A DNA stretch of 36,847 nucleotides from Candidatus Dadabacteria bacterium RIFCSPHIGHO2_12_FULL_53_21 (GTDB taxonomy: Bacteria > Desulfobacterota_D > UBA1144 > Nemesobacterales > UBA2774), in the NCBI GenBank assembly GCA_001775255.1, contig MFCJ01000037.1:1-36847 (forward strand), read 5' to 3'. Numbering within the stretch: position 1 is the first letter of the stretch; each line of letters opens with the position of its first letter. The position numbers and the translations under genes were made by a program. The notes beneath the pieces are model-generated. The model worked only from the letters and a program-made list of their open reading frames with translations. It had not been told where the DNA came from and did no database searches. Shown piece after piece: positions 1-36,847 of the stretch.

Positions 1-272
1 CAGTCTACTATCCTTATCTCTCCCTCTATCGCCTCATATATGTCCCGCAAGCTGATATCGCTCGGGGCTTTCCGCAGGGTGTAGCCGCCGTCGGGCCCTA
101 CCATAGACTTGACGATCCCTTTCTTGACCAGCCTTCTCATAATCTTGGCGAGATAATTGAGGGGTATGTGCTGGTGCTCGGAAATCTCCTTCATGTTATG
201 CTTGACTATGGGCTCGTGCCCTATATACGTCAGAGACCTTACTGCATAGTCGAGAGTTTTAGTTACCTGCAT
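1..272 (-). CDS. Rrf2-family (IscR/NsrR/CymR-like) winged-helix transcriptional regulator, 5' part only (C-terminus lies beyond the window edge)
   Basis: Not in the ORF track because it runs off the edge. Minus-strand ATG at 272..270 opens MQVTKTLDYAVRSLTYIGHEPIVKHNMKEISEHQHIPLNYLAKIMRRLVKKGIVKSMVGPDGGYTLRKAPSDISLRDIYEAIEGE..., with no stop to position 1. The pattern YAxRxLxYL ... IxxxYLxKIxxxLxKxGxVxSxxGxxGGYxL is the classical Rrf2 N-terminal HTH. Confidence 0.8.
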   Translation of the reverse strand, partial: MQVTKTLDYAVRSLTYIGHEPIVKHNMKEISEHQHIPLNYLAKIMRRLVKKGIVKSMVGPDGGYTLRKAPSDISLRDIYEAIEGEIRIVD

Positions 273-323
273 GATTATATCTCTTTATGGATATCGTGTA
301 TCCAAAATATACATATTATTATA

Positions 324-338
324 TGGTAAAAATTACCA
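324..338. promoter_or_regulatory. Perfect palindrome TGGTAA-aaa-TTACCA in the Rrf2/sodA divergent intergenic region (candidate operator)
   Basis: Read directly: tggtaaaaattacca at 324-338, about 52 nt upstream of the Rrf2 start codon and inside an AT-rich stretch. That it is an Rrf2 operator is inference only. Confidence 0.3.
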
Positions 339-443
339 GTTGTAATGGATACTGTCAATCTCGGAGTACCCGTCCCTAGCATTTAATATAACGTGGATTC
401 GTCGGAATATGAAGATTGCGGCAGAAACCCTGCCGAAAATGCT

Positions 444-472
444 TTGACACGGCGTGTATATAAGGTTAAAAT
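444..472 (+). promoter_or_regulatory. Candidate sigma-70-type promoter for sodA
   Basis: TTGACA (444-449), 17-nt spacer, TAAAAT (467-472). This is a perfect -35 and a 5/6 -10, about 135 nt upstream of the sodA ATG. Confidence 0.35.
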
Positions 473-607
473 AAGTTGGTTAACCGGGCTAATGAAGGCC
501 GGTTGGTATTTATTCGGATTTCGGTGTTTATAAATCAATTTTTCAATGTGAAATACCTGAAACATCGGTTCTCCATTTGAAAAAAATTTAATCTGGGGGG
601 AGAAACC

Positions 608-1219
608 ATGCCATACCAATTACCAAAGCTTCCTTATAGTTACGATGCACTGGAGCCTCACATTGATGCCCGTACCATGGAGATTCATCATACAAAGCAC
701 CATCAGACATATATCAATAACGTAAACGCCGCCCTCGAAAAGTACCCGGCGCTTGCGGAGAAGAGCGTTGAGGACCTGATCAGTGATTTGAACGCAGTGC
801 CGGAAGATATAAGGACGGTCGTCAGGAATAACGGCGGCGGTCACGCCAACCACAGCTTATTCTGGACGATAATGGCTCCCAAGGCCGGGGGCGAGCCCTC
901 GGGCGAGCTGGGGGAGGCAATAAAATCCGCATTCGGGGGATTCGACGGTTTCAAGGACCAGTTTTCAAAGGCCGCCGCGGGGCGGTTCGGAAGCGGCTGG
1001 GCTTGGCTCTCGGTCGGCGGCAGCGGAAAACTAGCCGTTACATCCACTCCGAACCAGGACAGCCCGTTGTCGGAAGGATTAACCCCGATACTCGGCCTGG
1101 ACGTCTGGGAACATGCCTACTACCTAAATTATCAGAACAGGAGGCCCGACTATATCGCGGCCTGGTGGAACGTCGTTAACTGGAAGCAGGTGGCTTCGAA
1201 TTACACCTCATCAAAGTAG
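608..1219 (+). CDS. sodA: Fe/Mn-family superoxide dismutase, Mn-type signature
   Basis: 203-aa ORF starting [20 protein letters not shown]. Metal-ligand motifs HHTKHH and DVWEHAYY are present. [11 protein letters not shown] is the Mn-type signature rather than the Fe-type. GGGGAG lies just upstream of the ATG. Confidence 0.95.
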
Positions 1220-1491
1220 GTTGCAATACTTTTTAGAATTTGATAGAATTGGCGGTAACCGGAAGGCAGGACAGTTTTAGATTGCGATTATAAGTTGTTG
1301 CATTGGAAGAAATTTCTTAATCTACGGTAAGGGATTGTATAACAGCAAAGCTTTCTATGCGTTGGAGTTAGTATCAGGAGGAATGGTAATCCCCCACCCC
1401 TTTCGTTTCCAAAGCTTATTTGTGAGATCTAATACCCGGAAACATCTTCGGTTTTGTTTCAGCAGTTGAAAATAGTTAAAAGGAAGAATAT

Positions 1492-2673
1492 ATGGAAACT
1501 AAATACAACGATTTCGATGAAACTGCATCCGTAAGCGAGTATGTAGAGTTCGAGAGGGAAGACGACGAGGTCTCGTCTATAAACTTTAAAGACAGTTATT
1601 CGAGGGACGAGGGGAATGACAATGAATACGATTCGGGGAAAATAAGCTCGAAATCGAAATCCGACGATACCCCGGACGAACAGCTCCGGCTGCTTTACGT
1701 CTATTTCAAGGATATGTCGGTCGAGCCTCTTTTCACCGCTCAGGAAGAGGTCGAGATTTCAGCAAAAATAAAAAAATGCGAATCGAGGTCGCGCGAGCTG
1801 GTGAGCCTCGTGGGGAAATTGGCTGACGGAAAGATAAAAATAAAAGTCACCAACGGACACGGGAACGGGCACGGCAGGTTAAAGAGCGGGTACCTCGAAA
1901 AGCGCATAAAGAGTCTTAATGCATTTATAAGGGTTTATTCGGAAAACGCAAAAAGATTTAAACAGAGATTCGTAAAGGCCAACCTGAGGCTCGTCATCAC
2001 CATATCGAGAAAGTACATGGGCAGGGGGCTCCCGCTCTCGGACCTGATTCAGGAAGGTAATATGGGGCTCATGCGGGCGGTCGAGAGATTCGACCACAGA
2101 AAGGGTTTCAAGTTCTCGACATACGCGTCGTGGTGGATACACCAGGCAATACTGAGGGCGCTTCAGGGACAGACAAGGACTATCAAGGTCCCCGTATACC
2201 TCCTCGAACAGGCAAACAGGGTTTACAAGGTAAATGCGCTTCTGGCCAAGAAGCTAAACAGAAAGCCCACCCCCAAGGAAATTGCGCGGAAGTCCGGCAT
2301 ATCCGTTGAGGTGGTAAAGCGGATACTGAGGTCCACCAAGGACGCCATAAGTCTCGATACGCCTATACTCGACGGGGAGAAAACGACGCTCCTCGACTCA
2401 ATCGCCGATAACGATACGGTAATCCCTGATTCCCTCGTAGCTAAATCCGACCTCACGGATAAGCTGAGGGAGGCCCTCATGCTCCTCAATCCGAGGGAGG
2501 AAGAGATTTTGAGGCTCAGGTTCGGGATCGACCAGCACAGCACGTATACGCTCGATGAGATCGGAAGGAAGTTCAACCTTACGCGAGAGAGAATAAGGCA
2601 GATTGAAAAGGCGGCGTTGGGGAAACTCGCCAATTCGGATATCAAAGACCATCTGGAAAGTTTTCTCAGATAA
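1492..2673 (+). CDS. RNA polymerase sigma factor, sigma-70 family (RpoD/RpoS-like regions 1.2-4.2) with an acidic N-terminal extension
   Basis: 393-aa ORF. Region 2: NLRLVITISRKYMGRGLPLSDLIQEGNMGLMRAVERFDHRKGFKFSTYASWWI. Region 3: TIKVPVYLLEQANRV. Region 4.2 HTH: YTLDEIGRKFNLTRERIRQIEKAALGKL. RBS AAGGAAG lies before the ATG. Confidence 0.9.
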   Translation: METKYNDFDETASVSEYVEFEREDDEVSSINFKDSYSRDEGNDNEYDSGKISSKSKSDDTPDEQLRLLYVYFKDMSVEPLFTAQEEVEISAKIKKCESRSRELVSLVGKLADGKIKIKVTNGHGNGHGRLKSGYLEKRIKSLNAFIRVYSENAKRFKQRFVKANLRLVITISRKYMGRGLPLSDLIQEGNMGLMRAVERFDHRKGFKFSTYASWWIHQAILRALQGQTRTIKVPVYLLEQANRVYKVNALLAKKLNRKPTPKEIARKSGISVEVVKRILRSTKDAISLDTPILDGEKTTLLDSIADNDTVIPDSLVAKSDLTDKLREALMLLNPREEEILRLRFGIDQHSTYTLDEIGRKFNLTRERIRQIEKAALGKLANSDIKDHLESFLR

Positions 2674-2824
2674 TTCGGGAGAGCTTTTTCATCCCTCAAT
2701 TCCAATACCGTATTAATCTGAATGCCCGACGGATGCGCACCGTCCGGGAACCAATTCCATATTTCTTTTTCCTGCAGATTGGATTCGAATAAATCCGGCA
2801 GACCCGGATTCGGATCAGTGCCGG

Positions 2825-3148
2825 TTAATCGGCAAGCAGTCCGCCGATTACAGCGCCTATCAGGAGCGGACCGACGTTCGACACTACCAGCACGAACGCG
2901 CCCGCACCGGCTACGAAGCCTATCAGTGGGGCGCCCGTGAGCGCAGATCCGAATAAGAAGAGCAAGCCGCCCAGGAGAATCGCGGGCAGGAGCGCTGCTA
3001 TAATAGCGTTCCCGACGCCGCCCGACTTTTTGCCGCCCACAATGCCTGCTATCAGGGGGCCTATCGAAGGTATCCAGAATAGGAGTATGGAGATAATGAG
3101 CATCCAGAAGAGGCCTGCTATGATGCTTCCCTTTTTTTGTTCAGCCAT
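2825..3148 (-). CDS. Small Gly/Ala/Leu-rich integral membrane protein, unknown function
   Basis: 107-aa ORF that is almost entirely hydrophobic (about 3-4 predicted TM segments). It has a clean frame, and the overlapping plus-strand ORFs are Arg/Pro-rich shadow frames. Confidence 0.6.
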   Translation of the reverse strand: MAEQKKGSIIAGLFWMLIISILLFWIPSIGPLIAGIVGGKKSGGVGNAIIAALLPAILLGGLLFLFGSALTGAPLIGFVAGAGAFVLVVSNVGPLLIGAVIGGLLAD

Positions 3149-3203
3149 ATCGTTTGCCCGCGGGCAGGGTTTTCAGAGTCATGATATAAAATATACTATT
3201 AAA

Positions 3204-3242
3204 GAAAAAAGCCCAACCTCTTTTAGGGGGTCGGGCTTTTTT
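3204..3242 (-). terminator. Rho-independent terminator downstream of nrdJ (potentially bidirectional)
   Basis: aaaaaaa-GCCCAACC-tcttttaggg-GGTCGGGC-tttttt. An 8-bp GC-rich stem (one G-U pair on the minus-strand RNA) is flanked by an A-run and a T-run, 36 nt after the nrdJ stop. Confidence 0.6.
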
Positions 3243-3277
3243 CTAAACATCATCCTCTTATAGGGTTTTTGAATCGA

Positions 3278-5776
3278 TTAGTCGCATTTGGAAAAGCCGC
3301 AGCTTCTGCAGGTCATACATCCCTGCTCGAACGCGAGCGCCCTGTCTCCGCAGTCGGGGCAGCGCTCGAGGTTCAAATCCACCGTCCGCCTTGCCGATTC
3401 CGTCGAATTCTCCACTGCCTGGACGAAGTGTTTCTTTAATACAGTCGCTATCGCATCGGGTATCGACATCACCAGCTTCCCTTCCGAGAAAACCGGGGAC
3501 GATCCGCCGATCCCTTCGAGCTGCTCCACTACGTCCTTAACGCTCACACCCGACCTGAGCGCAAGTGAAACGAGCCTCCCCGTAGCTTCTGCGTCGGCCA
3601 TTGTCGAATAGCCGGACTTGCCTATCTGAACGAAGACCTCGAACGGCCTTCCGTCATAGGTGTTGATCGTAACGTAAAGGTTTCCGTATCCCGTCTTTAT
3701 GACCTCCGTAAACCCCTGCAGGAACTGAGGCCTTTTTATCGGCTTGATCTCCGGCATTTGGGATGGACGAAGGGATGAGATGGGGTTGGGGTGATGGGTT
3801 TTTTTCATCCCCTCGTCCTGGGTCTGGGTCGGAAGCTTTATTTCATTTCTATCTTTAGTTTCCTGCTGGGCTTTCGCCTGGTCTTCTGTGACCAGGATGC
3901 CCTCTCTTGATCCCTCCCTGTAAACCGTAATGCCTTTACAGCCGAGCTTCCACGCGAGGAAGTAGATCTTTTCCACTTCGTCGAGCGTAATATCGGCCGG
4001 GAGGTTCACCGTGCTGGAAATGCATGAATCAATATGCTTCTGTATGGCGGCCTGCATGCGCACTCTCATTTCAGGCGAGATCTCGTGTGATGTTACGAAT
4101 GTCTTCGGGATATCTTTTTCGCTTTCGAGTTTGTACTTTTCCATGTATTCCGCTACGAGCGGGTGATAGACCTTGAATTCCCCTTTCGAGAGGGATTTGG
4201 AGCGCCTGAAGTATGATAATGCAAACATCGGTTCTACGCCGCTCGTGGTTCCGGCAAGCACCGAGCCGCTGCCCACCGGGGGGACTGTCAGTATGCAGGC
4301 GTTCCTGAGCCCCTGGTTTTTAATTTTTTCCAGCACACGCCCGTCGATTGTATTGAGAAACTGACCTGACAGGTGGGTGTCCCTGTCGTAAGCCGGGAAA
4401 TTGCCCTTTTCTGTTGCGAGATCGGAACTCGCCTCGTATACGGTGTTCTTAATGTGCTCGAACATCTTGTCGGCGAATTCGACCGCCTCGGGCGTGTCGT
4501 ACCTGATGTTCAGTTTCGAGAGCATATCGCCGAAACCCGTAAAGCCCACACCGATACGTCTTGAGTGCATCGACGACTTCGTCTGATATACGAGCGGGTG
4601 CTTATTCATGTTGTAATCGAGTACGTTGTCGAGGAACCTGACCGAGTACTTGAAAGCCCTCTCGAGGTTCTCCCAGTCGATGGAAGCCTCCTCCGTAAAT
4701 GCGTCTTTGACGAACGGGGACAGGTTGACGTTCCCGAGGCAGCAGTTGCCGTAATCCTCCAGGGCTTGCTCACTGCAGGGGTTGACGCCGTTTACTTCCA
4801 TTCCGGCGTATTCGGTCGGGGAATATTTCTTTACGGCATCCCAGAATATGACGCCCGGCTCGGCTGATGCCCATGCCGATTTTACGAGCTTTTCCCATAT
4901 GTTTCTCGCGCGGACGGTTTTCGTATATTTGACCTTTTCGTTCTCGAACTTGAGCTCGAAATCCCTGTCTTCCTCGACAGCGCGCATGAACTCGTCCGAG
5001 ATCTTCACGGAGATGTTCGCGAAATTGACACGGGACCTCTCCGTGTCGTTCTTTACGTCGATAAATTCCGTTATGTCCGGGTGGTTAACGTTAATAGTTA
5101 TCATAAGTGCGCCGCGTCTTCCGGCCTGACCTATGGTGCCTGTCGTTGTCGAGAGCAGGTCCATGAACGATACTGCGCCCGTGGAATAGATCGCCGAATT
5201 GTTAACCGGGGCGCCTTTGGGCCTGAGAATGGATATGTCGGTCCCCACGCCGCCGCCGAACGAGTAAGTCCTCGCCGCCTCTTTGCACCATTCGAAAATA
5301 CCCTCGATTGAATCCTCTTTGATCGGCATATAGTAGCAGTTGAGCAGTGTGGACCGTCTGTTCTGCCCGGCGCCGAAAAGTATTCTGCCGCCGGGGATAA
5401 ATTTAAAATTCGAAAGAAGCCAGTAGAAGTTGTCCTCCCACTCCTTTTTCAGCTCTTTCGTCTTCTCAGGGGAGGCTATTTCCCTCGCGACCCTTCTCCA
5501 CATGTCCTCCGGTGTCAGCTCCACTATCCTGCCGGTTTTGTCCCTGAGGGCGTATTTCTCGTAGAAGACCCTTGCGCGCAGGTCGTCACCGCCGAACGCT
5601 TTCAGGGTTTTTTCCGGGATGTCCATGACCCCTTCCGTCTTCTGGACGAATTCTTCCTCTTCCGGGGTGTTTTCAGCCGCCGATGTCTCGATTTCCGGTT
5701 CCAGGTTTTTCTCTATCAATTTAGTCCCGTGGCCGTTTCCGTTGGTCTGTGTGGGGCTGAGCTTATCAGAAGACAT
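3278..5776 (-). CDS. nrdJ: Adenosylcobalamin-dependent (class II) ribonucleoside-di/triphosphate reductase
   Basis: 832-aa ORF. The RNR active-site finger NPCSEQAL is followed by CCLGNVNL, and TVPPVGSGS is present. The C-terminal Cys-rich tail is CPDCG...CMTCRSCG, typical of class II enzymes. Strong RBS AAGGAGG lies 8 nt before the ATG. Confidence 0.93.
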   Translation of the reverse strand: MSSDKLSPTQTNGNGHGTKLIEKNLEPEIETSAAENTPEEEEFVQKTEGVMDIPEKTLKAFGGDDLRARVFYEKYALRDKTGRIVELTPEDMWRRVAREIASPEKTKELKKEWEDNFYWLLSNFKFIPGGRILFGAGQNRRSTLLNCYYMPIKEDSIEGIFEWCKEAARTYSFGGGVGTDISILRPKGAPVNNSAIYSTGAVSFMDLLSTTTGTIGQAGRRGALMITINVNHPDITEFIDVKNDTERSRVNFANISVKISDEFMRAVEEDRDFELKFENEKVKYTKTVRARNIWEKLVKSAWASAEPGVIFWDAVKKYSPTEYAGMEVNGVNPCSEQALEDYGNCCLGNVNLSPFVKDAFTEEASIDWENLERAFKYSVRFLDNVLDYNMNKHPLVYQTKSSMHSRRIGVGFTGFGDMLSKLNIRYDTPEAVEFADKMFEHIKNTVYEASSDLATEKGNFPAYDRDTHLSGQFLNTIDGRVLEKIKNQGLRNACILTVPPVGSGSVLAGTTSGVEPMFALSYFRRSKSLSKGEFKVYHPLVAEYMEKYKLESEKDIPKTFVTSHEISPEMRVRMQAAIQKHIDSCISSTVNLPADITLDEVEKIYFLAWKLGCKGITVYREGSREGILVTEDQAKAQQETKDRNEIKLPTQTQDEGMKKTHHPNPISSLRPSQMPEIKPIKRPQFLQGFTEVIKTGYGNLYVTINTYDGRPFEVFVQIGKSGYSTMADAEATGRLVSLALRSGVSVKDVVEQLEGIGGSSPVFSEGKLVMSIPDAIATVLKKHFVQAVENSTESARRTVDLNLERCPDCGDRALAFEQGCMTCRSCGFSKCD

Positions 5777-5802
5777 CTGGACAACCTCCTTTCGGTAAAA
5801 CT

Positions 5803-5856
5803 ACATGATATATTGTGCTATGGAACGATTGAACCACAATATGTTGTGGTTGTCAA
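5803..5856 (-). promoter_or_regulatory. nrdJ promoter (-35 TTGACA, -10 TTCAAT) overlapped by two NrdR boxes
   Basis: Minus strand reads TTGACA (5856-5851), a 17-nt spacer, then TTCAAT (5833-5828). Box A, ccacaacatattgtgg (5834-5849), fills the spacer. Box B, gcacaatatatcatgt (5803-5818), lies just downstream of the -10. Both match the NrdR-box core CACAATATATTGTG as I recall it, and their centres are 31 bp apart (three helical turns). Confidence 0.7.
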
Positions 5857-6190
5857 TAGGGTATTTGTCGGCCTTTTTTCCCTAAGTATAAATTCGTGTG
5901 ACTTCGGAAGGTTAGGCAGAAAAGATTTTTTTACAGTCGTAAAAATATTTATGCGGGCAATAGAGTTGTGACTCGTTATTAAAGGGTAATTTTAATATAA
6001 CTAATCAAATTTATGAGATTTTTAGGATTATATCGGCGGACAAAATGCAAGTTAGTAAAAATCAGGCTCGCACATAATAACATCTTAGCAATTCTTTTAC
6101 AAGAGGGAGCAAAAAATATTATTAAGATTCCGTGAAAACATGTATCGTCAAAGGGCCGTTTCGGGAAATCCGATATACTAAAAGAAGCTT

Positions 6191-6814
6191 ATGGCATCAG
6201 GTAACGACGAAGAAAAGCAGGCGCGGATACTCGACTTTTGGTTCGGAGACCTGGGGGAGGGGGATGTTCCTCCTGAAGATCTGAGCCGGATGTGGTGGGC
6301 AAAGGACCAAAAGACGGACGAATACATCAGGAATAATTTCGAGTCCGGCCTCATAAACGCGAAAGAAAGCAAGCTCCGGGAATGGGAAAAGACGCCTCGC
6401 GGCACGCTGGCCCTGATTATATTACTCGACCAGTTCTCGAGAAACATTTACAGGGATACGCCCGGGGCCTTCTCACAGGACGCTCAGGCGTTGAAGATAG
6501 CCGCGAATGGGATTGAAAAGGGCTTCGATAAGGGGCTCCACCCGGTCATGAGGGTTTTCTTCTATATGCCATTAATGCACTCTGAAAACCTCGAAGTGCA
6601 GGAGAGATCGATAGCCCTTTTTAGGTCCCTGGAAAGGGATTTCCCTTCTCCGCCTGAATTGGCGAAAATGCTCTCAAATAACAGGGATTACGCCGAGAGG
6701 CACTATGCGATTATAGAACGATTCGGGAGATACCCGCATAGAAACAGGATACTGGGTAGAGAATCGTCGACGGAGGAGATTGAATTTTTAAAACAGCCCG
6801 GTTCTTCTTTCTGA
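6191..6814 (+). CDS. DUF924-family protein
   Basis: 207-aa ORF. ILDFWFG..., TPRGTLALIILLDQFSRNIYR and ERHYAIIERFGRYPHRNRILGRESTxEE match the conserved blocks I recall for DUF924. Confidence 0.8.
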   Translation: MASGNDEEKQARILDFWFGDLGEGDVPPEDLSRMWWAKDQKTDEYIRNNFESGLINAKESKLREWEKTPRGTLALIILLDQFSRNIYRDTPGAFSQDAQALKIAANGIEKGFDKGLHPVMRVFFYMPLMHSENLEVQERSIALFRSLERDFPSPPELAKMLSNNRDYAERHYAIIERFGRYPHRNRILGRESSTEEIEFLKQPGSSF

Positions 6815-6848
6815 TGAATAAGCCCGTTTATTCCGCGGCGTATGTTTA

Positions 6849-7208
6849 TCACTCCGTATAATGAGCGACGACCCTCTCTATCTTTCCGTCACTTCCCGGA
6901 AACATGACCTCAGCGGCAAGCATCCCTTTGACACTACGGTAGTAAATTGTCAGGCTGTTGACCCCCGTCAGCACCTGCAAGGGCTCGAATTTGAGATCGG
7001 GATATACCTTGAGTCCCTTCCCGAAATATTCCCTGAGCTTCTCCTTTCCTCTTATCGTACCGGAAGATTCCCCCATGAGGCTTACCACGAACGGAGAAGT
7101 GAATTCAACGTCATCCGAATAGTGGGAGAGAATGGAATCGAGGTCATGCCTGTTCCACGACGCCATCCAATCCTTCGCTATCTGTGCGGCTCTTTCGGTG
7201 GAAAGCAT
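6849..7208 (-). CDS. SnoaL-like / NTF2-fold small protein (ketosteroid-isomerase-like)
   Basis: 119-aa ORF. The N-terminal IAKDWMASWNRHDLDSILSHYSDDVEF is the typical SnoaL/NTF2-like opening helix motif, and the size is typical. Confidence 0.7.
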   Translation of the reverse strand: MLSTERAAQIAKDWMASWNRHDLDSILSHYSDDVEFTSPFVVSLMGESSGTIRGKEKLREYFGKGLKVYPDLKFEPLQVLTGVNSLTIYYRSVKGMLAAEVMFPGSDGKIERVVAHYTE

Positions 7209-7322
7209 ATCGTTCCGTCCTGAAGCCGGTATTAACCGGTCGCGGGCATTTCGTGTCCGTGCCTGCGGTGTCGGCGTAGATAAGGATTCGAATACGCCCC
7301 GGCCCCCGTTCGGCTATGGCCC

Positions 7323-7721
7323 CTAGAGCTTGGCCTCTATCTTGCTCAGAATATAGCGCGAAAGGCTTTCATCGCCGAATGTCCCGATCCTGATGGATAT
7401 GTCGGTGAGGTTGTCGGTGACCCTTTTGAGCTGTATCTTCACGGTTTTATTGTCGGCCGTTTTCGATTCAAGCTCGGCCGATACGTTGTCCTTAAGCTTA
7501 TTGACGACCAGGAACTGAAGTTCATCGATAGCGGCTACAGTGGCTTCCCAGGTTTTGTTGAGAGTCGCTTCTTCGGTGGCTTTTAGTTCGCCTTTTATGT
7601 ACGCTACCGTGCCGGCGCCCGCCGCCGCCGCCCCGCCGACGGCCGCTGCCGCGAGGCAGCCCGTCAGAATAAACGGACATGCCGCGAGTAATACTAAGAT
7701 TAAGAGCTTCTGCTTTTTCAT
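7323..7721 (-). CDS. DUF3568-like lipoprotein
   Basis: The ORF-track frame is 7323-7781. I place the start at the internal ATG at 7721 (MKKQKLLILVLLAACPFILTGC) because GGAGGA lies 9 nt upstream. The lipobox LTGC is followed by an Ala/Gly-rich linker. Confidence 0.7.
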   Translation of the reverse strand: MKKQKLLILVLLAACPFILTGCLAAAAVGGAAAAGAGTVAYIKGELKATEEATLNKTWEATVAAIDELQFLVVNKLKDNVSAELESKTADNKTVKIQLKRVTDNLTDISIRIGTFGDESLSRYILSKIEAKL

Positions 7722-7950
7722 AACGGTGCTTCCTCCGGTGTTCAAGGTCTTATACTGACTCATTATGCATAAGTCATTCAATTATATACGGTGGGAGTCA
7801 ATTTTCGCAACCGAAATGTTCATTTCGCAAATATAGCCCGGGTTCTACCCTCTCCTAGTTATTACCGTCAACAACGGCGGGAGTGATCACAGGGGACCGC
7901 TCTCCGATAAAGCCCGTTGGCTTCCACAATTAACTGACTTGGGAGCGTTA

Positions 7951-7979
7951 TTGAATTATTACTCCCGCATTATTAGAAT
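7951..7979 (+). promoter_or_regulatory. Candidate promoter for the SLOG/SLATT-TIR cassette
   Basis: TTGAAT (7951-7956), 17-nt spacer, TAGAAT (7974-7979). It would give a leader of about 290 nt before the ATG at 8277. Confidence 0.3.
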
Positions 7980-8276
7980 TGTAATATCACGGGGTTAAGC
8001 AGGGTCTTGGGATCCGATGTGTAATCACAAGAAAAAAGCCTGTTCAGACAGACTGGGATATTTCGAAACCTTAAATGCGTTCAATCGTATATTGATAGGA
8101 GAGGCCGGTACGAATATCATCGTTAGACCGATGGCGAAGGCTTTCGTGTTTAGTAGTGAGCCCGAAGATAACAGCAGTGCCCTCATGATGGATACGATCT
8201 ACGGCTTAGAAAGTACACCCCCGGAACGCAGTCGTGTATCCGGGGTAGAAACCCGAATCCTCACCGACACTCGAAT

Positions 8277-10130
8277 ATGACGCCTATAAGCGAAGACTAT
8301 CTGATCCCGATTGTTATAGGCGTGACCGGCCGGAAAGGTGATTCCCCCGACGAGGAGCGAGTCTCCGCTCTGGCCCTCCCGGAGATGGTCAGGCTCAGGA
8401 ATACGTTTCCCAACTCCCCGTTCGTCGTAATATCTTCTCTCTCCGGGGGTGACGAATGCCTGCTCGCGAGGCTCGCGATCGAGCACCTTCGCGCCAGGCT
8501 TATAGCGGTACTTCCCTGCCCGCCCGGGCAGTATAAAAACGGGCTCCCGGATGGTAAATACAGGGAAGATTTCTCGGAGCTTCTAGGACGGGCCGAGTCG
8601 TCGATAGATATCTCATCGCTGATGAGGTATAAACTCGGCGGGACAGGGTACGGTTGGGCTGAGGACCGGGCAATGACCGAGAGATTCACCGCGGCCTTTA
8701 TCGCTGAGCACAGCGAAATCCTCTTCGCCATTTCATCCGTTGACGGAAAGGAAGAGCAGGACACGACGGCACGGATAATCAAATGGATACGCGAAGGCAG
8801 GATTACGCGGGAATACTCGCTCAGGATGAATAAGTCCGGCCTCGATACAATGGACAGGAGCATGATAATCTCAATCGACCCTGTGACCCTCCGGACGAAG
8901 ACGGAATCCGTTCCGGCCGACCTAGATTCCGTTCCGGTAATTTCCGGCCCTAAGAATCAATACGGCTTTCCCGGCGCAATATATAGAGCCGCTTCCCGAA
9001 AACTTTCCGGTCTCGTTCAATCCGTGAGTCTCTTTCTCGATAAACTTTATGATTCCTTTTTTAATCGTCCCGGTGCAGATATTACGGATGGCTATGAAAA
9101 ATCGCCCTTCACTGGCATTATGGAGAGGATCGACGGCTTTAACTCCGACATCAGGAATTACTTTGACAAATACGGCGACAAAGACCTCGTAAAATCCAAA
9201 CAGTATCTGCTTCAAAACGAATCGGATAACGAGTTGATATCCGGGGATGGGGCGCTCCGTAAAATAATTTGTCTTTACTCCGCGTCGGACGTATTGTCGC
9301 AATTCTATCAAAAGAAGACAGCGGGCCTTATCAGCTGGATTTACGTCCTCTTCTTTATAGCCGTCGTGCTCTATGGTCTCATCGACTGGAGCTCTTACCT
9401 AGTCCTTTGTTATATAGGGCTCATCCCCGCCATTGCGCTGCTCGTAAAAAAGACCTCGAGGGACAGGATCGAGGACCGCTTCCTCGATTACAGGGGGCTT
9501 GCGGAGGGGCTCCGGGTCCAGTTCTTCTGGACGCTCTCCGGGATTGACGAGAACGTGTCCTCGCATTACCTGAGCAAGTACGAGGGCCTGCTCACGTGGA
9601 TAAGAAAAGCAGTGAGAAGTATCGAGATTGTGACGGTAAGAACGGGGATTGCGGAACACGTTCCGGCAAACAATACGTTCATGGATATTACCAGGAAGCT
9701 ATGGATAGAATCCCAGCTGGGTTATTTCGGTACCAAGAAAAGACCACTCCTGGCGAGGTCCCAGCAGTTCGGCAATATTATGTTCTTGTCCTTCGTATTA
9801 ACCCTTTTGGTCGCTCTCGTGTACGGCATGTATGTTTTGTTTGCCGGGGTGGGCAATAGCGAGGCGATAAATAATTTTCAGATCCTCCTGGGCGTGATTG
9901 CCGCCGTGGGCGTAGCCGCTCAGGCATATAAAAACAAAAGGGCATACGATGAGCTCGAAAGGAGGTACAGCCTCGCTCAGCAGACATATGCCTCGGCGAA
10001 GAGGGAGCTCGAGATTGGCAAAGTGCCTCCGGAGAGTATCCTCATCGCGGTCGGCAGGGAGGCCCTTCTCGAGAACAGCGACTGGCTATGGACCCACAGG
10101 AATGTCCCCATAGAGGTGCCCAAAGGTTAG
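8277..10130 (+). CDS. SLOG-like (DprA/LOG-type Rossmann) domain fused to two 2-TM SLATT-like membrane modules; paralog A with degenerate nucleotide-binding motifs
   Basis: 617-aa ORF. N-terminal domain (aa ~8-200, nt ~8298-8876): IVIGVTGRK, VISSLSGGDECLLARLAIEH, IAVLPCPPGQYKNGL and ILFAISSVDGKEEQDTTARII, collinear with paralog B. 2-TM module 1 (aa ~330-425, nt ~9264-9551) ends in RIEDRFLDYRGLAEGLRVQFFW. 2-TM module 2 (aa ~470-600) starts WIESQLGYFGTKKR, and its hairpin is followed by YDELERRYSLAQQTYASAKRELE. The domain names are my motif-level recognition, not a search result. Confidence 0.6.
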   Translation: MTPISEDYLIPIVIGVTGRKGDSPDEERVSALALPEMVRLRNTFPNSPFVVISSLSGGDECLLARLAIEHLRARLIAVLPCPPGQYKNGLPDGKYREDFSELLGRAESSIDISSLMRYKLGGTGYGWAEDRAMTERFTAAFIAEHSEILFAISSVDGKEEQDTTARIIKWIREGRITREYSLRMNKSGLDTMDRSMIISIDPVTLRTKTESVPADLDSVPVISGPKNQYGFPGAIYRAASRKLSGLVQSVSLFLDKLYDSFFNRPGADITDGYEKSPFTGIMERIDGFNSDIRNYFDKYGDKDLVKSKQYLLQNESDNELISGDGALRKIICLYSASDVLSQFYQKKTAGLISWIYVLFFIAVVLYGLIDWSSYLVLCYIGLIPAIALLVKKTSRDRIEDRFLDYRGLAEGLRVQFFWTLSGIDENVSSHYLSKYEGLLTWIRKAVRSIEIVTVRTGIAEHVPANNTFMDITRKLWIESQLGYFGTKKRPLLARSQQFGNIMFLSFVLTLLVALVYGMYVLFAGVGNSEAINNFQILLGVIAAVGVAAQAYKNKRAYDELERRYSLAQQTYASAKRELEIGKVPPESILIAVGREALLENSDWLWTHRNVPIEVPKG

Positions 10131-10136
10131 AACGTT

Positions 10137-11921
10137 ATGAACGCGATCAAGAAAGTTGAATCCCCCCCGAAAGCCCGTCTCGCGGTCAGGGTCGGCGTTA
10201 CCGGCCACCGTCTGAACGGCCTCGATAAGGCCGATATCGCCGCGCTCAGGATGCGGGTGAACGAAGTCCTGAAGCATATAAGCGGCGTTGCCGGCGAGGT
10301 GAAGTCGTCATTCGAATCTTTGTATTCCGACGGCGGGCCGCCTGTACTGAGGATAATATCTCCTCTCGCGGAAGGAGCGGACACGCTCGTCGCGGAGGCA
10401 GCGCTTGCAGAAGGATTCGAGCTCCAGTGCGCGCTCCCTTTCGGCCGCCAGGAATATGAAAAGGATTTTGCGGACGGCCTATCCCTCGGCAAGTACCGGA
10501 CGCTCCTGGGGACCGCTGCCTCGATACTGGAGCTCGACGGTTCGCGGGCGACGCCCGAGGTCGAGAACGAGTCTTATCAGACCGTAGGCCGGATGGTACT
10601 CGCCCAGAGCGATGTGCTTATTGCGGTATGGGACGGAGAGGACGCGAAAGGGAAGGGAGGCACGGGTCAGATCGTGAAGGAAGCGCTCATTAACGAAATC
10701 CCCGTGGTTTGGATAAACTCCGGTGCCCCGCACGACATAATGGTGCTCATGGGAGGAGAATATGAGGGGTTTAAAAAAGCGAGCCTCCGAGAGCTGGAAC
10801 TCAGACTAAAGAGGGTCCTTAAACCCGAACACCCGAAGAAACCCGACCTCAGCCGTACGTACTTTGATGAAAAACAACCGACCTGGACATGGGGTTTCAT
10901 ATTCGAAGCCTTCTGCGATATATTCGCGCGGGATAGGGTAGATACCGGGGGGGCAAGGGTCGGGGATTTCAACGAATCATCAGAAACGGAATGGCAGAAG
11001 GTTTGGGACTCGTGTCCTGATTTTCCGCAGTCCGTGAAGGATCAGATTAACGAAAAATTCCTCGCTCACTACGCATGGGCCGATAGGCTCGCCAATTATT
11101 ATTCGAATATCTACAGGAGTTCTTTCCTGGCTAACTACCTGATGGCCGCTTTGGCGGTCTTATTCGCACTTCTTCCGCCAATACCGGGGTTTGAAAACCT
11201 GTGGGTACTCTGCGAGCTCGCTTTGATTATCATGATAATAGCAATCACGGCAGTAGGGAACCTGAAGCATTGGCACGAGAGGTGGATAGATTATAGGCTT
11301 CTATCGGAACAGATAAGGCATCTCAGGTTTCTCGCGCCTCTCGGCCTCACCACCCCGGCGTTCAGGGTGCCGGCCCATGATACATACGGAGACCCCAGGA
11401 GCTCGTGGGTAAACTGGCATTTCAGGGGGATTGTCCGAGAAGCGGGAATGGTAGGAACGAGGATAGACAGAGAATACCTCACATCCTACAGGGATTTCCT
11501 CTCGAAGCAGGAAATATCCGCCCAGATAGATTATCATAAACGCAACTCACCCCGCTTCCACAGGATCCATCACAATCTCCATCTAATTGGCGGGGGACTC
11601 TTCGTCCTCACTCTTATCGCGTGTTTAGCCCATCTGTATGTTCACAACGACCTGCTGACCATTCTGGCGGCCATATTGCCTGCATTCGGCGCTGCGTTCT
11701 ACGGTATCCGGACCCATGGGGAATTCGAGCTGATAGCGAAGCGGTCGGATGCCATGAGCGCCCATCTGGAGAACCTCAGGAACGAGATCGAAAAGACCGA
11801 TTTTGTACCATCTTACAGGCTCCTCGGCCAAATCGCTGAAGATACGGCGGAGGTAATGTCATCGGAAACACTAGACTGGAGGATTGTTTTTCAATCCAAG
11901 CGTTTGGTGTTGCCTGGGTAG
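10137..11921 (+). CDS. SLOG-like domain fused to two 2-TM SLATT-like membrane modules; paralog B with intact glycine-rich motifs
   Basis: 594-aa ORF starting 6 nt after paralog A. SLOG-like domain (aa ~14-205, nt ~10176-10751): VRVGVTGHR, IISPLAEGADTLVAEAALAEG, CALPFGRQEYEKDF and LIAVWDGEDAKGKGGTGQIV. The motif order parallels DprA (xVGTR / SGxAxGID..AH / AVLxxGxDxxYP). Module 1 (aa ~305-400): YYSNIYR, two TM helices, then HWHERWIDYRLLSEQIRHLRFL, resembling the DUF4231/SLATT W..YR..aE.L motif. Module 2 (aa ~450-590): QIDYHKRN, two TM helices, then AKRSDAMSAHLENLRNEIE. Confidence 0.65.
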   Translation: MNAIKKVESPPKARLAVRVGVTGHRLNGLDKADIAALRMRVNEVLKHISGVAGEVKSSFESLYSDGGPPVLRIISPLAEGADTLVAEAALAEGFELQCALPFGRQEYEKDFADGLSLGKYRTLLGTAASILELDGSRATPEVENESYQTVGRMVLAQSDVLIAVWDGEDAKGKGGTGQIVKEALINEIPVVWINSGAPHDIMVLMGGEYEGFKKASLRELELRLKRVLKPEHPKKPDLSRTYFDEKQPTWTWGFIFEAFCDIFARDRVDTGGARVGDFNESSETEWQKVWDSCPDFPQSVKDQINEKFLAHYAWADRLANYYSNIYRSSFLANYLMAALAVLFALLPPIPGFENLWVLCELALIIMIIAITAVGNLKHWHERWIDYRLLSEQIRHLRFLAPLGLTTPAFRVPAHDTYGDPRSSWVNWHFRGIVREAGMVGTRIDREYLTSYRDFLSKQEISAQIDYHKRNSPRFHRIHHNLHLIGGGLFVLTLIACLAHLYVHNDLLTILAAILPAFGAAFYGIRTHGEFELIAKRSDAMSAHLENLRNEIEKTDFVPSYRLLGQIAEDTAEVMSSETLDWRIVFQSKRLVLPG

Positions 11922-11938
11922 TCAATCACAGCTATAAT
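11910..11938 (+). promoter_or_regulatory. Candidate internal promoter for the TIR gene, embedded in the 3' end of the preceding gene
   Basis: TTGCCT (11910-11915), 17-nt spacer, perfect TATAAT (11933-11938). It is followed by a purine-rich SD region (GGAGGAGAGGGGGGA, 11956-11970) and the ATG at 11976. Confidence 0.4.
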
Positions 11939-11975
11939 CCTCCGGTATTTCCTCTGGAGGAGAGGGGGGAAACAG

Positions 11976-13349
11976 ATGGCTCACGATGTTTTTATCAGTC
12001 ACTCCGGAAAAGACAAACCCATAGCCGACGCCGTGTGCGCGACACTGGAAATCGGCGGCGTAAGGTGCTGGATCGCGCCGAGAGACATAGTGCCCGGCAC
12101 ACAGTGGGGCGAGGCGATTATAGATGCCATAAGCTCGAGCCGGGTCATGGTGCTCGTTTTCTCTTCCAATGCCAATGAATCCCAGCAGATCATCAGGGAA
12201 GTAGAACGCGCGGTCAGCAAGGGCATACCCGTTATCCCTTTCAGGGTCGAAGACGTCGACCCCAATAAATCCCTCGAATATTTCATAAGCGCACCGCACT
12301 GGCTCGATGCCTTGACCCCGCCCCTCGAAAAGCACCTGGAACAGCTTCTGTCCACAATAAAGCTGCTGCTCTCAAGACAAGGGGCGCGCACAGAACCTCC
12401 TTCCGACGGAGATACCGCGCGAGCAAGCGGAGCCACTCCATCCGGGCCCGAAAGGGCCGGTCGGGAGTCGGATACGCGCATTGAAACCATCAGGCCGCTC
12501 GAAAAGAAGGATTATTCCGGCGGAAAGTCTTTCCTCGAGGATAAAAAGAAGCTCGGCGGTCTAATAGCCCTAGTCCTGGTTTTAGGATTGGCCGGGTATC
12601 TGATTTTCGGCGGCGGTGACGACGGCAATGATGGGACGAACAATAATCAGAACCAGATCATACCGGGCCCGTCCAATCATTATCAGCCTCCCGTATATAC
12701 CCCGTCCCCTCCCGGTCCGTACGATAACGAAGGGAACTGGGGGGCTATAGCGATTGCGCCAAGCGGGGGCTGGGGTTTTTCCTCGAACATGTCCTCGAAA
12801 CAGGCGGCCGAGAAGGACGCTGTTGAAAGGTGCAGTCAATTCAATACGGGGTGCGAGGTCAGAATCTCGTTCAATACCTGTGCTGTCTATGCCACGGCCC
12901 CGGACGGGTCATACGGTTGGGCGACAAATACTACCGTCGATCTGGCGAGAAATAACGCGGTAAGCGAATGTCACAAGTATACGAATGATCTGTGCTCCTC
13001 GTTCATCGAATTGTGCGCCGACGGGAGCGTTAAGAGTGTCAATGAATGGGCTGCGATAGCGACTGCCGACAATGGGCAATACGGCGCCGCATGGAACTAT
13101 CCCACGCGGGTCCAGGCGGAAAAAGCGTCGGTCGATGAGTGTGCGAAGTACGGGCCCAACTGTCAGATGAGGATTTCGTTCACCGACTGCGGTGCTATAG
13201 CGAGGAGTGAGGACGGAGCTATCGGATGGGGCTATTATGCGGACATGAGCCAGGCGGTCAAGGCTGCGATGGATGAGTGCGACAACCGGGGCGAAAAACC
13301 CTGCAGCATCCTCACCCAGCTCTGCGCCGACGGGAGCGAGAGGAAATAA
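11976..13349 (+). CDS. TIR-domain protein with a single TM anchor and two extracytoplasmic DUF4189-like six-cysteine repeats
   Basis: 457-aa ORF. TIR (aa ~3-130, nt ~11982-12365): DVFISHSGKDK..., RVMVLVFSSNANESQQIIREVERAV (candidate catalytic Glu75, nt 12198-12200) and PHWLDA. An acidic/Pro-rich linker follows. TM helix LGGLIALVLVLGLAGYLIF (nt ~12552-12608). Repeat 1 is aa ~255-349 and repeat 2 is aa ~358-453; each starts W(G/A)AIA and each has 6 Cys with identical spacing (7-9-30-8-7). Confidence 0.75.
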   Translation: MAHDVFISHSGKDKPIADAVCATLEIGGVRCWIAPRDIVPGTQWGEAIIDAISSSRVMVLVFSSNANESQQIIREVERAVSKGIPVIPFRVEDVDPNKSLEYFISAPHWLDALTPPLEKHLEQLLSTIKLLLSRQGARTEPPSDGDTARASGATPSGPERAGRESDTRIETIRPLEKKDYSGGKSFLEDKKKLGGLIALVLVLGLAGYLIFGGGDDGNDGTNNNQNQIIPGPSNHYQPPVYTPSPPGPYDNEGNWGAIAIAPSGGWGFSSNMSSKQAAEKDAVERCSQFNTGCEVRISFNTCAVYATAPDGSYGWATNTTVDLARNNAVSECHKYTNDLCSSFIELCADGSVKSVNEWAAIATADNGQYGAAWNYPTRVQAEKASVDECAKYGPNCQMRISFTDCGAIARSEDGAIGWGYYADMSQAVKAAMDECDNRGEKPCSILTQLCADGSERK

Positions 13350-13364
13350 AGTAGTCCGGATTCT

Positions 13365-14204
13365 TCAATTGCCGGATTTTTTGACCGGCACGGCTTCCAT
13401 AACGACCTCGGGTGAATCACGGTCGTTCTCCAAACCCTCGTACCTCACCCATTTGTGCGGGGGGGCGACCGTAAACCAGAAGTAGGTCTTCGGGAAAAAG
13501 ACTTTGAACACATTGAGGGCGCCCAGCTTGGGGACGAGCTCGACTTTATAGCACTCGACTTCCCCGCCCGGCGTGTTTATCGTCTCACGCCCCTTCTGTT
13601 TGAATTCGACGTTATAGAGATCGGGCTCGTTAGTCAGGAATTGAGCTTTGACCGTATCGTCCGTACCGAAAGGGAGCGATCGGAGCGCAAGGACTATTCC
13701 CTCTACGATCATCAGGTCCCGTTCGGTCTCGAAAGATTCGTTTACAGAACCGTTGTTTTCGTGATCTTCCCTTACGAATGTCACCGTCCCCGCAGAGTCA
13801 TCCACCGTTTTCCTTTCTGTCATTACCAGATTCCCCTGCATGTCCCTGACTTCTGTCACCGCTTGTACGGGAGTAAACGCAGCCCCGGATTTCCACACCG
13901 AAACGGATTCCCATTTCATATCCCTCGTGTAAGGGTTTGTAAGTCCCTGCGCGTTTAGCACCAACCTTACCTTTGACTCGCCGCTTTCGATAAATTCATC
14001 CAGCGTCCAGGTCGCTTTCCATCTCGTCCCTCCTTCCTTGTAAGAGGTGATGAAGGAGCCTTCCTCTTTTTTACTCATAGGGGGTACGCTCATCGGATGC
14101 GCTTGGGGCGCGGCCATCAGTTGGGATAATAAAAAGAGCACGAGTATCACAATATCTCGCTTATATGATATGCGAATTGCACTGCGGCTGAGACCGGTAA
14201 CCAT
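13365..14204 (-). CDS. Exported beta-rich protein of unknown function (possibly DUF3108-like)
   Basis: 279-aa ORF with an N-terminal hydrophobic signal-like segment (IVILVLFLLSQLMAAPQA). It converges on the TIR gene with only 15 nt between the stop codons. The family assignment is weak. Confidence 0.55.
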   Translation of the reverse strand: MVTGLSRSAIRISYKRDIVILVLFLLSQLMAAPQAHPMSVPPMSKKEEGSFITSYKEGGTRWKATWTLDEFIESGESKVRLVLNAQGLTNPYTRDMKWESVSVWKSGAAFTPVQAVTEVRDMQGNLVMTERKTVDDSAGTVTFVREDHENNGSVNESFETERDLMIVEGIVLALRSLPFGTDDTVKAQFLTNEPDLYNVEFKQKGRETINTPGGEVECYKVELVPKLGALNVFKVFFPKTYFWFTVAPPHKWVRYEGLENDRDSPEVVMEAVPVKKSGN

Positions 14205-14360
14205 CGCTATTCTCCTGGATATTCCGGTATGATATCGATTAATTATTCCCGGGACGCTGAATTGTTATTATTCGGTCAATAATGCTAATATGTCAATACT
14301 TATTACAAGTCTGCCGAATCTGATATTAGAATATGCCTAGCCCTGGAGTCGGAGTGATAA

Positions 14361-15590
14361 TTGAAAAAATTTCTTAGAGGACATTATCTCATCCTCGGGA
14401 TAATCGCGGGCGTGATACTCGGCGGGATCGTCGGCTCGTTTTACCCCGAGACCGGCGTTAGAGTCGGGTTTCTCGGGAAGCTTTTTATAAACGCCTTGAA
14501 AATGATAGTGCTCCCGCTGATCCTGGTCTCGATAACGCTCAGCATCATGAAGGTCGAGAGGCTGGGGTCGCTCGGTCTCAGGACGTTCGTCTACTTTATC
14601 TCGACTACCGCCATCGCCGTTATTCTGGGCATAGTTCTCGTGAATCTGATACATCCCGGCGTAGGGGGCGCCGTACTCACGGGCGAGATACCGGAAATAA
14701 TAAAAGGAAAGGAGAATATGAGTATCGTCGAGGTGCTCTTATTGGAATTCGTTTCCCCTAACCTTTTCGAATCGGCTGTGAAATTCGACATACTCCCGCT
14801 CATCGTAGCGTCTATTTTATTCGGCGCCGCGTTCGCCGCGCTCGGAAGGGAAAACAAGCCGGTCGTCGAATTGTTCACCCTGCTCGACAAGGCCGTGATG
14901 AAGATAGTGCACTGGATAATGATATTCACCCCGCTCGGCATTTTCGGCCTCATAGCCGAGCGCATCGGCCTGGCCGGGGGCGGGAGCCAGGTGATCGCGC
15001 TTGCGGCCGAGCTCGGCAGGTATTTTCTGTGCGTGGTATTGGGGCTCTTCATACACGGGGTCATTATATTACCCATGATACTTTTTTTATTTTCCGGAAG
15101 AAACCCGCTCGAGTACGTTTCACATCTGGGCAGGGCGCTGCTCACTGCGTTCTCGACGGCTTCCTCCTCTGCCACGCTGCCCCTCACTATGGAAGGGGTG
15201 ATCGACGAGGCCGGGGTGAGTCCCAAGGTGGCGAGGTTCGTGCTTCCCCTGGGAGCGACCGTCAATATGGACGGGACTGCGCTCTACGAAGCTGTGGCGG
15301 CCATATTCATAGCCCAGAGCTACGGAATAGAATTGGGCATACCGCAGATGGTTGTTGTGTTTTTTACCGCAACGCTCGCGTCCATAGGGGCTGCGGGAAT
15401 ACCGGAAGCGGGGCTCGTGACGATGGTGCTCGTGCTCAAGTCGGTCGGACTTCCGATCGAGGGAATAGGGCTGATACTTGCGATAGACTGGCTTCTCGAC
15501 CGTTTCAGAACGACGATAAACGTCTGGGGTGATTGTGTCGGCGCAGCCGTTATAGACAAATATGAAAGTGAAGGACAGGGTAAAGTGTGA
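14361..15590 (+). CDS. Dicarboxylate/amino acid:cation symporter (DAACS/GltP family)
   Basis: 409-aa ORF with a TTG start and GGAG 7 nt upstream. Family motifs KMIVLPLI, SSSATLP and GATVNMDGTALYE are present, and the protein is polytopic. Confidence 0.88.
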   Translation: MKKFLRGHYLILGIIAGVILGGIVGSFYPETGVRVGFLGKLFINALKMIVLPLILVSITLSIMKVERLGSLGLRTFVYFISTTAIAVILGIVLVNLIHPGVGGAVLTGEIPEIIKGKENMSIVEVLLLEFVSPNLFESAVKFDILPLIVASILFGAAFAALGRENKPVVELFTLLDKAVMKIVHWIMIFTPLGIFGLIAERIGLAGGGSQVIALAAELGRYFLCVVLGLFIHGVIILPMILFLFSGRNPLEYVSHLGRALLTAFSTASSSATLPLTMEGVIDEAGVSPKVARFVLPLGATVNMDGTALYEAVAAIFIAQSYGIELGIPQMVVVFFTATLASIGAAGIPEAGLVTMVLVLKSVGLPIEGIGLILAIDWLLDRFRTTINVWGDCVGAAVIDKYESEGQGKV

Positions 15591-15635
15591 CGAGAGGCCG
15601 TGTAAATGTACCGGCGGTATTGCACTTCGGAGCAG

Positions 15636-16493
15636 TCACAGATTCTTTGCCTCGAATGTGTTGCAGGACTCTATATCTCCCGAATCGAGACCCTTTTTAA
15701 ACCAGGCTACCCTCTGTTTCGAGCTCCCGTGTGTGAATGAATCGGGCGTTATGCGGCCCTGAGATTCCATTTGAAGACGGTCGTCTCCTATGCTGCTCGC
15801 GGCGTTCAAACCTTCTTCTATGTCGCCGTGCTCGAGTATGTCACGGGCCCTGTCGGCGTTGTGCGCCCAGACGCCCGCGAAACAATCCGCCTGAAGTTCC
15901 TGCATGACGGAGAGTCTATTCGTCTCGGCCCCACCGAGCCTCCTTTGAGCGCCCTGTACCTGCTCCGAGATGCCGAGCAGGTTCTGAACGTGGTGTCCCA
16001 CCTCGTGCGCGATGACGTATGCCTGAGCGAAATCGCCGGGGGCGTCGAACCGTTCCTTGAGGTCTCTGTAGAAGCTCAGGTCTATGTATACCTTCTCGTC
16101 GGCAGGGCAGTAAAACGGGCCCACCGCGGATTGGGCGAAGCCGCATGCGGAGTCTACGGCCCCGGAGAATAATACGAGTGTGGGTTCGCGGTACCTGCCG
16201 TTGTATTTGACGAACAATTCGCTCCACGTGTCCTCGGTATCGGCGAGCACGACGGACACGAAATCGGCGAGTTCCCTGTCTTCATCGGAAAGAGGGGCAC
16301 TGTCGTAGCTTGAGGTCGGATCGACCCCTGTGGAGGTGATATCATTCAGGAGCTTGACCGGGTCAGCGCCGAGAAGTATCGCGATTACGATAAGTATAAG
16401 AATACCTATCCCTCCGCCCGCGGCTCTTCCGGGAAGCCTCACCCCTCTCCTGTCCTCGATATTCGTGCTCCTTCTGCCCATTCTCCAGCGCAT
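15636..16493 (-). CDS. ypfJ: YpfJ-family neutral zinc metallopeptidase
   Basis: 285-aa ORF. The N-terminus MRWRMGRRSTNIEDRRG plus a TM anchor is characteristic of YpfJ. The zinc motif HEVGHH is present. Confidence 0.85.
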   Translation of the reverse strand: MRWRMGRRSTNIEDRRGVRLPGRAAGGGIGILILIVIAILLGADPVKLLNDITSTGVDPTSSYDSAPLSDEDRELADFVSVVLADTEDTWSELFVKYNGRYREPTLVLFSGAVDSACGFAQSAVGPFYCPADEKVYIDLSFYRDLKERFDAPGDFAQAYVIAHEVGHHVQNLLGISEQVQGAQRRLGGAETNRLSVMQELQADCFAGVWAHNADRARDILEHGDIEEGLNAASSIGDDRLQMESQGRITPDSFTHGSSKQRVAWFKKGLDSGDIESCNTFEAKNL

Positions 16494-16598
16494 TCGCCTG
16501 TCATCCCTCCTGATTCAGTTTCCAAAAAGTAACATATAAACCCGCCTGCATCCACAAATATTATATACGGATATTCACAAGACCCGGGAACGTGTATC

Positions 16599-17279
16599 AT
16601 GGTAATTCAAATGGGCAGCAAGGCTCTTTTCTCCTGGAGCGGCGGTAAGGACAGCGCGCTCGCTCTCTATGAAGTCCTCGGGACCCGAAGTTGCGATATC
16701 GCATCCCTTATCACGACCGTTACAGGGGAATACGACAGGGTCAGTATGCACGGCGTCAGGAGCCTTCTCCTCGAAATGCAGGCGGACTCGCTCGGGCTCC
16801 GTCTCGAAAAGGTAATCATCCCGCGGAACGCGTCCAATGAGGAGTACGAGAACTCTCTCGAGAGGGCGCTCCTGAAATATAAAGGGTCGGGTGTGGACTC
16901 AGTGATTTACGGAGACATATTCCTCGAGGAAATAAGGAAATACAGGGAGGAGCAATTGGGGAAACTGGGGCTCGGGTGCGTGTTTCCTATTTGGGGCAGG
17001 GACTCATTATCGCTCGCCCGGACCTTTATCGAGGCGGGATTTAAAGCGGTGGTCGTCTGTGTCGATTCGACTCTACTCGACGGAGGATTCGCGGGGAGGG
17101 AATTCGATAGGGATTTCATAACCGATCTCCCGCCTGATATCGATCCCTGCGGAGAAAACGGAGAATTCCATACCTTCGTTTATGACGGGCCTGTATTCAG
17201 GGAGAGGGTAAAATTCGTAAAGGGAGAGATAGTATTGAGGGACGGGCGTTTTTATTATTGCGACCTCCTGCCGCAATGA
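16599..17279 (+). CDS. PP-loop ATP pyrophosphatase of the MJ0570/Dph6-related (diphthine-ammonia ligase-like) family
   Basis: 226-aa ORF with the PP-loop SWSGGKDS near the N-terminus and C-terminal GENGEFHTFV typical of this family. The start could instead be the ATG at 16611. Confidence 0.8.
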   Translation: MVIQMGSKALFSWSGGKDSALALYEVLGTRSCDIASLITTVTGEYDRVSMHGVRSLLLEMQADSLGLRLEKVIIPRNASNEEYENSLERALLKYKGSGVDSVIYGDIFLEEIRKYREEQLGKLGLGCVFPIWGRDSLSLARTFIEAGFKAVVVCVDSTLLDGGFAGREFDRDFITDLPPDIDPCGENGEFHTFVYDGPVFRERVKFVKGEIVLRDGRFYYCDLLPQ

Positions 17280-17322
17280 CGGGAGTAGCATTGCCTGTGA
17301 TGTTTCTCTTTGCGAACCGCCT

Positions 17323-17547
17323 TCAGACCTCGATCACGATCTTATGGGAATGCCCCTTCAGCTTCTTCAGGAATTTCTCGTTTAGCATTGATTCCGGCAT
17401 ATTCCTCAAGATAATAGTCGAATTGAACATCCTGGCGGTTTCAATGATGTCTTCCATATGATTCTCGTACTCCCTGGCGTCGATCGAGACATTGAAGCCT
17501 ATGTGCATGAGCTCAAGAGCACTTAATGAATCTGATTTTTTTGGCAT
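17323..17547 (-). CDS. Small hypothetical protein (74 aa)
   Basis: Intact ORF in an otherwise empty gap, with GGAG 8 nt upstream of the ATG. I recognise no family. Confidence 0.45.
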   Translation of the reverse strand: MPKKSDSLSALELMHIGFNVSIDAREYENHMEDIIETARMFNSTIILRNMPESMLNEKFLKKLKGHSHKIVIEV

Positions 17548-17633
17548 CCTGGCATCTCCGTTTTTTTATTAATGATGAATCAGAATTTAAAAAAGGAAAG
17601 GCAGCGCATTAAAATAATCCGGAAGGCAGCGGC

Positions 17634-18299
17634 ATGAAGAGGATCACGGAGCCCGAGCTGATGGACGACCCCGAGCAGGCGCTTGCATACGGCAGGGCCG
17701 ATTTTGAAGAGCCTCACTCGAACTTCATTAAACTGCTTGAAGGGTACTGCTCCCCTCCGGGCCGGATCGGAACGGTTCTCGACATGGGGTGCGGAACGGG
17801 GGACATAACGTTCAGGATCGGAAGGGCGTTCTCGGGTTCAGTGATTGACGCGATCGACGGCTCGGCGGCGATGTTGCTTCACGCGCATGAGGGGCTAATC
17901 AGGAAACCTGAATTCGAGGGCAGGATTCATTTCCTGCACGGCAGGATACAGGAATTCACGCCTGATAAATCATACGGCCTCATAGTGAGCAACAGTCTCC
18001 TTCACCATATTCCCGACCCGGCTGACTTCTGGGGCGCGGTAAAGAGGCTCTCGGCTGCCGGGACGCTGGTTTTTGTCATGGACTTGATGAGACCTGGGAC
18101 AGCCGGGGAGGCCCGGAGACTCGTAGAGACCTATTCGCCGGACGAGCCGGATATATTGAAAAGGGATTTCTATAATTCCCTCCTCGCGGCGTTCGAGATC
18201 GATGAAGTTAAACGGCAATTAAAAGAAGCGGGTCTCGGCGGCCTCAAAGTCACGCGGGTGAGCGACAGGCATCTGATAGTTTACGGTATACGAGATTAG
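17634..18299 (+). CDS. Class I SAM-dependent methyltransferase
   Basis: 221-aa ORF with motif I VLDMGCGTGD, post-I DAIDGS and motif II-like LIVSNSLLHH. Confidence 0.85.
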   Translation: MKRITEPELMDDPEQALAYGRADFEEPHSNFIKLLEGYCSPPGRIGTVLDMGCGTGDITFRIGRAFSGSVIDAIDGSAAMLLHAHEGLIRKPEFEGRIHFLHGRIQEFTPDKSYGLIVSNSLLHHIPDPADFWGAVKRLSAAGTLVFVMDLMRPGTAGEARRLVETYSPDEPDILKRDFYNSLLAAFEIDEVKRQLKEAGLGGLKVTRVSDRHLIVYGIRD

Positions 18300-18326
18300 G
18301 GCTCGAGCCCGAGCCGGAAGCGGACG

Positions 18327-18848
18327 TTATTGCTCGACCGTGACGCGCCTGCCCGTGAACGTATCCGAAACGACGTTCTCCGGCACCGAATCGGGGTCAA
18401 GAGGGTCTACGACGGGTCCGAAGAACAGTACCGTGAACTCCCCTTCTATCTCCCGGCAGTTTTTGTCCGTGAACCTTATCCCAGCATTGACCTTGGCGAC
18501 ATTCAGGATATTCCCCTCTCCGTCGAAGGAGAAGTCGAGCGAGGTTGCCGACGCTTCGAGCTTGCCCGTCCTTATCCAGGCCCCCTGGGCGTCGCTGAAG
18601 TTAAGAGAGGGCTGTGCCGAGCTCGTTATTAGGATTATGCCCCTCGAGCCCAGGCTCCAGATGCTCTTCGTTCCGCTCCCCTCCTCGACCAGGTAAGTCC
18701 CGATGAAGCACTTCGGATATTTATCGCTTCCGCCGGCCCGCGCTTCCGCCGTGAAGAGAGATACCGCAAGTGATAAAGAAATGAATATCAGAAACAAATA
18801 TACACTCCATGGATAAATGCGGTAAGGTCTTCGGTTACTCATACTCAT
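18327..18848 (-). CDS. Secreted protein of unknown function
   Basis: 173-aa ORF with the N-terminal signal anchor YPWSVYLFLIFISLSLAVSLFTAEARA. I recognise no family. Confidence 0.6.
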   Translation of the reverse strand: MSMSNRRPYRIYPWSVYLFLIFISLSLAVSLFTAEARAGGSDKYPKCFIGTYLVEEGSGTKSIWSLGSRGIILITSSAQPSLNFSDAQGAWIRTGKLEASATSLDFSFDGEGNILNVAKVNAGIRFTDKNCREIEGEFTVLFFGPVVDPLDPDSVPENVVSDTFTGRRVTVEQ

Positions 18849-19046
18849 CTCCCTTGGTCTGCCCCTATTTGAAACCCGGAGCCGGATTTTTTATCAATCT
18901 GCTTTCGGGTAAATCTACACCAATTATAAGCCGCGAGTGAAGTGTCCGGGCAATAAAGCCTGACGGTTGAAAAACCCCCGCGCTCGTCTACTATATCACT
19001 GAACATATCCGTATAGTTTCATCAAGATTACGCAGGAGGCGATAAA

Positions 19047-19526
19047 TTGGGCAATGAATCGGTTAGGGAATCGGTCGAGGTGTCGAATTCCGAGCTCGTC
19101 TTCCCGACGCATACGAACCATTACGGCACGATATTCGGGGGCAGGGTGCTCGAGCTGATGGATATGACCGGCGCGATGGCGGCGATGCGTTTCGCGGGCG
19201 AGGACACGGTCACCGCGTCTATCGAAGCGGTAGATTTCAAAAAGCCCGTAAAAGTCGGGGACATAATGGAGGTCAAGGCGAGGGTCATATATACGGCCCA
19301 TACGTCGATGGTCGTAAAGGTGGACGTCTACAAGGTGGGCAAGTTTAGCCCCGGGGTCGAGTTTACATGCAGGGGCTATCTCGTCTTCGTCGCCGTGGAC
19401 GCTGACGGAAAGCCGATACCCGTACCCGCTCTCAAGGTCGTCACTGAAGAGGACAAGAAGTACTGGAAGATCGGAGAGAGCGTGAAAAACAGGTGCAGGG
19501 AGAGACAGGCGAGTGAGGAGAATTAG
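19047..19526 (+). CDS. Acyl-CoA thioesterase (hotdog fold, YciA/BFIT-like)
   Basis: 159-aa ORF with a TTG start and AGGAGG 7 nt upstream. Motif block P.H.N..G..FGG (here PTHTNHYGTIFGG) plus VTASIEAVDFKKPVKVGD. Confidence 0.85.
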   Translation: MGNESVRESVEVSNSELVFPTHTNHYGTIFGGRVLELMDMTGAMAAMRFAGEDTVTASIEAVDFKKPVKVGDIMEVKARVIYTAHTSMVVKVDVYKVGKFSPGVEFTCRGYLVFVAVDADGKPIPVPALKVVTEEDKKYWKIGESVKNRCRERQASEEN

Positions 19527-19533
19527 ATTCCTT

Positions 19534-19575
19534 ATCTGTCACAGCGCTAACCCAATCTGTCACAGCGCTAACCCA
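19534..19575. repeat. Perfect 2 x 21-bp tandem direct repeat (atctgtcacagcgctaaccca)
   Basis: Read directly: 19534-19554 and 19555-19575 are identical. The repeat lies in the 86-nt gap between two convergent stop codons. Confidence 0.95.
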
Positions 19576-19612
19576 TTAATAGCTTCACTCCCCTCTACTT
19601 TTAGCGGCCGCT

Positions 19613-19879
19613 CTACTCGGGCATCTGCGATTCCATCTTCTGGCAGGTCGTTGTCGCCTGGTCGCCCGCTCCCTTCTCGCAGCTGTACGTATAGCCCTGG
19701 CATAGAGCCATCCAGTTTTCGCTTCCGTCGGGGTTGATCTTGTGCTCTACGACCTCGATCATGTCGGGTTCACAAGGTATCTGGCCCGCGGACTGCTGCT
19801 GCAGCGGATCAATCACATACGGGTTGCCGCAAGAGAGGATAGTTATCAGCACAGCAGGTATTAGTAGAAATCTTTTCAT
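19613..19879 (-). CDS. Small Cys-containing lipoprotein, unknown function
   Basis: 88-aa ORF. The signal peptide with lipobox is MKRFLLIPAVLITILSCG. Four further Cys residues lie in the mature part. Confidence 0.65.
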   Translation of the reverse strand: MKRFLLIPAVLITILSCGNPYVIDPLQQQSAGQIPCEPDMIEVVEHKINPDGSENWMALCQGYTYSCEKGAGDQATTTCQKMESQMPE

Positions 19880-19997
19880 TTCATCACCGCCGTCTATTAT
19901 TTATTTTGTTATGCCCGTCCGGTTACTCTTGCCCGCTTCGTTTATCATAATAAGCCAGAATGGGTAAATTTTCAATTTGGGAATCGAGGTGCGTGAA

Positions 19998-21017
19998 ATG
20001 AAAGCGATCGTGCTCAGGAAAAACGGCGGACCCGGTGTTCTTCAAACGCAAGAGGTGAAGAAACCTCGGCCTGGGAAGGGTGAGGTCGGGGTTTCGGTCC
20101 GGTTTGCGGGTATTAATTATGCCGAGATATTGTCGAGGAAAGGGATTTACGGGTGGGCGCCTAAAAAGCCTTATATACCGGGGATGGAATGTTCGGGTGT
20201 AATAGAGGAGACGGGCGAGGGGGTCTGCCGATCAAGGGTCGGAGAGAGGGTGATGGTCGGGGCGAAGTACGGGTGCTATGCCGAATACGTCGTCGTGCCC
20301 GATAACAACGCCGTCCCCGTGATAGACGGGTTCGGTTATGAGGAGGCGGCCTCATTCCTCGTCAATTATATGACTGCCTGGGTCGCGCTATTCAAAATGG
20401 CGCGGGTCGGCAGAGGGGAGAAGGTGCTCATCACTGCGGCTGCCGGGGGTGTGGGGACCGCGGCGATACAGCTGGCGGCTCATGCGGGCTGTGAGGTTTA
20501 CGGCATGGCCGGAAGCCCTCAAAAATTGGAATTAATTAAATCCCTCGGAGCGGCGGGCGCCTTTAATTACCGTGACCCGGACTGTTTTAAAAATCTGGTT
20601 GCGGCTACGGGCGGTGTGGACGCCGTGATAGAAATGGTCGGCGGGGACGTCTTCAAAAAGAGCATGGTCTCGCTCAACACATTCGGAAGGGTCGTGGTCA
20701 CGGGATTCGCGAGCCTTGATCTCAACAAATGGAGCCCCTCGTCCTGGCTCAGGACCTGGAGGGATATACCCAGGGCCGATATAGGGGAGTTAGCCCGGAA
20801 ATCCATATCCGTAATGTCGTCGCACCTGGGTTATCTGCTCGACAGTGAACCCGGGAAAATGAGTCAACTCTATGACGAACTGAGAGGGTTTGTTCTGGAG
20901 CACGGTATAAGGCCGGTAGTCAACAGGGTATTCGATTTGGAGGAGGCCCGACTGGCCCATGAATACATCGAATCGAGGCAGAGCTCGGGAAAGGTGCTCT
21001 TGAAGATAGGCCGGTGA
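19998..21017 (+). CDS. Medium-chain dehydrogenase/reductase: NADPH:quinone oxidoreductase (Qor/VAT-1-like)
   Basis: The ORF-track frame is 19977-21017. I start it at the ATG at 19998 (MKAIVLRK) because GAGGTG lies 6 nt upstream. Motifs PGMECSGVI and the cofactor loop AAAGGVGTAAIQLA are present. Confidence 0.85.
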   Translation: MKAIVLRKNGGPGVLQTQEVKKPRPGKGEVGVSVRFAGINYAEILSRKGIYGWAPKKPYIPGMECSGVIEETGEGVCRSRVGERVMVGAKYGCYAEYVVVPDNNAVPVIDGFGYEEAASFLVNYMTAWVALFKMARVGRGEKVLITAAAGGVGTAAIQLAAHAGCEVYGMAGSPQKLELIKSLGAAGAFNYRDPDCFKNLVAATGGVDAVIEMVGGDVFKKSMVSLNTFGRVVVTGFASLDLNKWSPSSWLRTWRDIPRADIGELARKSISVMSSHLGYLLDSEPGKMSQLYDELRGFVLEHGIRPVVNRVFDLEEARLAHEYIESRQSSGKVLLKIGR

Positions 21018-21100
21018 TGTTTAACGGCTGATGGAGGTGCGCGGGTCCGCCGGATTACTCATGTGCCGGTTATTGAAGCTATTTCATGAATGGGAGCGGT

Positions 21101-22252
21101 CTAGGCCATCTCTTTTTTGCTCGATACGAGCCTGTCCAGTATCTCCCTCTGAATGGCTTCTATCTCTTCCCCTGCTGTCTTGATTTCATCCGTGGGCTTC
21201 CCCCTTTCCCTGCACTCCTCGACCAGCTCGTCCAGCTTCGCCCCTATGTGCTTTAGCTTCGTCTGGGCTTCGATATTGGCTTTTATCAGCATTTCCTCGC
21301 TCTCCCATTCCCGCCTCGAATATGCGTCGAGCTCTTTTGCCTGTATGAGCAGCTCCCTCAGCCGGTCCCTCCAGCCGTGGAGCGATTGATGGATGACCGA
21401 CTGGATTTCGGCTTTTTCCCCGGGCTCCCTCCATAGTACGTTCTCCAGAAAGCGCAGGTCGTCCTCGGAGACCTCGCTCCTCCCCTCGAGGTATGCCCTG
21501 GATTTGAGAAGAGAGACCGATTGCTTATATCTTCTGTCTGAGGGGGTTATGCCCTTTTTCGCCAGGTCTTTTCTGATACGGGATATGAGCTTCAATATGT
21601 TCGAAGGCAGCTTGACCCTTCCCGCTTCTTCCCGGCAGGAATCGAGTTCCTCCGAGGTGATTACCCCTTCTACGGAAATTTCGTTCTCGGTGTTGAGCAT
21701 CTTAAGAAATCTGAAGTCTTCTTTTATGTAGTCCACGACGTACCTCAGGAGGAACCTGTCGTAAAGGGCTTCGAGCTCGTCTTCCTCGGAGGGAAGCTCG
21801 TTGCTCGCACCGAATAAAGAGATAAGCGGTATCCTGACCTTTTCAGTGCCGTTATAAAAGATTCTTTCATTCATAATCGTGAGCAGCGTATTGAGGATCG
21901 AGGAGCTGGCTTTAAAGACCTCGTCCAGGAACGCTATATGCGCTTCAGGGAGCTTCCCCGAGGTGACTCTCCTGTATTCGTCGTTCTCAAGCCCCTTCAA
22001 GCTTACAGCGCCGAATAGCTCCTCGGGTGTGGTGAACTTGGTAAGAAGCCACTGGAAATAGCGGGCTCCGGTTATCTTGCGGCAGATTTCGTTAGCGAGC
22101 TGGGACTTGGCCGTGCCCGGAGGGCCGATAAGCAGCAGGTGGCTCCCCGTAAGGAGGGCGCAGAAGGCGCCGTCTATTACGTCATCCCTTTCGAAGTAAC
22201 GCGATTTCAGATCGCTTCTAATTTTCTTTAATTTTTCTAGAGTTCTTTCCAT
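21101..22252 (-). CDS. MoxR-class AAA+ ATPase, RavA-like (no LARA domain, coiled-coil C-terminus)
   Basis: 383-aa ORF. Walker A is LLLIGPPGTAKS and Walker B is IAFLDEVFKA. TKFTTPEELFG and ILNTLLTIMNER are collinear with the E. coli RavA N-terminal module as I recall it. Its start overlaps the gspK stop by 16 nt. Confidence 0.85.
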   Translation of the reverse strand: MERTLEKLKKIRSDLKSRYFERDDVIDGAFCALLTGSHLLLIGPPGTAKSQLANEICRKITGARYFQWLLTKFTTPEELFGAVSLKGLENDEYRRVTSGKLPEAHIAFLDEVFKASSSILNTLLTIMNERIFYNGTEKVRIPLISLFGASNELPSEEDELEALYDRFLLRYVVDYIKEDFRFLKMLNTENEISVEGVITSEELDSCREEAGRVKLPSNILKLISRIRKDLAKKGITPSDRRYKQSVSLLKSRAYLEGRSEVSEDDLRFLENVLWREPGEKAEIQSVIHQSLHGWRDRLRELLIQAKELDAYSRREWESEEMLIKANIEAQTKLKHIGAKLDELVEECRERGKPTDEIKTAGEEIEAIQREILDRLVSSKKEMA

Positions 22253-23349
22253 GTCACGATGTCCACTATAACTTCCTGGTCACGTCTGGTTTTCTTGAGT
22301 ACCGCTTCGATTATTCTCTTTGTCGGGTTCTCCTCGCCGAGGCTGCCTACGGCCCGTACGGTGAAAATCTCGCTCTCCCCGCTGCCGAGCACGACGCCTA
22401 CCAGACCGGCGCTGATCTCGGACGTCTCGTCGACGCTCTTAGCTATCTCCCTCGCTTTCTGCTGGGTTATTATAGGCGTTTCCTTTCTCTCCTCTATTAT
22501 CTGATCCGCAATCTGTTCCGCCACGTCGTCGTCGACCTCCTTTTCGGAGCCTCCGCCCTGGCCCTCGATGGCGGAAACGGCCGATCCCTTAACCGCGGCT
22601 ATAATCACCGCCTTCGGAGCCGTGCTGAAGTTTATCTTCTTATCTCGCGGAAAGACGGTGACGAAATCCTTAATCTGGTTATAGAATTCGTCGTCCATGC
22701 CGTCTATCATCCTGATTTCCTGGAGTGTGTCGATAGGGCCGTCCTTTATGCTGTAAGGGTTTTCGAGGCTGGCATAGAAAGACCCGTTCGCTCCCGCCGC
22801 GTCCTGATCGTTTTCAGCGCCGTCGAGCGGGGCGTCCGTCCAGTTAATGAGGCTCGAAATGAACCTCGCGGACTTGGCCTCGTCGACCTCGAGGATTTTG
22901 AAAAGCTCGGTGAGCTCGGTCCGGACCTGCCGGTCTACTTTGTTTGTCGAGCGGCCGACGAGTGAGTTCAGGTTTATCTTCGACCTCTCGTCCGTGACCG
23001 TAACGGATACGTTCCCCTGCCCGACGGGGAAATACGGCACGTTGATCGCCCAGAAGCCCTCCAGGTTCTCGTCTTGTCCGCCGAGCGCGGCAGTCAGCGA
23101 GCTCAACTCTTCAAGCGGCCTCGCTTTAAGCGTCCCCGCCGCCACGTGCACCCCCGATTTGGCGATATACCGGGCTTTGATTTCGTCCCTCGTGTTTGAC
23201 GATATCTCCGTATCTATCTGAGTGAAATAAATAAGGTCCGTTACGAGAATCATAAGGACCGCAATAATGATAATCACTATTACAAGGACGATCCCTTTTT
23301 CCTGATCCCTGTTCCTCGCGTCGTTCGTAATTTGGTATCTGTTTTTCAT
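22237..23349 (-). CDS. gspK: Type II secretion system minor pseudopilin GspK
   Basis: 370-aa ORF with the N-terminal hydrophobic helix GIVLVIVIIIIAVLMILV. Its size and its position after gspJ are typical of GspK. Confidence 0.8.
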   Translation of the reverse strand: MKNRYQITNDARNRDQEKGIVLVIVIIIIAVLMILVTDLIYFTQIDTEISSNTRDEIKARYIAKSGVHVAAGTLKARPLEELSSLTAALGGQDENLEGFWAINVPYFPVGQGNVSVTVTDERSKINLNSLVGRSTNKVDRQVRTELTELFKILEVDEAKSARFISSLINWTDAPLDGAENDQDAAGANGSFYASLENPYSIKDGPIDTLQEIRMIDGMDDEFYNQIKDFVTVFPRDKKINFSTAPKAVIIAAVKGSAVSAIEGQGGGSEKEVDDDVAEQIADQIIEERKETPIITQQKAREIAKSVDETSEISAGLVGVVLGSGESEIFTVRAVGSLGEENPTKRIIEAVLKKTRRDQEVIVDIVTWKEL

Positions 23350-23386
23350 GGTTGCCGGGTTCTTTTAGTTTGAGAGCTCGCCTGAA

Positions 23387-24046
23387 TTAATTGACTATTG
23401 GTATCATTACCAGCGTATTGAACTGTACGTCATCCCCCCTTGGATTCTTCAGGACCAGATTTACATTGACAGCGGCCGGCAGAGACAATGTCTCGTTCGA
23501 ATTCCACTCGGTCGAATAGCCCTGGGCTTCCCCGGTTTCCGGGATCTTCGGCAGATATGTGAGGTTGAAACCCGCAATCCGCTCCGATATCGCATACTGG
23601 GTGCCCCCGGTATCGGACTCGAACGTCGGGTTGTCTCTCCTCACCAGGGCGAAAAGGTCCGAGTCCTCGATCGGCTCGAGAAAATAGCTTATTTCGCTCT
23701 GGTCCGATTCCCTTGCGTCCTGAGCCGGCGTGCGGGATAGCGAAGTGAAACTCAATTTACTGTTTTGTCCGTCTTCCACCCCGTAGAAAAACGGGGTGGT
23801 AATATTGGTTGATTGCGAATTTATAAGTCCCCTGGGGAAAGCGGTCGCCAGGTCTTTTGTGATCTTCGACATGATGATTCTGGCCTCGTGATAAAGCTCG
23901 AGCTCTTCCTCTATCCTGTCCTTCGCCCTGTTTATCTGAAAGAAGGAAGCGTATAGGACAGTGAGGACTATCGACCCTATAAAGATCGCAAGCAGTACTT
24001 CGATAAGGGTAAACCCTTTACCCGTGGTCCGAGATTGCGGTCGCAA
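23387..24046 (-). CDS. gspJ: Type II secretion system minor pseudopilin GspJ
   Basis: 219-aa ORF with the prepilin-type leader and cleavage motif [16 protein letters not shown]. Confidence 0.85.
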
Positions 24047-24428
24047 CTGTGAACTCCCTATCCCCTTCGTCCCAGGTTATGGTCAGTATCACTATCCTTA
24101 TTTCGGTCCCGAGCTGCTCTATATTGTACGGCTGGACTGATAAATACCATCCGAACTCCGGCTGTTCCTCGAAAACACCCTCCTGGTTCCCGATCTCCGG
24201 AAACCCCTCGATCTCGACCTCTCCGAGCTTCCTTTGAGCGAGGAATGAAGCAATAGTAATATTCTTCGATTGCGAGGCGAGGACGAGGTTCTTGTTTACG
24301 GCGCCGAGCAATATTGCGAGCGACGATCCGATAATGGCGACAGCAATTATTACCTCGAGAAGCGTAAACCCGGATCTCCGGGTCGGGACTCCCGAGCGGA
24401 ATCGTGGTTCATCAGTGCGGATTTTGAT
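24018..24428 (-). CDS. gspI: Type II secretion system minor pseudopilin GspI (start codon uncertain or non-canonical)
   Basis: The ORF track starts at TTG 24311. However, the same frame stays open up to 24449 and encodes [24 protein letters not shown], a prepilin cleavage motif plus helix. No ATG, GTG or TTG lies in frame upstream, so I provisionally start it at ATC 24428, which has GAGG 6 nt upstream. Confidence 0.6.
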
Positions 24429-24445
24429 TTTTTGCCTCGGCCTGT

Positions 24446-24961
24446 TTATTTATCCCTCAAAAGCTCTACGTACTCATCGTATACCCTTATCCCGCCCGTG
24501 TAGGGTTTGGTCTCCAGCGTATAGTAGTCTTCGTTATCGGTTACCAGATGGATGACCGCGGGTTCGACAAAACCTGTTGGCAGGAACAGGATAAATTCCC
24601 CGGAATCGTCAAGGGAGCTTCTCCCAAGCGTGCGTTCGGTTATGACATCCTTGAAATGTACGCCTCCGGGCAGCGTCCGTTTTTTGTGCAGGTAATCGGT
24701 AGACACCACATACTCGCTGCCGTTCAGCACTTCGACCCAGTACTCCCCCCTGTCGATATCGAAAACGAGCCTGTATATATTCTTTTTAAACGCCGCTTCG
24801 TTGTACAGGTATCTTATCGTTCCGCTCAGGTTCCGGGAAGCGCTCTTTACGTTGATCTCTGTGCTGCTTTTAATCTTCGGTACGGCTATAAATACGAAAG
24901 CGCCGACCAGAAAAATCACGACCAGGAGTTCTATGAGTGTAAAACCGCTGCTCTTCCTCAT
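24446..24961 (-). CDS. gspH: Type II secretion system minor pseudopilin GspH
   Basis: 171-aa ORF with the leader [20 protein letters not shown]. Its start overlaps the gspG stop by 1 nt (TAATG). Confidence 0.8.
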
Positions 24962-25389
24962 TATTGTATTGTACGGCTTGAAATATCGTCCTCTGACTGC
25001 TGCACTGCATCCTCACCGATGGAGATAATCTCATAAGTTCCGTCCCCTGTCTGGTCGGGCCCTATGTATATGAACTCGCTTTTCCAGCCGTCCTTGGGGA
25101 CCTGGTCACCGTCCAGGTATCCGTCCTTTGCGTAACAGCAAGGCTCTCTCCCGCTCGTCGGCTGCTGTATCAGGGCGATAAGCCCCTGTTGTGTCTCGGG
25201 GTAGAATCCGTTATCCAGCTTAAAGAGCTTCAGCGCCGACTCCAGGTTTTTTATCTGGATCTTGGTCTCCTCTTTCTTGGCCTCTCCGAACCTTCCGATC
25301 ACATTCGTGCCCACGATGTATGCGAGCCCGGCTATGATCAGGAGCACGACCATAATTTCAATAAGCGTAAAACCACCTTCAGATCTCAT
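24961..25389 (-). CDS. gspG: Type II secretion system major pseudopilin GspG
   Basis: 142-aa ORF. MRSEGGFTLIEIMVVLLIIAGL, LESALKLFKLDNGFYPETQQGLIALIQQP and DGW...Y match the GspG consensus. Confidence 0.9.
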   Translation of the reverse strand: MRSEGGFTLIEIMVVLLIIAGLAYIVGTNVIGRFGEAKKEETKIQIKNLESALKLFKLDNGFYPETQQGLIALIQQPTSGREPCCYAKDGYLDGDQVPKDGWKSEFIYIGPDQTGDGTYEIISIGEDAVQQSEDDISSRTIQ

Positions 25390-25403
25390 AACTCTTACCT
25401 CCT

Positions 25404-26609
25404 TTATCCGATAGTTGATGTCAAATTAAATATTGGCAGCAGCACGGCGAATACGATGAACCCCATCACGGCGCCTATTATTAAAATCATAACAGGTTCA
25501 AGAAGAGAAGTAAGGGTCGATACCATTGTTTCGACCTGCTGGTCGTAGATGTCCGCGACTTTCGTGAGCATCTCCTCCATTTCACCGGTTTGCTCCCCGA
25601 CGGCTATCATTCGTGTAACGAGCGGCGGGAATACCCCGCTGTCCCTGAGCGGTTTCGCCAGGCTCGTCCCCTCCCTTACATTGGACCTGACCTCTTCGAG
25701 CGTCTTGCTGTAGACCCGGTTGTCCAAAACGGCTTCGCCTATTTTGAGCGCGTCGAGGAGCGGTATGCCGCTCGCAAGGAGCGTACCCAGGGTGCGTGTG
25801 AACCTCGATATCACGACCATGGAGTTTATTTTCCCGAATACGGGCAGTTTGAGAGACAACCTGTCGAAAAACATCCTGCCGCGGGCCGTCTGATTAAACC
25901 GGTAGGCCAGGAAAAAGAGTACCGGGAGCAATATAAGGATGAGCAGTATGTTATTGCTGAAAAATCCGCTTACTTTTATCAGTATTACCGTCATGACGGG
26001 CAGAGCCTTCTGGCTGTCCTCGAATATCTTCGCGATCCTGGGTATTACATAAGTCATCGTGAAGAAGAGCACTCCGCCGCCTATGAAAAACATGAATATC
26101 GGGTATATAAGCGCGCTCTTTACCTTGGAAGACAGGGCGGCCTGTTTTTCAAGAAAATCTGCAAGTCTGAGGAGGACTATGTCGAGCGTGCCGCTCGCCT
26201 CCCCGGCCCTGACTATATTTATGTAGAGGTCGGAGAAAACGCTCCGGTGCTCGTTGAGGGCGTTAGCTAAAGAGCTGCCCTCGCTGACCCTGTCCTTCAC
26301 CTGAGTCAGTATCTCACCCAGCCTCGCGTCCTCCGTTTGTTCGGAGAGGGCGGTCAGAGATGCTTCGAGGGGAAGTCCCGCCGAGATGAGTGTCGAAAAT
26401 TGCCTCGTCGTAATCGCGAGCTCGGAAATTTTAACGCCCCTGAAGAAATTAAAGCTTCTCGCCTTTCCCTGTCTGACTTCGCTAAGGGACGAAAGGAAGA
26501 CACCCTGGCGCTTGAGTTTGTCCGTTGCGCCCTTCGGGGATTCCGCATCTAAGATGCCCTGGACGGTCCGTCCGGTCTCGTCAATAGCTTTATATTTATA
26601 TACGGGCAT
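25404..26609 (-). CDS. gspF: Type II secretion system inner-membrane platform protein GspF
   Basis: 401-aa ORF starting MPVYKYKAIDETGRTVQG, with duplicated T2SS-F domains and three TM segments. Confidence 0.9.
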   Translation of the reverse strand: MPVYKYKAIDETGRTVQGILDAESPKGATDKLKRQGVFLSSLSEVRQGKARSFNFFRGVKISELAITTRQFSTLISAGLPLEASLTALSEQTEDARLGEILTQVKDRVSEGSSLANALNEHRSVFSDLYINIVRAGEASGTLDIVLLRLADFLEKQAALSSKVKSALIYPIFMFFIGGGVLFFTMTYVIPRIAKIFEDSQKALPVMTVILIKVSGFFSNNILLILILLPVLFFLAYRFNQTARGRMFFDRLSLKLPVFGKINSMVVISRFTRTLGTLLASGIPLLDALKIGEAVLDNRVYSKTLEEVRSNVREGTSLAKPLRDSGVFPPLVTRMIAVGEQTGEMEEMLTKVADIYDQQVETMVSTLTSLLEPVMILIIGAVMGFIVFAVLLPIFNLTSTIG

Positions 26610-26664
26610 ATCTTATATATTCTCCGATTCTGTATTTAAAATTGGGGTGATCTGGTTAGGCGGG

Positions 26665-28344
26665 TTAGATAATGCTTTCCTCTTCTGTAACCCTCATGAC
26701 CTCGTCGACCGAAGTCAAGCCCCTTGCCACTTTCTCAGCCCCGTCCATCCTGAGCGTGGTCATTCCGTGCTCCATTGCCTTTCTCTTGATCTTTGTAGAG
26801 TCGACCTGACTGAGGGTCAGGTTCCTGATATCGTCGTTGATCATCAGCATCTCGAAAATCCCTGTCCTGCCGCTGTACCCCATGTTAAAGCATTTGTCGC
26901 ACCCCTTCGCCCTGTAAAGCACGCCGTCGTGCAGCTGGCTCCGGCGAAGGCCTATCTTCAATAGTTCGTCGTCATGGGGCTCGTAGGGCTCTTTGCAGTG
27001 GTTGCAAAGGAACCGGAGGAGCCGCTGCGCGATTACGGCCATAAGCGAAGAGGCTACCAGGAACGGCTCGATCTCCATGTCTATAAGCCTCGTGATGGCG
27101 CTCGCCGAATCGTTCGTGTGCAGGGTGGAGAAAACGAGGTGTCCCGTGAGCGACGCGTGGATGGCTATATCCGCGGTCTCTCTGTCCCTTATCTCGCCGA
27201 CCAGGATTACGTCCGGGTCCTGCCTGAGTATGGACCTGAGGCCGTTTGCGAAAGTCAGGTTCACTTTGGGGTTAACCTGTATCTGGTTTATCCCCTGAAT
27301 CTGGTATTCTACGGGGTCTTCGACAGTGATGATTTTTTTGTCCGGTGAGTTAATCCTTTCGAGGCCGGCGTATAGCGAAGTCGTTTTACCGCTGCCGGTG
27401 GGGCCGGTGACCAGTATGATGCCGTGAGGACGCAGTATCAGACCCTCGAAAATGTGTAGTTTCTTTCCGGCGAGCCCGAGGTCTTCAAGAGTCAGGAGCA
27501 CGGAGGATCTGTCGAGGATCCTCATTACTACGCTCTCCCCCCACGTGGTCGGAACGGTCGATATACGGACATCGACATCCCTGCCCGCGACCTTGACTCT
27601 GATCCTTCCGTCCTGGGGTTTCCTCTTCTCGGCGATGTCGAGCTCGGCCATGATCTTGACCCTCGAAATAATAGATGCCTGGAGTTTTTTCGGCACGGAA
27701 GTTATCTCATGGAGTATGCCGTCCTTTCTGAACCTGACGGACAGCTCCTTTTCGAAGCACTCGAGATGTATATCGCTCGCTTTCTCCTTTACCGCCTGAA
27801 AGAGGAGAGAATTGACGAACTTGATAATAGGGGCTTCGTCTTCGGCTTCGAGGAGGTCTTTAGGCTCCTGAAGGTCGTATTCCGAAATACCGGTCGAATC
27901 GTCTTCGATCCCTTCCGTCATCTCCTTGCCGCGCTCGTAGACCCGGTTAATGGTGTCGAGGACGATGTGGTTAAGCGCGAGTACGGGTTCGATTTCGCAC
28001 CCGAAGAGTGACTGGACTTCATCGAGGGCGTAAAGGTCGAGCGGCGGGGACATGATTATAACTACCTTTCCGTTCTTCCTCTGAAACGGTATAAGCCGGA
28101 ATTTTTTTGCGAAGCTTATCGGCAGCGTCTTTACGAGCTCCGTGTCTATTTCCCGCTCGGATATTGTGAGAGTATATGGGAATTCATAGAACTCGGAGAG
28201 CACCTCCAGGACTTCCTTCTCGTCGAGGACTCTCGACTTGATTAATACTTCCTCGAGGCTTTCTCCGTTTTTCGATAATAACTCATCAATCTTAATCAGT
28301 GCGGCGGGATTCCGCTCGCCTATTATTTCCTGAATGCTTTTCAT
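26665..28344 (-). CDS. gspE: Type II secretion system ATPase GspE
   Basis: The ORF-track frame reaches 28458 but overlaps gspD. I start it at the ATG at 28344 (MKSIQEII). It has the N-terminal T2SE_Nter-like domain, Walker A GPTGSGKTT, the Asp/His boxes and the tetracysteine motif CNHC...CDKC. Confidence 0.92.
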   Translation of the reverse strand: MKSIQEIIGERNPAALIKIDELLSKNGESLEEVLIKSRVLDEKEVLEVLSEFYEFPYTLTISEREIDTELVKTLPISFAKKFRLIPFQRKNGKVVIIMSPPLDLYALDEVQSLFGCEIEPVLALNHIVLDTINRVYERGKEMTEGIEDDSTGISEYDLQEPKDLLEAEDEAPIIKFVNSLLFQAVKEKASDIHLECFEKELSVRFRKDGILHEITSVPKKLQASIISRVKIMAELDIAEKRKPQDGRIRVKVAGRDVDVRISTVPTTWGESVVMRILDRSSVLLTLEDLGLAGKKLHIFEGLILRPHGIILVTGPTGSGKTTSLYAGLERINSPDKKIITVEDPVEYQIQGINQIQVNPKVNLTFANGLRSILRQDPDVILVGEIRDRETADIAIHASLTGHLVFSTLHTNDSASAITRLIDMEIEPFLVASSLMAVIAQRLLRFLCNHCKEPYEPHDDELLKIGLRRSQLHDGVLYRAKGCDKCFNMGYSGRTGIFEMLMINDDIRNLTLSQVDSTKIKRKAMEHGMTTLRMDGAEKVARGLTSVDEVMRVTEEESII

Positions 28345-28360
28345 ATCATCAAATTTAAGA

Positions 28361-31090
28361 TCAGTTATTATCCTCCCTGTTGAAGCCCCTCTCCTGTAAA
28401 AGCATATTGCGTCTTTGCCTTTCTTCAAGTATCCGCTGCATGTCCTGCTCGTTCTCAACTATCCGGGGGGTAAGGAGTATCATAAGGTTGATCTTCTGAC
28501 TCTCCCTCTGCTTGAATTTAAACAGGTTGCCCAGCACGGGTATATTGCCCAGCACAGGCACCCTGTTCTGGATGACGCTCTCCCTGTCCTGCACGAGTCC
28601 GCCTATTACGATCGTCTGCCCGTTCTTTACGACGACGGAGGAGTCGGCTGTCCTGGTCGTGGTGGCGATACCGAATTCTGCGGTATTCAGCCCCTGTACC
28701 GGAGCCTGTCTGATCGCCGAAACTTCTGTAAGAATATTGAGGTTCAGGAAGTCACCCTCACTGATCTGCGGGACTATGGATAACCTTATGCCGACGGGTT
28801 CACGCTGGATTGTCTGTACCGTTACACCGCTGTCCCCGACCGTGCTCCCTGTGGGGAACGGTATGACGTCAGCGACTATGATTTCCGCGGGTTCGTTGTC
28901 AGTGGTGATAATGCTCGGTGTCGACAGCACATTTACATCGGTAAGTGAGGTCAGTGCCTGGAAAAGGGCGGTGAACGAAGGTATCGGCGGTATGGGGCCC
29001 GATCCGTCCACGTCGACTTCCTGACCTACAACACCCAGAAAGAGGCCCGAGAGGCTGCCTAAAACGTTCACGGATGCCTCAGGGTCGGCTGCTACGCCGA
29101 GAAGGCTGGGGACTCCGGGCAGTATTGTCCCGCCGAAGCCCAGGGTATCGCCGTTAACCGTAAACCCGATACTCAGGTTGGTCCCGAACGATCTGATTTT
29201 ATCCAGGCTGACTTCGAGAATCGCAGCTTCCACGAATACCTGCTTTCTCCTGACGTCCAGTTCTTCGATTACTTCCTTGATCGTTTCATAATCCCTTCTC
29301 GAGCCGATAAAAATAATGGAATTCGTCGATGGGTCCGACGTGACTCTCAACTCGTCCGTCTCCGCTACCACCGCCGAGCTGCTCCCTACCCCTCTCTCGA
29401 TCGCCTGCCTGCTCGTGGAAGTGTTTGATCCGATTCCTGTCGTAGAGGATCCGAGCCCCGAGTCCGATCCGAAGCCTGAGGTCCTTTGATTCCTGTCGGC
29501 CCCGAGTCCGGTCCTTGCCCCGCCCCCTCCGAACAGGCTCGCGAGCACTGCCACGATCGATTCGGCGTCGGCATTCAAAACCCGTATAACGTAGATGCCC
29601 TCTTCAGGCTCGGCGGTCTCCACGTCGAGTATCTCTATGACGGCTTTAATTTTTTTCATGTCGTCCGGATATGAAATGACTATCAGAGAGTTGGTCCTCT
29701 CGTCCGTGATTACCTTAAATCCCACTGCAGAGGTTTCAGTGGTAGATTGGGATGTAATCGCAGGGGCTTCCGACCTGTTCTCGGATCCGGGAAGGCTGCG
29801 TGTGCGTGTGGCCGACTGTCTTTGCGACTGCTGGGCCTGTGCCGGGGCGCTCGATTTCGACGAAGCCGTTCCGCCGAATATTTCGACGAGCTTAGCCGCT
29901 ACCTCCGCAGCATCGGCGTTATGTATCTTAATGAATTCGATTTCGGTCTCTACGTCCAGGTTCTCGATTATTTTCAGGATCCGGTTCAGGTTGTCCACTG
30001 TTTCCACAATAATGAGCGTGTTCGTCGCCGGATACACTACTATATCACCCTCTCGGGAAATCAGAGGCTTCAGAATATTCGCCGCCTCGCTCGCCTGTAT
30101 GTTTTTAAGCTGGATCAGTCTCGTTATAAAACTGTCGGAGGACTCACCTAACTCCGTGCCTATTTCGGTAGGTATGCTGGTTATTTTTATGTCCCTCTTG
30201 GGCACGATTATATTGGTGCCTTCCTTTTTGACCACCGAGAACCCGTTCAGGCTCAGGATCGTTTCAAAGAGCCTCATTGCGTTCTCTTTTTTAAACCCTC
30301 CGGGCGCAATTACCGTGACCTTCTTTCCCTTCACCGACTCGTCGAGAATGAAGTTTTGTCCCGTGATTTCGCTGATGGTTTGAATCAGGTCCTGGACGTC
30401 CATTTCCGACTGCAGGTTTACTATCTCGCCGTCGGTTACGATGATTTCGGGTTTTTGTTCGTCTGCCCCGGTTTCCTCCCCTGTTTCAGGAGGGGGCTGA
30501 GTCCCGGTTTCTTTGTCCTTGGGCGGCGACTTCTGAAAATTCGGCCTCTCGCGGGTGTTTTGTCTGCGCGGATTCGGTGTCTGCTGCCGGTATTGTTCTT
30601 TTTGCTCGAGGAGTTTCTGTCTCCTCTGTTCGATTTCGGCCTGTCTGTCTGATGTGGGCTGATCAGACGCGTCCTGGTTATAGGCGGGGTCCTGGTCGCC
30701 GAGAGATTGAGTCATGGTCTCGGAATCACCCGGTCCGCCGTAAGGAGCGTAGGTGTCATTGCCTGCTATATTGAGTCTTCCGGTATCGCTCTGGACCGGT
30801 ATGTCGATATACTCGCCGACCGACAACACATCGCTTGTCAGGCCGTTTATCTCTTTTAACTGCTTGACCGATACTTGAAACCTTTCTGCGATTTGAGATA
30901 AGGTGTCGCCTTCCTGTACCTTGTAGCTGGGGTCCTCATTCTGTGACTGTAAAATAGACTCTTCATTCTCTAGCTCGGTTGTTTGCGCCGTGTTCTCTTT
31001 GATTGTTGTTTTTTCGTGGTCGGTGTTGACATAGACGTATAGAGTTAGCAGGAATCCAAGAATCAGAATATTGATCAGCAATCCTCTCAT
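28361..31090 (-). CDS. gspD: Type II secretion system secretin GspD with an N-terminal LysM domain and a long low-complexity linker
   Basis: 909-aa ORF. LysM: YKVQEGDTLSQIAERFQVSVKQLKEINGL...VGEYIDIPV (aa 56-99, nt 30794-30925). A Q/E/P/R-rich linker of about 115 aa follows, then N0-N3-like repeats. The C-terminal secretin core includes VVVKNGQTIVIGGL and VPVLGNIPVLGNLF. Confidence 0.9.
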   Translation of the reverse strand: MRGLLINILILGFLLTLYVYVNTDHEKTTIKENTAQTTELENEESILQSQNEDPSYKVQEGDTLSQIAERFQVSVKQLKEINGLTSDVLSVGEYIDIPVQSDTGRLNIAGNDTYAPYGGPGDSETMTQSLGDQDPAYNQDASDQPTSDRQAEIEQRRQKLLEQKEQYRQQTPNPRRQNTRERPNFQKSPPKDKETGTQPPPETGEETGADEQKPEIIVTDGEIVNLQSEMDVQDLIQTISEITGQNFILDESVKGKKVTVIAPGGFKKENAMRLFETILSLNGFSVVKKEGTNIIVPKRDIKITSIPTEIGTELGESSDSFITRLIQLKNIQASEAANILKPLISREGDIVVYPATNTLIIVETVDNLNRILKIIENLDVETEIEFIKIHNADAAEVAAKLVEIFGGTASSKSSAPAQAQQSQRQSATRTRSLPGSENRSEAPAITSQSTTETSAVGFKVITDERTNSLIVISYPDDMKKIKAVIEILDVETAEPEEGIYVIRVLNADAESIVAVLASLFGGGGARTGLGADRNQRTSGFGSDSGLGSSTTGIGSNTSTSRQAIERGVGSSSAVVAETDELRVTSDPSTNSIIFIGSRRDYETIKEVIEELDVRRKQVFVEAAILEVSLDKIRSFGTNLSIGFTVNGDTLGFGGTILPGVPSLLGVAADPEASVNVLGSLSGLFLGVVGQEVDVDGSGPIPPIPSFTALFQALTSLTDVNVLSTPSIITTDNEPAEIIVADVIPFPTGSTVGDSGVTVQTIQREPVGIRLSIVPQISEGDFLNLNILTEVSAIRQAPVQGLNTAEFGIATTTRTADSSVVVKNGQTIVIGGLVQDRESVIQNRVPVLGNIPVLGNLFKFKQRESQKINLMILLTPRIVENEQDMQRILEERQRRNMLLQERGFNREDNN

Positions 31091-31204
31091 TATTCGGTCC
31101 TCACACTCTGTGCGGGCTCTTCTCCGTCTCTGCTTGAATAATCAGATCCCGTACGGGGCACATAATCCAATATCGGCAATGAAACCGAACATCCGGACTC
31201 TCTT

Positions 31205-32137
31205 CTATTTAACATTGTACTCATAAGTGTACTGTTTACCAGCCCTGGTAAAATCAATCGTGAAATTGCTCTGGGACCTCAGTTCTTCAAACACACTAAG
31301 GGCCTTCTCCACATCGTTCAATTCGACGTTGTTTATTTTGTGAAGGGTGTCCCCGTTTTTAATTCCGATCTTCCAGAAAATGCTGTTCGACCTGATGCCG
31401 AAAAACCTGAGTCCGTCCTCCTGAGGTATTACGCGCGCCTGCTGTATTATGTTTGTAGGATCGCTGAGCACATCTTCAAGCAGCTCCCTGCTGATCTCAT
31501 ATTCATTCTCTCCGACCTTGCTTATCCCTTCGTTGTCCAAAGAGTCCGCCGAGCTTCCTGAATCGAGACCCCTCGCCTGAGTTCTTTTGCCCGAGGGGCC
31601 CGCAGGGGAAGTGGAAGCTATTTCTCCAAGGTCTTTGCATTTAATCGTTTCCCGGCCGGTCCTTTGCCGTTCTATGACTACCCTGCAATTCATTATTTCT
31701 ATTACCTTCACGTCATCCGACTTGATAATGTCTACGACTTCACCGCTGCGGTAGCCGTTAACCTTGTTATCATCGGGGTTCTTTATGATCGCGACTGAGG
31801 AGGCGTCATGGTTGATGATCGTCCCGAGGAGGACTATGTTGAGCGTGCTGTCAGGCAGGGCTTCCTGACTTCCCGCGGGCAACCCCGCGTCTGATAAATT
31901 CGTAATACCGAATATGTTTCTCTTAAGAATGACATGATAGTAGGAAATTGCGCGTTTAGCGCTCGATTCCGGTTTGCTCTCCCTATCGTCCAGAAATTTT
32001 TGAGATGCCGCAGCGCGCGGGGAGCTTATCATGCCTTCGATTTTCTGGTTTACGGTGACAGCCGCCAAATAAGCTAGTCCCGTAAGGAGGCTTAAGTTTA
32101 TAACCCACACATATTTTTTTAAAATCGTAACAAGCAT
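31205..32137 (-). CDS. gspC: Type II secretion system protein GspC (N-terminal TM, C-terminal PDZ)
   Basis: 310-aa ORF with a TM anchor (VWVINLSLLTGLAYLAAV), the ILKRNIFG motif and a C-terminal PDZ-like block (GLRFFGIRSNSIFWKIGIKNGDTLHKINN). It is the first gene of the gsp operon. Confidence 0.75.
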   Translation of the reverse strand: MLVTILKKYVWVINLSLLTGLAYLAAVTVNQKIEGMISSPRAAASQKFLDDRESKPESSAKRAISYYHVILKRNIFGITNLSDAGLPAGSQEALPDSTLNIVLLGTIINHDASSVAIIKNPDDNKVNGYRSGEVVDIIKSDDVKVIEIMNCRVVIERQRTGRETIKCKDLGEIASTSPAGPSGKRTQARGLDSGSSADSLDNEGISKVGENEYEISRELLEDVLSDPTNIIQQARVIPQEDGLRFFGIRSNSIFWKIGIKNGDTLHKINNVELNDVEKALSVFEELRSQSNFTIDFTRAGKQYTYEYNVK

Positions 32138-32165
32138 TTAAGTAGAGAGGTTAATTTTACCTAAA

Positions 32166-32194
32166 AAAATAAAGTTTTTTACTTTATATGTCAA
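32166..32194 (-). promoter_or_regulatory. Candidate promoter of the gsp operon
   Basis: Minus strand: TTGACA (32194-32189), 17-nt spacer, TATTTT (32171-32166), in an AT-rich gap upstream of gspC. The -10 is weak and the leader would be very short. Confidence 0.3.
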
Positions 32195-32442
32195 GCAAAA
32201 CTTGTTTGCATGAATAATAAACCAGAATTTGCCTTTAAAAGCCGTCTCCCATTGCTTTATTGGTGAGGCGGTAACGAACCTCGCTCGCATATTTCTGAAA
32301 ATCGAGCTCGATGCGGCAGCGTCTCGAATTTTCAATTCAACAAAATAAACAATGGTATAGGGATGAATTCCCTGCCTCTGAATACAATTTACTTTTTGAT
32401 TTGACAAAAATCAATTCCGGGAAGTCATTTAATTATCAATAT

Positions 32443-33885
32443 TTAATTGATAGTTGAATTGCCCACTGCTCCCGGCCCGCAGCATCCGACCAGCTCGGAC
32501 AGCAGGTTATTCTGGAACTCCTTGGTCTTCCATCCCAGTCCGTTATCCAGAATCGAGAATACCAACACATCTCCCTGTTTTGTAAAAACGTAGCCGGAGA
32601 GGGCCCTTACATTATTGAGATAGCCGGTTTTCGCCATGACCCTGCCCTGGACATCCGACTGCCTGAACCTTTTCTTGAGGGTCCCGTCTACTCCGGCGAT
32701 CGGGAGGGAATCGATAAAGTCGGAGGCAATGATCCTGTTTGTGTAGGCATAACTTAGCACTTCGGTCAAGGTTTTGGGAGAAACACGGTTGAGGAGCGAA
32801 AGGCCCGAGCCGTCGACAACCCTGAATCCGTCTTTAATTCCGATCCTGTTAAGAAATTCCGAAATTACCGACGAACCGTTTTCCCAGGACCCGGGGGCCC
32901 CTTTGAATTCTGCACCGAGTGTTTTTATAAGGTTTTCACCGATTATGTTGACGCTGTTCTTATTGTATTCGGTTATGATCGCGGAGAGCGGATCCGAATA
33001 ATGCGTGTAGAACACGGTGGCCCATCTCGGCACATCGCCCGCTACGACAGGGCCCGATACCTTGATGCCCGCTTCCTCGATAGCGTGTTTGAATACATTG
33101 CCGGTGAGGAGCGTCGGGTTTTGAACGGGGATCTTGAGGAGAACCGATGATTTCGGTCTGATTCTTCCGCCCACGATGATTGTCTGATCGTCCTTCCAGG
33201 TCGTTGTAAGCACGCCCTGCTTAGTACTCGTGACAGCGTTGTTTACTATCGCTATGTTCGAGCCTTCGGGCAGTATTGAGATTGAGGGTTTCTGCCCGGA
33301 CTTGGATGAGGTGACCTTGACCTCTATCGTATTATAGTTGAAGGAAAGCGCGCTTATCGGGGGGCTGTAAAAATCGTCCGTCCATTCTTCTTTCCATCCC
33401 TCAGCACGCCTTGTCCTGCTGAAATACGAATCGTCGACCGTTATTCCGTCTTTTATCTCCTTTATGCCCCTTTTCTTGAGCTGGTAGACGATGAACCCGA
33501 TATGGGGCTCGCCGAGGGTCGGGTCTCCGTAGCCTTTTATGTATAGACCGCCGTGTAGCATTCCTTTCGATATACCGCCCCCGCTCGAGAACTCGGTCTT
33601 GAACCTGTAATCTCTTTTCAGAAGCGAGAGCGACGCCACGGACGTGATTATTTTTTCATTCGAGGCCGGGATGAAGAGGTTCTGCGCGTTGTGCTCGAAG
33701 ATTGTTTCCCCTGAGGTGAGTGACTTGACCACGACGCCGAGCTTGCCGTTGTTCCTCGCTTCCTTGGGAAGCATGGTCGCGATTCTCGCCGTATAGGCGC
33801 TGGTCGAGCTATTGACTGACAGTGCGGTCTGAATTGAAACAGCTATTAGAGTGACCGCGAGCAAGGGAGCGAAATACCATTTCAT
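32443..33885 (-). CDS. dacB: D-alanyl-D-alanine carboxypeptidase/endopeptidase (PBP4, peptidase S13)
   Basis: 480-aa ORF with a signal peptide, the SxxK active site (PASNEKI) and the KTG motif (AKTGYL). The overall length is typical of PBP4. Confidence 0.88.
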   Translation of the reverse strand: MKWYFAPLLAVTLIAVSIQTALSVNSSTSAYTARIATMLPKEARNNGKLGVVVKSLTSGETIFEHNAQNLFIPASNEKIITSVASLSLLKRDYRFKTEFSSGGGISKGMLHGGLYIKGYGDPTLGEPHIGFIVYQLKKRGIKEIKDGITVDDSYFSRTRRAEGWKEEWTDDFYSPPISALSFNYNTIEVKVTSSKSGQKPSISILPEGSNIAIVNNAVTSTKQGVLTTTWKDDQTIIVGGRIRPKSSVLLKIPVQNPTLLTGNVFKHAIEEAGIKVSGPVVAGDVPRWATVFYTHYSDPLSAIITEYNKNSVNIIGENLIKTLGAEFKGAPGSWENGSSVISEFLNRIGIKDGFRVVDGSGLSLLNRVSPKTLTEVLSYAYTNRIIASDFIDSLPIAGVDGTLKKRFRQSDVQGRVMAKTGYLNNVRALSGYVFTKQGDVLVFSILDNGLGWKTKEFQNNLLSELVGCCGPGAVGNSTIN

Positions 33886-34111
33886 CTTAGAAAAAATATT
33901 CTAACACCTCCGTAATTTCATTGCAAAGAAAAATTAAAATCTTATCGGAACTAATCCGATTAGTACAGTATTAATTTCAGCTATTAGCAAGAATTCCGAC
34001 GCGGTCGTATCGCTATTACATTCCCGATTACATTCCCGGCTGTGGAATTAGTGGAACTTGCCACATATGCTATCATTTTCTTTATAAGGAGCGAATAAGG
34101 ACCCGGTAAAA

Positions 34112-34822
34112 GTGTCGATTAAAATAGATAAGGCAAAAAAGGCATTCTTCTTCGATTTCGGCGATACGCTGGCATCGACCGATCCGCCTTTTATCTTCAG
34201 AATCGCCATGGCGATGAGGAAGTCCGGTTTTGATATTACGGACAGGGAATTCGAAGCGGAATACATCAAAGCGGATTACAGGCTCTTTTTGAAGCACAAG
34301 GAGATAGGGCGCATCAGCCCCAGGGAGCACAGGGAATGGTTCTTCCCTATTCTCTATGAATCACTTTCGCCGTCCGCCGATATCGGGAGTTTCCGGGAGA
34401 GGGTCAGAAGGGAGATGAATGAAATCGGTTTTTCAAGGTCTCCGATTCCGGGCGCGGCGGAGCTGCTCGATTACCTGAAAGGGAAAGGTTACCTGCTCGC
34501 CGTAATTTCGAACAACGACGGCTATACGGAGGAGAAGTGCGAGGAAGTCGGGATCAGGCGGTATCTTGATTTCGTCTTCGATTCTACGAAGCTGGATATG
34601 GTCAAACCCGACCGGCGGATCTTCAAATTCGCGGCCGAGAAGATGGGGATTTCTCCCTCGGACGCGGTGCACGTCGGCGATATGTACGGTACGGATGTCA
34701 TGGGGGCCTTAAACGCGGGCTCCGATGTGATATGGTTTAACGGAAGAAGAATGGGGAAATTCGACGACACCGATGTCAAAGAGGTAAGCGAACTGTCCGA
34801 AATAATCGGGCTTGTCGATTAA
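34112..34822 (+). CDS. HAD-superfamily hydrolase (subfamily IA-like)
   Basis: 236-aa ORF with motif I FFFDFGDTL, motif II AVISNN and motif III/IV K...VGDMYGTDV. Confidence 0.8.
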   Translation: MSIKIDKAKKAFFFDFGDTLASTDPPFIFRIAMAMRKSGFDITDREFEAEYIKADYRLFLKHKEIGRISPREHREWFFPILYESLSPSADIGSFRERVRREMNEIGFSRSPIPGAAELLDYLKGKGYLLAVISNNDGYTEEKCEEVGIRRYLDFVFDSTKLDMVKPDRRIFKFAAEKMGISPSDAVHVGDMYGTDVMGALNAGSDVIWFNGRRMGKFDDTDVKEVSELSEIIGLVD

Positions 34823-34847
34823 TTCAACAGCTGGACTGCAAAAACCG

Positions 34848-34870
34848 GCCGTCTCATCGAGGCGGCTTCT
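34848..34870 (+). terminator. Weak hairpin after the HAD gene (possible terminator)
   Basis: GCCGTCTC-atc-GAGGCGGC is an 8-bp stem with one G-U pair, followed only by ttct. The T-tract is poor. Confidence 0.3.
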
Positions 34871-34911
34871 AATCGTCATTACAATATTACAATCGAATAA
34901 AAGGGCACGGT

Positions 34912-36847
34912 ATGGAAGGCGAGATCAGAATCGAGGGAGCCAGGGAAAATAACTTAAAGAATATAACGGTCTCGATACCCTGGCATAAATTTACGGTCGT
35001 GACCGGACTGAGCGGTTCGGGAAAGTCCTCTCTGGCCCTGGATACGCTCTATGCGGAGGGTCTCAGGAGGTATATCGAGTGCCTGTCGACCTACGCGAGG
35101 CAGTTCCTCGAGCGCGTCGACCGTCCGGACATGGACGATATATCGGGGCTCCCTCCGGCCGTTGCGATCGAGAGCAGGAATACGGTCAGGAACTCGCGCT
35201 CGACGGTGGGTACGACGACCGAGGTATACGATTATCTGAGACTCCTTTTCGCCAAAGTCGGCAGGATCCTCTGCCCCGAATGCGGCAGGGAGGTAAGGCA
35301 CAGGTCGCCCGGGGACATCGCCGGGGAGCTGCTTAGCGGCCATGAAGGGAAGAGGGTTTTAATCACTTTCCCCCCCGGCAATTTAAATCTGACGCCTGCC
35401 GAGCTGTTATCGAACGGCTTTACTCGAATAATCTCCGGGGAAGACATAGTGGAGGTCGAGGGCCTGTCAAAGGTCCCCAAGGGCTCGGAGATCGTCCTCG
35501 ACAGGCTGGTCCTGGATAAGAAATCCCGTTCCCGGATAGTTAGCTCGCTCGAGCTCGCCTTCGAGGAGAGCAGACATGTGAACGTCCGCATACTCGACGG
35601 CGAGACCCTGAGGTATTCGGCCGGCCTCGAATGTCCGGCGTGTCATATGAGGTTCAATGAACCGACCCCTCTCCTTTTCTCCTTCAACAGCCCGCAGGGC
35701 GCCTGCCCGGAGTGCAAGGGGTTCGGCAACATACTCGGTCTCGATCCCGACCTGGTTATCCCCAATCCCGAAAAGAGCCTGTCGGGGGGCGCGATAGAGC
35801 CCCTGACAAAGCCTTCGCTCAAGCCTCAGATGAGAAAGCTCCTCCACTTCGCCGAGGAAAGGGGGATCTATACGGATAAGCCTTACAATACGCTCACGGA
35901 TAAAGAGAAGGAGCTCGTTTTCGATGGCGGAGCCGGATTTCCGGGCGTCAGGGGTTATTTCAGACATCTCGAGGAAAAGAATTACAAGATGCATGTGAGG
36001 GTATTCCTCAGCAAATACAGGTCGGCGTTCACGTGCGATGCCTGCCGTGGGTCGAGGCTCGTGAAAGAGGCACTCTGGGTCAAGGTGGGGGGTGTGAACA
36101 TATACGAGCTTTCCCTGCTGCCGATAGACGTGCTCGGGGAGTTCTTCGAGGAGCTTATACTCAGCGAGTATGAAAAAAAAATCGCTCACGAAATTATGAA
36201 GCAGATTAAATCGAGAATAGATTTTCTTATAAAGGTCGGCCTCGAATACCTCACGCTCGCCAGGCTATCGAAAACCCTGTCGGGCGGGGAGGCGCAGAGG
36301 GTGAACCTCGCCTGTCAGCTGGGCGCTACGCTGACGGAGACACTATACATAATGGACGAGCCCTCGATCGGGCTCCACCCGAGGGACGTCGACCGTCTCG
36401 TCTCTCTCATCAAGGAGCTCAGGGACAGGGACAATACTGTGGTCGTGGTCGAGCACGATTTCGAAATGAAAAAGTCGGCTGACAATATTATCGAGCTCGG
36501 GCCCCTTGCTGGCGAAAGGGGAGGGGACATAGTCTATCAGGGAGAGGTGAAGAATCTCCTCAACGGCTCCGTGGACTCCCTGACGAAGAGATATATAACG
36601 GGCAGGTCGAAGATCGAACAGCCTTTGAAGAGACGCAAAGGGAGCGGGAAATCCCTCACGGTCACGGGCGCAATCGAGAATAATCTTAAAAACCTGACCG
36701 TTTCGTTTCCGCTCAGGACGTTCATATCTGTAACTGGGGTCTCTGGCTCGGGGAAGAGCTCCCTCGTGAACGATGTGATTTATTCGGCCCTGGCGCGCAA
36801 GTTCAGGGGCGAGGTCGAGAGGGTGGGGAAATACGGGGATATAAAAG
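34912..36847 (+). CDS. uvrA: Excinuclease ABC subunit A (UvrA family), 3'-truncated by the window edge
   Basis: Not in the ORF track because it has no stop in the window. I translated from the ATG at 34912 to the end without a stop: MEGEIRIEGARENNLKNITVSIPWHKFTVVTGLSGSGKSSLALDTLYAEG... Zn modules CPECG.../CPACH.../CPECKG/CDACRG are present, as are the ABC signature LSGGEAQRV, Walker B LYIMDEPS and the second Walker A GVSGSGKSS. The minus-strand ORFs here are shadow frames. Confidence 0.9.
   Translation, partial: MEGEIRIEGARENNLKNITVSIPWHKFTVVTGLSGSGKSSLALDTLYAEGLRRYIECLSTYARQFLERVDRPDMDDISGLPPAVAIESRNTVRNSRSTVGTTTEVYDYLRLLFAKVGRILCPECGREVRHRSPGDIAGELLSGHEGKRVLITFPPGNLNLTPAELLSNGFTRIISGEDIVEVEGLSKVPKGSEIVLDRLVLDKKSRSRIVSSLELAFEESRHVNVRILDGETLRYSAGLECPACHMRFNEPTPLLFSFNSPQGACPECKGFGNILGLDPDLVIPNPEKSLSGGAIEPLTKPSLKPQMRKLLHFAEERGIYTDKPYNTLTDKEKELVFDGGAGFPGVRGYFRHLEEKNYKMHVRVFLSKYRSAFTCDACRGSRLVKEALWVKVGGVNIYELSLLPIDVLGEFFEELILSEYEKKIAHEIMKQIKSRIDFLIKVGLEYLTLARLSKTLSGGEAQRVNLACQLGATLTETLYIMDEPSIGLHPRDVDRLVSLIKELRDRDNTVVVVEHDFEMKKSADNIIELGPLAGERGGDIVYQGEVKNLLNGSVDSLTKRYITGRSKIEQPLKRRKGSGKSLTVTGAIENNLKNLTVSFPLRTFISVTGVSGSGKSSLVNDVIYSALARKFRGEVERVGKYGDIK

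Follow-up and report, generated by a model that had tools for sequence, protein, structure and literature searches.

A three-gene TIR and SLOG-SLATT cassette from a Dadabacteria genome and its relation to Thoeris-type systems

SLATT domains are reportedly two-transmembrane (2TM) effectors that serve CBASS and other SMODS/SLOG systems, as Burroughs et al. are said to have described in 2015 (Pfam PF18181 and related families). In the Pfam description, SLATT is defined through the SLOG and SMODS signalling modules that it accompanies, and the domain was predicted to form a pore regulated by ADPr derivatives (PMC9503650; PMC7159879). In type I Thoeris the SLOG domain of ThsA binds 3'cADPR. Type VII Thoeris, an experimentally verified system composed of a TIR protein (ThsB) and a SLATT protein (ThsH), uses canonical cADPR as its signal, made by the TIR and answered by the ThsH effector (bioRxiv 10.64898/2025.12.03.692087). 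Tables S1 and S2 of the same study (Yirmiya et al.) list 'SLOG and 4TM' proteins beside TIRs as a candidate Thoeris class, and two such systems tested in E. coli gave no phage defence.

The window examined here (the whole stretch of DNA analysed, 36,847 nt) carries three co-directional genes with gaps of 6 nt between genes 1 and 2 and 54 nt between genes 2 and 3, exactly as reported in the first-pass annotation (Table 1). With modest confidence, the three are read as one operon for a membrane-embedded, Thoeris-like nucleotide second-messenger pathway.

Table 1. Positions of the genes, domains and promoter-like site in the window
Feature	Position	Strand	Basis or detail
Promoter-like site, candidate operon promoter	7951..7979	+	TTGAAT-17 nt-TAGAAT, consensus scan
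Gene 1	8277..10130	+	ORF, 617 aa
Gene 1 SLOG-fold domain, N-terminal (~aa 10-215)	8304..8921	+	AF2 model, Foldseek
Gene 1 first 2TM hairpin and amphipathic helix	9249..9539	+	Hydropathy; TM 351-369, 375-393
Gene 1 second 2TM hairpin and C-terminal helices	9669..10103	+	Hydropathy; TM 503-521, 530-548
Gene 2	10137..11921	+	ORF, 594 aa
Gene 2 SLOG-fold domain (~aa 12-230)	10170..10826	+	AF2, Foldseek, invariant columns
Gene 2 SLATT module 1	11055..11333	+	TM 331-349, 355-373, then helix WHERWIDYRLLSEQIR
Gene 2 SLATT module 2	11514..11879	+	TM 484-502, 506-524, then C-terminal helices
Gene 3	11976..13349	+	ORF, 457 aa
Gene 3 cytoplasmic TIR domain	11976..12380	+	Pfam TIR_2, 80.6 bits
Gene 3 single TM helix (aa 193-211), N-in/C-out	12552..12608	+	Hydropathy 2.5
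Two tandem DUF4189 domains, predicted periplasmic	12738..13334	+	Pfam DUF4189; aa 255-347, ~352-453

Domain architecture of the three proteins

The AlphaFold (AF2) model of gene 2 had a pLDDT of 91.7 over residues 1-248, and Foldseek searches of the PDB and BFVD returned only SLOG-superfamily matches for it (TM up to 0.84), including DprA, ShosA, the LOG-like TM1055, the MoCo carrier protein, the N-domains of TRPM2, TRPM4 and TRPM8, and phage DprA-like and YpsA-related SLOG proteins. TM-scores of this domain against the PDB were modest (0.4-0.6), the best matches being DprA and YpsA rather than the SLOG domain of ThsA. The N-terminal domains of genes 1 and 2 drew no hit from the Pfam, NCBIfam or PDB sequence profiles, and a tblastn search with gene 2 residues 74-194 found a plasmid gene annotated DUF1273 (YpsA family, 38.8% identity, E 3e-8). 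Residues G20, G23, H24, R25, A78, G80, D82, D159, W165, G174, G175 and T176 are invariant, as are the motifs GVTGHR, AEGAD, WDG and GGTG throughout the gene 2 family; the Gly-rich loop (GVTGHR) and the GGTG motif are typical of nucleotide-binding SLOG/LOG/DprA proteins.

Two SLATT modules follow the SLOG domain. Pfam DUF4231 matched residues 312-398 (31.4 bits, cut-off 24.7), NCBIfam SLATT_1 scored 64 bits (cut-off 41) with its best stretch at 307-399, and Pfam SLATT_1 reached 24.1 bits on residues 460-581 (cut-off 26.3, E 4e-5), so that the resemblance to SLATT/DUF4231 noted at first sight was confirmed. Among the gene 2 family members compared, 42/42 matched DUF4231 and 31/42 matched SLATT_1, and hydropathy gave four hydrophobic helices in gene 2, arranged as two hairpins. 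The family comprises 4051 clusters at 50% identity (E<=1e-30) from at least 550 GTDB species, with a length of about 600 aa in nearly every member. Gene 2 is accordingly described here as a predicted sensor-effector. That its SLOG-fold domain might instead be an enzyme, a LOG/YpsA/DprA-like nucleotide-processing or nucleic-acid-binding domain that could act at the membrane on the TIR product or a different nucleotide, by cleavage or modification, would fit the invariance of His24, Arg25, Asp82 and Asp159 besides the Gly-rich loops, the nearness to DprA, YpsA, the LOG-like protein and the MoCo carrier protein and not to ThsA, and the presence of real hydrolases in the LOG family. We consider it improbable, given the constant fusion to two SLATT modules in about 4000 clusters, the definition of SLATT through its SLOG/SMODS association, and the complete loss of the motifs in gene 1, which has kept its membrane part.

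Gene 3 opens with a TIR domain, as first annotated (Pfam TIR_2 on residues 5-124, E 1.7e-22), whose Glu75, inside an invariant REVERA motif, aligns with the catalytic Glu85 of B. cereus ThsB. Members of this TIR subfamily are 47-89% identical across phyla, with both CWIAPR and REVERA invariant. Five Lys or Arg residues were counted in the 15 residues before the TM helix and none in the 15 after it; by the positive-inside rule the TIR domain is predicted to lie inside and the DUF4189 domains outside, and therefore the TIR and SLOG domains would share one compartment. Pfam DUF4189 matched in two stretches (134 bits, E 2.4e-39; the second repeat is only approximately delimited), and all 12 cysteines located after the TM helix fall inside the DUF4189 pair, a domain described as a periplasmic, disulfide-stabilised protein-binding fold (bioRxiv 10.64898/2026.05.09.723464). 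The predicted topology is receptor-like, a feature that the first-pass annotation overlooked.

Gene 1 gave an AF2 model with an overall pLDDT of 77.6 and the same order of strands and helices as gene 2, and its Foldseek matches were YpsA (2nx2, TMt 0.61), DprA, TM1055 and the SLOG domain of ThsA (7uxs); the SLOG assignment of both N-terminal domains was thus upheld by the models and their SLOG-superfamily matches. GVTGHR, AEGAD, WDG and GGTG were absent from the alignment columns of the gene 1 clade, and more distant relatives still carry them. By model and alignment, gene 1 has retained the SLOG fold and lost the binding motifs of the gene 2 family. The DprA/LOG-type motifs, initially ascribed to both paralogs, are all four present in gene 2 and missing in gene 1, and because of this loss gene 1 is not regarded as a second sensor.

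In the membrane part of gene 1, the amphipathic helix behind the first hairpin carries an invariant DYR.LAEGLR motif. The first hairpin matched DUF4231 weakly (E 0.062) and the second matched SLATT_1 below the cut-off (Pfam E 0.015, NCBIfam E 2.9e-4), and in profile-profile alignments they corresponded to SLATT modules 1 and 2 of gene 2, respectively. The description of genes 1 and 2 as clear paralogs did not hold in pairwise comparison (23-24% identity, BLASTP E 0.003 and 0.009) and held at the profile level, where hhalign of gene 1 against the gene 2 family gave a probability of 99.2% (E 6e-20, 544 columns end to end), a solid basis for placing gene 1 as a distant full-length paralog. Close homologs of gene 1 were confined to the Dadabacteria/Thermodesulfobacteriota lineage, always in tandem and directly upstream of a gene 2 homolog. 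The protein would most likely be a non-sensing subunit or regulator in a mixed gene 1/gene 2 assembly.

The promoter-like site lies within the 495-nt intergenic region 5' of gene 1, and the block TTGAATTATT...CATTATTAGAATTGT at this site was kept at the same position in the relatives L001, L003 and L006. The junction sequence ahead of gene 3 contains a strong ribosome-binding site (GGAGGAG), and the 6-nt spacing points to translational coupling of genes 1 and 2.

Genomic setting and TIR neighbours across phyla

The cassette is flanked by housekeeping genes, with RNR, DUF924, SnoaL_2 and DUF3568 on one side and DUF3108, SDF and a Zn peptidase on the other, which are syntenic across the relatives of the lineage down to 56% identity; in all of these relatives the gene 3 counterpart comes after the gene 2 homolog. 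Since the whole region is syntenic within the source lineage, conservation there alone says little. It would also be expected if the three genes were functionally unrelated neighbours held together by lineage synteny, a highly improbable explanation in view of the 6-nt spacing and the invariably tandem gene 1/gene 2 pair, and effectively refuted by the TIR/SLOG-4TM adjacency, which is met again in unrelated phyla where flanks and gene orders differ. The cassette is chromosomal and vertically inherited in the source lineage. No tRNA, integrase or transposase was found within the window, in agreement with the earlier remark on the flanks, and its base composition was unremarkable. PADLOC (2023 release, older than type VII Thoeris) recognised neither gene 1 nor gene 2. 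A search of 2.9 million viral contigs and of phage genomes found no full-length family member, and plasmids rarely carried one (2/72,556 records). By its neighbours, the PADLOC result and the absence from viral contigs and phage genomes, nothing marks the locus as a defence island, although a chromosomal, syntenic placement is compatible with a defence role.

Outside the source lineage, a TIR gene was located no more than two genes from the gene 2 homolog in 22/69 loci, in unrelated phyla, so that gene 2 homologs are indeed found beside TIR genes elsewhere. TIR ORFs accounted for 24/260 at a distance of 1-2 genes, 8/224 at 3-4 and 0/256 at five or more (Fisher p 3.7e-6). The TIR-linked loci came from Acidobacteriota, Methylococcales, marine Alphaproteobacteria, uncultured lineages and a Caballeronia megaplasmid, in at least three gene orders and with differing flanks, and the TIR/SLOG-4TM linkage across phyla is real. 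Because the homologs adjoin TIR genes in unrelated phyla and in varied order, the producer-sensor-effector logic of the first-pass annotation is the best-supported one, and a TIR producer, a SLOG sensor and a SLATT pore make the best reading of the cassette and its probable function.

According to this proposal, the periplasmic DUF4189 pair of gene 3 would receive an extracytoplasmic cue, and its cytoplasmic TIR domain would use NAD+ to make a signal derived from ADP-ribose, of the cADPR or ADPR type. The cytoplasmic SLOG domain of gene 2 would bind this signal, and its SLATT 2TM modules would then open or assemble into a membrane-permeabilising pore, leading to depolarisation, growth arrest or death; the pathway could serve defence or a response to some other stress.

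The tie to TIR genes is facultative: some two thirds of the gene 2 homologs had no TIR nearby, and only ~6/80 of the closest gene-3-type TIR genes had a SLOG-4TM neighbour. This facultative linkage, the housekeeping, vertically inherited setting without a PADLOC match for genes 1 and 2, the two 'SLOG and 4TM' systems that failed to protect E. coli, the lack of a match to a curated SLOG sequence family and a fold nearer to DprA and YpsA than to the ligand-sensing ThsA domain, at modest TM-scores, count against the pathway. The mostly standalone TIR genes (~74/80), the gene 2 homologs lacking a TIR neighbour and those paired with patatin or other proteins would also suit a TIR that acts as a self-contained sensor-effector, depleting NAD+ when activated, beside a SLOG-SLATT protein that is not its receptor and that answers another nucleotide or works upstream or in parallel, their adjacency reflecting co-regulated membrane stress functions; Yirmiya et al. 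warn that a TIR in an unverified configuration may be an effector that depletes NAD+ (bioRxiv 10.64898/2025.12.03.692087). We judge this rather unlikely, as TIR genes cluster strongly at a distance of 1-2 genes from gene 2 homologs, across several phyla and in several gene orders, a nucleotide-derived ligand is the only obvious input for a SLOG domain joined to a pore module, and both TIR-to-SLOG and TIR-to-SLATT signalling have precedents.

Most gene-3-type TIR proteins (n = 54/59) had exactly one TM helix and, behind it, a typically periplasmic domain, the outer domains being DUF4189, BNR, PQQ propeller, SH3, PDZ, PPC, Sel1, TPR or FGE-sulfatase, and the TIRs linked to gene 2 homologs usually follow the same layout, in which an N-terminal TIR precedes one TM helix and the outer domain varies. 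The partners that recurred included a Kir-like K+ channel and membrane proteins with TrkA_N and RyR domains. These observations, together with the syntenic housekeeping flanks, the absence of full-length members from viral contigs and phage genomes, their rarity on plasmids and the failure of two 'SLOG and 4TM' systems to defend E. coli, would fit the same mechanism in a role other than anti-phage: housekeeping outside-in signalling, in which the variable outer domains would sense a cue in the periplasm, be it envelope damage, a contact-dependent attack or a ligand from the environment, and SLOG-gated SLATT channels would control ion flux or membrane potential, cell death not being their purpose. 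Such a role is possible, if less than probable: the outer-domain ligands are only hypothetical, SLATT and TIR have so far been characterised solely in defence or abortive-infection contexts, with which a chromosomal syntenic location is compatible, and other gene 2 homologs adjoin conflict-system genes, namely a CBASS-like patatin, a TIR-STAND-TPR protein and a TIR-PNP fusion. The patatin, the TIR-PNP fusion and a TIR-cyclase-STAND protein are partners drawn from the nucleotide-signalling repertoire, in line with the proposed pathway.

Comparison with described systems

The cassette belongs with the recently catalogued Thoeris-type TIR signalling systems, as an unusual variant and not a wholly new kind; the architecture was called new and distinct at first, which was overstated, since a TIR with a SLATT protein constitutes type VII Thoeris and 'SLOG and 4TM' is already a listed candidate. 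The latter class, a TIR gene plus an effector with SLOG and four TM helices, corresponds by description to gene 2. Across the loci, the sole ORF resembling the two published '4TM SLOG' TIRs (phmmer E 2.7e-7 and 1.7e-4) was one of locus L061 (4035-6422), 23 nt upstream of a gene 2 homolog, and we infer that gene 2 belongs to the same family as the published effectors. The published TIRs of this class are of another subfamily than gene 3, and no sequence in the part of Table S1 that was compared has CWIAPRD or REVERA (bioRxiv 10.64898/2025.12.03.692087), and the tabulated class carries no description of a membrane TIR with periplasmic domains, a degenerate second paralog or a housekeeping context.

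In type VII Thoeris, too, a TIR gene stands beside that of a SLATT-domain membrane effector, proposed to oligomerise and breach the membrane upon binding the TIR-made nucleotide. The ligand pockets of ThsH are described as lying between SLATT protomers, whereas gene 2 has a SLOG domain before two tandem SLATT modules; the subfamily and topology of the gene 3 TIR also differ, and the locus is outside a defence island. With type I Thoeris (ThsB and the SIR2-SLOG protein ThsA) the cassette shares a TIR producer and a SLOG sensor controlling a fused effector, and the SLOG domain of ThsA was among the fold matches of gene 1. The effector here would be a SLATT pore rather than a SIR2 NADase, the SLOG domain is structurally nearer to DprA and YpsA, and gene 3 is predicted to be membrane-anchored, unlike the cytoplasmic ThsB. 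The profile matches to SLATT_1 and DUF4231, the 2TM hairpin followed by an amphipathic helix and the association with SLOG are common to the SLATT proteins of CBASS and other SMODS/SLOG systems; here, however, one chain carries two SLATT modules, and no SMODS or cyclase gene was found in the operon.

Two further likenesses are functional analogies only. In TRPM2-type channels a SLOG-like N-terminal domain binds ADPR and gates a cation channel, so that a SLOG fold is likewise joined to a membrane permeation module, although the membrane parts are non-homologous. Toll-like receptors are single-pass proteins with the TIR inside and the binding domain outside, as predicted for gene 3, whose domain order is reversed; their TIRs act as scaffolds, whereas those of bacteria are typically enzymes that consume NAD+. 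What distinguishes the present cassette from the systems compared is its receptor-like TIR, the degenerate second paralog, the vertically inherited housekeeping context and the recurrent RyR/TrkA_N partners.

The operon and its chromosomal setting

The open reading frames, strand and spacing of the three-gene cassette proposed in the first-pass annotation were all confirmed: genes 1, 2 and 3 are co-directional, with intergenic gaps of 6 and 54 nt, and a strong ribosome-binding site (GGAGGAG) was located ahead of gene 3. Gene 2, its paralog gene 1 and the TIR gene 3 are listed with their surroundings in the table below; homologs of gene 2, which combine a predicted SLOG domain with four transmembrane (TM) helices, are referred to as the gene 2 family or SLOG-4TM proteins.

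Features of the cassette and of the surrounding genes in contig MFCJ01000037.1
Feature	Position	Strand	Description
Gene 1 leader	7782-8276		Intergenic, 495 nt, unusually long
Promoter-like element	7951-7979		TTGAAT-17-TAGAAT; block kept in three relatives
Gene 1	8277-10130	+	ORF, 617 aa
Gene 2	10137-11921	+	ORF, 594 aa
Gene 3	11976-13349	+	ORF, 457 aa
Type II secretion cluster	21101-32137	-	GspC, LysM-bearing GspD secretin, GspE, GspF, J/K pseudopilins
Neighbours, housekeeping	within the window		Superoxide dismutase, sigma-70 factor, ribonucleotide reductase
Neighbours	within the window		DUF924, SnoaL_2, DUF3568 and DUF3108 proteins
Neighbours	within the window		SDF transporter, Zn peptidase

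Besides the promoter-like element, several blocks of the gene 1 leader were conserved among relatives, e.g. AATCGTATATTGAT near 8080-8100. Structured RNA was sought with Rfam, which yielded no matches across the whole window, the 495-nt leader included. An 87-aa ORF overlapping the start of gene 1 (8017-8280) was discarded as a gene because its translation was not conserved in relatives.

The closest genomes were metagenome-assembled genomes (MAGs) labelled Thermodesulfobacteriota or Candidatus Dadabacteria, and in this source lineage the whole neighbourhood remained syntenic even where gene 2 was only 56% identical, so that conservation of the cassette there proves little by itself. Neither tRNA nor integrase nor transposase genes were found in the window, in agreement with what had been remarked earlier for the flanks of the cassette, and base composition showed no shift along it; an origin of the locus as a mobile element or island was therefore rejected. 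The locus showed no sign of lying in a defence island or on a mobile element: its neighbours are housekeeping genes in conserved synteny, and PADLOC gave no matches for genes 1 and 2. In one related genome, a gene for a large serine recombinase with Resolvase and Recombinase domains (L002:15921-17759, minus strand) was located ~6 kb downstream of the cassette, outside the syntenic block, and has no counterpart in the window. At its 3' end, the K pseudopilin gene is overlapped by a gene (21101-22252) for a bpMoxR-type AAA+ ATPase, a family usually found in MoxR-vWA-beta-propeller ternary systems.

Domain composition and topology of the three proteins

Profile searches of gene 2 assigned residues 312-398 to Pfam DUF4231 (31.4 bits, cut-off 24.7) and residues 460-581 to Pfam SLATT_1, the latter just under its cut-off (E 4e-5; 24.1 bits, cut-off 26.3), and the protein scored 64 bits against NCBIfam SLATT_1 (cut-off 41); the DUF4231 and NCBIfam SLATT_1 matches both exceed their thresholds, which assigns gene 2 to SLATT. 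Hydropathy resolved four hydrophobic helices forming two hairpins. Among 42 diverse homologs, DUF4231 was matched in every one (42/42) and SLATT_1 in 31. The same layout was observed in genes 1 and 2, each with two 2TM hairpins and a predicted SLOG domain fused in the same chain, and in both the invariant DYR..E..R residues lie on the helix after TM2, supporting the SLATT-like C-termini described in the first-pass annotation. A structure search found no solved structure similar to the SLATT-bearing membrane part.

For the N-terminal ~230 residues of both paralogs, no match, and in particular none to a curated SLOG sequence family, was obtained in Pfam, NCBIfam, PADLOC or PDB sequences, scans of 42 family members included, and the SLOG assignment was made from predicted folds instead. 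A model of gene 2 residues 1-248 obtained with 42 homologs (pLDDT 91.7, pTM 0.89) displayed a Rossmann-like fold, and its top PDB matches were all SLOG proteins (probability 1.0, TM 0.4-0.54). The significant matches belonged almost entirely to the SLOG superfamily, including DprA (5mll, 4ljk, 3uqz), ShosA (8zva), LOG-like TM1055 (1rcu), the MoCo carrier protein (2iz7) and the N-terminal domains of TRPM2/4/5/8. Among predicted viral structures (BFVD), the best matches were DprA-like, 'YpsA-related SLOG' and DUF2493 proteins (TM up to 0.84, E down to 3e-11). The sole link at the sequence level was a tblastn search in which gene 2 residues 74-194 matched plasmid genes, one of them annotated as DUF1273, the YpsA family (38.8% identity, E 3e-8). 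On the strength of these models the membership of the N-terminal domains of genes 1 and 2 in the SLOG superfamily, as predicted folds, was considered settled, and the Rossmann-like/SLOG reading put forward earlier was upheld by fold matches to DprA, YpsA, LOG-like proteins and the ThsA SLOG domain.

The 42 diverse homologs of gene 2 shared invariant residues in three motifs, GVTGHR (G20, G23, H24, R25), AEGAD (A78, G80, D82) and GGTG (G174, G175, T176), together with D159 and W165. Glycine-rich loops of this pattern are expected of nucleotide-binding SLOG, LOG and DprA domains. Gene 2 thus has both the Gly-rich loop and the GGxG/T-type motif, and gene 1 has neither. The SLOG domain and the inter-hairpin helices of both proteins are predicted to be cytoplasmic, because a signal peptide is absent and the number of TM helices is even.

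The gene 2 family extended well beyond the source lineage: it comprised at least 946 clusters at 90% identity and occurred in at least 550 GTDB species; at 50% identity 4051 clusters were obtained (E<=1e-30), and nearly all of the best 150 of these were ~600 aa long. In an Acidobacteriota MAG (L057), a SLOG-only ORF of 223 aa (6989-7660, plus strand) directly precedes a full-length gene 2 homolog (7678-9474, plus strand) and represents a partial duplication in tandem or else a second copy that carries a frameshift. For the 'DUF4231 domain-containing protein' WP_165106806.1 of Caballeronia sp. SBC2 plasmid pSBC2-4 (L173:7046-8779), the RefSeq start appears to be placed too far downstream, the tblastn match opening 45 nt before it at query residue 17, and the annotated protein consequently lacks the GVTGHR motif region.

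Pairwise BLASTP between genes 1 and 2 was marginal (23-24% identity, E 0.003 and 0.009), so the two are less plainly paralogs than the first-pass annotation had stated; the paralogy itself stood, since the profile-profile comparison of both families extended end to end over 544 columns (probability 99.2%, E 6e-20). Gene 1 alone scored below the SLATT cut-offs, and its assignment was made through this end-to-end homology. The full-length model of gene 1 (pLDDT 77.6) presented the same order of strands and helices as gene 2 and matched YpsA (TMt 0.61), DprA, TM1055 and the MoCo carrier protein, with a further, weak match to the 3'cADPR-bound SLOG domain of ThsA. In the gene 1 clade every N-terminal motif that is invariant in gene 2 was missing, so the DprA/LOG-type motif order ascribed earlier to each paralog does not hold for gene 1, and the membrane half was very strongly conserved. 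Distant relatives of gene 1 (~25% identity) retained GVTGHR, AEGxD, WDG and GGT, indicating that the loss is confined to the gene 1 clade, whose close homologs were detected in the source lineage only, each time directly ahead of a gene 2 homolog. The paralogy of gene 1 with gene 2 is genuine, but this copy has degenerated.

As noted in the first-pass annotation, gene 3 opens with a TIR domain (TIR_2, residues 5-124; 80.6 bits, cut-off 28), which is followed by one TM helix (residues 193-211) and two DUF4189 repeats (134 bits). Glu75, within the invariant REVERA motif, aligns with the catalytic Glu85 of B. cereus ThsB, and with this residue and the profile match the TIR domain is predicted to be enzymatically competent. 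Five K/R residues were counted in the 15 positions before the TM helix and none in the 15 after it, and 12 Cys residues follow the helix, within the two DUF4189 repeats. DUF4189 has been described as a periplasmic, disulfide-stabilised, protein-binding fold, whose studied example XAC2611 binds VirB5 (bioRxiv 10.64898/2026.05.09.723464); the profile and the conserved Cys residues of gene 3 conform to it, and the extracytoplasmic site is the probable one for its repeats. The positive-inside TM helix and the periplasmic nature of DUF4189 together place the TIR domain in the cytoplasm, on the same side as the predicted SLOG domains, with the DUF4189 repeats outside.

This topology recurred among related proteins. 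Among the 26 TIR proteins encoded beside gene 2 homologs, 22 were predicted to have a single strong TM helix behind the TIR domain (two had two, one had none, and in one the sole hydrophobic segment was weak); among the complete metagenomic relatives of gene 3, 54/59 had exactly one. K+R residues around the helix numbered 68 on the TIR side versus 34 on the other. Across phyla, TIR domains of the gene 3 type shared 47-89% identity and the invariant motifs CWIAPR, REVERA, LEY and LDA, and the swapped C-terminal domains of the TIR proteins included DUF4189, BNR/PSII_BNR propeller, PQQ propeller, SH3, PDZ, PPC, Sel1, TPR and FGE-sulfatase. A constant catalytic TIR combined with variable outward binding domains would correspond to the architecture of a receptor family, of which an outer domain swapped across phyla is the signature. 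Gene-3-type TIRs (invariant CWIAPRD and REVERA) form a very abundant family, with at least 600 matches in the metagenome scan, and in the loci retrieved with the gene 3 TIR (L093-L172) most were standalone single-pass membrane proteins with swappable C-terminal domains. No published description of this single-pass TIR family was found in the literature.

Linkage to TIR genes and to other partners

ORFs were called in 80 GTDB loci carrying gene 2 homologs, and TIR genes were sought among them. A TIR gene lay at most two genes away from the gene 2 homolog in 22 of the 69 loci outside the source lineage, in accordance with the adjacency on which the earlier proposal depended. In Acidobacteriaceae the gene 2 homolog is followed by a TrkA_N+RyR membrane protein and by one or two convergent TIR-BNR propeller genes; in Methylococcales by TIR-TPR-PDZ and a TrkA_N-RyR protein; and in Marinicaulis/Parvularculaceae by TIR-FGE-sulfatase. 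Two uncultured lineages (L040, L045) presented the order TIR-TPR, TIR-FGE-sulfatase and gene 2 homolog, a further locus (L075) a divergent TIR-receiver gene, and Caulobacteraceae a convergent TIR-cyclase-STAND-TPR gene. On a Caballeronia megaplasmid, the RefSeq annotation gives a 'DUF4231 domain-containing protein' followed by a 'TIR domain-containing protein' and a WD40 protein.

The possibility that such adjacency arises by chance was rejected through a control of distance within loci: TIR ORFs represented 24/260 of those located 1-2 genes from the gene 2 homolog, 8/224 at 3-4 genes and 0/256 at five or more (Fisher p 3.7e-6, only indicative because the loci are not phylogenetically independent). 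In the reverse direction, a SLOG-4TM neighbour was present in approximately six of the best 80 metagenomic loci for the gene 3 TIR (L093, L099, L124, L133, L151, L154), and the majority of these 80 TIR genes appeared to be standalone. The strong forward linkage and the weaker reverse test indicate that the association between TIR and SLOG-4TM genes is real but facultative.

Other partners of the gene 2 family were also recurrent. TrkA_N+RyR membrane proteins and small RyR-only proteins were among them; RyR (PF02026) proteins were encoded beside gene 2 homologs at L016:2058-4139, L021:5398-7209, L028:6695-6985 and L077:8863-9159 (all plus strand), and also in L039 and L051, some being membrane TrkA_N+RyR proteins of ~690 aa that start 4 nt past the gene 2 homolog and others RyR-only proteins of 96-108 aa. 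Eukaryotic RyR channels have been linked to cADPR and TRPM2 to ADPR, which makes the co-location of SLOG-pore, RyR-domain and TIR genes in bacteria intriguing. Patatin phospholipases resembling CBASS effectors (PADLOC E 9e-36, in a scan of 10 representative partner proteins) and a Kir-like K+ channel were further partners; patatins of this kind were encoded beside TIR-less gene 2 homologs at L060:8909-10171 (plus strand) and in L030, L038, L043 and L074. A Thermoanaerobaculia MAG encoded a 795-aa TIR_2 + PNP_UDP_1 protein (L061:4035-6422, plus strand) 23 nt upstream of the gene 2 homolog; in PADLOC the PNP portion of this protein matched a PN-superfamily effector of CBASS. The Caulobacteraceae proteins convergent on the gene 2 homolog (L049:6868-10923 and L071:8909-12316, both minus strand) were 1135-1351 aa long; that of L049 has TIR, adenylate/guanylate-cyclase-like, STAND (AAA_16) and TPR domains in an NLR-like architecture, and that of L071 was grouped with it by TIR match, size and position alone.

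Carriage of the gene 2 family by viruses or phages was rejected. No full-length member was found in IMG/VR viral contigs or in phage genomes, and only 2 of 72,556 plasmids carried one; viral contigs yielded weak matches to the N-terminal domain alone, and phage genomes none. Small standalone phage proteins with the SLOG sub-fold of gene 2 (BFVD A0A7G8LE34 and A0A516L7T0, and viral locus L086:7001-7510; TM up to 0.83, 18-29% identity) are candidate nucleotide sponges or DprA-like proteins.

Proposed pathway and comparison with known systems

With the domains, topology, paralogy and gene linkage established by the analysis, the reading with the best support is a three-step pathway, in which a periplasmic cue would act on the DUF4189 domains of gene 3, the cytoplasmic TIR would convert NAD+ into an ADPR-derived messenger, and the SLOG domain of gene 2 would bind this messenger, its SLATT modules permeabilising the membrane; in this scheme gene 1 would contribute a pore subunit that does not sense, or serve as a regulator. 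A joint action of the TIR with the SLOG-SLATT proteins seems probable, the scheme as a whole, every functional step of which we infer, is slightly favoured, and the extracytoplasmic nature of the trigger is put forward tentatively. The partners in other lineages and all the precedents point to conflict or defence as the role; a housekeeping context inherited vertically, the outward sensor domains, the partners of ion-channel type and negative E. coli tests leave room for a role that is not directed at phage or not suicidal. The housekeeping setting and the pseudo-sensor gene 1 raise the question of whether such pores serve suicide only or reversible physiology too.

If the pathway works as proposed, TIR second-messenger signalling would be extended to an extracytoplasmic trigger, to a very large effector family and to a stable chromosomal setting. 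It would then give a function to the uncharacterised 'DUF4231-domain' family (~4000 clusters at 50% identity), whose members would be ligand-gated membrane effectors built as a miniature TRPM2, with SLOG joined to a permeation module. The TIRs of verified Thoeris systems have been described as sensors of phage invasion, and to our knowledge outer domains have not been reported on them. A broader version, which we regard as rather unlikely, is that gene 3 represents a large unstudied family of single-pass TIR 'receptors' that would sense extracellular or periplasmic cues through a swappable periplasmic domain and send an NAD-derived messenger inward to SLOG-gated SLATT channels and, in other lineages, to TrkA_N/RyR membrane proteins, constituting an outside-in pathway rather than a classical cytoplasmic phage sensor, with gene 1 as a dedicated regulatory pore subunit. 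Were it true, it would provide a prokaryotic counterpart both of TLR-like receptor topology and of the TRPM2- and RyR-type channels gated by ADPR/cADPR.

The elements of this pathway have precedents. By its Pfam description, SLATT is a 2TM effector that associates with SMODS and SLOG. Work from the Aravind group reported neighbourhoods of TIR and SLATT genes and predicted that SLATT forms a pore under the control of ADPr derivatives (PMC9503650; PMC7159879). Yirmiya et al. catalogued 29 putative Thoeris types, verified type VII, in which a TIR acts with the SLATT effector ThsH through canonical cADPR, and restated that the type I ThsA SLOG domain binds 3'cADPR (bioRxiv 10.64898/2025.12.03.692087). 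As in Thoeris, a TIR gene lies here in one operon with an effector bearing a putative signal-binding domain, an adjacency that recurs across phyla. The type VII effector ThsH is described as a SLATT protein that lacks a sensor domain of its own, whereas gene 2 combines a predicted SLOG domain with two SLATT modules; ThsA of type I fuses a SIR2 NADase to SLOG, and no SIR2 match was obtained for the proteins of genes 1-3 in Pfam, PADLOC or NCBIfam.

A close counterpart is the candidate type 'SLOG and 4TM', whose examples from Streptomyces sp. GKU 895 and Ca. Nitrospira nitrosa conferred no defence in E. coli (bioRxiv 10.64898/2025.12.03.692087); compared by description, gene 2 has exactly that architecture. 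The TIR of the Thermoanaerobaculia locus L061, beside a gene 2 homolog, was the sole ORF among the loci examined that resembled the two published '4TM SLOG' TIRs, making it likely, though unproven, that gene 2 and the published effector belong to the same family. When the published N. nitrosa TIR was used as query, that exact protein was absent from the database searched, and no SLOG-4TM gene neighboured its best homolog on contig L085. Motif searches covering part of the Table S1 sequences of that catalogue detected none of the TIR subfamilies of these loci, and the absence there of CWIAPRD and REVERA is weak evidence against placing the gene 3 TIR in the ThsB clusters of type VII. Standalone TIR proteins were excluded from the catalogue (bioRxiv 10.64898/2025.12.03.692087), and the absence of the gene 3 subfamily from the sequences examined fits this exclusion. 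Speculatively, the failure of 'SLOG and 4TM' in E. coli may be explained if the cue is not an intracellular phage component. The interpretation given in the first-pass annotation was thus supported in part; the distinct new architecture that it suggested was an overstatement, since TIR with SLOG and/or SLATT is already known as a kind. The cassette is read as a Thoeris-like TIR + SLOG + SLATT pathway, not a categorically new one, and what sets it apart is a receptor-like TIR with a single membrane pass, a second paralog that has degenerated, and a stable place in the chromosome.

Follow-up and report, generated by a model that had tools for sequence, protein, structure and literature searches.

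An intact and a degenerate SLOG-SLATT protein beside a TIR gene in Dadabacteria: a candidate Thoeris-like cassette

Two adjacent genes of Candidatus Dadabacteria bacterium RIFCSPHIGHO2_12_FULL_53_21 encode proteins, here called A and B, that share a layout of SLOG-fold N-terminal domain, linker, two 2-TM hairpins and DW tail, and that differ in the motifs of the putative sensor domain. What does a membrane protein whose sensor has lost most of its ligand motifs do beside one whose sensor is intact? The answer that we favour, at a probability of roughly 0.55, is that A, B and the TIR gene downstream form a candidate Thoeris-like TIR-to-SLOG-to-SLATT cassette in which A is a mostly ligand-blind partner subunit. 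The features of the locus are given below by their positions in the window, the whole stretch of 36,847 nucleotides that was analysed.

8277 to 10130, + strand: ORF A, 617 aa, with a degenerate SLOG-fold domain, a linker and two 2-TM SLATT-clan modules; subfamily II lineage.
8277 to 8915, + strand: N-terminal SLOG-fold domain of A (residues ~1-213), ligand motifs mostly gone; from the AF2 model and Foldseek.
8319 to 8336, + strand: GVTGRK of A (residues 15-20), counterpart of GVTGHR in B; G15 is the sole invariant among A orthologues.
8442 to 8456, + strand: SGGDE of A (residues 56-60), counterpart of AEGAD in B; the equivalent of E79 is lost and the last position is acidic in 18 of 19 orthologues.
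8742 to 8771, + strand: DGKEEQDTTA of A (residues 156-165), the EQDTTA part lying opposite GKGGTG in B; D162 and T163 replace two glycines.
9240 to 9551, + strand: 2-TM module 1 of A (residues ~322-425; TM helices ~351-369 and 372-390), with the signature RFLDYRGLAEGLRV; from hydropathy, hhalign and a sub-threshold DUF4231 match.
9663 to 10112, + strand: 2-TM module 2 of A (residues ~463-612; TM helices ~503-521 and 530-548), with the ENSDW tail; from hydropathy, hhalign and a sub-threshold SLATT_1 match.
10137 to 11921, + strand: ORF B, 594 aa, with an intact SLOG-fold domain, a linker and DUF4231 and SLATT_1 modules; subfamily I.
10137 to 10781, + strand: N-terminal SLOG-fold domain of B (residues ~1-215); from Foldseek matches to DprA and weak Pfam matches among relatives.
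10194 to 10211, + strand: GVTGHR of B (residues 20-25), at the end of strand 1; G20, G23, H24 and R25 invariant.
10368 to 10382, + strand: AEGAD of B (residues 78-82), in the loop after strand 2; A78, E79, G80 and D82 invariant.
10650 to 10667, + strand: GKGGTG of B (residues 172-177), in the loop after strand 5; G174, G175 and T176 invariant.
11022 to 11351, + strand: 2-TM module 1 of B, DUF4231 (TM helices ~331-349 and 355-373), with the signature RWIDYRLL; from Pfam and hydropathy.
11463 to 11906, + strand: 2-TM module 2 of B, SLATT_1 (TM helices ~484-502 and 506-524), with the ETLDW tail; from Pfam/NCBIfam and hydropathy.
11976 to 13349, + strand: TIR gene, third of the cassette, with a TIR domain (1-124), a TM helix (193-211) and two DUF4189 domains; from Pfam and hydropathy.

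The genes for A and B lie on the + strand with 6 nt between them, and no terminator-like site above chance was found in that gap. A preliminary description of the locus had the two proteins collinear over their whole length, and profile-profile alignment bears this out: 19 A orthologues and 26 B relatives align in one collinear match (hhalign; 540 columns, probability 99.2%, E 8.8e-20, 18% identity). Judged by these profiles, A and B are homologous far beyond chance; BLASTP of one against the other returns just two collinear pieces (23-24% identity, E 0.003 and 0.009). The membrane modules had been thought near-identical, which they are not, with only 18-24% identity and A-B matches at profile level only (95.7% probability for module 1 and 89.9% for module 2 by hhalign). 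Nor are the genes recent tandem copies, for the tree places A in the old subfamily II, a sister to subfamily I, which contains B. The DW of the tail described as conserved (E...DW) is kept, and W603 is invariant across both subfamilies.

Hydropathy predicts four TM helices in each protein, arranged as two hairpins whose charges follow a positive-inside pattern, with inner flanks rich in K/R and outer loops 3-8 residues long, and long helices are present in the AF2 models of both. Two 2-TM units in one polypeptide had seemed unusual; they are present, but they are the norm of the family and not a peculiarity of this locus. B exceeds the cut-off of the SLATT-clan Pfam model DUF4231 (31.4 bits, cut-off 24.7), which also matches 19 of 23 relatives, and that of NCBIfam SLATT_1, which matches two stretches (64 bits, cut-off 41); with Pfam SLATT_1 it scores 24.1 bits, slightly below the cut-off of 26.3. 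A remains below the cut-offs of the SLATT-clan models (15.8 and 20.8 bits) and is tied to B through its modules.

The asymmetry of the sensor domains is a property of the two lineages and not just of this contig. Profile alignment confirms the proposed pairing of GVTGHR with GVTGRK, AEGAD with SGGDE and GKGGTG with EQDTTA. In B the GVTGHR, AEGAD and GGTG motifs are intact as first described: G20, G23, H24, R25, A78, E79, G80, D82, G174, G175 and T176 do not vary in 26 relatives spread over many phyla. The aligned sites vary among the 19 A orthologues, G15 excepted, as the claimed loss of the motifs in A would have it, and the contrast of one competent and one degenerate copy thus persists across orthologues. 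The loss is not complete. The residue opposite D82 is E or D in 18 of the 19, and A in the genus of the window retains GVTG, G58, that acidic residue and T164, so residual ligand binding by A is possible.

Both N-terminal domains have the SMF/DprA-LOG fold according to Foldseek searches with the models, in keeping with the SLOG assignment made at the outset. The AF2 model of B (pLDDT 89.2, pTM 0.89) matches DprA structures 5mll, 4ljl, 4ljr and 3uqz through its SLOG domain (probability 1.00, TMt 0.37-0.50, ~190 columns). That of A shows beta/alpha alternation at pLDDT 82-94 over residues 1-120, falling below 50 at 156-160, and its SLOG domain matches DprA 3uqz and the LOG-type structure 1rcu (probability 1.0), a Moco carrier protein (0.99) and the ThsA SLOG structures 7uxs and 6lhx (0.66-0.72, with 7uxs at 0.66). 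Curated Pfam models of SLOG sequences did not match A or B themselves, and a search of the PDB by sequence returned no match; among 23 relatives DNA_processg_A weakly matches four (best E 4.7e-4) and YAcAr three (best 0.02). In the model of B the three motifs sit at the C-terminal ends of strands 1, 2 and 5. We take G289/S290 and G399/E403 of ThsA to be glycine-rich loops of the SLOG fold. These residues are among those of the 3'cADPR pocket of BcThsA (preprint 10.1101/2022.05.07.491051), and the comparison, together with the secondary structure, suggests a predicted ligand pocket at the motifs of B.

In the tree A is nested within subfamily II as sister to proteins with intact motifs, and since other members of the subfamily keep them, the loss in A is derived. 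Along the branch to the A clade of Dadabacteria the SLOG fold was retained, but three elements of the ligand motifs ceased to be conserved, namely His-Arg of strand 1, the glutamate in AEGAD and the GGT loop. The dN/dS of A is 0.30-0.36 in its N-terminal half and about 0.10 in its C-terminal half; these ratios indicate selection about 3-fold more relaxed on the former and strong purifying selection on the membrane half, where more than 100 columns are invariant among A orthologues. Two divergent orthologues, P0158 and P0159, lack ~50 residues of the N-domain, and in one genome the reading frame of A is split. The idea that A is a functionless, decaying gene could draw on these three observations (fast evolution of the N-half, the shortened domains, the split frame), but it is already near refutation, given that a full-length ORF is retained in two genera down to 42% identity, that dN/dS is well under 1 in both halves (N-half about 0.3, membrane half about 0.10) and that the C-half has those invariant columns.

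B belongs to a large, old family of ~600-aa proteins that combine a SLOG fold with DUF4231 and SLATT_1. At least 544 species have B-type genes, and an A-type partner almost never accompanies them; at the loci outside Dadabacteria (79 loci sampled in all) no A-like or subfamily II gene was found within 8 kb. Whether orthologous loci carry both copies thus has a divided answer: they are always adjacent in two Dadabacteria genera, but a single copy is usual in the wider B family. In 11 of the 12 genomes of these genera (8 of 9 in the genus of the window, 3 of 3 in its sister genus), the trio of A, B and TIR genes sits at a single chromosomal site. A lies beside B in 11 of 11 Dadabacteria genomes; outside the phylum it has no orthologue that we found. 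In both genera the site is flanked by DUF3568 and DUF3108 genes, with RNR and a transporter gene nearby. The cassette is fixed among housekeeping genes and not patchily distributed in defence islands, which is unusual for an anti-phage system and counts against the Thoeris-like reading; neither A nor B is matched by a model in PADLOC.

At every orthologous locus the third gene is in synteny with A and B, and Pfam identifies both parts of its product (TIR_2, 1.7e-22; DUF4189, 2.4e-39). Its E75 is invariant in 23 sequences of the clade and, going by the motif, is presumably the catalytic Glu of known TIR NADases. TIR genes recur beside the B family across many phyla: a TIR ORF lies within 8 kb at 43 of 77 B loci, and at 14 loci outside Dadabacteria it belongs to the same clade as that of the window (40-70% identical). 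One conserved TIR clade accompanies the B effector family across more than 10 phyla. Subfamily II adjoins a TIR gene in two of three contexts looked up.

In the cassette as we envisage it, the membrane TIR protein would be triggered, probably through its outward-facing DUF4189 domains, and would then convert NAD+ to an ADP-ribose-derived messenger. The messenger would bind the SLOG pocket of B, and this binding would trigger oligomerisation or opening of the four-helix SLATT region, permeabilising the inner membrane. A, its SLOG domain largely unable to bind the messenger, would join B in a mixed assembly, as a structural subunit or one that sets a threshold but not as a sensor. Such co-assembly of a pseudo-sensor with B is what we infer; B occurs without an A-type partner in all other lineages sampled, so A is dispensable for the basic mechanism.

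A bolder form of this proposal, which we regard as doubtful, has A and B as an obligate mixed-subunit ligand-gated pore in which only B binds the TIR-made nucleotide, the cassette serving envelope or cell-cell signalling and not classic abortive-infection defence. It would be driven by a receptor-like TIR protein with an outward-facing ectodomain and be fixed in the chromosome. If true, bacteria would have their own version of the heteromeric channels in which some subunits bind no ligand.

The candidate cassette resembles several known systems. As in type I Thoeris (ThsB TIR with ThsA SIR2-SLOG), a TIR gene adjoins a SLOG effector that would be the expected receptor for a TIR-made cADPR isomer, and the model of A matches the ThsA SLOG structures. 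Unlike type I Thoeris, the output of A and B is a four-helix SLATT-clan membrane module where ThsA has a SIR2 NADase, the SLOG domains are closer to the DprA/YspA-like type than to the ThsA type (STALD, the Pfam model of which matches neither A nor B), the TIR protein is anchored in the membrane and carries an ectodomain that faces outward, and the effector comes as two paralogues, of which one is degenerate. In type VII Thoeris, a ThsB TIR protein signals to the SLATT effector ThsH through canonical cADPR (bioRxiv preprint 10.64898/2025.12.03.692087). It shares with the present locus a TIR protein and a SLATT membrane effector thought to oligomerise upon ligand binding; it differs, in a comparison by description and not by sequence, in that ThsH is labelled SLATT only, with a predicted pocket between protomers, whereas A and B begin with a SLOG domain and contain two SLATT-clan units that differ from each other. 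The SLOG-SLATT associations of Burroughs et al. 2015 (Pfam SLATT_1-6 and DUF4231) are close to ours, the family name itself recording the link and B passing both DUF4231 and NCBIfam SLATT_1. Burroughs et al. 2015 aside, we found no published description of an intact sensor paired with a degenerate one.

By label, a counterpart is the candidate Thoeris class 'SLOG and 4TM', a TIR gene beside a SLOG domain fused to four TM helices, of which two representatives gave no defence in E. coli (10.64898/2025.12.03.692087, Tables S1, S2). The tested Nitrospira nitrosa TIR was located at 100% identity, and the ORF immediately upstream on the same strand was presumed to be its partner. That protein has 359 aa and, by eye, a LOG-like N-terminal motif and hydrophobic C-terminal segments; it matched none of the subfamily I, II and A profiles at E <= 1e-3 and neither DUF4231 nor SLATT in Pfam. 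By these profile and Pfam results, which cover the N. nitrosa representative of the two (the other is from Streptomyces), the presumed partner belongs to another family than A and B.

It is unlikely, in our estimate, that A acts independently of B as a second effector of this TIR signal, forming its own homo-oligomer gated by another cue or by pockets between the cytoplasmic parts of SLATT protomers. Such pockets, positively charged, appear in an AF3 model of the SLATT-only ThsH, and rare TIR operons with two different effectors have been reported (both 10.64898/2025.12.03.692087); ligand pockets placed between protomers mean that a SLATT protein may sense its ligand without a SLOG pocket. No part of either protein is better conserved than the SLATT half of A (dN/dS about 0.10), and the ancestry of A lies in a subfamily that works alone beside TIR genes. 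Yet A never occurs without B in the 11 Dadabacteria genomes, and has no orthologue that we found elsewhere; its motif-intact relatives evidently use their SLOG domain, and the motifs are lost solely where a motif-intact B adjoins.

That A is a negative regulator or decoy is quite unlikely: A would cap or dilute B oligomers, or soak up nothing, keeping the pore shut until the signal is high. A lethal effector could thereby stay permanently in the chromosome. The asymmetric loss, the strict order of A then B and the 6-nt spacing, which suggests a fixed stoichiometry, suit such a role, as does the unusual stability with which the trio is inherited in two genera. Against it, the B family is maintained elsewhere without such a partner. 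Sequence data do not separate inhibition from co-activation, and this reading is a special case of the hetero-oligomer model in which the effect of A has the opposite sign.

That the SLOG domain of B is an enzyme and not a passive sensor, processing or degrading the TIR product in the manner of LOG-type N-glycosidases, with A as its catalytically dead paralogue, we consider improbable. SLOG clades comprise both enzymes and sensors (Aravind group, PMC9503650). The invariant polar residues H24, R25, E79 and D82 could be catalytic, and LOG-type structures are among the matches of the A model. The LOG motif is PGGxGTxxE, but B has GGTGQIVKE, without a glutamate at that spacing; the closest structural and Pfam matches, DprA and YspA-like, are binding proteins, and fusion to a membrane effector better suits a sensor.

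The new element of the candidate cassette is the degenerate partner A, an extra 'blind' subunit present only in Dadabacteria. How SLATT proteins are activated has been called an open question (10.64898/2026.04.29.721553), and a pair made of an intact and a largely dead sensor is a built-in natural control for it, usable to ask whether the SLOG domain is the receptor and how many ligand-bound subunits are needed per SLATT assembly. The pair illustrates how effectors may evolve pseudo-sensor subunits, comparable to pseudoenzymes, while the joint travel of the TIR clade and the B family points to a common, uncharacterised TIR signalling module.

The locus comprises three genes, here termed the cassette: two neighbours, A and B, each encoding a SLOG-fold N-terminal domain, a linker and two membrane modules of two TM helices, followed by a TIR gene. 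The genes, and the Pfam matches within B, are as follows.

8277-10130, + strand (same strand as B and the TIR gene): gene A, an ORF of 617 aa
10137-11921, + strand (same strand as A and the TIR gene): gene B, an ORF of 594 aa
11976-13349, + strand: third gene, 457 aa, with a TIR domain, one TM helix and two DUF4189 domains
B residues 312-398: DUF4231, Pfam, 31.4 bits, above the cut-off
B residues 460-581: SLATT_1, Pfam, slightly below the cut-off

Six nucleotides separate the TAG stop codon of A from the ATG of B, and terminator-like sites between the cassette genes do not exceed chance expectation. An ORF of 87 codons (8017-8280) sits in the 495-nt spacer upstream of A and overlaps the start of A in an ATGA sequence. 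A and B each have four predicted TM helices, paired as two hairpins whose outer loops are very short and whose inner flanks are rich in K/R, and have a DW tail in common. The NCBIfam SLATT_1 model also matched two stretches of B (64 bits); judged by its Pfam and NCBIfam matches, B is a member of the SLATT clan. All SLATT matches to A were sub-threshold in both collections. The curated Pfam and NCBIfam models had no match to the N-terminal domain of A or of B, PADLOC matched neither protein, and a sequence-profile search of the PDB returned noise only.

Structure models were more informative about the N-terminal domains. The AlphaFold2 model of B (pLDDT 89.2, pTM 0.89) has an N-terminal domain of alternating strands and helices whose sole domain-level matches in the PDB were DprA structures (probability 1.00, about 190 columns). 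The model of A was weaker overall (pLDDT 69.7) and good in the N-terminal domain (82-94 over residues 1-120); its best domain matches, namely DprA, TM1055, a Moco carrier protein, YvdD and the SLOG domain of ThsA with 3'cADPR, all lie within the SMF/DprA-LOG superfamily. When 23 relatives were scanned singly, the SLOG families DNA_processg_A and YAcAr of Pfam were matched weakly, in four and three proteins, respectively. These matches together indicate that the N-terminal domains of both A and B are SLOG folds, as modelled; A has retained the fold and lost the motifs. The secondary structure of the B model places its three motifs at the C-terminal ends of strands 1, 2 and 5, and such strand ends form the usual ligand crevice in Rossmann-like folds. 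We take residues G289/S290 and G399/E403 of BcThsA to represent the glycine-rich loops of the SLOG fold. These residues are part of the pocket for 3'cADPR (10.1101/2022.05.07.491051). From the secondary structure and the comparison with ThsA, we infer that the motifs of B line the predicted ligand pocket.

BLASTP aligned A with B in just two collinear pieces of 23-24% identity, so the preliminary description was wrong to call the membrane modules near-identical. Despite this low identity the homology of the two proteins is certain at the level of sequence profiles: 19 A orthologues and 26 B relatives aligned end to end over 540 columns (99.2%, E 8.8e-20). The profile alignment reproduces the pairing of motifs first made by eye, with GVTGHR of B opposite GVTGRK of A, AEGAD opposite SGGDE, and GKGGTG opposite EQDTTA (within DGKEEQDTTA). 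G20, G23, H24, R25, A78, E79, G80, D82, G174, G175 and T176 are invariant in the B relatives, which span many phyla; the counterparts of these sites in the A orthologues vary freely, except for G15 and a mostly acidic residue opposite D82. By both the alignment and family conservation, the asymmetry between intact and degenerate motifs is real and the motifs had been read correctly. The A protein of the window is a mild case of this loss, retaining GVTG, G58, E60 and T164, and nearly all of the motif residues have gone from its orthologues in the sister genus. The two most divergent A orthologues (P0158 and P0159) lack about 50 residues of the N-terminal domain, in the region of strands 3-4, with the membrane half almost unchanged, which suggests that erosion of the sensor domain is ongoing. 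In profile comparisons modules 1 and 2 each match their own counterpart across A and B. We rejected internal duplication as the source of the two 2-TM units: similarity between the profiles of modules 1 and 2 was absent in A and in B (0.1%), so any shared origin must be very old.

The database relatives of A fall into an upper tier of about 39 orthologues with 42-91% identity and then drop to a broad group of proteins of 550-720 aa with 22-29% identity. These distant relatives retain GVTGHR, LAEGAD and WDG...GGT, and have the membrane-half signatures RYLDYRxLAEGLRVQxFW and EALxENxDWxxxHRxRPxE in common with A. In a maximum-likelihood tree the family of B (subfamily I) formed one clade with support of 100/100, and the A orthologues formed another on a long stem (1.0 changes per site). 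The latter clade is nested within a second group, subfamily II, where its sisters P0161, P0162, P0163 and P0179 have intact motifs (100/98). This phylogeny makes A and B old paralogues that have been brought together, and the loss of motifs is a derived feature of the A stem. The tree rules out a recent or local tandem duplication; of the original interpretation the asymmetric motif loss thus stands and the evolutionary story of tandem copies does not. Two loci from another family of the same order carry a lone subfamily II gene (L026:1309-3084 and L027:8249-10036) with GVTGHR, PLAEGAD and GGT intact, and L027 has a TIR-like match about 2 kb upstream of that gene.

Estimates of dN/dS from the closest genome pairs (dS 0.35-0.5) were 0.30-0.36 for the N-terminal half of A and about 0.10 for its membrane half; the corresponding values for B were 0.17-0.22 and 0.11-0.13. 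The sensor half of A is, on these estimates, about three-fold relaxed with constraint remaining, and its membrane half is the most constrained of the four segments. On these ratios we reject decay of A into a pseudogene; they indicate that A is a working gene with a function mainly in its membrane part.

By the names of its homologues, the source genome belongs to Candidatus Dadabacteria / Thermodesulfobacteriota. B relatives occur in at least 544 species in a scan of genome collections, and neighbourhoods were counted at the best 79 loci. Eight of these 79, all in Dadabacteria, have a true A gene upstream of B; a ninth Dadabacteria locus starts at B, and within 8 kb the rest of the 79 have neither an A-like gene nor one of subfamily II. 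Adjacent A and B genes are present in 8/9 genomes of the same genus and 3/3 of the sister genus, and the other 20 genomes searched in the family have neither. A and B are always found together at orthologous loci, a check proposed at the outset, and A is strictly dependent on the presence of B. A single copy is the norm in the wider B family, whose members, to judge from this pattern, normally work alone. Every locus with sufficient flank has the order DUF3568 gene, A, B, TIR-DUF4189 gene, DUF3108 gene; from this constant order the cassette is a fixed chromosomal locus, inherited vertically, in a housekeeping context that is atypical for defence. In one genome of the same genus (G076; L023 / L037) a break near codon 72-76 leaves the A reading frame as two pieces that lie in different frames, with B and the TIR gene intact; this could be a real frameshift or a long-read assembly indel. 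Elsewhere, in Phosphitispora and many Acidobacteriota, a protein of 600-730 aa lies directly beside B, at 30 of 77 loci with a B gene (L034-L112) and also at L030:6172-7965 and L031:9820-11853. This protein combines N-terminal TM helices with a TrkA_N Rossmann domain and sometimes a RyR domain, and at L061 its type of N-terminal TM region is carried by the TIR protein. The TrkA_N/RyR proteins of 597-677 aa adjoining B in other phyla were dismissed as counterparts of A, to which they have no homology.

The association with TIR extends well beyond Dadabacteria. A TIR ORF lies within 8 kb of B at 43 of the 77 scored loci, and three distant B relatives checked singly all have a TIR neighbour (TIR-AAA in Aromatoleum, TIR-NACHT in Phosphitispora and a plain TIR in Terracidiphilus), as do subfamily II genes in two of three contexts. 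At 14 non-Dadabacteria loci, from Alphaproteobacteria, Acidobacteriota, Planctomycetota, Verrucomicrobiota, Methylococcales, Gemmatimonadota and Aromatoleum, the TIR domain is of the same clade as that of the window and 40-70% identical to it over 119-140 residues. Across phyla B is less well conserved than this TIR clade, in which the glutamate E75 is invariant. The domains fused to TIR vary by lineage (DUF4189 ectodomain, STAND ATPase, TPR, SH3) and the effector is constant, a pattern consistent with one constant output behind variable sensors. Identity between the Dadabacteria TIR domain (window 11976-12395) and those of several phyla reaches 60-70% (L061, L078, L080, L083, L094, L100, L107, L109, L112), above the 34-45% of B, an unusual pattern for TIR domains in conflict systems.

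The TIR-SLOG-SLATT logic is an established prediction of the Aravind group (PMC9503650). It has been validated in parts, through the SLOG sensor of type I Thoeris and the SLATT effector of type VII Thoeris, whose signal is canonical cADPR; a candidate class labelled 'SLOG and 4TM' did not protect E. coli (10.64898/2025.12.03.692087). We found the tested N. nitrosa TIR of that class at 100% identity and assumed its partner to be the next ORF upstream, which has the same orientation. This ORF of 359 aa combines, by eye, a LOG-like motif at the N-terminus with hydrophobic segments towards the C-terminus. It showed no relation to either subfamily I or subfamily II and no match to the SLATT clan; the family of B therefore falls outside the 'SLOG and 4TM' class, at least for that representative. 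Upstream of the tested Nitrospira nitrosa SLOG-4TM and TIR genes is a 657-aa TPR-S protein (L118:9760-11736) with a C-terminal SLOG-like LWDGGGGDGPGGT motif that resembles that of the A/B family.

The architecture, the fold, the asymmetric loss of motifs, the origin of A and its dependence on B, and the TIR association are established here; Thoeris precedents suggest how the cassette might operate. The TIR protein would make an ADP-ribose-derived messenger, the SLOG domain of B would bind it, and the SLATT modules would then breach or gate the membrane. In the most tentative step, A would be a largely non-binding subunit that co-assembles with B and might raise the threshold or add pore mass. 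As caveats, a SLATT protein may not need a SLOG pocket, since ligand could be bound between its protomers, and the SLOG domain might act as an enzyme. The family is a recurrent one, and what is specific to this locus is the paired degenerate paralogue.

Follow-up and report, generated by a model that had tools for sequence, protein, structure and literature searches.

Gene organization of the locus

The window, i.e., the whole stretch of 36,847 nt that was analysed, carries three genes on one strand in the order SS1-SS2-TIR, separated by gaps of 6 and 54 nt (Table 1). From their sequence the three genes look co-expressed. The last one, for which ORF list and translation give 457 uninterrupted codons, encodes a TIR domain, one transmembrane (TM) helix and two DUF4189 domains. 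The protein has 20 full-length orthologues with 57-88% identity, in which E75, the TM helix and 12 out of 12 ectodomain cysteines are kept down to 57% identity. dN/dS amounts to 0.02-0.11 across the domains and stays below 0.5 in every region of the gene, these values being rough because dS is close to saturation. Due to the HMM E-values given below and the purifying selection acting on every domain, the gene is considered real and constrained rather than a chance pattern. The original prediction of a TIR domain, one hydrophobic helix and a duplicated six-cysteine domain is reproduced by Pfam matches to TIR_2 and to two copies of DUF4189 and by a single Kyte-Doolittle peak.

Neighbouring genes encode DUF3108, DUF3568 and SnoaL proteins, a transporter, a Zn-peptidase and ribonucleotide reductase. 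Neither defence-island neighbours nor a GC anomaly were detected around the locus, which is vertically stable, chromosomal and only rarely found on plasmids. A recently acquired island was considered and rejected in view of the uniform GC content and the syntenic flanks. The ectodomain gave no support for diversifying selection, its dN/dS being approximately 0.1 (a rough value, with dS near saturation). Purifying selection on the ectodomain and the vertical stability of the locus do not resemble an arms race.

Table 1. Features of the SS1-SS2-TIR locus (nucleotide positions in the window; aa, residues of the encoded protein).
Feature	Position	Strand	Remarks
Promoter-like site ahead of SS1	8092..8120	+	possible operon promoter; consensus scan 10/12; pattern match only
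SS1	8277..10130	+	617 aa; divergent full-length SS2 paralogue; degenerate SLOG motifs; weak SLATT_1
SS2	10137..11921	+	594 aa; SLOG and two SLATT modules (4 TM helices); predicted nucleotide-gated membrane effector
Promoter-like site ahead of TIR gene	11910-11938	+	in 54-nt gap after SS2; pattern match only
Shine-Dalgarno GGAGGAG	11957-11963	+	ahead of TIR gene, in 54-nt gap after SS2; pattern match only
TIR-TM-2xDUF4189 gene	11976..13349	+	457 aa; stop codon 13347-13349; ORF and Pfam
Cytoplasmic TIR domain	11976..12368	+	aa 1-131; Pfam TIR_2, profile against PDB, Foldseek
Box-2/BB-loop motif RDIVPG	12081-12098	+	aa 36-41; within TIR domain
E75, position of catalytic Glu	12198-12200	+	profile alignment against PDB
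Cytoplasmic linker	12369..12551	+	aa 132-192; charged, Pro-rich; variable; ends in K/R-rich KKDYSGGKSFLEDKKK
Single transmembrane helix	12552..12608	+	aa 193-211; Kyte-Doolittle
Extracytoplasmic spacer	12609..12725	+	aa 212-250; Gly/Asn/Pro-rich; low pLDDT; length differs among orthologues
DUF4189 repeat 1	12726..13034	+	aa 251-353; Cys 286, 293, 302, 332, 340, 347
DUF4189 repeat 2	13035..13346	+	aa 354-457; Cys 389, 396, 405, 435, 443, 450

A TIR domain with a catalytic-type glutamate

Pfam TIR_2 (PF13676) matches aa 5-124 with an E-value of 1.7e-22 and 80.6 bits (cut-off 28), and TIR structures are the best Foldseek matches of the domain, in agreement with the flavodoxin-like TIR fold. In the AF2 model of the full protein, pLDDT values of 60-76 were obtained for the TIR domain, a moderate confidence explained by the near invariance of the orthologue alignment in this part of the protein (approximately 94% mean identity, dN/dS 0.017). 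E75 had been proposed to occupy the Glu position of NAD-cleaving TIRs. This holds, taking as the reference the position in helix alpha-C held by AbTir E208 and SARM1 E642: in the profile alignment against the PDB, E75 coincides with the catalytic Glu of AbTir (nyEL), Cat1, TIR-STING, and PdTIR, and it is invariant in alignment A3. The residue four positions ahead of the catalytic Glu, W204 in AbTir, is replaced by Q71, which is likewise aligned with the Trp of the WxxxE motif of Cat1, TIR-STING, and PdTIR, and thus a WxxxE motif is absent. Gln occurs here throughout the subfamily, the consensus around E75 being S-x-Q-I-K-R-E. The Trp of WxxxE is common in characterised NADase TIRs and matters for NADase activity. 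The TIR domain may act as an NADase, and the protein may act as a sensor.

With 17.2 bits the protein remains under the Pfam ThsB_TIR cut-off of 21.2, and PADLOC ThsB models match it with E-values of 0.002-0.04, which does not place it in a ThsB-type family. For NCBIfam ThcB4 of type III Thoeris, 13.7 bits were obtained (cut-off 220). The best PADLOC resemblance is to the effector-type SAVED_TIR.

Predicted topology and the tandem DUF4189 ectodomain

The linker following the TIR domain is poorly modelled (pLDDT <50) and less conserved, with 47% mean identity and a dN/dS of 0.30. Residues 193-211 form the sole Kyte-Doolittle window above 1.6 (peak mean 2.5); a helix spanning residues 194-209 occurs in the AF2 model, with low confidence over this region, and the TM helix is present in all orthologues. 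Seven Lys/Arg residues are situated in the 20 residues ahead of the helix and none in the 20 residues behind it. The orientation suggested originally, a type II protein with cytoplasmic TIR, one TM helix and extracytoplasmic disulfide-bonded repeats, is the one predicted from this charge bias under the positive-inside rule, together with the secreted or periplasmic location of DUF4189 relatives. An inner-membrane protein of type II (N-in/C-out) that crosses the membrane once, with a cytoplasmic TIR domain and a periplasmic DUF4189 pair, is therefore a well supported prediction.

Pfam DUF4189 (PF13827) matches the ectodomain in two stretches (E 2.4e-39, 134 bits, cut-off 25), which agrees with the family named in the original prediction for the repeats opening with W(G/A)AIA. 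The cysteine positions given there for both repeats, with identical spacing, are exactly those listed in Table 1. The repeats are identical in 37 out of 104 positions at an offset of 103 aa. In repeat 1 (pLDDT 84-90), aa 255-347 cover positions 1-97 of the 97-position DUF4189 profile and all six cysteines are invariant. Repeat 2 (pLDDT 83-92) matches Rv1813c (PDB 7nhz) in a phmmer search with an E-value of 4.8e-5, where C389, C396, and C405 are placed on cysteines of Rv1813c. Foldseek relates the ectodomain to 7nhz with an E-value of 2.1e-4 and a target TM-score of 0.55, and the order of strands and helices in the AF2 model fits the beta-beta-beta-alpha-beta fold of DUF4189, occurring twice.

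Relatives of the ectodomain were collected by an exhaustive search of representatives in place of a word-indexed search, which retrieved only 2 proteins with the ectodomain alone as query. DUF4189 representatives are mostly short proteins with a signal-like N-terminus. Among the 150 best of them, a single one, representing the tandem-DUF4189 cluster at 50% identity, bears a TIR domain; the tandem DUF4189 ectodomain on a TIR protein is confined to this cluster, and a distant variant with a single DUF4189 domain is given by P0059. Furthermore, receptor kinases of the architecture Pkinase-TM-DUF4189 were found (P0290, P0380, P0303). These predicted Ser/Thr kinases share topology, ectodomain family and the presence of a cytoplasmic signalling domain with the window protein, but carry a kinase where the latter has a TIR domain.

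For the DUF4189 protein XAC2611, a periplasmic location was shown by experiment; it binds VirB5, and three disulfides are predicted for it (bioRxiv 10.64898/2026.05.09.723464). XAC2611, a factor protecting Xanthomonas from X-T4SS fratricide, and Rv1813c, a secreted effector of M. tuberculosis, have in common with the repeats described here a fold of approximately 100 aa, six conserved cysteines (three disulfides) and an extracytoplasmic location, protein binding (VirB5) being the known activity. Both are free single-domain proteins with a signal peptide, whereas the window protein joins two copies to a TM helix and a cytoplasmic TIR domain. By analogy, an extracytoplasmic and sensor-like DUF4189 pair is plausible.

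The TIR-TM-X subfamily

The TIR domain of the window protein is 60-75% identical to TIR domains across phyla whose proteins have unrelated C-termini and form a very large subfamily, here called TIR-TM-X. These proteins are characterised by an N-terminal TIR domain with the signature MAHDVFISYS...CWIAPRD...HWLDA and by one TM helix. Exactly one TM helix was predicted in 97 of the 120 best matches, usually at about aa 150-240, and the C-terminal domain behind it varies (FGE-sulfatase, TPR, DUF1080, PDZ, WD40, or BioY). The window protein shares the linker and TM layout and belongs to the subfamily by sequence. The membrane-bound layout, which the original prediction had set against the mostly soluble defence TIRs, is thus ordinary within the protein's own subfamily. 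TIR-TM-X proteins abound in bacteria of soil and sediment, and their public labels are generic (TIR domain-containing or hypothetical protein).

Most other members differ from the window protein in lacking SLOG-SLATT neighbours. Considering the 21 well-flanked metagenomic TIR-TM-X loci, a SLATT or RyR neighbour was observed at only 4; loci L004, L008, and L088 have neither, and L005-L007 contain a TrkA_N+RyR gene only and no SLATT. The presumed linkage to SLOG/SLATT genes therefore fails for the generic TIR-TM-X proteins, which are widespread outside such a context, but it stands for the exact TIR-TM-2xDUF4189 architecture, which follows the SLOG-SLATT pair on every recovered orthologue contig with sufficient upstream sequence.

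The subfamily repeatedly adjoins TrkA_N/RyR proteins that resemble ion-transport regulators. Genes for AAA/SMC ATPases located upstream of two solo TIR-TM-X genes were rejected as chance adjacency, since by their lengths and domain sets (Pfam lists only) they look like RecN and an ABC-F protein. A literature search for bacterial TIR-TM-ectodomain receptors, or for TrkA_N+RyR proteins with TIR, found nothing.

SLOG-SLATT partners and their microsynteny with TIR genes

NCBIfam SLATT_1 matches the C-terminal part of SS2 in two stretches (64 bits, cut-off 41), and a match to Pfam DUF4231 was also obtained. The AF2 model of SS2 has a pLDDT of 89 and contains four long helices. A search of the SS2-family profile against the PDB gave nothing significant; the SLOG fold was therefore established via AF2 and Foldseek, which assign to the N-terminal domain the fold of DprA and of the LOG-family protein TM1055 (probability 1.0). 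The SS1 and SS2 families are related with an hhalign probability of 99% over 527 aligned columns. Among the fetched loci, SS1 is restricted to Dadabacteria-type loci, where it is always located directly upstream of SS2. PADLOC gave no matches for SS1, SS2, the DUF3108 neighbour, the SS2 homologues, or the TrkA-RyR homologues.

The trio SS1-SS2-TIR is retained in orthologous loci down to approximately 57% identity. Due to the fact that the flanking housekeeping genes are also conserved in Dadabacteria-type genomes, the co-occurrence there may reflect inherited gene order. Outside this lineage, 72 loci with an SS2 homologue were inspected (Acidobacteriota, Alpha-, Beta-, and Gammaproteobacteria, Gemmatimonadota, Verrucomicrobiota, Planctomycetota, and Latescibacterota), 31 of which have a TIR gene within 8 kb of the homologue and 14 within 300 bp. 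TIR density declines from 20 per 100 kb at less than 0.5 kb to 0.5 per 100 kb at 6-8 kb, and the SS2-TIR junctions in unrelated phyla are tight or overlapping. In about one third of the SS2 loci, neither a TIR nor a RyR gene was detected in the vicinity.

The TIR partners of SS2 homologues comprise TIR-TM-PDZ, TIR-TM-FGE-sulfatase, SIR2-like-TIR, TIR-AAA_35, and TIR-WD40 proteins, and a soluble TIR adjoins the SS2 homologue on plasmid pSBC2-4 of Caballeronia sp. SBC2, where the order of genes is SS2 homologue, TIR, WD40. Judged by gene content, the TIR is the variable and SS2 the constant partner, a ThsB-like pattern of variable predicted sensor and constant predicted effector. Other lineages provide candidate receivers of the RyR type, encoded by TrkA_N+RyR genes and RyR+SLATT operons.

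Comparison with Thoeris and Toll-like receptors

[quoted passage not shown] TIR-SLATT neighbourhoods and a role of SLATT as membrane effector regulated by ADPr derivatives had been predicted earlier (PMC9503650). The locus described here agrees with Thoeris in that the TIR gene lies in an apparent operon with an adjoining SLOG and/or SLATT effector (54 nt downstream of SS2, + strand), the effector providing a domain for signal binding, in the variable TIR and constant effector, and in the presence of the catalytic Glu. It differs in several respects. The ThsB proteins characterised so far reside in the cytoplasm and recognise phage inside the cell, whereas the TIR protein considered here is predicted to be embedded in the membrane and to expose two DUF4189 domains to the periplasm; a single effector chain unites a SLOG domain with two SLATT modules and occurs in two copies (SS1 and SS2); the ThsB_TIR score is below its cut-off; and the locus is situated outside defence islands and shows no enrichment of defence genes. 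Compared by description, ThsH is SLATT-annotated with no SLOG mentioned, whereas SS2 combines a SLOG domain with two SLATT modules.

The two "4TM SLOG" TIR domains of the Thoeris preprint match no ORF at the loci studied in BLAST searches, and SS2 is therefore not assignable to that effector family. The motifs CWIAPRD and HWLDA did not occur among those entries of its supplementary tables that were searched (bioRxiv 10.64898/2025.12.03.692087). The exact configuration, TIR-TM-2xDUF4189 with a SLOG-SLATT pair, has no validated precedent.

Considering its predicted layout, the gene appears to specify a bacterial equivalent of Toll-like receptors that is coupled to a channel killing the cell. Shared with the animal receptors are an extracellular sensor, a single TM helix, a cytoplasmic TIR domain with an RDxxPG Box-2 and, presumably, activation by ectodomain-driven apposition of TIR domains. 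Animal Toll-like receptors are type I proteins with a C-terminal TIR domain and an LRR ectodomain and signal by adaptor recruitment, whereas the protein studied here is of predicted type II with an N-terminal TIR and DUF4189 domains, and its catalytic-type Glu is compatible with a predicted output via a nucleotide messenger or pore. There is no evidence for common descent of the whole architecture.

Proposed mechanism and alternatives

The reading we favour, with a probability of roughly one half, is that of a Thoeris-like module: the TIR protein would sense the periplasm and form a signal from NAD, and this signal would gate the SLOG-SLATT pores. In detail, a periplasmic ligand or envelope event would engage the DUF4189 pair, the ligand most likely being a protein by analogy to XAC2611, which binds VirB5. 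Engagement would cluster the receptor and bring the TIR domains together, and the assembled TIRs would cleave NAD+ to an ADP-ribose-derived messenger. This messenger would bind the SLOG domain of the co-encoded SS2, which probably hetero-oligomerises with its degenerate paralogue SS1, and the SLATT helices would open or disrupt the membrane, resulting in growth arrest or death. Such an output would suit an anti-phage or anti-competitor role.

A non-immune function appears rather improbable to us. TIR-TM-X would then represent receptors of a general kind, as chemoreceptors and receptor kinases are, whose variable ectodomains report cues from the envelope or the environment and whose output is physiological (ion flux, dormancy, or development) rather than abortive infection; the TIR domain would supply a housekeeping second messenger or, equally within this reading, act without catalysis as an adaptor for a conserved partner. 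The strong constraint on the TIR domain, including its conservation across phyla despite unrelated C-termini, is in good agreement with such a function, as are the vertical, chromosomal occurrence away from defence genes, the purifying selection on the ectodomain, the DUF4189 domains of Ser/Thr receptor kinases, the recurrent TrkA_N/RyR partners and the absent Trp of WxxxE. The invariant catalytic Glu argues against it, and so does the fact that SLATT proteins are cell-killing effectors in characterised CBASS and Thoeris systems; moreover, a role of this kind for bacterial TIR-SLOG-SLATT sets was not found in the literature search.

It is also unlikely that the TIR-TM-2xDUF4189 protein alone is a self-contained sensor-effector, as most members of its subfamily would have to be, and depletes NAD+ directly, as SARM1, TIR-STING, and TIR-SAVED do, once periplasmic input has clustered its TIR domains, with the SLOG-SLATT genes being independent or auxiliary. 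The absence of a SLATT/RyR neighbour from most TIR-TM-X genes, the catalytic Glu together with the resemblance to SAVED_TIR, and the syntenic housekeeping context of the trio are consistent with this possibility, and the Thoeris preprint cautions that in unvalidated types the TIR may serve as an effector depleting NAD+ (bioRxiv 10.64898/2025.12.03.692087). The tight SS2-TIR adjacency recurring in unrelated phyla with its steep distance decay, the constancy of SS2 next to variable TIR proteins, and the fact that TIR products are an obvious ligand for the SLOG domain speak against it and for the Thoeris-like module.

An inverted topology with cytoplasmic, e.g., metal-binding, cysteine-rich repeats and the TIR domain outside, or a hydrophobic segment that does not span the membrane, would be compatible with the low AF2 confidence at the helix, but is highly improbable given the charge bias, the secreted or periplasmic DUF4189 relatives with three disulfides, the lack of an N-terminal signal peptide able to export a 190-aa TIR portion, and the helix position shared by approximately 100 relatives.

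Implications

To our knowledge, the bacterial TIR signalling systems characterised so far (Thoeris, CBASS and Pycsar effectors, SPARTA, and Cat1) all detect intracellular events. A periplasmic input domain on a TIR protein would be new among them and would extend TIR immunity or signalling to envelope cues such as phage adsorption and injection, T4SS/T6SS attack, or cell-cell contact; no other bacterial protein would come as close in function to a Toll-like receptor. The failure of "SLOG and 4TM" systems in E. coli may accordingly reflect a trigger that is extracellular or lineage-specific, which is a testable hypothesis.

It is tempting to go further, on doubtful ground, and to regard the near-invariant TIR domain as the mark of a large and so far undescribed class of bacterial transmembrane receptors that turn outside cues into a common NAD-derived messenger, which would be read by dedicated receivers whose genes adjoin some members, namely SLOG-(SLATT)x2 pores in the window and RyR-domain proteins in other lineages. 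If true, this would mean outside-in TIR signalling in bacteria. It would also tie TIR cyclase-type products to the prokaryotic RyR domain and thereby bear on the debated connection between cADPR and the ryanodine receptor in eukaryotes, the RyR-domain neighbours representing a tractable prokaryotic system for the question of the RyR-repeat ligand. Since the members of TIR-TM-X carry only generic labels, assigning a function to them would provide annotation for thousands of genes.

Architecture, conservation and topology of the TIR protein

The TIR gene is open over 457 codons and is preceded by a match to a ribosome-binding site (see table). Its product contains a TIR_2 domain at aa 5-124 (Pfam; E 1.7e-22, 80.6 bits versus a cut-off of 28), aa 193-211 as the sole hydrophobic segment in a Kyte-Doolittle scan, and two DUF4189 stretches (Pfam; E 2.4e-39, 134 bits versus a cut-off of 25), which are identical in 37 of 104 residues at an offset of 103 residues. 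The original prediction of a TIR domain, one helix and a duplicated six-cysteine ectodomain is borne out: both HMM searches that it had called for pass the Pfam cut-offs, and the twelve C-terminal cysteines occupy exactly the positions named. The helix, all twelve cysteines and E75 are kept in 20 full-length orthologues of 57-88% identity; NCBI-named relatives among the hits are labelled Candidatus Dadabacteria and Thermodesulfobacteriota. Codon analysis of eight orthologous genes revealed purifying selection in every part of the gene, with dN/dS values of 0.017 in the TIR region, 0.30 in the linker, 0.25 in the helix, 0.48 in the spacer, and 0.09 and 0.11 in DUF4189 repeats 1 and 2, the values outside the TIR being rough because dS is near saturation there. 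The feature is real.

A DUF3108 gene is convergent with the TIR gene, the stop codons being separated by 15 nt, and occupies the same place in all orthologous loci; this adjacency is probably mere synteny. Two further window ORFs are predicted, by synteny with the homologous locus L001, to encode a bpMoxR/AAA_5 ATPase (383 aa) and, overlapping it, a 370-aa protein with a T2SSK_1st match. MoxR-type ATPase pairs are a feature of NTP-dependent conflict systems.

Seven lysine or arginine residues in the 20 positions before the helix versus none in the 20 after it predict an N-in/C-out topology. Repeat 2 matches the secreted M. tuberculosis protein Rv1813c (PDB 7nhz) by sequence, with three cysteines aligned, and the AF2 model (pLDDT 84-92 over both repeats) matches the same structure by fold. 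XAC2611, a DUF4189 protein abundant in the Xanthomonas periplasm and predicted to contain three conserved disulfides, binds the pilus-tip protein VirB5 and thereby blocks X-T4SS fratricide (10.64898/2026.05.09.723464). In an exhaustive search, 605 representatives were matched by the ectodomain. Of the top 150, 125 have lengths below 330 aa, 95 of them with a signal-like N-terminus, and the only TIR-bearing representative is the cluster containing the window protein. Several Pkinase-TM-DUF4189 receptor kinases (including P0290, P0380, and P0303) and several caspase-like peptidases (Peptidase_C14) with a C-terminal DUF4189 (including P0288, P0273, and P0322) were also found; both architectures appear uncharacterised. 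Taken together, periplasmic XAC2611, the secreted-type representatives and the receptor kinases suggest that DUF4189 is an extracytoplasmic, protein-binding module, repeatedly recruited to form the outer portion of proteins that signal across the membrane. The predicted arrangement of a cytoplasmic TIR and extracytoplasmic cysteine-rich repeats is well supported computationally by charge bias and relatives, and this topological reading appears sound.

Table: Coordinates of the features in the window and in homologous loci (L-numbers)
Feature	Location	Strand	Remarks
SS1	8277..10130	+	upstream of SS2, 6-nt gap
SS2	10137..11921	+	upstream of TIR gene, 54-nt gap
Ribosome-binding site	13-19 nt 5' of TIR-gene ATG	+	GGAGGAG, sequence match
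TIR-TM-2xDUF4189 gene	11976..13349	+	
TIR region	11976-12368		
Q71 codon	12186-12188		
DUF3108 gene	13365-14204	-	
bpMoxR/AAA_5 ATPase ORF	21101-22252	-	
370-aa protein ORF	22237-23349	-	
Tandem TIR-TM-X array	L065:5060-7986		two or three genes
Tandem TIR-TM-X array	L076:4993-7969		two or three genes
Tandem TIR-TM-X array	L087:5564-7833		two or three genes
Tandem array, same TIR subfamily	L096:2820-6900		two or three genes
Tandem array, same TIR subfamily	L129:156-4433		two or three genes
Tandem array, same TIR subfamily	L166:3007-5643		two or three genes
RyR-domain gene	L005:7227-9065	-	
RyR-domain gene	L061:9848-11818		
RyR-domain gene	L079:9842-11839		
RyR-domain gene	L036:5398-7209		
RyR-domain gene	L089:6170-6760		
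RyR-domain gene	L090:6050-6295		
RyR-domain genes	L091:1-3089		

Active site of the TIR domain

In a profile of the window TIR and nineteen relatives aligned to solved TIR structures, E75 falls, as originally proposed, on the catalytic glutamate of AbTir (..wtnyEL..), Cat1, oyster TIR-STING, and PdTIR; its column is one of just six invariant columns in the profile. RDIVPG (aa 36-41) corresponds to the classical Box-2/BB-loop RDxxPG. In AbTir and SARM1, NAD+ is bound in part through the tryptophan of the WxxxE motif, four residues ahead of the glutamate. Where the four structures named have this tryptophan, the window protein has Q71, and glutamine is also found in the subfamily consensus (S-x-Q-I-K-R-E). 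Since Q71 replaces the tryptophan and E75 is retained, the active site is probably of catalytic type but non-canonical; the glutamine may reflect another substrate or product, or changed regulation. The domain remains below the Pfam ThsB_TIR threshold and also falls short of the PADLOC and NCBIfam Thoeris models.

The low dN/dS of the TIR was obtained among orthologues whose ectodomains are ~70% identical, and C21 and C31 (..AVCATLE..G.RCWIAPRD) are nearly invariant. Possible reasons for this constraint are a partner common to these TIRs or hetero-oligomers formed between paralogues. We consider a signalling role outside immunity unlikely, although it is favoured by how strongly the TIR is conserved, by a vertically stable locus, by an ectodomain under purifying selection and by the absence of the WxxxE tryptophan.

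Association with SLOG-SLATT proteins

Upstream of the TIR gene lie the genes of two paralogous SLOG-(SLATT)x2 membrane proteins, SS1 and SS2. SS2 contains two SLATT_1 modules (NCBIfam; 64 bits versus a cut-off of 41) and also matches Pfam DUF4231. In its AF2 model (pLDDT 89) the N-terminal domain resembles DprA and the LOG-family protein TM1055 (Foldseek probability 1.0), with TRPM N-termini lower in the list; the matches identify it as a SLOG domain. SS1 is a divergent full-length paralogue (hhalign probability 99%, 527 columns), in which the invariant SLOG motifs GVTGHR, PLAEGAD, and GGTGQIV of the SS2 family read GVTGRK, SLSGGDE, and QDTTARII, which hints that SS1 is a hetero-oligomer subunit that does not bind ligand. 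Among the loci fetched, SS1 occurs only in Dadabacteria-type loci. The SS1-SS2-TIR trio is present on every orthologue contig of sufficient length, but proves little by itself because the housekeeping flanks are also conserved.

A scan with an SS2 alignment, one genome per GTDB species, yielded 79 loci, of which 72 lie outside the Dadabacteria-type lineage. In 31 of these 72 a TIR ORF is situated at most 8 kb from SS2 and in 14 at most 300 bp; many pairs share one orientation and either overlap or are separated by very short gaps (L015, L017, L018, L020, L036, L052, L063, L065, L076, L080, and L083). TIR density per 100 kb is 20 at <0.5 kb from SS2 versus 0.5 at 6-8 kb, a decay that is indicative only, since the loci are phylogenetically non-independent. 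Seen from the SS2 side, the link thus exceeds synteny at an indicative level. The partners are heterogeneous (TIR-TM-PDZ, TIR-TM-FGE-sulfatase, SIR2-like-TIR, STAND-like TIR-AAA_35, and TIR-WD40); as in Thoeris, a constant effector is combined with interchangeable TIR sensors.

The TIR-TM-X subfamily and its RyR-domain neighbours

Beyond the orthologues, 4,834 of 8,000 scored candidates match in the TIR only (55-75% identity). Exactly one TM helix, usually at ~aa 150-240, is predicted in 97 of the best 120, and multiple helices in 16 (e.g., TIR-BioY). Membrane anchoring, set in the original prediction against the mostly soluble bacterial defence TIRs, is hence the norm within this subfamily, which combines an N-terminal TIR and one helix with a variable C-terminal domain (TIR-TM-X). 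C-terminal parts include FGE-sulfatase (C-type-lectin-like), TPR, DUF1080, DUF4190, LRR, WD40, and PDZ domains. Although these are unrelated, the TIR cassette is 60-75% identical across phyla (P0024-P0120) and strikingly constant: MAHDVFISYS..DK..ADAVCA.LE..GIRCWIAPRDI.PG..WGEAIIDAI...R.MVLVFS.NAN.S.QIKREVERAV.KGIPIIPFRIEDV.PSKSLEYFIS..HWLDALTPPLE.HL. No paper describing a TIR-TM-X family was found; a large Thoeris survey explicitly excluded stand-alone TIR proteins (bioRxiv 10.64898/2025.12.03.692087). In the tandem arrays of L065 and L076, neighbouring copies differ in length and belong to different sequence clusters, one L065 copy carrying an FGE-sulfatase domain. Some arrays directly adjoin a single SS2 gene, consistent with a model in which one effector serves several sensors.

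From the TIR side, the link to SS2 is weaker. A SLATT and/or RyR neighbour was found in 4 of 21 metagenomic TIR-TM-X loci (at least 2.5 kb on both flanks), and an SS2 homologue in none of seven distant loci inspected individually, L090 having a shorter SLATT_1 gene. The SLOG/SLATT neighbourhood expected in the original prediction thus does not extend to TIR-TM-X genes in general.

In several phyla, TIR-TM-X genes and SS2 homologues are repeatedly accompanied by adjacent genes encoding a Pfam RyR domain, in TrkA_N+RyR (~600-700 aa), small RyR, and RyR+TPR-S+guanylate cyclase forms; the window contains no RyR gene. The TrkA_N+RyR gene directly follows SS2 in many Acidobacteriaceae loci, occurs near SS2 also in Alphaproteobacteria, Methylococcales, Thermincola, and Verrucomicrobiales, and abuts a solo TIR-TM-DUF1080 gene on many Dehalococcoidia-labelled contigs. 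In the alphaproteobacterial loci L061, L079, and L086, SS2, TrkA/RyR and TIR-TM-X genes are co-directional. In L089 and L090, TIR-TM genes are followed by genes of small RyR proteins, the latter locus with a co-directional row of TIR-TM, RyR and SLATT_1, and two RyR proteins are located 5' of the TIR-TM-TPR gene of L091. For this association neither literature nor a PADLOC model was found. Its recurrence makes the RyR repeat a further possible receiver of TIR output.

Relation to known systems and proposed mechanism

In type I Thoeris a TIR-made cADPR isomer acts on a SLOG domain, and in type VII canonical cADPR acts on the SLATT effector ThsH; "SLOG and 4TM" is one among 29 predicted configurations, and two systems of the "SLOG and 4TM" kind, from Streptomyces and Nitrospira, did not protect E. 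coli (bioRxiv 10.64898/2025.12.03.692087). Aravind and colleagues predicted TIR-SLATT neighbourhoods, with SLATT as a membrane effector gated by ADPr derivatives (PMC9503650). A TIR paired with SLOG-SLATT is hence of a known kind, in this exact form predicted only. New are a TIR partner that is integral to the membrane and has a predicted periplasmic tandem DUF4189, its membership of a near-invariant receptor-like family, and the duplication of the effector into a conserved (SS2) and a degenerate (SS1) paralogue. As the system differs from Thoeris in ThsB models, defence-island context and mobility, we refer to it as Thoeris-like rather than as a member.

The most likely role is that of a receptor-type TIR feeding SLOG-SLATT effectors. 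From the observed parts and associations we infer each of the following steps. A periplasmic ligand would engage the DUF4189 pair and cluster the receptor; TIR-TIR assembly would complete the active site around E75; the assembled TIRs would produce an NAD-derived nucleotide, which would bind the SLOG domain of SS2; and the SS1/SS2 hetero-oligomer would form a SLATT pore, leading to membrane depolarisation and arrest or death. To the whole chain we assign a probability of about 0.5. That the protein is instead a self-contained receptor depleting NAD+ appears rather improbable.

On the mobilizable megaplasmid pSBC2-4 of Caballeronia sp. SBC2 (L172; NZ_CP049320.1, record 20529-27929), RefSeq annotates in a row a DUF4231 protein, which is an SS2 homologue, a soluble, divergent TIR protein and a WD40 protein (1190 aa). 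This cultured strain may provide an experimental handle on the SS2-TIR axis.
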